IMG/VR virus record: IMGVR_UViG_3300044666_000001
Location: 1-37,995 of that record
Source: a virus
Direction: 5' to 3' (one strand)
Length of the DNA stretch: 37,995 nucleotides
A program made the translations under genes and the position numbers. Numbering within the stretch: the stretch's first letter is position 1; the number at the start of each line of letters is the position of its first letter. This document shows positions 1 to 37,995 of this stretch, one piece after another. The notes under the pieces were generated by a model. That model was not told the origin of the DNA. It did no database searches and saw only the letters and a list, made by a program, of their open reading frames with translations.

Positions 1-127
1 GGGGGGGAAGCAACGCAGCCACAGTGGGAGCGGGCAACCGGCCTACTCGCTGTGCCTCGCGCAAGACGGTTTCAGCCGAATCCTTGTCCCATCCAATGGA
101 AGCAACCCATTTCGCAGAAGTCCCAGC
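1..127. repeat. Terminal overlap, identical to 37869-37995; marks a circular contig
   Basis: The 127-nt string gggggggaagcaacgcagcc...gcagaagtcccagc is present at both window ends. A minus-strand ORF is in frame across the junction. Confidence 0.9.
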
Positions 128-544
128 AGAGCGGGCCTGCGAAAGAAGTCGCGCGTATGCGTCCTTGAAAGCCATGCGCGCGCCGATCTTGTCTCCGCCA
201 TTCAGGACCGGCCGAGCGATTTCGAATGCCTGCTGCATTTCCTCCGTCCATACCACCGTGTCACGTTCGCTCAGCGCTGCAAGCGACATCGACCACGCCT
301 CATCGGACTCCGGACGACCGTCATTCCCCGCAATCTGCGCAATGATGTCAGCAGGCTTCGGGGCATAGCGACCGTGCACCGGATCCTTAATCGCAGCGTC
401 AATGCCCTGGCGAACAACCGCCATCGGGTATTGCGCCAAAGCCCGAAAGAACATCGCCTTTGCAGTCGGAGCAAGCGTTTTTCCATGCAGCGAATACGCC
501 GCGTCCAGCAACTCGGCAAACACGTCGAAATCATCTTCAGACAT
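1..544 (-). CDS. N-terminal part (181 codons) of a 247-aa early protein that continues at 37669-37868; replication-module position, weakly lambda P-like
   Basis: ATG at 544 overlaps the stop of the upstream gene by 8 nt. My translation MSEDDFDVFAELLDAAYSLHGK...REAQRVGRLPAPTVAALLPPP joins in frame to the ORF at 37669-37932. It lies directly downstream of the replisome-organizer-like gene. Confidence 0.7.
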   Translation of the reverse strand, partial: MSEDDFDVFAELLDAAYSLHGKTLAPTAKAMFFRALAQYPMAVVRQGIDAAIKDPVHGRYAPKPADIIAQIAGNDGRPESDEAWSMSLAALSERDTVVWTEEMQQAFEIARPVLNGGDKIGARMAFKDAYARLLSQARSAGTSAKWVASIGWDKDSAETVLREAQRVGRLPAPTVAALLPP

Positions 545-1304
545 CGATCACCTCGTGTTGTGGCCTATGGCCGAAAAGCAACGCCTTGGCAGCAGCGTTG
601 TCAGCTTCGCGCTGTGCTGGCATCGGAACGCCGTTGAAACGCCCGCGTGATTCGCTCGCTCTCGCAGGTGGCGCAGCGTCCTGTGCACGGCAGAGCCAGT
701 TCGTCAGGAAACGGGCGTAGTTCGATTTTTTGTTTTTCGGGTTGGCAATGACCCAAGCGGCAGCTTTCGAAAGCTCCGCGTCCAGGCTAAGGGCTGGATA
801 GGCTTCAGACCACGTGGACCGCTGCACATCGGAAATGCCGGTCCACTTGCCATGAGCGTCGAGCGCAATCGCGTTCGGCGCTGAAGAAGCGTTAGCTTCT
901 TCTTTCTTCTGTTCTGTATCTGTTCTGTTCTGTTCTAGGGCGTTACTGGAACGTTTCTGTAACGTTTCATTGTTTCCGCCCTGCTGTTTCTGCTTCTCTC
1001 GATACCTGCGAACCCGCTCTGTGCTTGAATCTGACTCATATTGGCGCTTGCTCCAGTTGAGCAAATTCCAGTCGGGATCGATAAAGCCACGACGCATGAA
1101 AACGTCTTTCGTCTCTGCCAGTTCCTGCTCTGAAACGCGCATCGCAAACGCAATCGATGTTTCACGCTCCGTTACATGAAACGTTTCAATACCGTTACTG
1201 CATTGCAGGCAGAACAACATGACGAGGCGACGCTGCATGGCTTCACTCATCATTTGTACCTTCGGGTCGGAAGCAAATTCCGAGTACATACGGAACCAAT
1301 CCAT
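537..1304 (-). CDS. Replication initiation / replisome-organizer-like protein
   Basis: 255-aa ORF. The N-terminus MDWFRMYSEFASDPKVQ...LFCL resembles phage replisome-organizer N-terminal domains. It sits in the lambdoid O-gene position downstream of ninB/ref and is translationally coupled to both neighbours. Confidence 0.6.
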   Translation of the reverse strand: MDWFRMYSEFASDPKVQMMSEAMQRRLVMLFCLQCSNGIETFHVTERETSIAFAMRVSEQELAETKDVFMRRGFIDPDWNLLNWSKRQYESDSSTERVRRYREKQKQQGGNNETLQKRSSNALEQNRTDTEQKKEEANASSAPNAIALDAHGKWTGISDVQRSTWSEAYPALSLDAELSKAAAWVIANPKNKKSNYARFLTNWLCRAQDAAPPARASESRGRFNGVPMPAQREADNAAAKALLFGHRPQHEVIDV

Positions 1305-1654
1305 TACGCGCTCCCGATCATCCTGGCAGCGATCAAAGCGCCGTCAGGGACTTCCATGTCTCGTTGCTGTAGCCACTCGATGCACCAGCGCAGCAAGTCC
1401 ATTTGCGTGCCATAGCGCTCTTCAAAGCGGGCCTTGTAGGGATGGACGGCAACCGCCGTGCCGTTGTCCTGGTGATGGCCACCACAAAGCGGCAGAACGA
1501 GCCAATGCGCGTCCGGCTTCGTGCGGCCGTCGATGTGATGCACTGATACGTAATCGTTGAATCCGCCTTCAAAGCGACACGCAACACAGCCGATATGACG
1601 GCATAAGTCATCGTGGAAATGCTTTTGAGCGGTTGTGGGAGCGCGGCCTTTCAC
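1304..1654 (-). CDS. Ref-like RecA-dependent HNH nuclease (recombination enhancement family)
   Basis: 116 aa with GCVACR...VHHIDGRTKP...LPLCGGHHQ...VHPYKARFEERYG, which matches the P1 Ref / lambdoid Ref-like HNH pattern. Confidence 0.7.
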   Translation of the reverse strand: MKGRAPTTAQKHFHDDLCRHIGCVACRFEGGFNDYVSVHHIDGRTKPDAHWLVLPLCGGHHQDNGTAVAVHPYKARFEERYGTQMDLLRWCIEWLQQRDMEVPDGALIAARMIGSA

Positions 1655-2064
1655 AAGTCAAACTCCACGCCTAGGTTATTTGCAGCCCACGCCTGCACCT
1701 GATTGACGTAGGTAGAGAACTCGCCCACGGTCATTTGAGTGGTGGACTTGCGCCGGGTGATGGTCGAGCCGTCCGGGAGATCAACGTCTTCGCAGATGCC
1801 GAATTTCAACGCGAACATTTCGTGCCACGCGTCCTTGTCAAACTGCTTGCCGTCTACCCATGCCTGCTCTGAGATATCGCGTAGAGTCACGCCCCAATAG
1901 AAGCGGTTCTGCTCCGCGTTGCGCTTCTTCTCGTCACTGGTGACGATCACGCGCAGTGGCTCGCCCTTATCGAGACATGCCTTAGCGTTCGCCTTGACGA
2001 AGACAAGGACGCTCGTCCAGATGGAAGGGCTACGCAGTTGGAATTCGCGGTAGAGCGCGGCCAC
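1651..2064 (-). CDS. ninB: NinB/Orf-family recombination mediator
   Basis: 137 aa with a GTG start preceded by GGAGG. The EQNRFYWGV and STTQMTVGEFSTYVNQVQAW motifs parallel lambda Orf (QNRKLWA, STSRMRVGEFAELLELIQAF). Confidence 0.8.
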   Translation of the reverse strand: MAALYREFQLRSPSIWTSVLVFVKANAKACLDKGEPLRVIVTSDEKKRNAEQNRFYWGVTLRDISEQAWVDGKQFDKDAWHEMFALKFGICEDVDLPDGSTITRRKSTTQMTVGEFSTYVNQVQAWAANNLGVEFDL

Positions 2065-2067
2065 TGC

Positions 2068-2142
2068 TCACCTCCAGAACATCCAATAGGTAACGCCGAT
2101 AACAACGAGAAGCGGCATGCAGGCCGTCATAACGAGATCCAT
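2068..2142 (-). CDS. Possible 24-aa hydrophobic peptide (MDLVMTACMPLLVVIGVTYWMFWR)
   Basis: Hand-translated. It fills the gap between the 2145 stop and the ninB start. There is no strong RBS. Confidence 0.2.
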   Translation of the reverse strand: MDLVMTACMPLLVVIGVTYWMFWR

Positions 2143-2144
2143 AG

Positions 2145-2351
2145 TCATTCCTCGTCATTCGGGACATTTTGTCCCTGCTTAGGACGCAGCAAATGCGGCA
2201 CTACCTTCGGATGAAGGACGCCGTATGCGCTCTTGAGGATGTGCATGCCGAAGTACTCGTCAGCGGGAATACCCTCAGCCGCAGCACGCGTGGCTAGGTC
2301 CGCCGCTTCAGGGATGGGCAGCTTTGCCGAAACGATCTGGTCATCGCTCAT
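2145..2351 (-). CDS. Hypothetical early protein (68 aa)
   Basis: ORF overlaps the upstream gene by 4 nt and lies in the PR operon. Confidence 0.6.
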   Translation of the reverse strand: MSDDQIVSAKLPIPEAADLATRAAAEGIPADEYFGMHILKSAYGVLHPKVVPHLLRPKQGQNVPNDEE

Positions 2352-2575
2352 ACAGCCACCCGGCGCGGGACACTTCGGCCCGAATCGTCACTGACTCCGA
2401 TCAGATCAGCAGGCAAAGTACCTACAGCACCGAGCAAGAACTGTTCGGTAATGCGGGCCATAGCAGCGGAATCGCTCTCGATGCCCTGCACAACCTTGAA
2501 ATGCTGGAGAGCTTCATATGCACGATCACGCAACCGTGTCTTTACTTCGTTACGAAATTCGGCTCGCTTTTTCAC
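2348..2575 (-). CDS. Hypothetical early protein (75 aa), in the cII-like position
   Basis: ORF overlaps the cro-like gene by 4 nt. The assignment rests on position only. Confidence 0.6.
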   Translation of the reverse strand: MKKRAEFRNEVKTRLRDRAYEALQHFKVVQGIESDSAAMARITEQFLLGAVGTLPADLIGVSDDSGRSVPRRVAV

Positions 2576-2769
2576 GCGTGCACCTCCGTGGGACGTGCCG
2601 CATCGAAATAAGACTGAAGGAGTTCAAGCTTCAAGACGCCCGGATTATCGATTCGACCTTGAGCGAACTTGGTCAGCCACCAATATGAGACGCCTGTCTG
2701 CTTGCAGATGTCGGGCCACTCCCCTTTACGGGCAGCAAGCTCGGTTCGTACTGAGATGATGAGAGACAT
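2572..2769 (-). CDS. Cro-like HTH DNA-binding protein
   Basis: 65 aa with the HTH segment ICKQTGVSYWWLTKFAQGR. It is the first gene downstream of a divergent promoter/operator region, with GAGGA 7 nt upstream of the ATG. Confidence 0.8.
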   Translation of the reverse strand: MSLIISVRTELAARKGEWPDICKQTGVSYWWLTKFAQGRIDNPGVLKLELLQSYFDAARPTEVHA

Positions 2770-2797
2770 TTGGGAATCCTCGAAAGGCTTTCCCTCA

Positions 2798-2826
2798 AAT
2801 CTAGCACTACATGGCTAGATATTCAA
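2798..2826 (-). promoter_or_regulatory. PR-like sigma70 promoter for the cro-like operon
   Basis: On the minus strand, TTGAAT (2826-2821) is followed by a 17-nt spacer and TAGATT (2803-2798), about 30 nt upstream of the cro-like ATG. Confidence 0.6.
2799..2820. promoter_or_regulatory. Operator OR-a, perfect palindrome ATCTAGC-N8-GCTAGAT
   Basis: The sequence atctagcactacatggctagat lies exactly between the -35 and -10 of the PR-like promoter and overlaps the -10. Confidence 0.75.
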
Positions 2827-2843
2827 GCACCACTTTGCTAGAT
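2822..2843. promoter_or_regulatory. Operator OR-b (TTCAAGC-N8-GCTAGAT)
   Basis: The left half-site matches 5/7 and the right half-site 7/7. It overlaps the PR -35 and sits 1 bp from OR-a. Confidence 0.6.
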
Positions 2844-2851
2844 GGAATTTG

Positions 2852-2857
2852 TAGACT
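2852..2857 (+). promoter_or_regulatory. Possible PRM-like -10 (TAGACT) giving a near-leaderless repressor mRNA
   Basis: Only 9 nt separate the hexamer from the ATG at 2867. There is no Shine-Dalgarno upstream of that ATG and the -35 is poor, as expected for an activated maintenance promoter. Confidence 0.3.
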
Positions 2858-2866
2858 GGCCTTATC

Positions 2867-3232
2867 ATGCTAGACACCAAAAAAATCCTCGCCGAGAACC
2901 TTTCGGCTCTCCTCGAAACACGACCTGATATCTCACGCCTGAATCTCTCAAAGCAGATTCAGGTAGCAGATGGGACGCTAGGCCGCATCAAGTACGGCAC
3001 GGGCAATCCAACGGTTGAAGTAATCGAGCAGATCGCAAGGTTCTTTAAGATCGAGCCCTGGCAGCTTTTAGTGCCTGCGCTCGGTCAGGGGCTTAAAGGT
3101 GCTAAGTGGCCGTTTACGTTCAGTCAGGACGATTTGAATCACTTGCCTCCCGAGGATTTAGACGAACTCGACCATCAGATTCGATACAAGATCGAACGAC
3201 ATATGGCTGTAAATCGCCGTGGGGCCGCGTAA
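2867..3232 (+). CDS. cI-like XRE-family HTH repressor without an S24 peptidase domain
   Basis: 121 aa. The N-terminal HTH (NLSKQIQVADGTLGRIKYGTGNPTVEVIEQIARFF) is divergent from the cro-like gene. The ~50-aa C-terminal tail has no Ser/Lys protease motifs. Confidence 0.85.
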   Translation: MLDTKKILAENLSALLETRPDISRLNLSKQIQVADGTLGRIKYGTGNPTVEVIEQIARFFKIEPWQLLVPALGQGLKGAKWPFTFSQDDLNHLPPEDLDELDHQIRYKIERHMAVNRRGAA

Positions 3233-3318
3233 GGGGACCACCGCGCGGCCCAGCCAAGATCATCCAGTTCAAACCGCGACAACGGGGAGAAAGCGAGCCT
3301 ACATAACTCGCCTGAAAG

Positions 3319-3344
3319 AGCCGCCACATGGCGGCTAAATTTTT
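3319..3344 (+). terminator. Putative intrinsic terminator after the repressor gene
   Basis: Stem AGCCGCC (3319-3325) pairs with GGCGGCT (3330-3336) around the loop ACAT, followed by AAATTTTT. Confidence 0.5.
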
Positions 3345-3351
3345 CTCTACC

Positions 3352-3373
3352 ATCTAGCATTTAAGTGCTTGAC
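3352..3373. promoter_or_regulatory. Operator OL-a (ATCTAGC-N8-GCTTGAC)
   Basis: Same half-site family as the OR operators. It overlaps the -35 of the PL-like promoter. Confidence 0.6.
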
Positions 3374-3396
3374 AATTTTTCGGCCGCCCCTATACT
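3369..3396 (+). promoter_or_regulatory. PL-like sigma70 promoter for the early-left operon
   Basis: TTGACA (3369-3374) is followed by a 16-nt spacer and TATACT (3391-3396), about 33 nt upstream of the ATG at 3429. Confidence 0.7.
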
Positions 3397-3414
3397 AGCC
3401 ATACAGTGCTAGAA
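3393..3414. promoter_or_regulatory. Operator OL-b (TACTAGC-N8-GCTAGAA)
   Basis: CTAGC-N8-GCTAG core. It overlaps the -10 and the expected transcription start. Confidence 0.6.
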
Positions 3415-3418
3415 AACA

Positions 3419-3431
3419 GAGGACAGCCATG
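3419..3431 (+). repeat. RBS-ATG junction GAGGACAGCCATG, 12/13 identical to 4516-4528
   Basis: Read by eye. The two copies bracket the repeat-protein gene. Confidence 0.6.
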
Positions 3432-4517
3432 CAACCCACCAGCAGCACCCTTGATCTCGACCAAATCATTCTGAGCGCCGGAGGCCATGACGCCAACAGC
3501 GGCCAACACTGCCTGCTCGAAGTTGTGAGCATGTTTGCAGGCGAACCATTCGGAGATTCGCCCATATGCGTCGATCCGGTTCTCGCGGCGTTCGGTCGTG
3601 CCTGGAACGACGGTATGCGCACTGATGAGGAACGCGCTCAACTGAAGAAGTACATCCCCCTGCTCGTAGGCACCGCTGGCTCAAAAGAACTTTCGGAAAA
3701 GCGCTCGTGGATGGCCTTCGACTGGCTCGTGCGCGTGCATTGCGCTGCGTGGCTAGCACTCACGCCCGCGCTGAAAGTTCATGCTGACATTTTGATCTCG
3801 CTTCCAGTGATCACTTGCAAGGCTGAACTCGATATCGCGCTTCCTAAGATCAATGAGGCACGGGACGCCGCAGGGGGCGCCGCATGGGACGCCGCACGGG
3901 ACGCCGCACGGGACGCCGCATGGGACGCCGCAGGGGGCGCCGCATGGGACGCCGCACGGGACGCCGCACGGGACGCCGCATGGGACGCCGCAGGGGGCGC
4001 CGCATGGGACGCCGCATGGGACGCCGCACGGGCCGCCGCACGGGCCACCGCATGGGCCGCCGCACGGGCCACCGCATGGGCCGCCGCACGGGACGCCGCA
4101 TGGGACGCCGCAGGGGACGCCGCATGGGACGCCGCACGGGGCGCCGCACGGGCCACCGCATGGGACGCCGCACGGGCCGCCGCACGGGCCACCGCATGGG
4201 CCGCCGCATGGGACGCCGCAGGGGGCGCCGCATGGGACGCCGCACGGGCCGCCGCACGGGCCACCGCATGGGCCGCCGCAGGGGACGCCGCACGGGACGC
4301 CGCATGGGACGCCGCAGGGGGCGCCGCATGGGACGCCGCACGGGCCGCCGCACGGGCCACCGCATGGGCCGCCGCAGGGGACGCCGCACGGGGCGCCGCA
4401 CGGGCCGCCGCACGGGCCACCGCATGGGCCGCCGCAGGGGACGCCCTTGAATCCACCGTTAAAACCTTGCAGGTAAATGCGCACGAATTGTTCTCGCGCA
4501 TGATCGCCGCGAAGTGA
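3429..4517 (+). CDS. Orphan protein: ~144-aa N-terminal domain plus 48 tetrapeptide repeats [W/R/G][D/A/G][A/T]A plus a short C-terminal helix
   Basis: 362-aa ORF with GAGGA 5 nt upstream of the ATG. It is the first gene after the PL-like promoter, lies on the same strand as all downstream early genes, and its stop at 4515-4517 is 8 nt before the next ATG. I do not recognise the N-terminal domain. Confidence 0.8.
   Translation: MQPTSSTLDLDQIILSAGGHDANSGQHCLLEVVSMFAGEPFGDSPICVDPVLAAFGRAWNDGMRTDEERAQLKKYIPLLVGTAGSKELSEKRSWMAFDWLVRVHCAAWLALTPALKVHADILISLPVITCKAELDIALPKINEARDAAGGAAWDAARDAARDAAWDAAGGAAWDAARDAARDAAWDAAGGAAWDAAWDAARAAARATAWAAARATAWAAARDAAWDAAGDAAWDAARGAARATAWDAARAAARATAWAAAWDAAGGAAWDAARAAARATAWAAAGDAARDAAWDAAGGAAWDAARAAARATAWAAAGDAARGAARAAARATAWAAAGDALESTVKTLQVNAHELFSRMIAAK
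3861..4445 (+). repeat. Tandem array of 48.75 copies of the 12-nt unit NGGGNCRCCGCA
   Basis: I walked the array unit by unit. There are no indels and 9 of 12 positions are invariant. Only position 1 (T/C/G), position 5 (A/C/G) and position 7 (G/A) vary. Exact higher-order copies are 3885-3944 = 3945-4004 (60 nt) and 4221-4292 = 4317-4388 (72 nt). Confidence 0.97.
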
Positions 4518-4528
4518 GGCCAGCCATG
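4516..4528 (+). repeat. RBS-ATG junction GAGGCCAGCCATG, partner of 3419-3431
   Basis: 12/13 identity with 3419-3431. Confidence 0.6.
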
Positions 4529-4846
4529 AACACCATCCCCGATCAAGTAGAAGGCGACACGATGAAGTACTTGAGCCAGCAAGAAGCGGCTGATGCTCTG
4601 GCTCGTGCGCGCGAGAAGGCAGCAGATTGCGTAGATCCCATTGCTGCATTGGAACGTCTGCGTGAGAACGACTTTGCGACTTATCTCGAACTGCACGACG
4701 CTTTTGTGCGCAAGGACGCTGCTCGTCAGCATGAGATCGAGCAAGAAGCCTTCGAGACGGAGATCAACCTGTTTATCGAGAACGAGCCTAGGCTGCTCGA
4801 TGAATTCCGCCGCTCGCGTATTGCTGCGGAGGTGCGTCATGGCTGA
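4526..4846 (+). CDS. Hypothetical early protein (106 aa)
   Basis: ATG at 4526 with GAGG 6 nt upstream (the ORF track begins at GTG 4514). Helical, charged sequence. Confidence 0.7.
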   Translation: MNTIPDQVEGDTMKYLSQQEAADALARAREKAADCVDPIAALERLRENDFATYLELHDAFVRKDAARQHEIEQEAFETEINLFIENEPRLLDEFRRSRIAAEVRHG

Positions 4847-5144
4847 TAAGCACACGCCGGGGCCGTGGAAGGCCGAACTGTCTTGCGTCGGCGAATATCG
4901 CGGGCTCGAAATCAAAGGGAAAAATGGTCAATGGATCGGCAACGTTCACGCTAACAAGAATCGTGACGACCGAATTCCTCAAGCTGAAGCCAACGCCCGC
5001 CTGATCGCCGCCGCACCGGAACTGCTGGACGTTCTGATGCTTGTCGAAGAACGATTCGGAGCACATTGCGCGGATCCGTTGCCTTTGGATCTGTGCGAAC
5101 TAATCGTCGCCGCCCTCTCCAAAGCACGAGGAGAGCAGGTATGA
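4839..5144 (+). CDS. Hypothetical early protein (MADKHTPGPWKAE...)
   Basis: ATG at 4839 overlaps the upstream stop. The HTPGPW N-terminal motif recurs in small phage early proteins. Confidence 0.65.
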   Translation: MADKHTPGPWKAELSCVGEYRGLEIKGKNGQWIGNVHANKNRDDRIPQAEANARLIAAAPELLDVLMLVEERFGAHCADPLPLDLCELIVAALSKARGEQV

Positions 5145-5335
5145 GCGAGATCAAGAATGGTGGCCCCGGAGAGATTCCGCCTGTTCCTGTGACGTGCCCA
5201 GGAGACGTATTTGAAAACGCAATTCGGGCAGCGGGTGTTGTCAATGCTTGCGAGTGGTTCGGTCACGCACCCGACAGCGAGTTCACCGCGGAGACGATCC
5301 GCACCCTTGAAGAGCGTTCGAGAGGTGCCGCATGA
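5141..5335 (+). CDS. Hypothetical early protein (64 aa)
   Basis: ATGA overlap with the upstream stop, and GAGGAG upstream. Confidence 0.6.
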   Translation: MSEIKNGGPGEIPPVPVTCPGDVFENAIRAAGVVNACEWFGHAPDSEFTAETIRTLEERSRGAA

Positions 5336-5532
5336 ACATCGACCACTGCCTACGCTGCGGCCAAGCGGGCCATTGCTCGGAGGATTGCCCGCTGAGTGGC
5401 GCACGGGTATCCCGTGGTGCATCTATCGCCTACGCCGGTTTCCTGCTCCTCGTAGCCCTTCTTTCTCTGGTTGGTGTCGCTGCTAAGTGCGCTGATGCCT
5501 TCGCATATCCGACTTTCGGGAGTTTCAAATGA
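5332..5532 (+). CDS. Small protein with a CCHC zinc knuckle and a C-terminal transmembrane helix
   Basis: CLRCGQAGHCSEDC fits C-x2-C-x4-H-x4-C. It is followed by the hydrophobic stretch IAYAGFLLLVALLSLVGVAA. ATGA coupling to the upstream gene. Confidence 0.6.
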   Translation: MNIDHCLRCGQAGHCSEDCPLSGARVSRGASIAYAGFLLLVALLSLVGVAAKCADAFAYPTFGSFK

Positions 5533-5723
5533 ACACCTATCCCAAGAACTTCGACCTGCGCAATGCGGACTGCTCGATTCTGAGCGCGGATGAGAAACAG
5601 CAATGCCGTCTGAGCGGATTGGCACAGAAGGCCAAGGAGGCGCTTGGCGCTAAATGGATGCTGCACAAGTCGCACGCACCGGCTAAGGGTCAATACAACA
5701 ACTGCGGCACTCGGATTGCTTGA
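5529..5723 (+). CDS. Hypothetical early protein (64 aa)
   Basis: ATGA overlap with the upstream gene. Confidence 0.55.
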   Translation: MNTYPKNFDLRNADCSILSADEKQQCRLSGLAQKAKEALGAKWMLHKSHAPAKGQYNNCGTRIA

Positions 5724-5730
5724 GGGAACC

Positions 5731-5946
5731 ATGATCGAAACTGAAGACGCATTCTGGCTTGTTTGGTCTCCGACCGGTACTACTCCCCCTACTCATCGCC
5801 ATGAGCACTATCACCTTGCCCAAACAGAAGCGGAGCGACTGGCTCGTCTTTATCCGGGGGAAGAGTTCTACGTGCTGATAGCCCAAACCAAACGTGTTGT
5901 GTGTGACATGAAGCGAATTGACCTTGTCGCTCCTATCCCATTCTGA
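5731..5946 (+). CDS. Hypothetical early protein (71 aa)
   Basis: ATG at 5731 with GAGGGA upstream (the ORF track begins at 5644). Confidence 0.6.
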   Translation: MIETEDAFWLVWSPTGTTPPTHRHEHYHLAQTEAERLARLYPGEEFYVLIAQTKRVVCDMKRIDLVAPIPF

Positions 5947-5953
5947 GGTGGTC

Positions 5954-6730
5954 ATGACTACTGCAACTGAATTCGATGTTGTCGACGTGGCGGCTAAGGA
6001 ACCCGCACAGCGCGCCATTGCCACGGCTCGCTCTGCCACGCCAGCAGACCTCCTGCGCATCGCTGTTGAAGGGGGCGCCGATCTTGACCGCCTGGAAAAG
6101 CTGATGGGCCTGCAAGAACGTTGGGAAGCTAAGGAGGCCAAGCGAGCGTACGACGCAGCTTTCGCAGCTTTCAAGGCTGAGGCGATCACGATCCTGAAGG
6201 GCCGTAAGGTCACCGACGGGCCGCTCAAGGGGAAGTCTTACGCTGAACTTCACGACATTGTGAATGCGGTCACGCCTGCCCTTTCTAAGCATGGCCTTTC
6301 GTCGTCGTGGAAGCTCACGATTGATGAAAAGGACTGGATGCAAGTGACGTGCTATCTGCGCCACGTCAATGGCCACGAGGAAAGCGTTTCGATGGGAGGG
6401 CCTCCTGACGCAGGAGGCGCTAAGAACGCCATTCAGGCCCGGGCAAGTACCAAGACCTATCTTGAGCGCTACACCCTCAAGGCAATCACCGGCCTGTCTG
6501 AGCAGGATGACGATGACGATGGTCGCGGTAACCAACGTGCTGATATGGCAGTACGCGACGGCTGGATTACGAAGGCCAAAGAAGCCAAGACCGCTGCTGA
6601 TCTTGAACAAGTTTGGAAGGACGGAGTTAAAGCTATCAAGGCTACTAAGGACATGGGCCTGTACAACGAGTTCAAGCACATTGTGGAGAGCAAGGGTGCT
6701 GACTTCAAAGCCGCTGAGGACTCGAAATGA
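5954..6730 (+). CDS. erf: ERF-family single-strand annealing protein
   Basis: KSYAELHDIVNAVTPALSKHGL and NAIQARASTKTYLERYTLKAITGLSEQDDDDDG parallel P22 Erf (YKYRSCEDILEGVKPLL and SSYARKYCLNGLFGIDD). ATG at 5954 follows GAGGTGG. Confidence 0.8.
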   Translation: MTTATEFDVVDVAAKEPAQRAIATARSATPADLLRIAVEGGADLDRLEKLMGLQERWEAKEAKRAYDAAFAAFKAEAITILKGRKVTDGPLKGKSYAELHDIVNAVTPALSKHGLSSSWKLTIDEKDWMQVTCYLRHVNGHEESVSMGGPPDAGGAKNAIQARASTKTYLERYTLKAITGLSEQDDDDDGRGNQRADMAVRDGWITKAKEAKTAADLEQVWKDGVKAIKATKDMGLYNEFKHIVESKGADFKAAEDSK

Positions 6731-7359
6731 TCCTAATCCAGTGCGAACAAGGCTCTCCCGAATGGCACGCAGCCCGTACCGGCGTGATTACGGCCAGCAA
6801 GTTTCGTGAAGCTCTTGAGACGACGCAGAAAGGTAAACCGACATCCAAATCGTCTCTCTATGCCGCCCAGGTAGCGATTGAGCGTATCAGCGGTCAGCCG
6901 TGCGACGAAGGTTTCAATTCCTGGCAGATGAAACGCGGTCAGGAAATGGAACCCATGGCGCGCATGGAGTACGAGGCACAAACGGGAAACTTCGCCAGCG
7001 AATCTGGAATCGTCCTGACTTATGACCGTCTGTTTGGCTACTCCACAGACGGCTTGGTTGGTGACGACGGCCTTATCGAAATCAAATCGCTTGTGAGTGC
7101 CATCGGGGTTTTGGAAATGTGGCGCGACCGTGACCTGTCCGAGTACATGCATCAGATCCAAGGCGGTTTATGGCTCACTGGTCGAAAGTGGTGTGACTTC
7201 GTGATGTATGCACCTCAGCTAGAACCAGTGGGAAAGCAACTGTTTCGCATGCGCGTCGAACGAGATGACAAATTCATAGATGAAATGGTTAAGAAGCTTC
7301 TGGACTTCTCTGACATCGTAAACGAAAACGAACATATTTTGCGCGAGAAAGTCGCCTGA
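6727..7359 (+). CDS. YqaJ/lambda-exonuclease-like recombination exonuclease
   Basis: GSPEWHAARTGVITASKF N-terminus and IEIKS motif. ATGA coupling to erf. Confidence 0.85.
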   Translation: MILIQCEQGSPEWHAARTGVITASKFREALETTQKGKPTSKSSLYAAQVAIERISGQPCDEGFNSWQMKRGQEMEPMARMEYEAQTGNFASESGIVLTYDRLFGYSTDGLVGDDGLIEIKSLVSAIGVLEMWRDRDLSEYMHQIQGGLWLTGRKWCDFVMYAPQLEPVGKQLFRMRVERDDKFIDEMVKKLLDFSDIVNENEHILREKVA

Positions 7360-7436
7360 CTTCCGAGGCTACCCGGCGGCCGTAGCTGCTCTATGAGCGG
7401 CAAAGAGCCGGGATCAATTTACCAAAGGAGAAATCC

Positions 7437-7790
7437 ATGACTCAAGTGCAAATCCCGCCGCTCAACGATGGCGAAATCTACCTCTGCGGCATCGTCGATG
7501 CGAATGGCGACGTCGAGCATACCGTCATCGTCGCAATCAACAACGAGCGCGGCGAATGGCAGGAACAGATGGAGTGGGCGAAGTCCCTCGGTGCCGACCT
7601 GATGACGCGCCCCGAGCAGGCCATCGCCTTCGCGAAGCACAAGGACCGCTTCGAGGAGGCTGGTTACTGGAGCAATGAGGATGCCGGCGACGGCTTCGCC
7701 TGGTGTCAGCACTTCAGCTATGGTGACCAGCGCTACGGCTTCCAGGGCACCCGGTTGCGCGCGGTGGCCGTCCGCAGATTCAAAAATTGA
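7437..7790 (+). CDS. Hypothetical protein, possibly DUF1566-like
   Basis: 117-aa ORF with AAGGAG upstream. WAKSLGADLMTRPEQ...YWSNE resembles the DUF1566 pattern, but only weakly. Confidence 0.6.
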   Translation: MTQVQIPPLNDGEIYLCGIVDANGDVEHTVIVAINNERGEWQEQMEWAKSLGADLMTRPEQAIAFAKHKDRFEEAGYWSNEDAGDGFAWCQHFSYGDQRYGFQGTRLRAVAVRRFKN

Positions 7791-7818
7791 GTCATTCAAC
7801 CATTTGAACGGGATCTGT

Positions 7819-8103
7819 ATGAGCTACATGGACCCACGCCCCGAAGGGCTGAATACGGAGAAGGCTCCGGAGTCTGTGGTGGAGACGCTGCGCACGCCTG
7901 ACCTCAAGACCGTGACGCCGCTCACGAAAGAAGAATGGATCAAGCGAGCAGCCGAGACACTGGAGCGTGTGTCTCCCGGCTGGACTCCAGATGCTTTGGC
8001 CGACTATGCCGACAGTCTCTACAACAAATATGTGACGGATTGCCCCGACTGCGATAACTTGCCGGAAGAAGCCGTTGCCGAAGACATTACATATTGGGAC
8101 TGA
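7819..8103 (+). CDS. Hypothetical early protein (94 aa)
   Basis: ATG at 7819 avoids overlap with the 7437-7790 gene (the ORF track begins at 7675). Confidence 0.6.
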   Translation: MSYMDPRPEGLNTEKAPESVVETLRTPDLKTVTPLTKEEWIKRAAETLERVSPGWTPDALADYADSLYNKYVTDCPDCDNLPEEAVAEDITYWD

Positions 8104-8107
8104 TGCC

Positions 8108-8800
8108 ATGATGAATCTCAAGACCGTGACGTTTGGCGGCCACACGCTCGAAGCAATCAACGAGTTCGTGGCGCATTCCAAGAACACAGGCGAGTCGATT
8201 GATCAGATCACGATGGATGACGGGACAAGCGCAGCCATTATCAAAGACATGATCGCTATGCTCGCCGCCGCCCCCGCGCCAGTCGCACAGAGCGCAGGGC
8301 AAGAGGCTGGAGGCAGCGTAGGCGCGTGGCTTCGCACCCAACTTCTCGATTATTGCGAAGGTGCTTGTGCGCCTGTACCGGATGTCGACGACCTGTTCGC
8401 TATCGCTGATCGAGCAAAACGTAAATTCGACGCTGCGCCCGTGAATGGCGGCGAGCGCGACGACATCGAGCAGCGAGCCAATGCGCCACACGAACCGATT
8501 GGCGATGGCACAGGACGTTGTGCGCTATGCGGTTCTGATGACGAGAGCGCCCCGATTCACAAGCAAGTCGCAGGGTTGGGCCAAGCGCGTATGGACGACA
8601 CGGCAGCGCGGTACGCGTGGATCGTTTCGAAAGCACGGTTCAGTACGGCTCCCGGTCAGCCCACTGTGATGAGCCTCTCTCTCGAGTTGCCCGCCACTAA
8701 CCATAATCCGCATACCGATTGGATGGGCGAGCGCTTCGTCGAGAGCTTCAACCGCACAATTGATAGTGCACGTACCGCCGAGGACGACGATGACGAATGA
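8108..8800 (+). CDS. Hypothetical early protein (230 aa)
   Basis: ATG at 8108 lies just after the upstream stop at 8103. Acidic C-terminus. Confidence 0.65.
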   Translation: MMNLKTVTFGGHTLEAINEFVAHSKNTGESIDQITMDDGTSAAIIKDMIAMLAAAPAPVAQSAGQEAGGSVGAWLRTQLLDYCEGACAPVPDVDDLFAIADRAKRKFDAAPVNGGERDDIEQRANAPHEPIGDGTGRCALCGSDDESAPIHKQVAGLGQARMDDTAARYAWIVSKARFSTAPGQPTVMSLSLELPATNHNPHTDWMGERFVESFNRTIDSARTAEDDDDE

Positions 8801-9701
8801 GCAAATCAAGCTCGCGCTGGAGTCAGCCGACTGGTCTGGGGCGTCTATTGGAAACAAAGCGCTCATCAAGGCCGCCATTGCTGCCCTCTCGTCTCCCGCG
8901 AAGGTGGGCGGGGATGAGCGGGATGCTATTACGCGCGCGAAAGGGATTCTTGATCTGGTGGATGACTATCACGAGCGCCCGAGTCAAGCGACACGCACGA
9001 AGCTGCGCATTGAACTGACCGACGAATTCAGCGAACTGCTCGCATATGCCGCGCTGTCGGCGGATGGCAATGCCCAACCGGAACACACGGCAATCTACTT
9101 GTCGAAGCGCCTCGTAGGTCACGACGGCGAAGCATCGTTCATCCAAGCACACATCAATCAAGCCGTGAGCGAAGCCGTAGAAGCGCTGTCGGCGGATGGC
9201 GGCAACACCATTATGCAGAACAAAGTCGCATTCCTGAGACAGCATGGCGCAGTTGACGCTGGCACCATGCTTCGCGATGGGAACCTTATCACCCTCGTCA
9301 CCAATCAGGGCCGTGTCGAACGGTTCGACGCAAATGAATTCGGCGGCATCCAGCTATTGGCGGATGGCGGGGAGGACAAGCGGGATGCGGTCGCGTATCT
9401 CGATCTAGGCGCCGGCGGCTACATGGACATTGGGACCGAACTGACGGACGAACAACTTGCCGCGCTGCCAAAAGGACGCCACATGCTTGGGATCATCGGC
9501 ACTTATGGCGTGGACGGATACCACCGTGCCTCGCCGTCGATGTATGACGGGAAAGATGCTGAACGGCTCCAGTTCGCTATGCACAATTGGGGGCCGCGCG
9601 AGTTCGCTATGCATGTTCTGCGCCGTGGCGGAAACGGCGATTTGTCTGATTGCCGATCGTTTGTCGACGCCATTGCCGCCAAGGCGAAGGGGGATGCGTG
9701 A
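8790..9701 (+). CDS. Hypothetical early protein (303 aa)
   Basis: ATG at 8790 (MTNEQIKLALES) overlaps the upstream gene by 11 nt. Confidence 0.65.
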   Translation: MTNEQIKLALESADWSGASIGNKALIKAAIAALSSPAKVGGDERDAITRAKGILDLVDDYHERPSQATRTKLRIELTDEFSELLAYAALSADGNAQPEHTAIYLSKRLVGHDGEASFIQAHINQAVSEAVEALSADGGNTIMQNKVAFLRQHGAVDAGTMLRDGNLITLVTNQGRVERFDANEFGGIQLLADGGEDKRDAVAYLDLGAGGYMDIGTELTDEQLAALPKGRHMLGIIGTYGVDGYHRASPSMYDGKDAERLQFAMHNWGPREFAMHVLRRGGNGDLSDCRSFVDAIAAKAKGDA

Positions 9702-9934
9702 TGCTCAACTGGCTCAAATGGGTATTCGCTCGACAGGAAATGGAAACGCTCGAACGCTACCGAGTAAACATCACGCATGCACAGCGATGGCTCGGCGAAT
9801 TTCCTGACGCCTGCGATGCTCTCGACTATGTTCACGTCGAAAGCGAACAAACGTCGGCGATGAGCATTTCATTGCTTCGCGACAAGATGCGCAACCGGCG
9901 CGTCGCCACGCAGGCAGCGGAGGAGCGGAAATGA
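9701..9934 (+). CDS. Hypothetical early protein (77 aa)
   Basis: ATG at 9701 forms a TGATG overlap with the upstream stop. Confidence 0.6.
   Translation: MLNWLKWVFARQEMETLERYRVNITHAQRWLGEFPDACDALDYVHVESEQTSAMSISLLRDKMRNRRVATQAAEERK
9916..9932 (+). repeat. 17-bp direct repeat AGCGGAGGAGCGGAAAT, partner at 10149-10165
   Basis: Exact match read by eye. It covers the gene end and the RBS. Confidence 0.9.
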
Positions 9935-10170
9935 ATAAGAAAGCTAGTGCGGTTCCACACGTTGTCGAAATCCCACTGCACGAATTGATTGACTCGCTTG
10001 TATGTCTCGGGTTCGACGAAGTAATTGAGTTCATCAAGAAACTGGACGAGGCGTGCCAGGATTGGGACGTTACTGAAACGCTTCACGACTATTTCGTTGA
10101 AGAAATGAAAAAGCTCCACGAAGACGAAGTTCGACTTGAGGAGTTGGAAGCGGAGGAGCGGAAATCGTGA
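9931..10170 (+). CDS. Small, highly acidic protein (79 aa; about 22 D/E against 9 K/R)
   Basis: ATGA-coupled ORF that is visibly more AT-rich than its neighbours and is bracketed by the 17-bp direct repeats. Confidence 0.7.
   Translation: MNKKASAVPHVVEIPLHELIDSLVCLGFDEVIEFIKKLDEACQDWDVTETLHDYFVEEMKKLHEDEVRLEELEAEERKS
10149..10165 (+). repeat. 17-bp direct repeat, partner of 9916-9932
   Basis: Exact match. Confidence 0.9.
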
Positions 10171-10523
10171 ACAAGCTTATCGACGCAACACAGACGCGCC
10201 AGACCGACAGACGCTATGCGATCTATCCAATGGTGACTCTGGAATCCGGGATGCGCGAGGTCGGCTCTCCCAGGCTCCCATTGGCGTATGAATACGCGAC
10301 AAGTGCGACGTTATGCGCTACGTCCATCGGGGCGCCCGGAAGTTCTGAGCGGATGCACGTCCATGCATTGCGAGCAATTCTCAACATGGTCTATGGCGAA
10401 GCCGTCAGCCGCCTATACGAGATCCAGCGCGCGGCGGAGGCTGGTGATGTGGTGGAGGTCATCAATCTGTGCGAGTTGCTGCGAGAAGACATGCTCACGC
10501 CCACCGCAAAGGACCGCTCATGA
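10167..10523 (+). CDS. Hypothetical early protein (118 aa)
   Basis: GTG start in a GTGA overlap with the upstream stop. Confidence 0.6.
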   Translation: MNKLIDATQTRQTDRRYAIYPMVTLESGMREVGSPRLPLAYEYATSATLCATSIGAPGSSERMHVHALRAILNMVYGEAVSRLYEIQRAAEAGDVVEVINLCELLREDMLTPTAKDRS

Positions 10524-10534
10524 GACAGAACGAG
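10519..10534 (+). repeat. 16-bp direct repeat CATGAGACAGAACGAG, partner at 10718-10733
   Basis: Exact match. Both copies contain an ATGA stop/start junction. Confidence 0.9.
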
Positions 10535-10539
10535 GAGGA

Positions 10540-10722
10540 ATGATGATCTTCACAATCGGCCTAGTCGTGGCAATAGTCTTCTGGACTCTAGGGAAGGCGA
10601 CAGCCCCGGTCCTTTTTGAGGAACCGCCCGAGATTCACTACATCTTCTCTCTGTTGTTTCTGGTTGGCATTCTTACGATGGTCATCTCACTTTGCATGCT
10701 GGCTTGGAGATATCTTCCATGA
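10540..10722 (+). CDS. Small two-TM membrane protein (~60 aa)
   Basis: MMIFTIGLVVAIVFWTLGK...IFSLLFLVGILTMVISLCMLAW, with GAGGAGG immediately upstream. Bracketed by the 16-bp direct repeats. Confidence 0.6.
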   Translation: MMIFTIGLVVAIVFWTLGKATAPVLFEEPPEIHYIFSLLFLVGILTMVISLCMLAWRYLP

Positions 10723-10733
10723 GACAGAACGAG
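10718..10733 (+). repeat. 16-bp direct repeat, partner of 10519-10534
   Basis: Exact match. Confidence 0.9.
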
Positions 10734-11705
10734 ATCATTCTGGGCGACTACGGCGATACGGTACACGTCGTCTCGATGTCCGGCGGCAAAGACAGCACCG
10801 CGACAGCGATCCTCGCTATCGAATTACACGGCCGCGAGAATTGCCGCTTCGTGTTCGCCGACACCGGGAATGAACACGAAGCCACCTACGAATACGCCCT
10901 TGGTTACTTGCCCGAGGCACTCGACATCGCCGTCGAAGTGGTAAGTGCGTCCTTCGCAGATGAGTTTGCGACGAAGCGCGCCAATTTGTCGCGAATTGCT
11001 TCGGGCGAGCCGGAAAGCGCCGTATATGGGAAGCGCGAGTTCAAATATCGTTGGACGCCGGAAGCGGCCGCACAGGCCCTCGAACTGCTGGTGCCCACCG
11101 GAAACCCTTTCCTCGATCTGTGCATGCTGAAAGGTGGATTTCCGTCGCGGCGCCGCCAGTTCTGCACCGAGCACTTGAAGCGCAACCCGTTGACCGAATT
11201 CCAGCTCGGGCTGATCGATGAAGGACGGCACGTCGAGTCGTGGCAGGGGGTCCGCGCCGACGAGTCAGAGGCTCGCCGCTGGCTTCCGTCGTACGAGTAC
11301 CTCGGCGGAGGAATGGCGATCCATCGACCGATCCTACGATGGACCGTTGACGACGTTTTCGAGGCTCATCGCGCTTACGGCATCGTGCCCAACCCTCTCT
11401 ACCGACAGGGCATGAGCCGCGTCGGGTGCATGCCCTGCATAAACTGCGGAAAAGCCGAACTGACCGAGATTGCTCGCCGCTTCCCTGAGCACATCGAGAG
11501 GATTGAATTATGGGAACGGCTGGTGCAAAGCGTCACCCGGCCTGATTCACCGGCAACGTTCTTTCATCACCAGAAGAATGGTGCCGCCGGTGTGAGGGCT
11601 GCCGTATCGTGGGCACGCACATCGCGTGGAGGACGACAATTCTCGCTACTGACCGATCTTGCGGAGCCGACGGCCTGTTCCTCGGCTTACGGGCTATGCG
11701 AATGA
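10719..11705 (+). CDS. PAPS-reductase-family (PP-loop ATP pyrophosphatase) protein
   Basis: The PP-loop motif VVSMSGGKDSTA lies near the N-terminus. ATG at 10719 forms an ATGA overlap (the ORF track begins at 10692). Confidence 0.85.
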   Translation: MRQNEIILGDYGDTVHVVSMSGGKDSTATAILAIELHGRENCRFVFADTGNEHEATYEYALGYLPEALDIAVEVVSASFADEFATKRANLSRIASGEPESAVYGKREFKYRWTPEAAAQALELLVPTGNPFLDLCMLKGGFPSRRRQFCTEHLKRNPLTEFQLGLIDEGRHVESWQGVRADESEARRWLPSYEYLGGGMAIHRPILRWTVDDVFEAHRAYGIVPNPLYRQGMSRVGCMPCINCGKAELTEIARRFPEHIERIELWERLVQSVTRPDSPATFFHHQKNGAAGVRAAVSWARTSRGGRQFSLLTDLAEPTACSSAYGLCE

Positions 11706-11721
11706 CCACCCACCCGGCCAC

Positions 11722-11736
11722 GGCCGAAGCACTGAA
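11722..11736 (+). repeat. 15-bp direct repeat GGCCGAAGCACTGAA, partner at 12199-12213
   Basis: Exact match read by eye. Confidence 0.9.
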
Positions 11737-11752
11737 CTGTCAGAGGTACATC

Positions 11753-12169
11753 ATGCCGATCAAGCCAGAGAACAAGGCCCGCTATCCGGCCAACTGGAAG
11801 CAGATACGCGCGCAGGTGCTGGAGCGCGCGCAGCACAAGTGCGAGCAGTGCGGTGTTGCGAACCGGGCGCGCATTGTGCGCGGTACCGGCCCGGACGCCG
11901 ACACGTACATGACCCACGATGCTGAAGTCTATGACGCAGACACCGGCGAATACCTCGGCCTGCGCCGCATGAGCGATTACCACTGCAACGGCAACGTAAC
12001 CGACATCGTGCTCACGATTGCGCATCTCGACCACCAGCCCGAGAACTGTGTCCTCGAGAACCTGAGAGCGTGGTGCCAGCGATGTCACCTGCGGTATGAC
12101 GCCCGGCACCACGCCGCGAACGCAGCAGCCACACGCCGAGCACGGAAGGCCATAGCAGAACTGTTTTGA
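11753..12169 (+). CDS. HNH endonuclease
   Basis: CEQCG...IAHLDHQPENCVLENLRAWCQRCHLRYD is an HNH/zinc-finger signature. ATG at 11753 follows GAGG; an alternative start is at 11702. Confidence 0.85.
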   Translation: MPIKPENKARYPANWKQIRAQVLERAQHKCEQCGVANRARIVRGTGPDADTYMTHDAEVYDADTGEYLGLRRMSDYHCNGNVTDIVLTIAHLDHQPENCVLENLRAWCQRCHLRYDARHHAANAAATRRARKAIAELF

Positions 12170-12198
12170 CGAATGACGAATAAACGAGCGGCCAGTCA

Positions 12199-12213
12199 GG
12201 CCGAAGCACTGAA
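12199..12213 (+). repeat. 15-bp direct repeat, partner of 11722-11736
   Basis: Exact match. Confidence 0.9.
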
Positions 12214-12252
12214 AGAGATTCAGCGGGTTACCGCGAGAGATTGGGGAATATC

Positions 12253-12474
12253 ATGGAATCGTTGACCCTTACCGAAAGTGAGATCGTCGAGGCGACCGGC
12301 TACAGGCAGCCCATCAAGCAACTCGCCGCCCTGCAACGAGCCGGAATTCCTGCCGACCGGCGCCCGGACGGAAGCGTCCGAGTGTGGCGCCACCACATCA
12401 CCGGAGTTGGGGCTGCAAAGCAGTCTCCGCAGCGCCGTGAACCCAAACTCAAATCTGATCGCAAAGCGGCGTGA
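12253..12474 (+). CDS. DUF4224-like small DNA-binding protein, probable excisionase
   Basis: LTLTESEIVEATGYRQPIKQLAALQRAGIP matches the DUF4224 pattern. It lies immediately upstream of int and overlaps it by 4 nt. Confidence 0.65.
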   Translation: MESLTLTESEIVEATGYRQPIKQLAALQRAGIPADRRPDGSVRVWRHHITGVGAAKQSPQRREPKLKSDRKAA

Positions 12475-13580
12475 AAATGATCGGACGACGCAAAAATGCC
12501 TCTCCCCTCCCCGCTCGCGTGTACGAAAAGCATGGCTCATGGTGGTTCGTCGACGCGCGCAGGAAATGGCACAAGCTTTGCCGTGTTGCTGACGGGCTCA
12601 CGACTCTGTACAGTGAACTGGCGAAGTTCACGCGCGACGCGGATGCCAAGCCGGTTGATACGATGCCGGCCCTAATCGATGATTGGCTCGTGAAGAAGCT
12701 CGGCAAATATGCCCAGTCGACGCGCCAAGACTACCGGCGCATGGCGACATTCATCCGCAGCGAGTTCGATAACGAATGGCTGGTGACAGACGTCAAACCG
12801 ACTCACATCGCCCGATTCCTCGACAAGCACTTCGAGGGAAAGCCAAATACCAGCAATAAATATCGCGCGCTTTTCTCGCTCCTATTCTCGCATGCAGTTC
12901 GTAAGGGCCTGCGTGATAGCAATCCCGCCAGCGAGGTCGACGGTGCCGTAGAAAAGAGGCGAGATCGGTACATCACCGATGCCGAGTTGGATGCGATCAG
13001 ACAAGCCGTGATAATGGGCCGCGACGGACGAGAGACAGACTCGGGGAAAACTATAGTGTGTCTGATCGACCTTGCCTACCAGACTGCACAGCGCATCAGC
13101 GATTTGCTGCTGCTCAACTGGCAGGATGTCAGCGACGAGGGTATTTACTTCAAGCCCGCCAAGACCGTGAACTCGAGTGGCGTTCGCATGCTGGTGGAAA
13201 TGACCCCTGACCTACAGGCAACCATCGACAGTGCGAAGGGTGGGAAAGTGAAAGCGATAGGCCCAGTGATTTGCACCCAGACCGGCAACAGATTCACGTA
13301 TAGCGGCGCGCAATCTGCTTGGAAACGCGCGTGCCAACGTGCTCGGGAAAGCTACGAGAAGATGTGCGTGGAGAAGGGCATCACGCCCGATGAGCGCTTC
13401 TTGAGAGATATGCATTTCCACGACTTAAGAGCCAAGGCGCTGACAGATATGAAGCGCCTTGAGGGTGCCACCGCAGCTCAGGCACTTGGCGGCCATACAA
13501 CCGCCGAAATGACTGCCCATTACACCAAGTCGAGGCAGGTGGAACGGGTTTCCCCGGTGCCACTGAAGCGGGCCGGTTGA
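12471..13580 (+). CDS. int: Tyrosine recombinase / phage integrase
   Basis: 369 aa with the catalytic signature QTAQRISD (R), HFHDLRAK (HxxR) and GHTTAEMTAHYTK (H...Y). Confidence 0.95.
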   Translation: MKMIGRRKNASPLPARVYEKHGSWWFVDARRKWHKLCRVADGLTTLYSELAKFTRDADAKPVDTMPALIDDWLVKKLGKYAQSTRQDYRRMATFIRSEFDNEWLVTDVKPTHIARFLDKHFEGKPNTSNKYRALFSLLFSHAVRKGLRDSNPASEVDGAVEKRRDRYITDAELDAIRQAVIMGRDGRETDSGKTIVCLIDLAYQTAQRISDLLLLNWQDVSDEGIYFKPAKTVNSSGVRMLVEMTPDLQATIDSAKGGKVKAIGPVICTQTGNRFTYSGAQSAWKRACQRARESYEKMCVEKGITPDERFLRDMHFHDLRAKALTDMKRLEGATAAQALGGHTTAEMTAHYTKSRQVERVSPVPLKRAG

Positions 13581-13591
13581 GGCATTTTGGG

Positions 13592-13602
13592 TGTCTAACT
13601 TG
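13592..13602 (+). repeat. Putative Int arm-type site TGTCTAACTTG (copy 1)
   Basis: One of four copies of an 11-mer that flank the tRNA fragment. Confidence 0.55.
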
Positions 13603-13654
13603 GCGTTTTGATGCAGCTCAAACCCGCATGAATCCGTGCTTAGAATTTAATCAG

Positions 13655-13665
13655 CAAGTTAGACA
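13655..13665 (-). repeat. Putative Int arm-type site (copy 2, inverted)
   Basis: caagttagaca is the reverse complement of the 11-mer. It is nested inside the inverted repeat TGCTTAGA (13637-13644) / TCTAAGCA (13672-13679). Confidence 0.55.
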
Positions 13666-13708
13666 AAATCGTCTAAGCATATGATTTTGTTGGTTTGACT
13701 TACGACAT

Positions 13709-13752
<44 letters not shown>

Positions 13753-13760
13753 TAAATAGA

Positions 13761-13792
13761 AGGCCCGACGGGTTATGCTCGTCGGGCCTTTT
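13761..13792 (+). terminator. Intrinsic terminator following the tRNA fragment
   Basis: Stem AGGCCCGACG pairs with CGTCGGGCCT around a 9-nt loop, followed by a T-run. Confidence 0.7.
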
Positions 13793-13802
13793 GTCTAACT
13801 TG
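13792..13802 (+). repeat. Putative Int arm-type site (copy 3)
   Basis: Exact TGTCTAACTTG. Confidence 0.55.
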
Positions 13803-13810
13803 AGATGCAT

Positions 13811-13821
13811 TGTCTAACTTG
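13811..13821 (+). repeat. Putative Int arm-type site (copy 4)
   Basis: Exact TGTCTAACTTG, 8 nt after copy 3. Confidence 0.55.
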
Positions 13822-13921
13822 ACGATCCAGCGATGCCCAGCAGCAGAGCGCCATTATGGCCGCCATCAACTGGAAAAAGCGCAGTATGCTAAATTTCGGC
13901 TTTCCAAAAGATCAGGCAAAA

Positions 13922-14980
13922 ATGAAGCACATCAGAGGATTCGATGGATTGCGGGCATTCGCAGTTCTTGGCGTAATGTTCGTTCACCTAGGATGGAAGC
14001 CCTTTGAATATGGCTGGGTTGGCGTCCCCTTCTTCTTCGTGTTGTCCGGATTCCTGATCACCGAAATCTTGCTTGATAACAAAGAGTCCAACGCACGTAC
14101 CTTCTTCTCAGTCTTTTATGTGCGTCGGGCGCTACGAATTTTCCCGCTGTACTTCTTGTATCTCGCTGTGATCGGGGCATGGTGCGCACTCCTGGGCGTC
14201 AAGACCGAAGGGTGGCCGTGGTTCTTCATTTATCTTCAAAACTACTATCTCGGCGCGCGTGACTTGCGTTTGACGCCAGGCATGGACCTTTCGCATACCT
14301 GGTCGTTGGCTGTCGAGGAACAGTTTTATATGCTCTGGCCGCTGGTCATATTCGCCACATCGCGGCAATTGCTAAAGGCTCTCTGCGTGCTGCTCATCGT
14401 GGGTGGGGTCGTCTCGCGTTACTGGATAGCCAACAACCTTCAATATGTGGCATTCGCGCCCCTCTCATCAAACTTAGACACGCTGTGCCTCGGCGCACTT
14501 CTTGCGATACTCGCGCGTGATAGTGATACCAAATTCGCCAACTTCTCTCGGGTAACCCTAGTTATAGGTATCGCGCTTTTGATAGCGATCAATGTCTGGC
14601 CACCTGGCACTCTGAATGCTTCGAATAGCATTTTCATGTTTGTTCTTGCTATCGTGTTCGCTGGCGTAGTAGGCACTGTCGCGTGCAGCACAAACGGCTT
14701 TGGTCTGGAATGGAAGCCGCTCGCCTATATCGGACGCATCAGCTACGGCTTGTACATTTGGCATGCCTTCGGTTATGGAATTGTCAGTGTCGCCGTATAC
14801 CACAAATGGGTGCCGGATCTTGGGTGGATGGTCAATGACATTGCCCGCATCGCGATTACTTTCGGTATTGCGACGGTGTCGTTCCACTACTTCGAGCGGC
14901 CGATTCTGCGCTTGAAAGACCGGGTGTCCTATGGCGCAGCGCGGCCAGGGAGATCGCCCGGGAATGCGGCAACATCCTGA
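13922..14980 (+). CDS. Acyltransferase family 3 (OafA/Oac-like) integral membrane protein; probable O-antigen/surface-glycan acetylase (lysogenic conversion)
   Basis: MKHIRGFDGLRAFAVLGVMFVH N-terminus, multiple TM segments and a SWSLAVEEQFY motif. Visibly AT-rich. Located between attP and the lysis genes. An alternative start is at 13856. Confidence 0.85.
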   Translation: MKHIRGFDGLRAFAVLGVMFVHLGWKPFEYGWVGVPFFFVLSGFLITEILLDNKESNARTFFSVFYVRRALRIFPLYFLYLAVIGAWCALLGVKTEGWPWFFIYLQNYYLGARDLRLTPGMDLSHTWSLAVEEQFYMLWPLVIFATSRQLLKALCVLLIVGGVVSRYWIANNLQYVAFAPLSSNLDTLCLGALLAILARDSDTKFANFSRVTLVIGIALLIAINVWPPGTLNASNSIFMFVLAIVFAGVVGTVACSTNGFGLEWKPLAYIGRISYGLYIWHAFGYGIVSVAVYHKWVPDLGWMVNDIARIAITFGIATVSFHYFERPILRLKDRVSYGAARPGRSPGNAATS

Positions 14981-14982
14981 TG

Positions 14983-15489
14983 CTACTGCCCCGCTTCTGC
15001 GGGGCTTTTTATTTGCGTCAACGCGTCGTAGCTGCGCTCGCAGGCGAGTCCCGCGATGTGGGCAGCGTCAGCGAATTCCGCAAGTCGTCCCGCAGCGTCG
15101 TCAATCCTGCCGAGCAACCCTGTGAGCAGATCGAGGGCGTCCGTTCCGCCGTAGGTTGGCGTGCTTCCGCTGGGAGCGGCGGAACTGCGTACGGAGGCGG
15201 TGAAGGCTGCGAATTGTTTGCGCAGGAGATCAGAAGCAGCATCAGAGGCACGAGCGGCAGCAACGGCAGTGTCAGCAGTTTTTTTCGCATCGATGGATAT
15301 CCCGGTCAGCGTTGTGTTCGTCTGACGATAGAGGTTGTTCGCGTCGGTCAAGTCTTTGATTTGCTTCGCTTGACTGGCGACCGTGGCCGACTGGTCGGCG
15401 TCGTGATGCCCTTTCCAATAGCCGCCACCGGCCGCCAGCACCGCGGCGAGGAGGAAAGCGCCCCACAGGCGCGGGTCGATCCAACTCAC
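14983..15489 (-). CDS. Rz: Rz-like inner-membrane spanin
   Basis: GTG start in an ATGTGA overlap with the endolysin stop. N-terminal TM segment LWGAFLLAAVLAAGGGYW followed by a helical, Ala-rich periplasmic region. 168 aa. Confidence 0.75.
   Translation of the reverse strand: MSWIDPRLWGAFLLAAVLAAGGGYWKGHHDADQSATVASQAKQIKDLTDANNLYRQTNTTLTGISIDAKKTADTAVAAARASDAASDLLRKQFAAFTASVRSSAAPSGSTPTYGGTDALDLLTGLLGRIDDAAGRLAEFADAAHIAGLACERSYDALTQIKSPAEAGQ
14988..15010. terminator. Terminator hairpin between the convergent acyltransferase and Rz genes
   Basis: GCCCCGC-TTCT-GCGGGGC followed by TTTTT. Confidence 0.7.
15018..15290 (-). CDS. Rz1: Rz1-like outer-membrane lipoprotein spanin, fully embedded in Rz in another frame
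   Basis: Signal peptide with lipobox LLISC, and a Pro-rich mature part (SQPSPPPYAVPPLP). Confidence 0.7.
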   Translation of the reverse strand: MRKKLLTLPLLPLVPLMLLLISCANNSQPSPPPYAVPPLPAEARQPTAERTPSICSQGCSAGLTTLRDDLRNSLTLPTSRDSPASAATTR

Positions 15490-15962
15490 ATCGCACCTCC
15501 GGCCTTCACGTATTGCTGCAGCAGTGGCTCGAGCTGATGCTCGACCTGCCCATAGCCGGCGCCGGGCAGGCTCGCCCAGATGTTGCGGCACTTCGAGATC
15601 GCGACCTCGATGCGCCCCGCCTTGATGTCCGGCAGCGCGCCGCGCTCGCGGATCTGCTGGATCGCGATCTTGTCCTGGCTGACGGGCGAGAAGTCGGGGA
15701 GATCGAGCTGCTGCTTGTAGACGTCGAAGTAGCGCGACAGCAACTGGTAGCGTCCTGCGGCGGTCGACCACACGTTGAAGCGCTTGATCCACACCGACTT
15801 GCGCGGATGGTCGGCATAGTTCGCAAACAGGCCACCGCCCACGATGACGTTGTAGCCGTCGTCTGAGCCAGCAATCCGAGACGTGAATTCGGACCAGGCG
15901 AGCATGTCGAGGAAGGCGCAGACGTTTAGGCCACCGGCGGCCACCGGGTCAATGCGGGTCAT
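15486..15962 (-). CDS. Lambda R-type endolysin (lytic transglycosylase, GH104-like)
   Basis: AFLDMLAWSE...GRYQLLSRYFDVYKQQLDLPDFSPVSQDKIAIQQIRERGALP...IWASLPGAGYGQ is nearly collinear with lambda R. ATG at 15962 (MTRIDP). Confidence 0.95.
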   Translation of the reverse strand: MTRIDPVAAGGLNVCAFLDMLAWSEFTSRIAGSDDGYNVIVGGGLFANYADHPRKSVWIKRFNVWSTAAGRYQLLSRYFDVYKQQLDLPDFSPVSQDKIAIQQIRERGALPDIKAGRIEVAISKCRNIWASLPGAGYGQVEHQLEPLLQQYVKAGGAM

Positions 15963-16224
15963 GACCGAGTCTCCCGAAATGACGACGCTTGATCTGGATT
16001 TGCCAAAAGCCCCATGCGGCGGCAATCGCCACCGCGACATTCAGTGTCACTTCGGGTGCGCTATGGCACGCAACCGGTGAACCAATGTTGCCGATGGCAG
16101 CAAAATTCACCAGCGAGAGCACAAGAGCGCCGCCGCTGCGCGTCGGTACGCGATGGGTCAGGACTGCCCAAAGCGAGAGCGCGAAAATTACCGCGTTTGC
16201 CGAGAAATTGATGATGGCGAGCAT
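15949..16224 (-). CDS. Three-TM membrane protein (holin/antiholin candidate)
   Basis: 91 aa with three hydrophobic segments, immediately upstream of the endolysin. Confidence 0.65.
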   Translation of the reverse strand: MLAIINFSANAVIFALSLWAVLTHRVPTRSGGALVLSLVNFAAIGNIGSPVACHSAPEVTLNVAVAIAAAWGFWQIQIKRRHFGRLGHDPH

Positions 16225-16227
16225 GGC

Positions 16228-16548
16228 TTAGCTCCCGAGAATCTTCTGGCGAGCCGCATCCAGCCACTTTGGAATCTGCTGGATAAGGCTGCTCACGCCA
16301 GATAGGCCGAAGACTGACGCCGCCGCGATCGCCGCCATGTGCGTGACGCTGCCTGGCGTGATTGCGTAGTACTCGGCCGCCGCTCCCCCTGCCAGGCAGC
16401 CGATACCCACGCTCGCCCCGAACGAGAGCCCGCGCTGCCACCAATTCCCCGGAATGAACTTGAGTGAGACGGCAGCCCCGAACGCTGCGGAGCCGCCGAT
16501 TTTCACAAGTAACGTCGTTTGGTCATCCATGATTCCCCCATCATCCAC
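16228..16548 (-). CDS. Three-TM membrane protein (holin candidate) with two early Met codons
   Basis: 106 aa beginning MDDGGIMDDQ, followed by three hydrophobic segments. It overlaps the tail-fibre stop by 8 nt. Confidence 0.65.
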   Translation of the reverse strand: MDDGGIMDDQTTLLVKIGGSAAFGAAVSLKFIPGNWWQRGLSFGASVGIGCLAGGAAAEYYAITPGSVTHMAAIAAASVFGLSGVSSLIQQIPKWLDAARQKILGS

Positions 16549-18895
16549 CCACGCGCGTTGCCTTCGCCACCAAACTATTCCGAATTAAGGAGCCATTGCA
16601 GCTTGCACTCCCGGATGCCTCAATAAGCCAGATACCAGTTGCAGGAATAGTCAACGTCGTGTTTGCCAAGCCAGTCGTTCCATTCACCCGCAACGCAATA
16701 TTAATAATTTGCCCCGAAGTAGAATTAATAGAAATAGTATTGAAAGCAGTTCCGGTATATAGCGCTGAACTTCCACTACCACTGCCTGCTGCATAGCAAG
16801 CGCCCCCGGGAGTTCCATTAATAACAGCCTCGACAAAATCACCAGATACAGCCGCAATTGATGTGCCAACATTTGATGAAAACACTACCGGATTCAACCA
16901 ACGCGATATCTCACGTTGAATCGCTTGGATCAGTGGGCGAATTGCTCCGAAATAAATGGTGTAATGCCCAATAATGCTAGGATGATTGCCGGAACCCCCT
17001 AGTGAGTTAGGGTTAGTCAACTCATCACCGATGCCGCACATCACTTCGTCTGGAATCTCATTGAATCCAATGCAGCGAGCATATCCGGCTTGCGACCGGA
17101 ACCTAACCGCAGTCCCAGGGCCAGACATTAAAAGACCATAATATCCATACACGATGCCCTGATAATCAAATACATCCATAACTTTTTTAGAGTTTATGAA
17201 TACTTTATGATGAGCACCAATAGATTCTATTTTTACAACTACTTGCGAACCAACAGAAATTGGATCAATAGGAGTAGACGCAATTGGAACACTGTTCCAA
17301 TAGAATACAGCTTGAGGTACGCTTGGCTGGATATGCAAATGATATGACTGATCCAAATTGTTTGGATTGGCTCGCCAGATCATACCGAATACCGTCGACA
17401 CATCATTAAATACAAAGGCCGCAGAACCGATGAAATTCATATTTAGTGCTGGCCTAACAGCACTACCATTAGCAGCCCATGTAAAAGTATCATTGCTATA
17501 GGATGGTTTAACCCCAGAAGCTACAACCCATGAAGAAAAATCCGGAGCACCGATAGTAAATCGAGTACGGGTAGATGCAATATCATACCCTTCGCGATAA
17601 GCTCGACATAGACGGTTTGCATCAAGCAAGCTTGTATTCAATTCAAGAGCCACTCCTCGTGCAGCATCTGCGACAGCTTGCAAAATTGGATTCAATGACT
17701 TAAAAGGCTCAGTTTTTCTAGTGGGCAACATATCATTCATGATTGCCACACTTGGAACTTTTGTCCACGTACGAATGCGATTGATGATGAGATTTTTCAT
17801 CGTCGCCGCCCACGCATTTGTATCGCCTTGTGTCGCATTCATACCAAAATTTAGAATCACCAGATCTGGTGATTCATCACGGATATGGTTATACCAAGTC
17901 TTCCCTACAACCGAACCAGTAGGCCACAATGTATAATTTGGTACGTCTCTTTGCCAACCGGGGGTTCGATAAAAATTGATAGCCGGATTCTCTGGGGGAT
18001 TAGCTCCGACAAAAGTGTCGCTATTAGCCTCTCCAACATCTTTTCCAGAGATAGAATAATTAACAAAATTCCAAGTAACTCCAGGAAAAGAATCTCGGCA
18101 ATATTGCTCGAAGAGACCTGCCCAAGAATCTCCATAGGCAATGTCATTCGTTCCCTCAGCAATTGAATGTCCCCAGATAGCAACCTTTACGGTACCTCCA
18201 GAGATTGCGGCTTGAAGTTGTCTAATATCTCCAACGCGCCCTTCAATATCATGCGTGACAATCTTGCTTGAACGCCAAGCCTGCATATTGAATACACCAC
18301 CAGCAGAATCAACAATACTGCCAGGTCCAATTAGTGTCTTCGTTGATGCAATACTTGTCGTAAAACTGCCGGGCGGAAGAAAAATTGCAGTATCCTCAGG
18401 AGGAAGCGCCTCTACGGCAGAAAAAGCCGTATCTCCAGACCCAAAATCCGATACCCTTATATCTTCTTGGTTTCGATCATGTTGGGTTCTTGGGACACCT
18501 CCTGTCGCTGTCTGTTTGACCCCAACTAAAGCGTCCCCCTTGGATGCATCGGAGGTATCGGCAAGATCAGAAATGAATCCATTCAGTTGCTGTTGAATTG
18601 AATCAACTGATTGATTTGCATAATAGGCCGGATCCGTTGTGATCACGTCATAAATCAAATTCCCGCTAGAATCCTTCAAAACTTGACGATAAACTCCATT
18701 CCCCCAAATTTTTGCCTCTCCTCGGGCATCCAATATAACCGGATTGGTATTCAGCACTGTCATTTCCGGATCTTGCCAAGTATTCTTGAGGGTACTGGTA
18801 TTGGGAATGTAAAATGTGACAGACCCACCCACCAATGGGTTACCATTGTTATCGAAAAATTGGGTACATCCAGCAGGAAGGATATTTGCCGTCAT
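16541..18895 (-). CDS. Tail fibre/tailspike with a central SGNH/GDSL-type esterase signature
   Basis: 784 aa. The conserved phage fibre N-terminus is present (TQFFDNNGNPLVGGSVTFYIPNTST...NPVILDARGE). SGNH blocks are AIWGHSIAEG (Ser nucleophile), LVILNFGMNA and GSGNHPSIIGH. The gene is markedly more AT-rich than the genome. Confidence 0.85.
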   Translation of the reverse strand: MTANILPAGCTQFFDNNGNPLVGGSVTFYIPNTSTLKNTWQDPEMTVLNTNPVILDARGEAKIWGNGVYRQVLKDSSGNLIYDVITTDPAYYANQSVDSIQQQLNGFISDLADTSDASKGDALVGVKQTATGGVPRTQHDRNQEDIRVSDFGSGDTAFSAVEALPPEDTAIFLPPGSFTTSIASTKTLIGPGSIVDSAGGVFNMQAWRSSKIVTHDIEGRVGDIRQLQAAISGGTVKVAIWGHSIAEGTNDIAYGDSWAGLFEQYCRDSFPGVTWNFVNYSISGKDVGEANSDTFVGANPPENPAINFYRTPGWQRDVPNYTLWPTGSVVGKTWYNHIRDESPDLVILNFGMNATQGDTNAWAATMKNLIINRIRTWTKVPSVAIMNDMLPTRKTEPFKSLNPILQAVADAARGVALELNTSLLDANRLCRAYREGYDIASTRTRFTIGAPDFSSWVVASGVKPSYSNDTFTWAANGSAVRPALNMNFIGSAAFVFNDVSTVFGMIWRANPNNLDQSYHLHIQPSVPQAVFYWNSVPIASTPIDPISVGSQVVVKIESIGAHHKVFINSKKVMDVFDYQGIVYGYYGLLMSGPGTAVRFRSQAGYARCIGFNEIPDEVMCGIGDELTNPNSLGGSGNHPSIIGHYTIYFGAIRPLIQAIQREISRWLNPVVFSSNVGTSIAAVSGDFVEAVINGTPGGACYAAGSGSGSSALYTGTAFNTISINSTSGQIINIALRVNGTTGLANTTLTIPATGIWLIEASGSASCNGSLIRNSLVAKATRVGG

Positions 18896-19060
18896 TTGAG
18901 ATTCCCGAGTAGAAATTTATCTTATGTCTCTGCCCTCGGGAGACTACTTAACGGGCGACTACCGCCAATTTTGAGGTTTGGCTAAACCATGCAAGATCCG
19001 TACTTACTGAAGGCCGTCGGAACGTCTCTCGGCCTTGGAATTGCCACCGCGCTACACGCG

Positions 19061-21214
19061 TTATCTGTTGCCAGAAAGGAGCGCCGCAGTGCTCCCGGGT
19101 ACGATCATCGAACCGAACTTCTGTACCGCATTGCCCATCGGCTGGGCAAATTGTGGGCGCGCCGTAAGTAGCGCTGCGGCCAAGCGTTGACCAGTTTGGG
19201 TATATGGGATCGCCCCAAGGCCGATGCCCCCCAGCGTCGCCAACGTTGACCCCGGCGCCGTCGCTAGACCGGCGGCTACAGAGCCGGGTGCGAGCAACGA
19301 TAACAAGCCACGCCCAACTGTCCCGGAATCAGGGTACTTTGAGCCTAATACTCGTTGACCGGCCCCCGACAGATCTTGCATCAATGCACTGCCGGTAGCA
19401 GATGCCCCCTTACCTGCCGATTTGTCGGCCGCCCGCACAGCATTTTGTAGCTGCGCTGCCGTAAAGACTCCCTCATTGTTCATGGCTCCCTGAGAAGCCC
19501 CTGCTGCGCGAATGCGAACGAAATTGGCCCACGCTTGGTTAGCCTTCGCCAATTGGTCACTAAGCTCCGGAGGGTTTACGCGAGCCAGATTGCTATCTAC
19601 AGCATCACGCAGCGCATTAACTGCCGAACCTAGCTGCCGGTTATCGAAAGATGGATCTCCAAGATACCCCTTAGCGGTACGTGCAAGTTCACTCTGAACG
19701 CCCTTGAGCGTCTGTCCATCCATATTGGCTTGAGGACCGAGCTTGTCGAAGATTTGCGTTTTCAGGACGCGCATGAACGTCTTCTGCTGAGCATCCGGCA
19801 GCGACTGCGCCATCTGCCCCAAGTTCACCACATCAGATTGGAACTGAGGATCGACACGCATCTGCATTTTCGGCAGAATATCGTCATATACGGCCCCAAT
19901 CTGCTTGCCAACCTGCTCGATACCCTCTTGGCCTACTTTGCCGCTGAATTTCTGCCCGATCGGCGCAAGCGCCTGGTTATAAGCGGCCTCATTGAACTGC
20001 CCCACCGAACGCTGCTGAGCGTTCTTGATCATGTCGCCAAGAACCGGAAGGCTCGTCAACTTGTCCTCGGTGCGTGCAAACCCACCGCCAAGAATCTGTC
20101 CCGGCGTAGGTTGGACGCCTTTGTCCATAAGGGTGCGCACATCACTGGAAACGTTTGGCGAGATAGCACGGCCAAGGCCGTACACCAGGGGTGACATGAC
20201 GCCTCCTGCGGCAGCCCCTAACGCTCCCTGTTGCAATTTATCTGACCAAAACGATTGACTATCGGGGTCGGTAGGAGATACGAGAGACCCAAGCCCTCCG
20301 ACCAACGCTCCCTGACGCGCCGCTCCCCATAAAGTCGAAGCAGCCTTACCCAGACGGGCGATGGGAAGTGTGGCCGCGACCGAACCACCTAGTTCGCCCC
20401 CGAACGTCGCCTTCGGATTGGCTTCTGCATACGGAGCAACTTGAGCGAAGAGGTTTCGAAGACCCTCATTCGCGTCATTCGTAAGCCATGGCCCGACTCG
20501 ATCCGAACCTAAGGCTTCCAAGCCTTTCCCGATCAACTGCTGCGCGCCAAGCACGGTTGAGCCAAATCCTTTCCCAAGACCAGCTCCGATGGATTCCATA
20601 ATGCCTGGGGATTCTTTGGATGCGACCGACGGCGTAGTAGATACTTTTTGCGGTGATGCAGCATCCTTCGGCGCAAAAGCCGAGAAAATCTCATCGTCAG
20701 TTGGTCCGGACGCAGGACTAGACGAAGGCGCGCTCCCCTTCGAGAAGGCGGCGAAAACGGCGTCATCGCTAATGCCTACAGGAGACTGCGAAGTGGGGAT
20801 GCCCGGCAGTGTTTGAGATTTCTGTGGCATTTTCATGCGTCCAAAGACGTCTTGCGAATATGCGGTGGCACCTTTTGGGACATTCGGAGATCCTGCTCCT
20901 TCGTTATAGGCCACAAGAGCTTTCACCGGGTCATTGAACTTGTTCAATTGTTGCCCTAGATACCAAGATCCAACTTCCGTACCGACTTCCGGCTTTAACA
21001 GATCCTCCATCTTGTATCGCGTCCCGTTCGCGGCGTTGTAATCGGCCAAAGCAGGCGCACGGACCTGCATTAGACCCGCAGCGCCTTGACCACCGCCTTT
21101 TCGATTCCACGCTGTCGGAACGCCGCTCGACTCCTTCTGGATCACGGCATTGAGCAGCGACGGATCTATGTCGTGCTTTTTGGCCGATGCAAGTACGAGC
21201 GACGACAAGTCCAT
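19061..21214 (-). CDS. Internal virion/ejection protein with an N-terminal SLT lytic transglycosylase domain
   Basis: IQKESSG...AAGLMQV...YNEGAG are SLT motifs. The long Gly/Ala-rich remainder and the position before the tail fibre fit an ejection protein. Confidence 0.8.
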   Translation of the reverse strand: MDLSSLVLASAKKHDIDPSLLNAVIQKESSGVPTAWNRKGGGQGAAGLMQVRAPALADYNAANGTRYKMEDLLKPEVGTEVGSWYLGQQLNKFNDPVKALVAYNEGAGSPNVPKGATAYSQDVFGRMKMPQKSQTLPGIPTSQSPVGISDDAVFAAFSKGSAPSSSPASGPTDDEIFSAFAPKDAASPQKVSTTPSVASKESPGIMESIGAGLGKGFGSTVLGAQQLIGKGLEALGSDRVGPWLTNDANEGLRNLFAQVAPYAEANPKATFGGELGGSVAATLPIARLGKAASTLWGAARQGALVGGLGSLVSPTDPDSQSFWSDKLQQGALGAAAGGVMSPLVYGLGRAISPNVSSDVRTLMDKGVQPTPGQILGGGFARTEDKLTSLPVLGDMIKNAQQRSVGQFNEAAYNQALAPIGQKFSGKVGQEGIEQVGKQIGAVYDDILPKMQMRVDPQFQSDVVNLGQMAQSLPDAQQKTFMRVLKTQIFDKLGPQANMDGQTLKGVQSELARTAKGYLGDPSFDNRQLGSAVNALRDAVDSNLARVNPPELSDQLAKANQAWANFVRIRAAGASQGAMNNEGVFTAAQLQNAVRAADKSAGKGASATGSALMQDLSGAGQRVLGSKYPDSGTVGRGLLSLLAPGSVAAGLATAPGSTLATLGGIGLGAIPYTQTGQRLAAALLTARPQFAQPMGNAVQKFGSMIVPGSTAALLSGNR

Positions 21215-22704
21215 TACTGGCCTCCGGGCATCTGAATGACACCGGCGCGCACCAAGTTACCCAAGTCTGCCTTGAACTTGGACAACTGCTGAGGCGACTG
21301 GCGCTTGATGAATTCCTGTTGTTGCTTCGGATTCATCGACGTGAATACGAAAGCATCCGGGTTCACAGTCTTGTTCCACTGCGACTGCCATTTATTGAAC
21401 TGGTCAGTCGTCAAGCCAGAATTCTGGAAAGCATAATCTTGTGCCACTCGCATCTTTTCGGCAGCAAGAGTCTTGGTCAGGATGTCCTCGTTTGCGAGCT
21501 TGGAAATTCCCGGGTTCGCATTCCCCGTCACAGCGGCATTCAGACGCGCATCAGTACCAGTGCCCAGAGATCCAGAAATGGACGAAGCATAGTTCGTCAG
21601 GATTTTCTTGAACTCGTCGTAATCCTTCACGTCGCCAGTCCAGCCGATCGCCTTAGCGGTGTCTGGCGCCAATGCATTGAAGAACGACTTAGCTTGGTTA
21701 CGCCAATCGGTACCCGGACCAGTCTGGATACCGCTCAAAGCTTCACGGGCGTTCTCAAGCAGATTGATGCGCATCGGAGCGTCAGACGCCGCGTCGTGAA
21801 GTGTCTGCGCAGCCGTGTTCGAGGTTCCAGCTTGTGCTTGGAGAGCCGTTTGCTGCCCAGGCGAAAGTCCCTTTTGGATCGCTCCCGGCGGCAACTCGCT
21901 TTGCATGGTGCCCTGATCGTATCGACCGGTATAGCCTCCAGGGCGTTGCTGCGCTCCTTGACCGGCAAGCCACTGACCTTTCGTGATCGAATACGGAGTG
22001 CCCTGAGGCGTGACACCTTGAACCTCTTGGGTCTGTTCACCAGGAGTAAGAGTGTTCTGAAGCGTTCCTGTAACTCGGGGCTGTCCGGTGAGAGGATCGA
22101 TTGCAAGAATGTTGGTCGCGCCGCCCGTATTAACGACTTGGGTCTGCGGAACGAGCAAAGCCGCTTGCGATTTGGCGTCCTGCAAGCTGATCCAGTGATT
22201 CTTTGCCCAATCCTTCAACTCCGCGGGATCGTCTGGAACCTGCGATGCATACAATTGCGCTTGCTGCGGGGAAATCATCCCTGTCGAAATGCCAGATGCG
22301 AGCGACTTCAACACGTCCTGAGGCGTGAGCTTATCGCCCTTAGCCACCATCCCGCCAAGTTGGCTGTCCCAAAACCCGATTTGCTTTTGGATGCCTTCCA
22401 GTTTCGAGTTCTGAGCGCTGTATTGCGCCCCCTGCATCTGATGCAGCCGTGTGGCGATCTCCGGCAAGTTGTATGCCGAATTCGGGTCTTTTGCGAGGGC
22501 AGCAAGAACGCTTGGAACATTGACCTCACCTTGGTCGTTAGTGTTCCCCTGAATAGCCGCCGATGCCGCCTGATTCGCGGCCATTTGCTGCTTGATTTGC
22601 TGTTGCTGCAACAACTTCCCTTGAAGACCGAGCAAATTCAATACCGATCCACCGACGTCGGGAATTTTTTGCTGGGTAGGAATGATCGAGGCGTCAATAG
22701 GCAT
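21214..22704 (-). CDS. Internal virion/ejection protein (Gln-rich)
   Basis: ATG at 22704 (MPIDASIIP) lies 1 nt after the upstream stop, and the stop overlaps the next ATG. Position in the structural operon. Confidence 0.7.
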   Translation of the reverse strand: MPIDASIIPTQQKIPDVGGSVLNLLGLQGKLLQQQQIKQQMAANQAASAAIQGNTNDQGEVNVPSVLAALAKDPNSAYNLPEIATRLHQMQGAQYSAQNSKLEGIQKQIGFWDSQLGGMVAKGDKLTPQDVLKSLASGISTGMISPQQAQLYASQVPDDPAELKDWAKNHWISLQDAKSQAALLVPQTQVVNTGGATNILAIDPLTGQPRVTGTLQNTLTPGEQTQEVQGVTPQGTPYSITKGQWLAGQGAQQRPGGYTGRYDQGTMQSELPPGAIQKGLSPGQQTALQAQAGTSNTAAQTLHDAASDAPMRINLLENAREALSGIQTGPGTDWRNQAKSFFNALAPDTAKAIGWTGDVKDYDEFKKILTNYASSISGSLGTGTDARLNAAVTGNANPGISKLANEDILTKTLAAEKMRVAQDYAFQNSGLTTDQFNKWQSQWNKTVNPDAFVFTSMNPKQQQEFIKRQSPQQLSKFKADLGNLVRAGVIQMPGGQ

Positions 22705-22705
22705 A

Positions 22706-23641
22706 TCAATGCACCTTCGAGTAGTCCACGTACTTCGTGTCACCAAAGTTAATCACAGCATCCGGGTCAATCTTCTCGACCTCCTGAGCCATGACTCCAA
22801 CGTGCCATTCCGGCTTGCCCTTGTACCGATATCGGTAAATTTTGTTGCCGCCTTCCGTGCAGCCAATGAGGCGGATATCGCGCTTCGCACGCGCATCAGA
22901 TAGCAGCGCGTAGATACCAGCGCCTCCAAGTCCGAGATTCAATGCACCGCTTAGAGCATTGGACTGGGCATTCCCGGCTGCGATCTGTCCGGCTGCGGTC
23001 GCATTCGCGCCACTCATTAATGTATTGCCGATTCCTTGTGCTGACTGCATCCCGGCATTTCCGACACCAGCAGCAGCATTTTGTCCGATGCCAAGCAGAT
23101 TGAGGAGATTGCCTACCTGTTGTTGTTGAGCGTTGTAGTTCGTCTGGTAGTTCTGGAGAGCATTTTGGTACTGCTGTTGGAAGGTATTGCTTGCCAACCC
23201 AGTCGTGTAATCAGCCAACCCCTTGGCTTGTGCGCCAGACAACCCAAGTCCCTTTGCAGACATGGCGTTATCAACGCCTTTCATGCCTTGTTGCAACGTG
23301 AACTGATAACCAGGCGTCTGTTCAAGTTGCTGCTGCGTTGGGTTGAAGTTGAACTTCCCAAGAGCGCCGAGTCCAGTGGCTGACGGCGAAACGCCAGTCA
23401 GATTTCCGCTGCCATCAAACGCCCCGGAATATCCAAGTTGCGTCAAAAGCGCTGGCAGAATGCCCGTACCGATGGACGTATAAGGACTTAGCGCCTGTTG
23501 GAGCTTGTCGAACGCCTGCTTCTGAAGGTCGGCAGCGTAATTTGCGCTCTGGGCCTGAGTATTCGCGGCGTTCTGGGCAGCGTCGGCCTGTTTGTCAGTG
23601 CCTAAGATGCCGCCAATCGCATCCCCAATGAAACTCATCAC
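22706..23641 (-). CDS. Fibre/needle-like protein with a C-terminal peptidase-S74 intramolecular-chaperone domain
   Basis: The Q/N/A/G-rich body ends in SDARAKRDIRLIG...YRYRYKGKPEWHVGVMAQEVEKIDPDAV, the auto-cleaving chaperone signature. Confidence 0.7.
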   Translation of the reverse strand: MMSFIGDAIGGILGTDKQADAAQNAANTQAQSANYAADLQKQAFDKLQQALSPYTSIGTGILPALLTQLGYSGAFDGSGNLTGVSPSATGLGALGKFNFNPTQQQLEQTPGYQFTLQQGMKGVDNAMSAKGLGLSGAQAKGLADYTTGLASNTFQQQYQNALQNYQTNYNAQQQQVGNLLNLLGIGQNAAAGVGNAGMQSAQGIGNTLMSGANATAAGQIAAGNAQSNALSGALNLGLGGAGIYALLSDARAKRDIRLIGCTEGGNKIYRYRYKGKPEWHVGVMAQEVEKIDPDAVINFGDTKYVDYSKVH

Positions 23642-24048
23642 TCACTCCCCATTAAGACCATCGCGTGCGGAACACCGTTGCGCGTCCATGCACCAGAAAC
23701 TCGACCTTCTTCCACAAATCCGCATTGCCTTGCGAGACGAAGTGCCGCCTTGTTCCAGTCGCCTATTGGCGCAAGAAACTTGCGTGCACCTCGCCTGCGC
23801 ATCTCATCTAATGCACGCTCAGTAAAAACATGTACGCCAGTTGCACCTTTTTTCATGGCGATATGCACTTCCTGCATATTCATCGTCGTCCTTCGAAATG
23901 TGATGAACCCGAAGTCCGCATGCCTGAAATACACGTCACCATGCCGATAATCGAATTGCTCAGGCCGAACGCCGTCCTCGCATACCCATTCCCATACACG
24001 TGGATCGCGCATGACCGAGACGACGAAATCTGGCTGAGCATTGATCAT
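23638..24048 (-). CDS. GNAT-fold N-acetyltransferase-like protein inside the virion gene block
   Basis: 136 aa. RRRGARK fits the acetyl-CoA motif A (R-x-x-G-x-[GA]), followed by NKAALRLARQCGFVEEG. Confidence 0.6.
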   Translation of the reverse strand: MINAQPDFVVSVMRDPRVWEWVCEDGVRPEQFDYRHGDVYFRHADFGFITFRRTTMNMQEVHIAMKKGATGVHVFTERALDEMRRRGARKFLAPIGDWNKAALRLARQCGFVEEGRVSGAWTRNGVPHAMVLMGSE

Positions 24049-24053
24049 CGAAC

Positions 24054-24650
24054 TTATCCCAAGAATTCCAATTTGAGATGGACAGCGTATTTCATCGAAC
24101 CTGCTGTACCTGAAGCGTAACTAGACGTTTGGTAGGTGATATTCGTACCAGCCTTCACATACATGACCTGAGATCCAGACGAAAACGCACCGATTGCATT
24201 CGCTGGATTAGTTGCCGTCACGGCATTCGCCAGAAGAGGAGTACTTGTATTCTGGTCGGTCCAACCAACTCCCACACTGGGCAATGTGGACGATGCCGCA
24301 TCTGCGGTAGTCTCTACCGCATATGCCGACAAGCGATACATCCCACCTTTGGTCGCCGCAAACAACGTTATGCTACCGATGTTCGCGCTTTGATTCGCAA
24401 CGTTTTGCGTGGCGACTGTCACCGGCACCCCGTTATCTACCAGAGGCGTTCCGCCATATGAAGACAAGGGATTGGTGATCTTGGAAATAGTAGGTGCCGG
24501 ATAAGATCCACTCAGATCGCCATTTGCGGGGCCGCTAGGCGGCAGCGAACTGGGTAGATTGCCATCGGATAGTGCAACGATCTCATCTACCGAGATAGTA
24601 GTCCCATTGCCGCCACTCGATACATACAACTGCTCTTTGCCAGTAGCCAT
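24054..24650 (-). CDS. Hypothetical virion protein (198 aa)
   Basis: ORF in the structural operon with S/T/G-rich, beta-type composition. Confidence 0.65.
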   Translation of the reverse strand: MATGKEQLYVSSGGNGTTISVDEIVALSDGNLPSSLPPSGPANGDLSGSYPAPTISKITNPLSSYGGTPLVDNGVPVTVATQNVANQSANIGSITLFAATKGGMYRLSAYAVETTADAASSTLPSVGVGWTDQNTSTPLLANAVTATNPANAIGAFSSGSQVMYVKAGTNITYQTSSYASGTAGSMKYAVHLKLEFLG

Positions 24651-24652
24651 TA

Positions 24653-24997
24653 TTAGCTCCCAGAAGTTTCATAGACACCACCCGCTAAAGTGACAGCGGC
24701 TGCTGTTCCCGCGAGTGCTTGTAAAGTCATGCCACTATCTAATTGAAGCCCAATTGCTTGAGGAGGAACATACGTTTGTCCAGGGGAAAGTACAAAGGCT
24801 GACATAATCGTATTGTTAACAGCAGCTGCCCCATTAGATGGAACGCGATATAGCGTCACAGCCACAGGATTATTTGTCGTGTTAGTCAGCGACAGATTAT
24901 TGATGGTCGCAGTAGTACTGCTAGGAGCCGTGTAATATGGAACAGCCGATAAAGTCAGCTGCGCTGCGGCAATTGCTTTTGGAATTCTCTGCATCAT
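24653..24997 (-). CDS. Hypothetical virion protein (114 aa)
   Basis: Tightly packed ORF in the structural operon. Confidence 0.6.
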   Translation of the reverse strand: MMQRIPKAIAAAQLTLSAVPYYTAPSSTTATINNLSLTNTTNNPVAVTLYRVPSNGAAAVNNTIMSAFVLSPGQTYVPPQAIGLQLDSGMTLQALAGTAAAVTLAGGVYETSGS

Positions 24998-25573
24998 TTA
25001 CCTCGGAATAATGTACACACTTGTGGGGGCAGTTGTATAGGTAATAGTCAACGTATCGTTTTGACTGAGTTCAACTAAATTAGGAGGAGATTGAATCCCA
25101 ATCGAAAAGTTTGACGTACCTCTTCCATAAACCAACGAGGAAACAGTACCACCAAAAATATGAACAGCCTGCCTATAGCTTGCTTTTATCGTGAATGGGG
25201 ATGGCCCCACAGCGACTGCGGCCGGAGCACGTGTGAAGTCCGTCCCCGTTTGTGGCGAGAAAAGCATTTCGCTCAATACATCCGGCGTAGACGAAATTCC
25301 CGTCAGAAATTCACTAGCACTGTCTAGCGAGGAACCCACTACAGGAATCGAAATGTCCGACATCCCGGGGAAAGACGATGCATCTCCAGAGCCTCCTAGT
25401 GATGCCAAAATGTCTGCCAGCGTCGTATCGACATTTGGGGGCGTCGTTCCTCTCTCACTTCCGGTGCGTCGCCATAGCTGAATCAGTAGCATTAGCCATG
25501 GCTTACTCACACATCCATCGATGCCGACGAAGGGCACGTCAATCATCGGAATATCTGATGAATAGTCGCTCAT
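24998..25573 (-). CDS. Hypothetical virion protein (191 aa)
   Basis: Abuts the downstream ATG and overlaps the upstream gene by 4 nt. Confidence 0.6.
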   Translation of the reverse strand: MSDYSSDIPMIDVPFVGIDGCVSKPWLMLLIQLWRRTGSERGTTPPNVDTTLADILASLGGSGDASSFPGMSDISIPVVGSSLDSASEFLTGISSTPDVLSEMLFSPQTGTDFTRAPAAVAVGPSPFTIKASYRQAVHIFGGTVSSLVYGRGTSNFSIGIQSPPNLVELSQNDTLTITYTTAPTSVYIIPR

Positions 25574-26997
25574 TGGTTAGCCGCCTTCGCTTGAACCCAC
25601 GCGCCAGCCAACGCCGTTTTTACAGGCGCCGACCAGCCGAGTTCAAAGACACGATCACGCGCCATCCCAAGACGCTGAAACTGAATCGACGTGAGATATT
25701 CACCCTCGAGGCCCAAACTAGCCTCAATTCGATTGCCCCAAGACTTTCCTCGAGTATCGCTCCAACGAAGGTAGACTGGAACCGATGACTGACCACTTCC
25801 GTTGCCGACTTCCATATCCGCGATAAACTCTCGGTACATGATTCGACTTGAGTCGTCATCCACGCTGTGACAGAACCCACGAATGTAAGCAATTGGATCG
25901 CCATTATTCGTATAGTTATCAGGATCTAATATATAAAGTTGGCCCGTTTGGTAATCACCAACTACGTTTTTCTCATACCCAATTGCATAACAATTGGAAC
26001 GATGACGATGAAAAACCCCATTGCTATCGATTGATAGCCATTCCATCCATTCTCCAGATGCGGTATCGAACGCCCATGTCTTATCCGCAGATGGGAATGT
26101 GATTACATAAAAAAAATGTCCTTGCAAAAGACACGTATAGGCGAAAGCATCGTCCACGCGTGGGTATTCACTTATTTCCGCATCAATGGCGAAAGTGGAA
26201 ATCTTTTGTGCTTGGAACTGCGAAGTACGGCAGATAATGCGTTCGCCCTGTTCAGATCGTGCCAACCAATAGAACTCACCGTCCATTTGGGCGATGGTAT
26301 TAGGCGTCATGCATCCATATTGCATAAAGACGCCAGGTAGGCGCGAGAAGGCGAATGCCGTCTCCCCGGCGTTAAACCATACTTCTGTCGTCAACTCCCC
26401 AAACAAATACAAATAACGTTTCGAAATTCCAATGCCCGAGATCTTATCCGGGAATCCGTTCTTGGTAGCGAAATCTGTCGCGTCGAACGTAGTTTGATTC
26501 GCTAGCGAGACGTACCATTGGTTCGTTCCTGGACGATTCAACACGAAAAAGCCATCGACGTAATCAATGTAATTCCCTCCATAAAACGCACCCCCATTGA
26601 TAATAGTGAATGCGTCAGTCGCCAAATCAACTTGATAACCTGTACTGGTTCCATCCACGGCAATAATGTTATTGCCGTTATCGACCATGCGAACAACCCC
26701 GACATTTGATCCTAGCGTCCCGAGCACTTTGACAGACCAATCGGAATTGATCTTGTAAAATGTGTTCCCGCAGATCCCATAAAGCTGCCAGTTCGTGGCC
26801 CAATATAGACAACGCCAGCCCGTACCATCCGCCGGCGTCAGATTGGCGACTTGGGTCAGCCCCGGCATCGGATACAGCATGAACGGATAGGCCGAATCCT
26901 TCGGGTTTTGCTCCATGTAGAGATTCACGGAACGTTGAGCGCTCGCAAGCACGCTCTTGGCTTTATAGGCGCCGGTAACCAACGGAAGCTTAGCCAT
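25570..26997 (-). CDS. P22 gp10-like packaged-DNA stabilisation / tail hub protein
   Basis: 475 aa. Size, position after the gp4-like gene and beta-propeller-like composition fit gp10. The similarity judgement is from memory. Confidence 0.55.
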   Translation of the reverse strand: MAKLPLVTGAYKAKSVLASAQRSVNLYMEQNPKDSAYPFMLYPMPGLTQVANLTPADGTGWRCLYWATNWQLYGICGNTFYKINSDWSVKVLGTLGSNVGVVRMVDNGNNIIAVDGTSTGYQVDLATDAFTIINGGAFYGGNYIDYVDGFFVLNRPGTNQWYVSLANQTTFDATDFATKNGFPDKISGIGISKRYLYLFGELTTEVWFNAGETAFAFSRLPGVFMQYGCMTPNTIAQMDGEFYWLARSEQGERIICRTSQFQAQKISTFAIDAEISEYPRVDDAFAYTCLLQGHFFYVITFPSADKTWAFDTASGEWMEWLSIDSNGVFHRHRSNCYAIGYEKNVVGDYQTGQLYILDPDNYTNNGDPIAYIRGFCHSVDDDSSRIMYREFIADMEVGNGSGQSSVPVYLRWSDTRGKSWGNRIEASLGLEGEYLTSIQFQRLGMARDRVFELGWSAPVKTALAGAWVQAKAANQ

Positions 26998-27745
26998 TGC
27001 CGCCGCTCCCTATGAAGAAGTCCCCATAGACGTTGTAAGCGCCACTTCGGCCACGCAATGCCGTCGGCATCTGAAGTAACGGGATTTGCGCATTCGCTTC
27101 CTCGATGATTCGCATCGAGGCTTCCGCTTTGGCTTTCACTACATCATTGACTGGCAGCCCGAAGAACGGATAAAGCTCCAGTGTCAGGTTCCACATCAAC
27201 GCGGCCTTGTATTCAGGCGGTAGCGTGATTTGGTCACTCAGATTAGCGAACTGCTGCAATTGCAGCATGACCGTGATATGGACCTCGTACTGATTATTCG
27301 GCACGGGCCATACGAACAGATTTGCCAGCGGATTGCCAGCGTCGTAGAACGCGTATTGTGGGAAGGCGTTCAGATTCTTGATCGAGATCCGGTCGTAATC
27401 CTCACGTGCTCGCAAGATCGTCAACGGGTAATCGACAGGAAGCAGTGTATTGACCGTCTGTCGGAAATAAGCGAACTCCAACTTCGAAGGCCTCGGCATA
27501 TCGAAATCGCCGCCAGGGCCGACCGTATAGCTGACTTGGCCTGTTGCCTGAAGTGCTTTCTCAACCAACTGATAAACCATGTAACGACGTCGTTGCCACT
27601 GCGCCATCATCATGTTCATCAGATTAAATGCATCATTGATGTCCTCAGCAGACGCAGTTTGCCCGACCCCCAAAACGTTGGCGGTTTTTAGCGCGAGTTC
27701 GATGATGTCGCGCGGAGTGGTCGGGACCGGGCTCGTCATGATCAA
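26990..27745 (-). CDS. P22 gp4-like head-to-tail adaptor / tail accessory factor
   Basis: DIIELALKTANVLGVGQTASAEDINDAFNLMNMMMAQW parallels P22 gp4 (DLVRAALRKLGVASD...AVDDLEAMMAEW). Confidence 0.6.
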   Translation of the reverse strand: MIMTSPVPTTPRDIIELALKTANVLGVGQTASAEDINDAFNLMNMMMAQWQRRRYMVYQLVEKALQATGQVSYTVGPGGDFDMPRPSKLEFAYFRQTVNTLLPVDYPLTILRAREDYDRISIKNLNAFPQYAFYDAGNPLANLFVWPVPNNQYEVHITVMLQLQQFANLSDQITLPPEYKAALMWNLTLELYPFFGLPVNDVVKAKAEASMRIIEEANAQIPLLQMPTALRGRSGAYNVYGDFFIGSGGNG

Positions 27746-27996
27746 CCCTTGGCCGAGGCGATCATCTCGCGCAGCTTGTCTGCGCCAGTTCGATGGTGCG
27801 GTGTCAACCCGAGTGCCTTGGCTTCTGCCATAAGGCTTTCACGCTCGTCCGCCGGCACATCGGTCAACTCGCCAAGTGCAACATCTTCCTCGGCAGCGTT
27901 GTTGACGACAATTTGCGAACCGTCGGCAAGCGTCACCCATTTCGGGTATTCCTGATACTCGTATGCCGCCGTGAAATCGCGCATGTTGTTGTTCAT
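27742..27996 (-). CDS. Hypothetical head-associated protein (84 aa)
   Basis: ATG at 27996 has GGAGA 6 nt upstream (the ORF track begins at TTG 28008). Confidence 0.6.
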   Translation of the reverse strand: MNNNMRDFTAAYEYQEYPKWVTLADGSQIVVNNAAEEDVALGELTDVPADERESLMAEAKALGLTPHHRTGADKLREMIASAKG

Positions 27997-28006
27997 GCGT
28001 ATCTCC

Positions 28007-28034
28007 AAAAAAGGCGGGAGAGATCATCCCCCGC
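28007..28034 (-). terminator. Intrinsic terminator/attenuator after the coat gene
   Basis: On the minus strand, GGCGGGGG and CCCGCC form a stem around the loop atgatctct, followed by TTTTTT. Confidence 0.65.
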
Positions 28035-28058
28035 CAAACCCAACCACAGAGGAGACCG

Positions 28059-29261
28059 TTACAGCGTGTCGGCAACGATGGTCGACCACTCCGGACGAAT
28101 AGCCGCGAAGCCATACAGAATGTCCAGACGGGTGATCAGGTTGTCGCTCATCACGTCATACGCCTGGATCATGCGCATCGAAACGCCATCGAATTCGGCG
28201 CGGGCCGCATCGACAACGCCCTTTGTCGGCATCTCCAGATCCGCAGTCGCCAGCGTGAATGCTTCCGGGTAGAACGCGAGGTTTTGGCGATACTTCGAGC
28301 CAGCTGGAGCCACCAAACTGATCGCAGCGCTGTTTGCCGGAGAGGCCGTGACGGTATTAAACGCCGCGGGCGCCGGAACAATCGACGGATAGATCGGGAT
28401 CGAGGTTGCTCCGTTAGCCACGTTGGCCGTAACGACGAACTGGCGCAGAGTGCCTTGATCTTGACCAGTCAGACGGTTGATAGCGTTCACACCTGCGATA
28501 GTGATCACATCGCCCTTGTTCAACGTACCCGTAATGGCATTGACGACGAGCGTGTTGCCCGTTTGGCCTGCGCCATTGACAGTACCCGCCGTGAACGAGC
28601 CGGTCGTGTGAACCTGCGTCGTCTGGTCATACATCCAATCGAAGCCCAACGTATCGCGCGTGATCAGCCCCGTCTCGTATTGATCCGAGATCTTCACTTG
28701 TGGGTTGAACAACCCAGCGAGCGACGCAACCGTGTTGGCTTGCGTGATCGGATCGAGAATGATCTTGCGATCCATGCGCGGCGCCAGATTCAGATCGATT
28801 GCTGCACCGGCTTGCAGCCACGATTTAGCGTCAGGGCTAAGGATGTTACCGCTACCGTCCGTCTTGACGATAAGGTTCGCCGACGAATTCGCCAGCGTCA
28901 TCAGATCCGAAGCCACAGCAGCAGCAAGACGATTTACAGCAGGGGCAAGAATGCGCTCGCTGAAGTCGTCCAACGACATGGTTTGCTCAGCGGTGCCGAA
29001 CGAAACCGGGACGTTTTTCTGATTGGCGACAGTGAGCGTGGTGTTCTGTTCGTTCGTGCCCTGCGGCGTAATCGCCGGGCCAGAATTCACCACATAGTCG
29101 TTCGGCAAGCGGACGCGGAGCGTGCTGCCGATCTTGGCGCCCGTACGGGCAAACTGGTCATCGTACTGACGATTGACCGTGCGAAGGAAAGCATTCGACT
29201 GACTCCAGAGGCGGACAGCCTCATTGGTAATCATGTCGATTGTCAGCAGGCTATTGGCCAC
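28059..29261 (-). CDS. Major capsid protein, P22 coat-protein family
   Basis: GTG at 29261 (giving MANSLLTIDMITNEA) has GAGGAG 8 nt upstream. LNKGDVITIAGVNAINRLTGQDQGTLRQFVV parallels P22 gp5 ([21 protein letters not shown]...FSVV). Confidence 0.85.
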   Translation of the reverse strand: MANSLLTIDMITNEAVRLWSQSNAFLRTVNRQYDDQFARTGAKIGSTLRVRLPNDYVVNSGPAITPQGTNEQNTTLTVANQKNVPVSFGTAEQTMSLDDFSERILAPAVNRLAAAVASDLMTLANSSANLIVKTDGSGNILSPDAKSWLQAGAAIDLNLAPRMDRKIILDPITQANTVASLAGLFNPQVKISDQYETGLITRDTLGFDWMYDQTTQVHTTGSFTAGTVNGAGQTGNTLVVNAITGTLNKGDVITIAGVNAINRLTGQDQGTLRQFVVTANVANGATSIPIYPSIVPAPAAFNTVTASPANSAAISLVAPAGSKYRQNLAFYPEAFTLATADLEMPTKGVVDAARAEFDGVSMRMIQAYDVMSDNLITRLDILYGFAAIRPEWSTIVADTL

Positions 29262-29426
29262 GTTAAGTGCTCCTCGAAGGGGAAACAATTGCGGCGCAGT
29301 GAATGCGCCCCGCTCGTCTCTGCCCTTCCGAGACCGTCTTAACGGGCCAATCCAGCGATTACGGCTCGCTTTAGCCTAAATTCGCAGAATCTTGCAAATT
29401 ACAACAAAAATACCGCATGAAATTCT

Positions 29427-29443
29427 GCTAATTGCAAATTAGC
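29427..29443. promoter_or_regulatory. Perfect 7-3-7 palindrome GCTAATT-GCA-AATTAGC in the scaffold-coat spacer
   Basis: Read by eye. A half-copy TTGCAAATTA recurs at 29392-29401. Confidence 0.4.
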
Positions 29444-29460
29444 ACAACTTTCTGCAACTT

Positions 29461-30177
29461 TCAACGCCTGCGCGCGTTCTTGTTGCGCCACTCGATCCAC
29501 TCTTTTCGGTTCTTCGGATCAGGTTCTGCACCATCCCCGCCAGATCCTCCACCATCGACCGTTGTGACAGGAGGAGGCGCTTTGGAAATTTGCTTGGAGA
29601 GTTCCTTTGCAGCCTTTGTCGATAGTTGCGCCATTTCGATAGCCATCTGAACCGGCGGCAAACTCGCCAAGCGGATAGCTTCGCCAACGTTATCGGCTTG
29701 CCCGAGCCAAGTAATGACCTTCTCGGCATTCGGGACGTTAGCAACAACGTTCAGAAACTCGGGGCCACCGATACCAGCCATCGCAAGTTGGTTCACAGCA
29801 CTATCATATTTCTCTCCGAATTCCTTCTTGCCGGCCGCCTCGATGCCAGCCAGTTTGTCGACAAGTTGCTGCTGTCCAGTGCGCTCTTGGACGATCTGCT
29901 CAGCCATGATTCGCGCCATCTCTTGCACGTTATGGTGAGGCTGCTGCGTCTGCTCACTGCCGTTTTGGAACTGAGCAAGTTGGGCTTCTAAGGCTTCCCG
30001 ACGCTGGCGTTCTTCTTCGGCTCGCTGCTCAGCGGCACGGCGCTGAGCCGTGATTTCGGCCATGCGTTTTGGCACCCAATCAGGCGTCGTATTCGGCTTC
30101 TGCTGCTCAGTTTCTGCCACCTGTTCGGCAGCTTGTTGCTGCGTCTCAGTCTGCTGCTCGAGTTCGGTCTGTTCCAT
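29461..30177 (-). CDS. Scaffolding protein
   Basis: 238 aa, Q/E/A-rich and helical, located between the portal and coat genes. Confidence 0.75.
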   Translation of the reverse strand: MEQTELEQQTETQQQAAEQVAETEQQKPNTTPDWVPKRMAEITAQRRAAEQRAEEERQRREALEAQLAQFQNGSEQTQQPHHNVQEMARIMAEQIVQERTGQQQLVDKLAGIEAAGKKEFGEKYDSAVNQLAMAGIGGPEFLNVVANVPNAEKVITWLGQADNVGEAIRLASLPPVQMAIEMAQLSTKAAKELSKQISKAPPPVTTVDGGGSGGDGAEPDPKNRKEWIEWRNKNARRR

Positions 30178-30195
30178 GGCTATCCTCTGTGGTGG

Positions 30196-32409
30196 TTACT
30201 GTTGTGGAATGGCTTCTTGCGGCTGCGGCACAGCCATCTGCTCGGGAGGAGTTACGACGACGGCTGTCGGCTCACCAAGCACCGATGCCATACCTTCGGC
30301 ATAGGTATTTGCGGGATCGGCAGGATCCGCTTTTACATTGGCGTCAGGGTTTTGGGCCGTCAGGATCTCTGCGAGAGCCTTTCGCACTACCATGTCGAGC
30401 GCATCGGGCGCCATGATAGGCAACAGCTTTTCAAGGCGCGCTGTCTCGGCCTTGAACGCTTCGAGGATCGTCTTGTTGTCGTTCTCCATGCGCAGCGCAA
30501 GATGATTCAGCGCATCCATGTCGTTACGCTGTTTCTGGAGAGCATGCTGCGTGTCGCGGTTCTGGAGTTCGGTTTGCAGTACCTGAACCACCTGCGTAAG
30601 CTGCTGGACCTGCTGCGTAAGTTGCTGTTCCTCCTGGCTAGGCCCTTCTCCTAAGACATTCTTCGGAATCCAATTTCGGAACCGCGCTTGCAGTTTGTCG
30701 GAATCCGGGAAGTCGGCATTTGCCATGTAAATGTCGCCAAACACCTGTGCGAGTGATCGATCACCGATTAAGAGTTGGGTCATCGCATTGAATGCCTCTT
30801 GGCGCCGACTTTCATAGCTAGGCCCACTACCAGCTACAACTGAGTACTTCCCAACAGTCGGATTGAAGATTGAGGCAATTGCGTTCTCGCTCTCATCAAT
30901 CTCTTGCTGGACAGCCTGTTTCGCTTCAGGATCAATCGTGATTGTGTGCTGCGTTCCGCCTTCAGCCTCGATCAAGATCACCCGCTTGGTGTCGTAAATC
31001 TTAGGGATTAAGTCGATCAGTTGAACGCCAAGGAATCGCACGGCCGCGTCCAAGTGGTCCCGGAAGTGAAGCGTGGCTCGTTCACCCTGCTTCTTCCGAC
31101 CATCCAGAGCCACACCGCTGATTTCATTGCCCTGCTCACTGAAGGTGGCCTCATACTGGCCACTAGACATCATCATTTCCTGAGCGGCTGCTTGCATACC
31201 GGCCAAATAGGCAGGCGCAGCATTAGGCGGGTCTTGACGCGTCGGCTCCGGGATCGTATTGCCGTTTTCATCAGCGTGGTTGTAGGGCAGATAGGCATGA
31301 TTAGCCGTATTGGCTGTCGCCCAATAGTTTTCCAATCCTTCAATAGCTTCTACTGCAGCCTTCCAAGGGATCTTTCCTTGCAGCGCACCGAACTCAAGCT
31401 GAGCGGATGTGTTGTAGTTGTATGTCCGTTGGGCATCCTTCATGTACCGTGTCAGCCCCTTGCGGTCGAGCTTGCCATCAATGACAACTTCCTCGCCAAC
31501 CACACGAATGATAGGGATGTAGCTACCAGCCCATGTGCCTTTCTCTGCAATCTCATTGCCAGCGATCACATACGAGCGCACAACTTTCTTGTCCACCCGT
31601 CGACGCTGGATGTTCGGCGCGCCCATTTTGAAGGCATCCGCCCACATCTTGCGCACTCCGGGCTCTACGTCGGATTCACGGATGAACTGCGTCTCGCCGT
31701 TGTCGTCCTCGATGGCATAAAGCCACTCTCGGCGCTCTTCGACCTCGTAATACTGAGCGATACGCACGGAATCACGCGTCACCCATCCTTTAGAGGTCAT
31801 GTCTCGGGCGACTATCGGGATGTTCGGATATTTCTTCTCGAACTTCTCAGTAGGCATGTCTTCATAGACGAACCCAAACCGCGCATCACTTCCGTCGAAC
31901 TGCTTGATGAATGGGTCAAGGTAGACCGAATTCGAGTCCTGCACCTGCCGGATGAAAATCTCCTGGTCGAAGCTCGAATCGTCGGCGTATTCCGTCGTCA
32001 GGCGCATATACCCGATACCGCCGCCCACCTGCATAGACGCAGCGTGCTTGTACACTTCTGAGGCGCGCGAAATGTTCTCGATATGTTTGATGACAGCGCC
32101 ATACACTTGAGCGGACTGATAGCTCGCTCCACCACCGGTGGCTTGCACCTTGATCTGCGGTGGATTCTCCTTGATGTCATTGACGACGTGGAGATAGTGC
32201 GTGTGCGTCTTGTTGATCGTCACCATGGGCTTACCGTCGATCTGACGGCGAGCCTTCACGTTGGCGTCCCACTGATCCTGGTTATCTGAATCAGCGAACA
32301 AGAAGCGGATATCGTCCTTGAATCGTTGGCGCACGGTCCCTTCCCAACTCTCGCATTCGTTGAATCTGCGCTGGGCGCGGGCTACGATGTCTTTGTCTTT
32401 TTCTGCCAT
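30196..32409 (-). CDS. Portal protein (P22 portal family)
   Basis: 737 aa. RIAQYYEVEERRE...IQRRRVDKKVVRSYVIAGNEI...GSYIPIIRVVGEE parallels P22 gp1 (IQIAEFYEVVEKKE...IKRRRVYKSIIT...GEHIPIVPVFGE). Confidence 0.9.
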   Translation of the reverse strand: MAEKDKDIVARAQRRFNECESWEGTVRQRFKDDIRFLFADSDNQDQWDANVKARRQIDGKPMVTINKTHTHYLHVVNDIKENPPQIKVQATGGGASYQSAQVYGAVIKHIENISRASEVYKHAASMQVGGGIGYMRLTTEYADDSSFDQEIFIRQVQDSNSVYLDPFIKQFDGSDARFGFVYEDMPTEKFEKKYPNIPIVARDMTSKGWVTRDSVRIAQYYEVEERREWLYAIEDDNGETQFIRESDVEPGVRKMWADAFKMGAPNIQRRRVDKKVVRSYVIAGNEIAEKGTWAGSYIPIIRVVGEEVVIDGKLDRKGLTRYMKDAQRTYNYNTSAQLEFGALQGKIPWKAAVEAIEGLENYWATANTANHAYLPYNHADENGNTIPEPTRQDPPNAAPAYLAGMQAAAQEMMMSSGQYEATFSEQGNEISGVALDGRKKQGERATLHFRDHLDAAVRFLGVQLIDLIPKIYDTKRVILIEAEGGTQHTITIDPEAKQAVQQEIDESENAIASIFNPTVGKYSVVAGSGPSYESRRQEAFNAMTQLLIGDRSLAQVFGDIYMANADFPDSDKLQARFRNWIPKNVLGEGPSQEEQQLTQQVQQLTQVVQVLQTELQNRDTQHALQKQRNDMDALNHLALRMENDNKTILEAFKAETARLEKLLPIMAPDALDMVVRKALAEILTAQNPDANVKADPADPANTYAEGMASVLGEPTAVVVTPPEQMAVPQPQEAIPQQ

Positions 32410-32413
32410 GGCG

Positions 32414-33802
32414 TCACATCCAATAGCCGGGGGTCATGTTTCCAACGGCAACACGCGGGGCCTTCGGCTGCGCGTCATCTCGTTTCTTTTTAGCGCGTAC
32501 CAAACCGGGGAATAGCTCAGTCAAAACCCAAATCCATGCATCTGCGCGGTTAGGTGACTTCTCCCCGAGGTAGCCCACCGTTGAGAAAGCAGTAAGCTCG
32601 TCCTCAAGCAGCCGATACTCGCCAACGTGGCGAACCTTCCCCTGCTCGTAAAGGGCTGAAAATGGCTCAGCACGTACGGCCTTCCCGCGTGACGCAGTTA
32701 CCATCTTGAAAGGAGTGCGAGGCCGCGCAGTCTGGATGACGTGTTTGACCATTGCGCCGCCATAGTTCGTTTCTCCCACAACCAAGTCGCCTGCGTGACG
32801 GTCATATGCCGATCCAGCGACGGCACCCCACGTTGCCGGCCCCGCCTTCACCGTGCAGTCTTCCAGGAGATATGCATTTCCATCCGTCCCGAGGGCGCCC
32901 ACAAGAATCCCGATCTCGTCGTTATCAGCGTTGTCAATATCGCCCGAGCCAGATGGGTCCACCCCGACCACTACGCGCACGAAGTCGGGCAAGTTGCTCC
33001 CTTCTGCTTGACGCCACTTATCTATCGTTTCCTCTGCGAATAGCTGATTCGGCGTTGCGTCACTGAACTCTCCCTTGAGGAAACGCTTTTGAAGGCGCGC
33101 GCTCATGCCCTGCAACGTTTCCAAGTAGCTATCACTCAGATTGTTAGCGTTGTCCTGCGGATTGATCTGGAAGCTCTCGTACTCGCCGGGCTTTGGCAAC
33201 GGCTCACCAGTTTCAGGATCGATGCGTTGGATGAATCGCTTGTACGTCCAGTGCGCCTTAGTAGGTGGATTGCAGTCGTAATAGGCACGCATCTTGAGTG
33301 GTTTAGGTTCGCGTCCCTCGATCTTCGTCATCACCAATTGGGCGAGGCGAGTTACCGCGATATCCACCGATGCCATCGGTATTTGGCTGCACTCGTTGAA
33401 GTAGAGCGTCGCGAACTCCTTGCCAAGAACCTTTTCAACCCGCTCTTTGTCATCCAGGCCGGAAAACCAAATCTCGCTTTCGAGATCATTACCTTTCTCG
33501 TCTTTCGCACCCGTGTGAATGGTCACGTACCCATCGCCTTTGTGCATCGTGAATTTGATGTCAGGGAAGGCCAGCTTCATCACCTTCGGAAAGGTGTCTA
33601 GCACAATCGACTCATGCACATGCAACGCCCGGAAGCGGAAGATGCCATGACGACTACCAGGAGCCTTGAGCGCACGGAATATGATGTTGCGCACATGCAA
33701 GAACGTTTTCCCGCTACGACTGCCACCGAAAAGCATTACGTGTGTCGCTGGGCCGCTTAGCACGCTTTGCGCCTGGAGTTGTCGGGGCGTTAGCTCCATC
33801 AC
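32414..33802 (-). CDS. terL: Terminase large subunit
   Basis: Walker A motif LFGGSRSGKT, an acidic nuclease region, and a position upstream of the portal gene. Confidence 0.9.
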   Translation of the reverse strand: MMELTPRQLQAQSVLSGPATHVMLFGGSRSGKTFLHVRNIIFRALKAPGSRHGIFRFRALHVHESIVLDTFPKVMKLAFPDIKFTMHKGDGYVTIHTGAKDEKGNDLESEIWFSGLDDKERVEKVLGKEFATLYFNECSQIPMASVDIAVTRLAQLVMTKIEGREPKPLKMRAYYDCNPPTKAHWTYKRFIQRIDPETGEPLPKPGEYESFQINPQDNANNLSDSYLETLQGMSARLQKRFLKGEFSDATPNQLFAEETIDKWRQAEGSNLPDFVRVVVGVDPSGSGDIDNADNDEIGILVGALGTDGNAYLLEDCTVKAGPATWGAVAGSAYDRHAGDLVVGETNYGGAMVKHVIQTARPRTPFKMVTASRGKAVRAEPFSALYEQGKVRHVGEYRLLEDELTAFSTVGYLGEKSPNRADAWIWVLTELFPGLVRAKKKRDDAQPKAPRVAVGNMTPGYWM

Positions 33803-34239
33803 AGATCCTCGTCGTGCGATGTAGCCACAATGCGAACCGGGCCGCCGTTGGCGCCAGTCAGTTCGTGATCAATCTTGTCGCGCCATTCTTCCTTCTTGCG
33901 GTTCTTCAGCCAAAAGATGGCGGCAGCAGTATCAGGCGGGTAATGCTTCCGCACCGGCGTCATGACGACTTCGCCACCCACCGCACGAATATCGACCTCA
34001 TCGTGCTCATATCCAAGCGCACGTTCGTACAGGCTGCGCTCCACGCGGGCGTCCGCCTGTTCCTTAGAAGTGGTTATGGATGCTGAAAACTCTGGGTGCT
34101 TGACCTTCCACAACGTAATAGTGGAAATAGTCACCTCGAAGAAGTCAGCCAACTGCGCGTCAGTAGCACCTAACGCGCAGAGCTTTGCAGCTTGCTGCGC
34201 ATATTCATCCCTGTACTTCGTAGGACGCCCACCGGCCAT
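33799..34239 (-). CDS. terS: Terminase small subunit
   Basis: MAGGRPTKYRDEYAQQAAKLCALGATDAQLADFFEVTISTITLWK is a typical TerS HTH N-terminus. Overlaps terL by 4 nt. Confidence 0.8.
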   Translation of the reverse strand: MAGGRPTKYRDEYAQQAAKLCALGATDAQLADFFEVTISTITLWKVKHPEFSASITTSKEQADARVERSLYERALGYEHDEVDIRAVGGEVVMTPVRKHYPPDTAAAIFWLKNRKKEEWRDKIDHELTGANGGPVRIVATSHDEDL

Positions 34240-34295
34240 TTCGCCTCACTCTGTTGGTTTAATGTGCATTTAATATGCATCTTTTAAGATAAAAC

Positions 34296-34457
34296 TTAAG
34301 CGCTATGACGCGCCCGACGCACCTGAATCATGATGTGCTGCGCTGCGTGTGCTGCCACCTTCTTGCGCTCATGCTCCATCAGAATTTCGGCCAGCTTCGC
34401 ATCGCCCATCTTGCGGCGCAGTTCTGCGCGGCGTACTAGCTTGTCGGCGTAGCTCAT
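34296..34457 (-). CDS. Small basic protein (53 aa; MSYADKLVRRAELRRKMGDAKLAEI...), below the ORF-track cutoff
   Basis: Hand-translated. ATGA overlap with the upstream small ORF. Confidence 0.5.
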   Translation of the reverse strand: MSYADKLVRRAELRRKMGDAKLAEILMEHERKKVAAHAAQHIMIQVRRARHSA

Positions 34458-34630
34458 TTCTTCATCTTCTTCAGCGTCTCAGCCAGCCGGGCACGCTGGC
34501 CGATCTTGCCGCCCTTCTTGGCGGCGGCGTCGAGCTTCTTGGCCGGGATGTCATGGCCCTTCTTCACGCCCAATTCCTTGCGGAGCGAACCAGGCTTCTT
34601 GATAGCGCCTTTGATCCAGTGATCGGCCAT
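34454..34630 (-). CDS. Small Lys-rich protein (58 aa; MADHWIKGAIKKPGSLRKELGVKKGHDIPAKKL...)
   Basis: Hand-translated. The sequence resembles a small protein family that I recall being widespread in phages and bacteria. It is tightly coupled to both neighbours. Confidence 0.55.
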   Translation of the reverse strand: MADHWIKGAIKKPGSLRKELGVKKGHDIPAKKLDAAAKKGGKIGQRARLAETLKKMKK

Positions 34631-34632
34631 GA

Positions 34633-34809
34633 TTATTTGCTGACGCCAGATGTCTTAATGATCGGCACGCCATTCACGCGAACCGGCTCAGGCTTCGGAC
34701 CAGTCGGAGCGCCAGGCCGACGCGAATTGGCGGGGGCGGTACGTGCAGAGTGCGCGCAGTTCGTGGCTTCCTTCATCGAAGCGCTAACCTTGAGGCCGTT
34801 GTCAGACAT
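34633..34809 (-). CDS. Small protein (58 aa; MSDNGLKVSASMKEATN...)
   Basis: Hand-translated, with GGAG 7 nt upstream of the ATG at 34809. Confidence 0.5.
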   Translation of the reverse strand: MSDNGLKVSASMKEATNCAHSARTAPANSRRPGAPTGPKPEPVRVNGVPIIKTSGVSK

Positions 34810-34890
34810 GGGAATCTCCAGTCAAAATTGACGCGGCTCGCGCGCGCGTGATGCGCTAATTATTGAGCGAAGTGACGGACGAGATCCGGT

Positions 34891-35157
34891 CTAAATGCGA
34901 CTTACGTGTTGTCTCCCGATGAGCGGAGCGTCTGCGCTAGTAGCGCCTTTTTTGAGTGCCCAATACTCGAGCAACTGATTGCCTACCGAGTGCGCTGGCT
35001 CCCGGCCGTTCTTGTATGCCTGGAGTGACGTGCGCGGGATGTTCGTCTCTTTCGACAATTGATAGAGAGATCCATTCGGGCCACACAGATCAGTGAGTAC
35101 GCGGAACCAGTCCACCCGGACAGAGAGTGTGAGATTGGCTGTCATGAATTGCCCCAC
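34891..35157 (-). CDS. Putative HTH DNA-binding regulator (candidate late-gene regulator)
   Basis: 88 aa with the HTH-like segment SLYQLSKETNIPRTSLQAYKNG. It is the last gene before the gap that precedes the packaging genes. The start is GTG 35157 or ATG 35145. Confidence 0.6.
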   Translation of the reverse strand: MGQFMTANLTLSVRVDWFRVLTDLCGPNGSLYQLSKETNIPRTSLQAYKNGREPAHSVGNQLLEYWALKKGATSADAPLIGRQHVSRI

Positions 35158-35158
35158 T

Positions 35159-35476
35159 TCAACGACGCCCGGCGCCCATAGCAGCCCCTAGAGCCATCCC
35201 AACACCTAAGTTGGCCGCAGCATGATCATCACTTTGTTTCTGCCGTGCGGTTTGAGCCGCTAATATTGCTCGACACTGGATGTATTCCGGAGAACCTTTA
35301 GTTGCCCCCCATCCTAAGCATTGCGCTTCATGTTTCTTGGAAATATCTGCGGCAGTCGGCTGCATCAATTCAACAAGAACCGATAAAAGAATGAATACGC
35401 CCAGCAATACGATACCGCCTACAACCCAAGATATAGGGCTATCCCATATGGAGTTATCTAAGCTTAATATCTTCAT
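35159..35476 (-). CDS. Membrane protein (105 aa): one TM segment plus a Gly-zipper-like C-terminus
   Basis: ATG at 35476 (MKILSLDNS...WVVGGIVLLGVFILLSVLV...GVGMALGAAMGAG). Visibly AT-rich DNA. Confidence 0.6.
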   Translation of the reverse strand: MKILSLDNSIWDSPISWVVGGIVLLGVFILLSVLVELMQPTAADISKKHEAQCLGWGATKGSPEYIQCRAILAAQTARQKQSDDHAAANLGVGMALGAAMGAGRR

Positions 35477-35502
35477 ATTTCTCACCCTAAACCAATTCGA
35501 TT

Positions 35503-35619
35503 TCACAGAAAACCTACGAGTCGCATTCCAATCAAAACGACATTTATTACTGACGCGATAACACACAGGAGCGCCCAATACGAGGCGTATCGCAATGATT
35601 TTTCCAGTTCGCTTTCCAT
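35503..35619 (-). CDS. 38-aa single-TM peptide (MESELEKSLRYASYWALLCVIASVINVVLIGMRLVGFL)
   Basis: Hand-translated. A strong AAGGAGAGAAGG RBS precedes the ATG at 35619. Confidence 0.55.
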   Translation of the reverse strand: MESELEKSLRYASYWALLCVIASVINVVLIGMRLVGFL

Positions 35620-35632
35620 CCTTCTCTCCTTG

Positions 35633-35716
35633 TTAAACCAAATACCGCAGACAAGCCGCGCAGAACCCGATAATGGTTGCAGTGCTGGCGATGATGAACA
35701 GGCCTATGGGTGCCAT
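35633..35716 (-). CDS. 27-aa hydrophobic peptide (MAPIGLFIIASTATIIGFCAACLRYLV)
   Basis: Hand-translated. TGATG overlap with the upstream stop. Confidence 0.4.
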   Translation of the reverse strand: MAPIGLFIIASTATIIGFCAACLRYLV

Positions 35717-36039
35717 CACATCCCCTTCCCTATCTCAGCAGCAGCGCGGACTATTGCTCGGCGCAAAGTGCTCTCAGTGTCTGAATTTGAAAACTCCGAT
35801 ACCCCTTCACGGGAACCATGGAGAGCCCGAGCGAATGCATGTCCCATGCTCACTTCGATCTCCATTTCCAACTTCACCGCCAGCCACAACGCATCTGCTC
35901 CTTCTTTCAGTGGGTTCCAATATGTCTGCGTCCAAGGGGCGGTCAGCCACAGACCATCGTGCGTAATATCTTTGCTTTTGCTCCATGTCAGCCCCGCCGC
36001 CTTCGCCGCGAGTTCCAGCAGTTCTCTGTCTTGCATCAC
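35716..36039 (-). CDS. Conserved phage protein of unknown function (WNPL...DALWLAVKL motif family)
   Basis: 107-aa ORF. ELLELAAKAAG...WNPLKEGADALWLAVKLEM resembles a family recurrent in lambdoid nin regions. I am not certain of the family name. Confidence 0.7.
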   Translation of the reverse strand: MMQDRELLELAAKAAGLTWSKSKDITHDGLWLTAPWTQTYWNPLKEGADALWLAVKLEMEIEVSMGHAFARALHGSREGVSEFSNSDTESTLRRAIVRAAAEIGKGM

Positions 36040-36287
36040 GCGCCCTCCTTAATCGTCACCATGCGCAAAATCAGCGAGTTGTCTTTGCTGTTCCCGTATC
36101 TGTCAGCGTTCGGGTAATACTCGGACTGGCGAGTCCAGCCGCCTCGGCAGTCATAGAACGTGCCGTTGAAAATTTTCGCTTCGAGGCCGGATCCTTCAAA
36201 CGAGTTGAGCGCGTTCTTCTCGAAGTCGCTTTCTGGCGTGATGACCAGTTGCACGATGCTGTCTTCGATGTAGAGGGCTGTCTTCAT
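36036..36287 (-). CDS. Hypothetical protein (83 aa)
   Basis: ATG at 36287 (MKTALYIED) forms a TGATG overlap with the upstream stop. Confidence 0.6.
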   Translation of the reverse strand: MKTALYIEDSIVQLVITPESDFEKNALNSFEGSGLEAKIFNGTFYDCRGGWTRQSEYYPNADRYGNSKDNSLILRMVTIKEGA

Positions 36288-36829
36288 CACACACTCCCAA
36301 ACAATGCAGCATGGATGTAATGCTGCTGCACATTGCACATCCCCGCGACAGCCACGGAATGGATGACACGAGCCTCTTTTGAAGACACCATTTGCTTACG
36401 CAAACGAGGTTTCTCCGCCTTGCGCTTTGCCTCATTCGCTTGACGCGCTGCTCGCCATTCCTCCCGGCTCAGATCGTCTCCGGCCCCATAGGCATACACC
36501 ACCCCTCCGCGCGTGTAGTCAACGATCCGAATTTGATTTGCTTTGTGAAGCGCACGGATCGCATAACGGATGTTGTCCGACGAAAAAGGGAGATCCCGAG
36601 TGAGACTGATAATCGTCTGATTCGGCTTTTCCTTTAGGTAAGCCAACACCTTCAAACGTCCTGTGTCGTCTCGTACGGGGCGACGAGCACCTATCTTCGA
36701 GGCACGGTTCGCCAGATAACGCCATGAGTGGCCCGGATAAAGCTTGGATAGCTCGCTATGCGGCATCCCAGCTTCCCAGCGCTTACGAAAGTCCTCATCC
36801 ATGTCAGATGTCCATACGATCTTTGGCAT
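36287..36829 (-). CDS. Hypothetical protein with a GcrA/Myb-like N-terminal HTH pattern
   Basis: WTSDMDEDFRKRWEAGMPHSELSKLYPGHSWRYLANRASKIG resembles GcrA-type N-termini. The assignment is weak. Confidence 0.6.
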   Translation of the reverse strand: MPKIVWTSDMDEDFRKRWEAGMPHSELSKLYPGHSWRYLANRASKIGARRPVRDDTGRLKVLAYLKEKPNQTIISLTRDLPFSSDNIRYAIRALHKANQIRIVDYTRGGVVYAYGAGDDLSREEWRAARQANEAKRKAEKPRLRKQMVSSKEARVIHSVAVAGMCNVQQHYIHAALFGSV

Positions 36830-36830
36830 G

Positions 36831-37115
36831 TCACCCTCTCAACAGGTAATCGACGGCCTCTGTAGCCGACGTAATCACCGCGATTTCACCCTTCCACGCG
36901 GCATGAAATTCGATCTGGTCAGGCGTCAACTTTCGGCGGCTTGCCGACTTGCTCCCGTCCTTGATCTCGAAAAGCACATTGCGACCACGAAAGCCACAGC
37001 AGATATCCGGGAAGCCTTGCCCCGTCGTGCTTGTGATGGCCACGCTGGCGCCCAATTGGCGCAGGGCTGCGACGATCTGCTTTTGGTTCGCATCGACTTT
37101 AGCGGCGCGCCTCAT
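36831..37115 (-). CDS. VRR-NUC domain nuclease
   Basis: VDANQKQIVAALRQLG...GFPDI...LFEIKDGS...LTPDQIEF is a PD-(D/E)xK VRR-NUC signature. Confidence 0.7.
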   Translation of the reverse strand: MRRAAKVDANQKQIVAALRQLGASVAITSTTGQGFPDICCGFRGRNVLFEIKDGSKSASRRKLTPDQIEFHAAWKGEIAVITSATEAVDYLLRG

Positions 37116-37672
37116 GTTTCATATCCACGCAAACGAAACGCATCTTTGAGTTGTCGAACGACCCCGGCCAACGTCTCTTTATCAAACCTGACCTCATAGT
37201 CTTCTGAAACGTCTTCGCCCTCTTCCCGCATGCGTTCAGGCGAATCCATGACGCGCGCACACCTCCAACCAGGCGCACGAATAACCATCCATCCCATGTT
37301 GTTCAAGATTTGATCTCGTTCCGCATCTTTCTTTGGGTCATGGAACGCTTTGCCGTCACATTCGAGTGCAATCTTTGCCACCGGATTACCAAAGTCCACG
37401 AAAAAACGGCCTACGGGAAATTGAGGCCACATGGACAATCCAGCACCACGTATTTCTACCCACGCGGCCATTTCAATTGGCGTAAAGAGGTTCAGCCAGT
37501 CGGCAATCTCGTATGGATCCCCGCGCATCCAATCAACATGCCCCGCGTCAACCGCAGATTGCAAACTCTTGTAATTGGCTCGAATCTTTCGGAATCTCTC
37601 GCTCAACGAATCGGAAGTGGTTGCGTACTCGATGCGATACGAAAACATTCCAATCAGATCATCAGCATTCAT
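37112..37672 (-). CDS. DUF559/Vsr-like endonuclease-fold protein
   Basis: FPVGRFFVDFGNPVAKIALECDGKAFHDPKKDAERDQILNNMGWMVIR matches the DUF559 core. Confidence 0.7.
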   Translation of the reverse strand: MNADDLIGMFSYRIEYATTSDSLSERFRKIRANYKSLQSAVDAGHVDWMRGDPYEIADWLNLFTPIEMAAWVEIRGAGLSMWPQFPVGRFFVDFGNPVAKIALECDGKAFHDPKKDAERDQILNNMGWMVIRAPGWRCARVMDSPERMREEGEDVSEDYEVRFDKETLAGVVRQLKDAFRLRGYET

Positions 37673-37995
37673 GGGGTTGCTCCTTTGTATGCGGCAACAG
37701 ATGCAGCCAGTTCAGCCTTGCGAGCCTCTTCAGCCTCTCGTTGTGCCAATGCCAAAGCCTCGCGCTCTTGCCGCTTTCGTTCAAGTGGAGAAATAAGCGT
37801 AGCGGCAAATGCCTTAACCTCAGCAAGCCCCTGAAGCTGCTTTGCCGTCGGCTTCTCATCGTCAATCGGGGGGGGAAGCAACGCAGCCACAGTGGGAGCG
37901 GGCAACCGGCCTACTCGCTGTGCCTCGCGCAAGACGGTTTCAGCCGAATCCTTGTCCCATCCAATGGAAGCAACCCATTTCGCAGAAGTCCCAGC
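37669..37995 (-). CDS. C-terminal part of the junction-spanning 247-aa early protein (see 1-544)
   Basis: Stop at 37669. The reading frame is continuous with 1-544 once the 127-nt overlap is collapsed. Confidence 0.7.
   Translation of the reverse strand, partial: AGTSAKWVASIGWDKDSAETVLREAQRVGRLPAPTVAALLPPPIDDEKPTAKQLQGLAEVKAFAATLISPLERKRQEREALALAQREAEEARKAELAASVAAYKGATP
37869..37995. repeat. Terminal overlap, identical to 1-127
   Basis: Exact 127-nt identity with the window start. Confidence 0.9.

Follow-up and report, generated by a model that had tools for sequence, protein, structure and literature searches.

What does a temperate phage gain by placing, first behind its early-left operators, a gene whose product carries a long four-residue repeat? 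The question is raised by a 362-aa open reading frame (ORF) with an ATG start on the plus strand (3429–4517) of the 37,995-nt viral DNA analysed here, hereafter the window. The gene order around it is an HTH repressor, a terminator, operators with a promoter, the repeat gene, ERF, a YqaJ exonuclease and an integrase.

An earlier note on this DNA had placed the gene directly downstream of a near-consensus promoter, with operators of the type used at the cI/cro switch overlapping both its −35 and its −10 element, and had called it the first gene of the early-left operon; all of this was borne out. The early-left control region (3353–3413, plus strand) holds the promoter TTGACA-16-TATACT (3369–3396, with the −35 at 3369–3374 and the −10 at 3391–3396), which agrees with the consensus at 11 of 12 positions, is the sole match within 2200–4700 and lies 32 bp from the ORF. 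The 5′ leader is only ~26 nt long, and a Shine-Dalgarno sequence, AGAGGA (3418–3423, plus strand), can be read 5 nt before the ATG. The operator consensus, TCTAGCAC-N4-GTGCTAGA, matched four times in the 38-kb window (starting at 2800, 2823, 3353 and 3394) against 0.11 matches expected, and none of 100 shuffles gave four. Two of the sites are neighbouring 20-bp operators (2800–2819 and 2823–2842) in the divergent repressor/cro-like (cI/cro) intergenic region, supported by the inverted-repeat pairs I1–I4 as well as by the consensus, and a weaker third candidate in that region lies at 2856–2874; the other two sites overlap the −35 (3353–3372) and the −10 (3394–3413) of the repeat gene. Upstream, a 121-aa repressor-like gene with a Cro/CI-type HTH (2867–3232, plus strand) matches Pfam HTH_3 (E 1.4e-4; 22.3 bits, slightly below the 23-bit gathering score) and HTH_26, lacks an S24 peptidase domain and is transcribed toward the repeat gene. 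Between the two genes, a hairpin with a 7-bp stem of which six pairs are GC (3319–3336), followed by a T-run (AAATTTTTCT), forms a terminator-like element (3319–3346, plus strand) that would end the repressor transcript and part it from the repeat gene. Because the operators cover both the −35 and the −10, they should silence the gene in lysogens and leave it among the first to be transcribed on induction or infection, a timing that is read from the sequence. The ORF is thus evidently a genuine coding gene, and it forms the first cistron after the operator-flanked promoter of a repressor-controlled leftward early operon, the position of N in lambda, in a P22-like temperate phage.

The encoded protein has three parts, all on the plus strand: an all-alpha N-terminal head (aa 1–144; 3429–3860), supported by AlphaFold2 (AF2) confidence (pLDDT 94–98), conservation across 270 sequences and profile matches; a repeat array or stalk (aa 145–336; 3861–4436); and a family-conserved C-terminal helix, GDALESTVKTLQVNAHELFSRMIAAK, with the stop codon (4437–4517), recognised by its pLDDT of 97–98 and its motif. 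Tandem Repeats Finder reported a period of 12 with 49.0 copies over 3858–4445 (score 756). Reading the array in frame gives exactly 48 12-bp units of eight types, every one of which fits [W/R/G][D/A/G][A/T]A, as the earlier description of 48 uninterrupted tetrapeptides had it. The GC content of the array is 83%, compared with ~56% in its flanks, and all six frames are open across it. Variation among units is confined to nucleotides 1, 5 and 7, where all changes are non-synonymous, with zero synonymous variation; the repeat is approximately neutral overall (21 Arg, 23 Asp). Gly occupies the first position of units 2, 7, 12, 22, 31, 36, 39 and 44, and units 24 and 45 are RGAA. A recurrence of Gly-containing units about every five units, as had been proposed, is thus roughly correct as a spacing but not as a structural period, since it reflects recent segmental duplications of 5 to 8 units. 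The units are arranged in a higher-order pattern and the reading frame through them is unbroken; no array measured is longer than these 48 units, and the ~50 close homologues compared have 3–20 units, fewer than half as many. An exact-sequence look-up did not find the window protein in the public collection, and the contig of a relative breaks inside its array.

The protein had been taken for an orphan, a view contradicted by 67 close homologues (E 4e-82 to 1e-12) and by distant relatives in the thousands. With a profile of the N-terminal domain, ~7,900 cluster representatives (50% identity) were matched at a threshold of E ≤ 1e-3, of which 5,118 also passed E ≤ 1e-10, and 1,248 matches were obtained in a database of 5.8 billion sequences. 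On these comparisons the protein clearly belongs to a very large, uncharacterised phage and prophage family, which occurs in thousands of prophages, from Burkholderiales and from other Proteobacteria, as well as in at least one actinomycete genome. Relatives were found by tblastn in only two phage records and two plasmid records, and megablast of positions 1–12000 of the window against 50,697 phage genomes gave no match. The three-part architecture of an all-alpha head, an Ala-rich period-4 region and a conserved C-terminal helix is common to the members, and the frame runs unbroken through all three parts in more than 1,000 homologues. The C-terminal motif is L.PT...LQ.SA..L..RM (in the window, LESTVKTLQVNAHELFSRMIAAK), with Q348, L354 and M358 near-invariant.

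Catalogued phage clusters do match the protein: the whole sequence hits phrog_8332 (E 2.4e-20, residues 89–206), 14 of 19 head domains hit phrog_13065, and the N-terminal core falls in PHROGs 13065/3416. These are identifiers without function, structure or literature, annotated in PHROGs as 'unknown function', and the structural matches in BFVD are likewise uncharacterised phage proteins (E 3e-5 to 1e-3). Scans of the window protein and 52 family members against Pfam, NCBIfam and PADLOC gave no match, in agreement with the earlier statement that the N-terminal domain could not be assigned to any family. Profile searches against PDB sequences returned only low-complexity noise for the full-length alignment and zero matches for the head alone, and Foldseek searches of PDB with both AF2 models described below gave best E values of 6 and 2, that is, no fold match and no characterised family. 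No similarity to characterised anti-host or anti-defence proteins emerged in the family, PDB-sequence or PDB-fold searches, nothing was found in Rfam and tRNA scans, and literature searches on phage tetrapeptide repeats, phrog_8332, Ala-rich hypervariable prophage repeats and early-operon anti-defence returned nothing relevant. The family is therefore new in the sense that it is not connected to anything characterised, which is not the same as a demonstrated new mechanism. A family without curated entry, structure, literature or PDB fold match nevertheless sits in the early operons of thousands of prophages, and assigning it a role would account for a sizeable part of viral dark matter. In view of where the gene lies and when it should be expressed, it may serve host takeover or anti-defence by a new mechanism.

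The strongest conservation of the protein is in the head. Across the 270 sequences, G18, H20, C28, E31, G38, E39, D43, P45, C47, F55, W59, N60, D61, R69, R92, D98, W99 and R102 are near-invariant, and from these a cluster can be assembled that comprises His20-x7-Cys28, Glu31, Glu39, Asp43-x-Pro-x-Cys47, Asn60-Asp61 and several Arg residues. Head residues 4–87 are homologous to a clade of hypothetical Streptomyces proteins (WP_181411838; hhalign probability 99.5%, E 1.7e-22), of which four proteins at three loci were inspected. The clade shares the His-x7-Cys, Glu, Gly, Asp-x-Pro-x-Cys, Asn/Asp-Asp and Arg positions with the phage head, whereas it lacks the repeat array and the family C-terminal helix and differs in helices 4–5. 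Its context is cellular and not phage: the gene directly follows a PiT/PHO4 phosphate-transporter gene at all three loci and lies inside an arsenic-type cluster at two of them. Because the His/Cys/acidic cluster is conserved and these distant relatives keep company with PiT and arsenic genes, the head hints at a putative metal- or ligand-binding site, and the tie to the PiT/arsenic-cluster proteins suggests that a small-molecule or metal site may have been conserved.

The central region is far more variable. It is present in all 100 members measured, ranging from 13 to 191 aa (median 68 aa) with 52% Ala, and the Ala autocorrelation over these members is +0.47, +0.44 and +0.43 at lags 4, 8 and 12. 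This period-4, 52%-Ala character is kept across Proteobacteria and Actinobacteria even where the units have diverged and are no longer identical, and its persistence in very divergent members suggests that the stalk does more than link head and C-terminal helix passively. The Ala and Arg codons are fixed within a homologue but differ from one homologue to the next, and the DNA of the unit changes under a peptide pattern that stays the same. Burkholderia multivorans alleles have heads that are 97–100% identical and arrays of 7–27 units in differing orders. These comparisons establish, at the level of sequence, that the 12-bp array evolves in concert, with units homogenised within a gene but turning over fast in number and order, and that it changes by slippage or unequal recombination. 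The repertoire of W/R/G combined with D/A recurs across genera, and W→R and R→W pairs of adjacent units show a 1.4-fold enrichment. One actinomycete member has (Ala-Val)n in place of the array, the family member P0065 has a very short central region, and the entry for P0188 is frameshifted across the array. The four-residue array is thus a natural experiment in the concerted evolution of a coding repeat and in the length tolerance of a helical hairpin.

That hairpin is predicted from models. For a short homologue that is 90% identical to the window protein (P0001), AF2 gave a pLDDT of 91.6 and a pTM of 0.85, with helices at residues 131–156 and 162–196 forming a two-helix antiparallel hairpin that turns at a central Gly unit. 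For the window protein itself the head and C-terminal helix were modelled at pLDDT 94–98 and the stalk helices at 54–87; the stalk appears as three helices of 58–94 residues that break at only 2 of the 15 Gly-containing units and do not come together as a simple hairpin. On these predictions the repeat would stand out from the head as an antiparallel hairpin of helices, and the C-terminal helix would pack back onto the head. The proposal of an alpha-solenoid built from ~20-residue helices was not supported by this modelling, which gave either the two-helix hairpin or the three long helices, and no Pfam repeat family was matched. A comparison of the two arms for size complementarity (Trp opposite Gly) over 134 arrays gave no consistent signal at any register. 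The strict period of 4 is not a canonical coiled-coil period, which tells against the reading preferred below.

The genomic neighbourhoods of the homologues are for the most part those of early genes. Eight of nine contexts inspected are phage early operons, and at about half of ~60 loci a RecT, ERF, YqaJ or DUF3799 gene, sought by tblastn with known recombination proteins, lies within 6 kb on the same strand; no conserved partner gene was found among the neighbours. Whether homologues always head a PL-like operon had been posed as a check, and they do not: they also occur after RecT/YqaJ, before RecT and between endolysin and holin. The last arrangement, outside an early operon, is that of Ralstonia phage RS-CA1.

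Several known systems invite comparison. Like the window gene, those for lambda N and P22 gp24 are first after an operator-controlled early-left promoter and lie downstream of a repressor gene and a terminator; their products are disordered, Arg-rich peptides of ~100 aa, whereas the window protein has 362 aa and a folded head. A homologue of N was rejected on the lack of sequence similarity (Pfam, E ≤ 1) and on the homologues not being tied to the N position. The inhibitors of host nucleases lambda Gam and P22 Abc2 are stand-alone early genes, the window family is often near RecT/ERF and exonuclease genes, and both have elongated helical elements, although a stalk that varies so much in length is ill suited to plugging a DNA channel of fixed size; a Gam/Abc2 relative found no match in Pfam or among PDB sequences, and the best Foldseek E values against PDB were 2–6. 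A DksA/TraR/Gre factor, which should join a Zn-finger or Gre domain to a coiled-coil hairpin of set length whose acidic tip is conserved, was dismissed for want of a Pfam match and because the stalk is 13–191 aa long with a non-conserved tip. An alpha-solenoid of the HEAT, TPR or Sel1-like kind would be expected to stack helix-turn-helix units of ~20–40 residues, as opposed to the long helices of the AF2 models, and no such repeat was matched in Pfam.

Short-period repeats themselves have precedents. The KPAA/AAKP tetrapeptide-repeat proteins AlgP and PhaF of Pseudomonas and its relatives are Lys/Pro-rich, basic DNA binders, and the pentapeptide-repeat proteins Qnr and MfpA, with a period of 5 and a beta-helix fold, show that a short repeat can act as a DNA mimic. 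Both groups resemble the window gene in having short-period, in-frame, GC-rich arrays that encode Ala-rich peptides. The KPAA proteins differ in their Lys/Pro-rich, basic character, since the units of the window combine Trp/Arg/Gly, Asp/Ala and Ala-Ala with almost no net charge. The pentapeptide proteins differ in period and fold from a repeat of period 4 that is predicted to be helical. A pentapeptide-repeat DNA mimic of the A(D/N)LXX type was rejected on these grounds and on the lack of a Pfam match.

We put a probability of roughly 50% on the reading that this is an early three-part protein in which the head is functional and the stalk a tolerant rod, and which binds or neutralises a host component early in lytic growth. 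The operator-controlled promoter would switch the gene on first at induction or infection; the head, with its putative metal- or ligand-binding site, would be the functional module; the stalk would be a rod able to accommodate different lengths and surfaces; and the protein, from a stand-alone gene, would bind or neutralise a host component in the service of host takeover or anti-defence. An early host-binding role, anti-host or anti-defence, is our best guess. The stalk could instead be the effector itself, its hypervariable, Trp/Arg/Asp-striped helical surface serving as a mimic, decoy or recognition surface, with an arms race against a host factor or immune sensor selecting for shuffling. 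We regard this as unlikely. Variation limited to two or three nucleotide positions of each unit, always non-synonymous in spite of homogenised synonymous sites, would be expected of such an effector, as would the near-identical heads bearing wholly different arrays, the repertoire recurring across genera and the period kept in diverged units, and the 1.4-fold enrichment of Trp-Arg neighbours fits an i/i+4 Trp-Arg ladder. The near-neutral charge, however, is unlike that of classic acidic DNA mimics, conservation peaks in the head, and both the range of stalk lengths and the (Ala-Val)n replacement argue for weak sequence constraint; moreover, the NGG and GNC variants are one mutation apart, and mutation and drift in an unstable array could yield the pattern. 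Less probable again, and offered as speculation, is a new class of early effector that would unite the two, with a putative metal- or ligand-binding head on a hairpin whose recombining 12-bp array reshuffles length and Trp/Arg/Asp surface, allowing temperate phages to follow or escape a host target or immune sensor that varies. If true, such built-in hypervariability would have a purpose analogous to that of diversity-generating retroelements or contingency loci.

The opposite view of the stalk, which we also doubt, is that the repeat is functionally irrelevant, a slippage-prone connector from helix 6 to the C-terminal helix whose 48 units are a neutral or mildly deleterious expansion or in part an assembly artefact. 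The wide length distribution with its very short members, the other simple repeats that fill the same slot, the contig that breaks and the entry that is frameshifted within the array, and the absence of the exact 48-unit protein from public data all speak for it. Set against this, a central region of at least 13 aa occurs in 100 of 100 members and keeps its period-4, Ala-rich character in both Proteobacteria and Actinobacteria, its median length is 68 aa and not the minimum, and the window array is ordered and in frame. If the protein filled the N/gp24 slot as a transcription factor, antiterminating or modulating RNA polymerase with its hairpin inserted in a polymerase channel as in Gre, DksA, TraR or lambda Orf73, this would account for the first position after the early-left promoter, for a globular, possibly metal-binding domain joined to a helical hairpin, and for the lack of a recognised N-like gene among the operon ORFs scanned. 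This reading is very improbable, given that Pfam has no match to N, Q, DksA/TraR or Gre even at E ≤ 1, that the length and tip sequence of the hairpin are not conserved, which is incompatible with a fixed channel depth, that homologues are found in a variety of positions, a lysis cassette among them, and that the 5′ leader is so short. We give hardly any credence to the view that the array works as DNA or RNA, through a set of cis-acting sites or a structured element, with an incidental reading frame: 49 near-identical GC-rich units do lie directly 3′ of an early promoter with six frames open, but in the homologues one frame runs from the conserved head through the array into the C-terminal helix, the peptide pattern outlasts changes in unit DNA, and Rfam has no match.

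Only in some Pandoraea prophages are homologues promoter-proximal, making the family gene the very first to be derepressed. The P. commovens and P. iniqua prophages carry the same terminator-promoter-gene cassette, and in P. commovens at least the operator-like repeats differ from those of the window.

The protein encoded by the ORF at 3429-4517 is a member of a huge uncharacterised family. Searching with its N-terminal domain alone (the head, 144 aa) returned 67 proteins, with E values from 4e-82 to 6e-12, from Pandoraea (up to 90% identity), Burkholderia, Cupriavidus, Paraburkholderia and metagenomes. A head-only profile matched 1,248 proteins in a word-indexed search, and an exhaustive HMM search resulted in 7,900 cluster representatives (50% identity) at E ≤ 1e-3 and 5,118 at E ≤ 1e-10; the protein is thus not the orphan that an earlier note, made by reading the DNA alone, took it for. 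The named matches are all "hypothetical protein", and the genome matches fall mainly in Burkholderiales, with some Actinomycetes MAGs. IMG/VR contains 39 family loci, and relatives occur in just 2 of 50,697 sequenced phages and 2 of 72,556 plasmids. PHROGs 8332, 13065 and 3416 match the family and are all listed as "unknown function". Sequence profiles from Pfam, NCBIfam, PADLOC and the PDB gave no match, nor did comparison of two AlphaFold2 models with PDB folds (best E of 6 and 2), and the structural matches in BFVD are exclusively uncharacterised phage proteins. The N-terminal domain, which the earlier note could assign to no family, thus fits no curated one, and no characterised family or solved fold is connected with the feature. 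The feature is found more widely, and has more structure, than had been supposed, and its appeal to specialists lies in the thousands of clusters, the hypervariable tetrapeptide stalk and a gene that heads an early operon.

Every member is built from the head, an Ala-rich central region and a conserved C-terminal helix (L.PT...LQ.SA..L..RM). Among 270 sequences, G18, H20, C28, E31, G38, E39, D43, P45, C47, F55, W59, N60, D61, R69, R92, D98, W99 and R102 of the head are near-invariant. The central region spans 13-191 aa (median 68) in 100 measured members, in which it consists of 52% Ala, 8% Asp, 8% Arg, 7% Gly and 7% Trp, with Ala autocorrelations of +0.47, +0.44 and +0.43 at lags of 4, 8 and 12; at 192 aa, that of the window protein equals or tops the longest of these. 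The AlphaFold2 model of P0001, a 198-aa Pandoraea eparura homologue (90% identical) with a short array, is confident (pLDDT 91.6, pTM 0.85) and has five head helices followed by helix 131-156, a turn at 157-161 on a central Gly unit and helix 162-196, and the repeat is therefore predicted to fold as an antiparallel hairpin in this homologue. In the model of the window protein, the head and C-terminal helix are as confident (pLDDT 94-98), and the 48 units form three long helices (131-188, 191-260 and 267-360; pLDDT 54-87) broken only at two GGAA units. The C-terminal helix is predicted at pLDDT 97-98, and we take it to fold back against the head. The protein is thus predicted to carry its repeat as a hairpin stalk on an all-alpha head, and neither model reproduces the solenoid of 20-residue helices envisaged earlier.

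Tandem Repeats Finder identified 49 copies of a 12-bp unit at 3858-4445, corresponding in frame to exactly 48 [W/R/G][D/A/G][A/T]A units of eight types (aa 145-336). Variation within the window array is limited to nucleotides 1, 5 and 7 of the unit; all variants alter the amino acid, synonymous sites are invariant in 48 of 48 units, and the array contains exact higher-order duplications of 60 nt and 72 nt. Ala and Arg codons are fixed within each homologue and differ between homologues (Ala pairs are GCC-GCA in the window, GCT-GCG in P. commovens and GCT-GCC in Cupriavidus; Roseateles and Rubrivivax arrays use GCC-GCC with AGG). The same two codon positions are polymorphic in all homologues compared. 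This pattern shows that the array is unstable and under concerted evolution by slippage or unequal recombination. Among seven B. multivorans alleles, head identity is 97-100%, but the arrays have 7-27 units in unrelated orders. In an actinomycete member (L027:5902-6975), the place of the xxAA array is taken by (GCAGTC)n, which encodes (Ala-Val)n/(Ala-Asp)n; the connector is thus a hotspot at which simple repeats in general expand. Since a P. commovens contig breaks off within the array (L010:6430-6515, also L030) and the database entry for the homologue P0188 is frameshifted across its array, copy numbers in this family are probably understated or garbled in short-read and error-prone assemblies, biasing public values low. 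Across the window array (3753-4915, both strands) none of the six reading frames is interrupted, which gives rise to spurious ORFs of 188-378 aa that gene callers risk mis-annotating, for example 3779-4915(-) and 3753-4649(-).

The ORF at 3429-4517 (+) is a real gene encoding 362 aa, beginning with an ATG 5 nt after the Shine-Dalgarno sequence AGAGGA. Its promoter is early and operator-flanked: TTGACA-16-TATACT at 3369-3396 (11 of 12 matches) is the sole sigma-70-like promoter found between 2200 and 4700, and the palindromic 20-bp operator TCTAGCAC-N4-GTGCTAGA has four copies in the 38-kb window, where chance predicts 0.11. By pattern match, two copies (2800 and 2823) lie between the divergent HTH gene and the cro-like gene, and the others overlap the -35 (3353) and the -10 (3394) of this promoter. 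The ORF, the operator-overlapped promoter and the 48 in-frame units had thus been described correctly, and we infer that the gene is off in lysogens and on early. The upstream repressor-like HTH gene (2867-3232, 121 aa) is closed by a terminator-like hairpin (3319-3336). Its product lacks the S24 (LexA-like) autocleavage domain, which related prophages of Pandoraea and Cupriavidus have in their cI-S24 repressors, and induction may therefore depend on an antirepressor or proceed by some other route.

The window represents a temperate phage of the P22-like type, whose portal, large terminase, head-closure and tail genes are on the minus strand. The plus-strand operon starts with ORF 3429-4517 and runs through genes for ERF (5918-6730), YqaJ exonuclease (6727-7359) and a phosphoadenosine-phosphosulfate (PAPS)-reductase-like protein (10692-11705; phrog_424, E 5e-67), which could serve DNA modification or an auxiliary metabolic function, to the integrase (12471-13580). 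The succession of HTH gene, terminator, operators and promoter, early genes and integrase therefore follows the lambda order of cI, terminator, oL/pL, early-left genes and int, with the ORF in the slot of N. The opposite, rightward early arm encodes a RecA-dependent nuclease and NinB (1304-2064, minus strand; PF16786, E 2e-28, and E 2e-14, respectively) and a DnaD-like helicase loader (537-1304). Adjoining the integrase is an O-antigen acetylase/O-acetyltransferase gene (13856-14980; phrog_3333/6705, E ~1e-39), which is typical of lysogenic (serotype) conversion.

The cassette of terminator, near-consensus promoter and gene recurs in P. commovens and P. iniqua prophages; the operator-like repeats flanking the P. 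commovens promoter differ from those of the window. Homologues do not consistently head a PL-like operon. The homologue is third after the cI-S24 repressor in P. eparura, follows DUF3799 and RecT in B. multivorans, and is one gene after RecT and YqaJ in Cupriavidus; at other loci it lies directly ahead of RecT and YqaJ or one gene ahead of DUF3799, or it opens a rightward operon beside divergently transcribed small genes. In Ralstonia phage RS-CA1 (PP316169; L001:5001-5657), the only cultured-phage homologue with annotation, it lies between endolysin and holin and not in an early operon. A RecT, ERF, YqaJ or DUF3799 homologue is encoded within 6 kb on the same strand at about half of some 60 loci, and no conserved adjacent gene was found among the homologue loci. 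The family gene is a stand-alone, mobile early-region gene rather than a fixed "first gene".

These results partly support the earlier interpretation. In the reading that we prefer, function would reside in the head, the stalk would tolerate changes in length and surface, and the protein would have a host-directed role. If the stalk were instead a hypervariable effector surface, its exclusively non-synonymous variation and persistent period of 4 would be accounted for, but the neutral charge of the array, its extreme range in length and the AV-repeat variant speak against this reading. The array might also be a neutral connector or an assembly artefact. Variable stalk length and gene position both argue against an N-like or RNA-polymerase-channel factor, and a DNA-level element is difficult to reconcile with protein-level conservation while the unit DNA diverges.

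The first ~80 residues of the head are homologous to a clade of repeat-free Streptomyces proteins (hhalign probability 99.5%, E 1.7e-22), which keep the His-x7-Cys, Glu, Asp-x-Pro-x-Cys, Asn/Asp-Asp and Arg residues. In three of three loci (L069:3959-4498, L070:5001-5624 and L071:5001-5564) the relative is directly downstream of a PiT/PHO4 phosphate-transporter gene. Two of these loci place it within clusters of the arsenic-resistance type, among genes for ArsR, a low-molecular-weight (ArsC-type) phosphatase, thioredoxin and thioredoxin reductase, to which one adds ArsA and the other an SBF-family (ACR3-type) transporter. This context and the kept residues suggest that the invariant His/Cys/Cys and acidic cluster form a candidate metal, metalloid or anion site in the head, and the uncharacterised Streptomyces gene is a candidate for an accessory role in the handling of phosphate or arsenate. 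A more distant relative, on a 1.1-Mb contig, adjoins a MIP channel gene.

Follow-up and report, generated by a model that had tools for sequence, protein, structure and literature searches.

A 49-unit in-frame repeat array in a temperate-phage gene probably evolves as a coding minisatellite

We analyzed a window of 37,995 nt, the whole stretch of IMG/VR virus record IMGVR_UViG_3300044666_000001, whose source is a temperate, P22-like phage with relatives among Pandoraea prophages. One gene in this window carries an array of near-identical 12-nt units, and the array as assembled counts 49 of them. The array is probably an in-frame coding minisatellite in an early gene, where duplication and deletion of units outpace mutation and selection preserves a mixture of residues at two sites in the encoded repeat, referred to below as x1 and x2. 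The pattern of variation itself has a conventional explanation, and it marks a large uncharacterized family of phage and prophage proteins.

Tandem Repeats Finder reported a single array, on the plus strand at 3858–4445 (588 nt; period 12; 49.0 head-to-tail units; 0% indels; score 756). Read in the register GCA-NGG-GNC-RCC, each unit encodes A-[W/R/G]-[D/A/G]-[A/T], and variation is confined to unit positions 4 (C in 21 units, T in 19, G in nine), 8 (A in 24, C in 18, G in seven), and 10 (G in 42, A in seven). The other nine positions are invariant in 49 out of 49 units, so that the array comprises only eight unit types. Synonymous differences are entirely missing: the codons are GCA (49/49), CGG (21/21), GGG (9/9), and GAC (24/24), with GCC or ACC in fourth place. 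This anatomy agrees with the initial annotation, whose register starting at 3861 yielded 48 complete units. The two exact duplications listed there (3885–3944 = 3945–4004 and 4221–4292 = 4317–4388) were recovered as well, and each extends to a 95-nt match. The first (3862–3956 = 3922–4016, offset 60 nt) defines a five-unit, 60-nt higher-order repeat at 3862–4016, and the second (4202–4296 = 4298–4392, offset 96 nt) an eight-unit, 96-nt higher-order repeat at 4202–4392, both on the plus strand. A two-unit pattern had 48 matches, compared with 0.02 expected in shuffled sequence, and all of them fell inside the array. The absence of stop codons across the array in all six frames, also pointed out at the outset, is correct but trivial, since it follows from the base composition of the unit and is common to 51 out of 67 related arrays.

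The unit length is a multiple of three and the array lies in frame within the open reading frame (ORF) at 3429–4517, as in a coding minisatellite. In a phase-variable contingency repeat, gained or lost units shift the reading frame or change promoter spacing; with a 12-nt unit inside the ORF, gain or loss here alters length only. The array reflects just 5–7 underlying mutational events and not 48 independent units, and the probability that all would be nonsynonymous by chance is 0.16–0.08. With so few events, the window alone is weak evidence on the missing synonymous change, and the strong evidence comes from a comparison across the family.

The ORF (plus strand) encodes a protein of 362 aa, is preceded by a GAGGA ribosome-binding site 5–9 nt upstream of its ATG, and has 69 homologues. 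It matches phrog_8332 (E = 2.4e-20, 74 bits), a family with no functional annotation, over residues 89–206, which overlap the low-complexity array in part. Family members share a three-part layout in which an (A-A-[W/R/G]-[D/A/G])n array lies between a conserved head domain and a C-terminal helix that is also conserved, and the frame running through all three parts is kept in more than 100 homologues regardless of copy number. In the window, the 143-aa N-terminal head domain is encoded at 3429–3857 (plus strand); a 21-sequence alignment shows its conservation, with invariant residues G18, H20, C28, E31, G38, E39, D43, P45, C47, W59, N60, D61, R92, D98, W99, R102, and W108, among others. The C-terminal helix, LESTVKTLQVNAHELFSRMIAAK, is encoded at 4446–4514 (plus strand) and has near-invariant residues L340, T343, Q348, A351, L354, and M358 in a second alignment. 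Arrays in the family range from three to 49 units, and the window array is the longest fully assembled one among those found.

The head domain matched 4090 cluster representatives (clusters at 50% identity) at E ≤ 1e-3, and only one cultured phage in GenBank carries a family member. Neither the protein nor its N-terminal domain matched anything in Pfam, NCBIfam, or PADLOC, and 38 family members scanned against Pfam yielded a single marginal Tox-PAAR-like match (E = 0.008). A sequence-profile search of the PDB returned a chance match (E = 0.81), Foldseek searches of the PDB with the head model and the full model gave nothing below E = 4, and a Foldseek search of BFVD matched uncharacterized phage proteins only. 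A literature search on the peptide motifs returned only irrelevant results. The top match of the representative search, P0070 (3796 aa, 31 stretches), was rejected as a family member; it is an InlB-B-repeat and beta-propeller protein in which a short motif was matched repetitively.

We compared 67 independent arrays of the type seen in the window, which typically contain 4–11 unit types each. At the silent unit positions 3, 9, and 12, diversity within arrays was 0.054, 0.038, and 0.076, whereas diversity between arrays was 0.678, 0.377, and 0.534 (Fst-like 0.86–0.92). Units are thus far more alike within an array than between orthologous arrays at silent sites, at 0.04–0.08 versus 0.38–0.68, which bears out an early suggestion of recent expansion with concerted evolution. 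Positions 4 and 8 behaved differently, with within-array diversities of 0.62 and 0.49 and Fst-like values of 0.14 and 0.07, respectively. The proposal that orthologous arrays would vary at the same three positions therefore holds for position 4, where the minor allele reaches 15% or more in 65 out of 67 arrays, and for position 8 (64 out of 67), but fails for position 10, polymorphic in just 10 out of 67. Codon bias was rejected as the cause of the uniform array codons, which are minority codons elsewhere in the phage: CGG, GGG, and GCA make up 12%, 20%, and 17% of the codons for their amino acids in 19 other window genes, and the N-terminal domain of the array gene itself uses neither CGG nor GGG.

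Comparison of close relatives revealed changes in copy number by whole units. Two loci (L071 and L074) have no mismatches over 3548 nt and differ by a single 36-nt, three-unit gap, located in the array; another pair (L107 and L111), 99.94% identical over 6.5 kb, have arrays of different lengths. Loci with 99% identical N-terminal domain DNA have arrays that are unalignable, and Pandoraea relatives with 88%–92% N-terminal domain identity have complete arrays of six, eight, 13, and 19 units compared with 49 in the window. In phage genomes that are otherwise identical, the array evolves faster than any other feature. Near-identical phages differing by whole-unit indels only also substantiate the block duplication and frame-preserving length change that had been read from the window sequence.

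It could be that the repeat is real while its 49 units and higher-order copies are an artifact of mis-assembly. Sixteen out of 121 related loci lie on contigs that end inside an array (two of the 121, L002 and L042, are copies of one sequence), so assemblers evidently struggle here; moreover, 49 units is the longest array seen, and the public collection holds no exact copy of the 362-aa protein. Yet the unit order is aperiodic with eight types, where in silico collapse or expansion usually gives a simpler periodic structure, and an intact reading frame joins the array to the conserved C-terminal helix. Arrays of 43 and 38 units were found in other assemblies (L013 and L110). On this evidence, we think a mis-assembled length or unit order unlikely.

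The whole-unit differences also bear on how the variation arises. A templated or targeted process, similar to a diversity-generating retroelement (DGR) or otherwise, that rewrites unit positions 4, 8, and 10 would account for variation at few positions, all of it nonsynonymous and at the same positions across the family. However, near-identical genomes differ by unit indels and not by point changes, and the variable positions do not show the spectrum of all four bases expected of adenine mutagenesis. A PHROGs scan of 35 ORFs, covering most of the longer window ORFs and the small ones in part, turned up no reverse transcriptase, and no template copy was found in the window, with 48 out of 48 two-unit matches (three or fewer mismatches) inside the array. 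The arginine codons were particularly informative. CGG and AGG are both one step from TGG or GGG, but 29 arrays used CGG only, 24 used AGG only, and one was mixed (53 out of 54 exclusive). Hypermutation would mix the two codons, and their separation indicates that units are copied and not re-mutated. Templated variation, one of the options raised in the initial annotation, is already largely refuted, and we give it almost no weight.

A second option was selection on the nucleotide sequence itself, with the array kept for a DNA or RNA function (a G-quadruplex or R-loop downstream from the early promoter, iteron-like protein-binding sites, or a recombination hotspot) and the peptide secondary. 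The non-template strand does carry a G3–G5 run every 12 nt just downstream from a strong promoter, a GGG core is common to 67 out of 80 arrays, and x1 codons for arginine and glycine end in G, against local codon preference. This last feature holds for nearly every Arg and Gly unit in the 67 arrays, a conservation stronger than at other silent sites; we attribute it to these codons being linked to Trp (TGG) when arrays recombine internally, with a DNA or RNA constraint as the alternative. The physical signals expected of quadruplexes are weak: G4Hunter averaged 0.43 and peaked at 0.96 against the usual threshold of 1.2, there were no G3+N1–7 motifs and loops would span 8–9 nt, and the minimum-free-energy RNA fold used no quadruplex when allowed to. 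The GC skew of 0.039 (254 G vs. 235 C) falls short of the strong G-over-C excess on the non-template strand that marks R-loop-prone repeats of the class-switch-region type. The codons for [W/R/G][D/A/G] in any case force the G-run, and subfamilies built on GCA-AGG-TCG-GCC or GCT-CTC-GGC-GCG units do without it and keep the AAxx peptide. Arrays diverge freely at their silent bases and yet retain the peptide pattern and the in-frame C-terminal helix. Scans of the window against Rfam and for tRNAs gave no match. Selection on the nucleotides is therefore mostly unsupported, the proposed quadruplex or R-loop is unsupported, and we regard a primary DNA or RNA role as very improbable.

Structure prediction suggests a shape for the encoded peptide. 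AlphaFold2 modeled the array as two long helices (residues 131–237 and 249–360) that return to the head, with moderate pLDDT in the hairpin (46–85) and high values in the head (92–98) and the C-terminal helix (94–98), which is predicted to pack back onto the head. A homologue with five units was predicted to have the same head and to carry its array at the tip of the hairpin (mean pLDDT 93). The roughly 196 residues of (Ala-Ala-x1-x2)n, with x1 being W, R, or G and x2 being D, A, or G, are thereby predicted to form a long helical hairpin, or stalk, set in between the final two helices of a globular head composed of the N-terminal domain and the C-terminal helix. The array period is exactly four residues, unlike the heptad (3.5-residue) core periodicity of a canonical antiparallel coiled coil or alacoil. 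This strict period misfits canonical heptad packing and counts against the hairpin model. The notion that glycine units mark helix turns regularly every 20–24 residues was rejected, as glycine spacing is geometric-like with a lag autocorrelation of ∼1.

The genomic setting points to an early gene. The array ORF is the first gene behind a near-consensus sigma-70-type promoter (TTGACA-16-TATACT at 3369–3396, plus strand; 11 out of 12 consensus matches; 33 nt upstream of the ATG). Two operator-like palindromes of the CTAGC-N8-GCTAG type (3352–3372 and 3394–3414) overlap its −35 and −10 hexamers, and they are of the same type as those of the immunity region, where a sequence search placed three operator-like palindromes (2800–2874, an OR-like region) between divergent helix-turn-helix genes. 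The 38-kb window contains six such sites with at most one mismatch, five of them at 3352–3414 or 2801–2873. One of the divergent genes is repressor-like, of cI/Cro type (2867–3232, plus strand; HTH_3, phrog_4583), and is separated from the promoter by a terminator-like hairpin and T-run (3319–3346, plus strand). The other is a small regulator (2572–2769, minus strand; phrog_9425) that leads an operon with NinB-like and DnaD-like genes. From this arrangement of sites, the promoter ahead of the array gene is probably under repressor control. Upstream DNA is not conserved even among relatives of 88%–92% identity, where homology begins at the ribosome-binding site. Crude ORF clustering across 116 loci found no conserved neighbor gene; exonuclease, RecT-like, and Erf-like genes recur loosely near them. 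Downstream from the array gene, on the same plus strand, are genes for an Erf-like single-strand annealing protein (5918–6730) and an exonuclease (6727–7359).

Two codon positions escape homogenization. Tryptophan occupies x1 in a fraction 0.36 ± 0.14 of units and aspartate x2 in 0.44 ± 0.15, and the Arg minus Asp balance is −0.09 ± 0.19 per unit. The variance in composition is just 1.6–2.7 times binomial, and units follow one another in statistically random order, showing neither a positional nor a periodic signal. Polymorphism that persists at two positions despite homogenization elsewhere argues for selection on protein composition, a point the first reading of the sequence missed; we infer such selection by excluding a high mutation rate.

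The same two positions could instead form a recognition surface under diversifying selection, through which a widespread class of early phage proteins would track a variable host target in an arms race, such as a defense protein, a nucleic acid, or another periodic polymer. The array would then be a combinatorial, re-shufflable surface, presenting two variable residues (W/R/G and D/A) per 6-angstrom helical step, in which duplication and deletion of units, possibly catalyzed by the phage recombinase, would generate new specificities, in function an analogue of TALE diresidues or fungal HNWD repeats. The signature is that of TALE and HNWD repeats, near-identical down to silent sites with variation at specific codons, and arrays differ between otherwise identical phages. 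The three residues W, R, and D are typical of contacts with ligands and nucleic acids, and the first position of a probably repressor-controlled early operon is a typical spot for host-directed accessory genes. Against this, the random unit order offers no positional or periodic signal, the composition is tightly constrained and not diversified, and the alphabet is tiny (3 × 2 main states). A copy number running from three to 49 fits a defined target poorly, and no conserved partner gene lies nearby. A diversifying surface of this kind seems to us a long shot.

For the coding minisatellite that we favor, a plausible course of events is as follows. Slippage in replication or unequal recombination would duplicate and delete whole units and multi-unit blocks, perhaps with help from the Erf-like annealing protein and the exonuclease that the phage itself encodes, both plausible catalysts of repeat rearrangement. 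If this turnover is much faster than the build-up of point mutations, every unit is a recent copy of one of a few types, and therefore silent positions are homogenized and synonymous differences drop out of sight. The few variable bases would be reshuffled where crossover junctions fall within units. Protein-level selection would meanwhile keep x1 and x2 mixed in composition and close to charge balance, such that those two codon positions stay polymorphic while the rest remain uniform. Since the unit is 12 nt long, each event would shift the predicted stalk by four residues with the frame intact. As a working guess, the 362-aa product acts early and is directed at the host, an accessory protein that tolerates free variation in the length and surface of its stalk.

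Arrays of this kind have practical consequences. They break short-read assemblies, with ∼13% of related contigs ending inside one, and they would be sensitive strain-typing markers for Burkholderiales prophages. In phages they also provide a clean natural setting in which to measure slippage and the turnover of repeats driven by recombinases. Should the array surface prove to bind a target, it would represent a new kind of modular recognition repeat with a four-residue module.

Among known systems the nearest are coding minisatellites (VNTRs) that evolve in concert, for example the alpha C protein repeats of group B streptococci, which are identical in nucleotide sequence, and the Ser-Asp stalk of staphylococcal clumping factor. 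As in these, the phage units are in frame and head to tail, silent sites are homogenized within an array, and copy number varies between close relatives with the frame kept, likely yielding a spacer or stalk of variable length. The phage unit, however, encodes only four residues and belongs to an early protein of the cytoplasm rather than to a surface antigen; nearly all phage arrays are polymorphic at two residue positions, and their hosts span several phyla. The NANP/NVDP repeats of the Plasmodium falciparum circumsporozoite protein likewise have a 12-nt unit encoding a tetrapeptide, dozens of copies, and a minority variant unit, in an array that evolves by slipped-strand mispairing. That protein is a surface antigen and not a helical hairpin, and its units have many synonymous variants, whereas the phage array has none and is predicted to be a helical hairpin.

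DGRs resemble the array in that a phage gene varies at particular nucleotide positions, always nonsynonymously; they differ in that no reverse transcriptase was found here among the ORFs scanned, nor any template repeat or adenine-specific pattern, and the variable target is a tandem array and not a C-type lectin fold. TALE arrays of Xanthomonas, Ralstonia, and Burkholderia are composed of units of 33–35 residues, each folding into a hairpin of two helices and reading a single DNA base. The phage array shares with them near-identical DNA repeats including silent sites, recombination and unit indels, and variation in two adjacent codons, x1 and x2; the fourth residue of its unit has a minor variant as well. 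It differs in its four-residue unit, its seemingly random order, and its lack of sequence or fold similarity, with no fold match in the PDB. Finally, the WD-repeats of the HNWD genes (het-d/e/r) of Podospora anserina are highly polymorphic and evolve in concert, with deletions and duplications producing new combinations of units (Chevanne et al. 2010, PMC2873952), and repeat rearrangement is documented there as a route to new specificity (PMC2873952). HNWD proteins belong to the eukaryotic STAND proteins, are built from WD40 units of 42 residues, and have been shown to act in recognition specificity; the phage array is likened to them by its sequence pattern.

Tandem Repeats Finder identified a single major array in the window, 49.0 copies at a period of 12, free of indels, at 3858-4445 (score 756). 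In the register GCA-NGG-GNC-RCC, nine of 12 unit positions are invariant across all 49 units. The exceptions are position 4 (21 C, 19 T, 9 G), position 8 (24 A, 18 C, 7 G) and position 10 (42 G, 7 A), which together yield eight unit types (ARDA, AWDA, ARAA, ARAT, AWAA, AGGA, AGDA and ARGA). The initial annotation had described an indel-free 12-nt array with only three variable positions, and this was confirmed, although its start at 3861 was 3 nt late relative to the codon register. The exact 60-nt and 72-nt copies it reported were also recovered, and both grow to 95-nt exact matches (offsets of 60 nt and 96 nt), reflecting 5-unit and 8-unit higher-order repeats. A two-unit pattern searched across the window gave 48 matches, all within the array, versus 0.02 expected by chance. 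The array indeed has no stop codon in any frame on either strand; this is uninformative, since a periodic sequence at 83% GC contains just 24 different trinucleotides, and the same openness is seen in 51 of 67 related arrays. The array forms an in-frame part of an ORF at 3429-4517 (+; 362 aa), composed of an N-terminal domain (143 aa), 49 tetrapeptides and a 23-aa tail (LESTVKTLQVNAHELFSRMIAAK).

In the window on its own, the fact that all variation is non-synonymous is suggestive, not significant. The eight unit types are joined by five mutational events with recombination or seven without, and 11 of the 36 single-base changes to the consensus unit are synonymous, so the chance that all events are non-synonymous is 0.16 to 0.08. 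We therefore turn to related arrays. DNA was collected for 120 further loci (with Ralstonia phage RS-CA1 as an added source), and parsing gave a comparison set of 67 distinct arrays, each with eight or more units, all of the same unit type. Diversity at the silent positions 3, 9 and 12 was low within arrays (0.054, 0.038 and 0.076) and high between them (0.678, 0.377 and 0.534; Fst-like 0.86-0.92), as predicted by recent expansion with concerted evolution, one of the three explanations first proposed. The two alanines use GCA, GCC, GCG or GCT, and the D/A/G codon (x2) uses GAC/GCC or GAT/GCT, uniformly inside each array. Low-frequency silent variants occur in 14-24 arrays per silent position, so ordinary mutation is visible yet does not accumulate. 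Codon bias was rejected as the source of the uniformity, because in the rest of the window CGG, GGG and GCA account for only 12%, 20% and 17% of the codons for their respective amino acids, and the gene's own N-terminal domain has no CGG or GGG. The uniform codons are thus identical by descent, and the array evolves as a coding minisatellite under concerted evolution.

Positions 4 and 8 behaved differently, with within-array diversity of 0.62 and 0.49, similar values between arrays, and Fst-like values of 0.14 and 0.07. Minor alleles of at least 15% were found at position 4 in 65 of 67 arrays and at position 8 in 64, whereas position 10 (Ala/Thr) was polymorphic in only 10; the expectation that orthologous arrays vary at the same three positions thus held for two of them. 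A templated or targeted variation process was another of the explanations first proposed. TGG, CGG, AGG and GGG differ from one another by one base, and two of them, CGG and AGG, code for the same residue, so high-rate mutation at position 4 would mix the two Arg codons; 29 arrays use CGG only, 24 use AGG only, and just one has both. Arrays typically hold 4-11 unit types. Two related loci, L071 and L074, aligned over 3548 nt with 0 mismatches and a single 36-nt gap within the array; another pair, L107 and L111, had 99.94% identity over 6.5 kb and arrays of different lengths; and loci with 99% identical N-domain DNA had arrays that were no longer alignable. Unit turnover is much faster than point mutation. 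A PHROGs scan of 35 window ORFs found no reverse transcriptase, and the window contains no template copy of the unit. Given these absences, the unmixed Arg codons and the unit indels in near-identical loci, we rejected a diversity-generating retroelement or similar process.

Under turnover that homogenises everything, with mutation slow by comparison, positions 4 and 8 should lose any neutral polymorphism. Both nevertheless stay polymorphic in some 65 of the 67 arrays, with frequencies that resemble one another. We infer from this that stabilising selection acts on the composition of the segment encoded there, a mixed, Ala-rich helix that contains Trp and is roughly charge-balanced. Across arrays, W accounts for 0.36 ± 0.14 of units, R for 0.34, G for 0.25 and D for 0.44 ± 0.15; Arg minus Asp per unit is -0.09 ± 0.19, and the variance is just 1.6-2.7 times binomial. 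Unit order is statistically random, the W/R/G codon (x1) and x2 are nearly independent, and selection on a specific order seems unlikely. Crossover junctions within units would unlink neighbouring bases. The G kept at the third base of x1 in Arg and Gly units would follow from this, given that Trp needs TGG; a nucleotide-level constraint could also explain this one feature.

Selection on the nucleotide sequence itself was otherwise not supported, as the silent bases differ between arrays. Nor did we find support for a G-quadruplex or R-loop function. G-runs recur every 12 nt with loops of 8-9 nt, the array contains no G3+N1-7 motif, G4Hunter scores average 0.43 (maximum 0.96), GC skew is 0.039, and the minimum-free-energy RNA fold uses no quadruplex when these are allowed. 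The codons for [W/R/G][D/A/G] impose the G-run, and subfamilies with other units (for example AGG/GAG/TGG plus TCG, or CTC/TAC/CGC plus GGC/GAC) have no G-run but still encode the AAxx peptide. The window's top G4Hunter score, 1.56, lies outside the array at about 8900.

The array finding is real and extends to a large, unstudied phage protein family. A word-indexed search returned 69 N-domain homologues, 97-258 aa long and all hypothetical proteins; they come from Pandoraea (86-90% identity), Burkholderia, Paraburkholderia, Cupriavidus and metagenomes; an exhaustive search matched 4090 cluster representatives at E<=1e-3. Among cultured GenBank phages, only RS-CA1 carries the family. Pfam, NCBIfam and PADLOC gave no family match, PDB neither a sequence nor a fold match, and BFVD only uncharacterised phage proteins; the sole profile match was phrog_8332, a family without assigned function. 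One cluster representative, P0070 (3796 aa, InlB-B-repeat and beta-propeller), matched N-domain residues 11-55 31 times and was set aside as a probably spurious repetitive match. Virtually all homologues share a head domain, (A-A-x1-x2)n and a conserved C-terminal helix. Some subfamilies (loci L090, L101, L120, L028, L105 and L086) use other alphabets: AA[R/E/W]S, with AGG/GAG/TGG followed by TCG or AGC, and AA[L/Y/R][G/D]. Their codons are likewise uniform within each array; the AAxx architecture thus predates any given DNA unit. Copy number among homologues ranges from 3 to 43, and the window's 49 units form the longest fully assembled array found. Such arrays break short-read assemblies: contigs end inside the array at 16 of 121 related loci (L002, from Pandoraea commovens LMG 31010, and L042, two copies of one sequence; L010, L024, L025, L029, L068, L076, L080, L083, L085, L098, L100 and L104-L106), among them the locus whose gene is closest to that of the window (92% identity), so long arrays are under-sampled. 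In the N-domain (3429-3857), H20, C28, E31, E39, D43, C47, N60, D61, R92, D98 and R102 are invariant and could form a metal site or active site.

An AlphaFold2 model built on a 38-sequence alignment predicts a head of high confidence (pLDDT 92-98), two long helices that run out and back (131-237 and 249-360), and a C-terminal segment docked on the head (pLDDT 94-98), with lower confidence over the array (46-85). The model of a natural 5-unit homologue (mean pLDDT 93) has the same head and places its array at the tip of the final helical hairpin. The models thus robustly suggest that the two array ends are anchored next to each other in the head, in which case copy number would set how far a hairpin or loop protrudes. 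Heptad coiled-coil geometry does not accommodate a strict four-residue period, and the detailed packing is uncertain.

The window is a P22-like temperate phage, with portal, terminase, major head protein, Hc3 connector, ejection protein, tailspike-like protein, endolysin, integrase and O-antigen acetylase genes. Upstream of the repeat gene is an immunity region, in which two divergent helix-turn-helix genes (2572-2769, -; 2867-3232, +) flank three operator-like palindromes, CTAGC-N8-GCTAG (2800-2874). A terminator-like hairpin (3319-3336, plus a T-run) then precedes a near-consensus promoter, TTGACA-16-TATACT (3369-3396), whose -35 and -10 hexamers are overlapped by two palindromes of the same type (3352-3414). 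Allowing one mismatch at most, the window as a whole has six such sites, and five of them fall in these two clusters, a layout like lambda OR/OL, here in a P22-like phage whose host belongs to Burkholderiales. Small ORFs and then an Erf-like annealing protein and exonuclease follow on the same strand. On this anatomy, the repeat gene is very probably the first gene of an early operon under repressor control. Relatives also carry a promoter-like TTGAC(A/C)...TATA(T/C)T directly upstream of the gene (L002, about 5880-5990, behind a terminator-like hairpin; L004, about 5930-5990) within otherwise unrelated upstream DNA, so the gene behaves like a self-contained, moron-like cassette. Elsewhere, a second, small tandem repeat, (TTCTG)x5.8, lies at 907-936 within a DnaD-like replication gene (537-1304, -). 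GC falls to 0.43-0.45 at 17001-19000 (about 0.55 elsewhere), within a 784-aa tail/tailspike-like gene (16541-18895, -), suggesting a horizontally acquired receptor-binding module. After the integrase (12471-13580) comes an O-antigen acetylase-like gene (13856-14980), likely a moron for lysogenic conversion; also noted were a PAPS-reductase-like gene (10692-11705) and an HNH endonuclease (11609-12169).

The mechanism behind the sequence pattern is conventional, and the main value of the locus lies in an uncharacterised hypervariable early protein rather than in a DNA pattern. Membership of the TALE or HNWD families fails on unit size, fold and homology, and we think it improbable that the array works in their manner, as a re-shufflable recognition surface. 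In having repeats that match except at a di-residue, the array resembles TALE repeats with their repeat-variable diresidues and the Podospora HNWD WD-repeat genes. The HNWD arrays are extremely polymorphic, evolve in concert and rearrange by deletion and duplication (PMC2873952).
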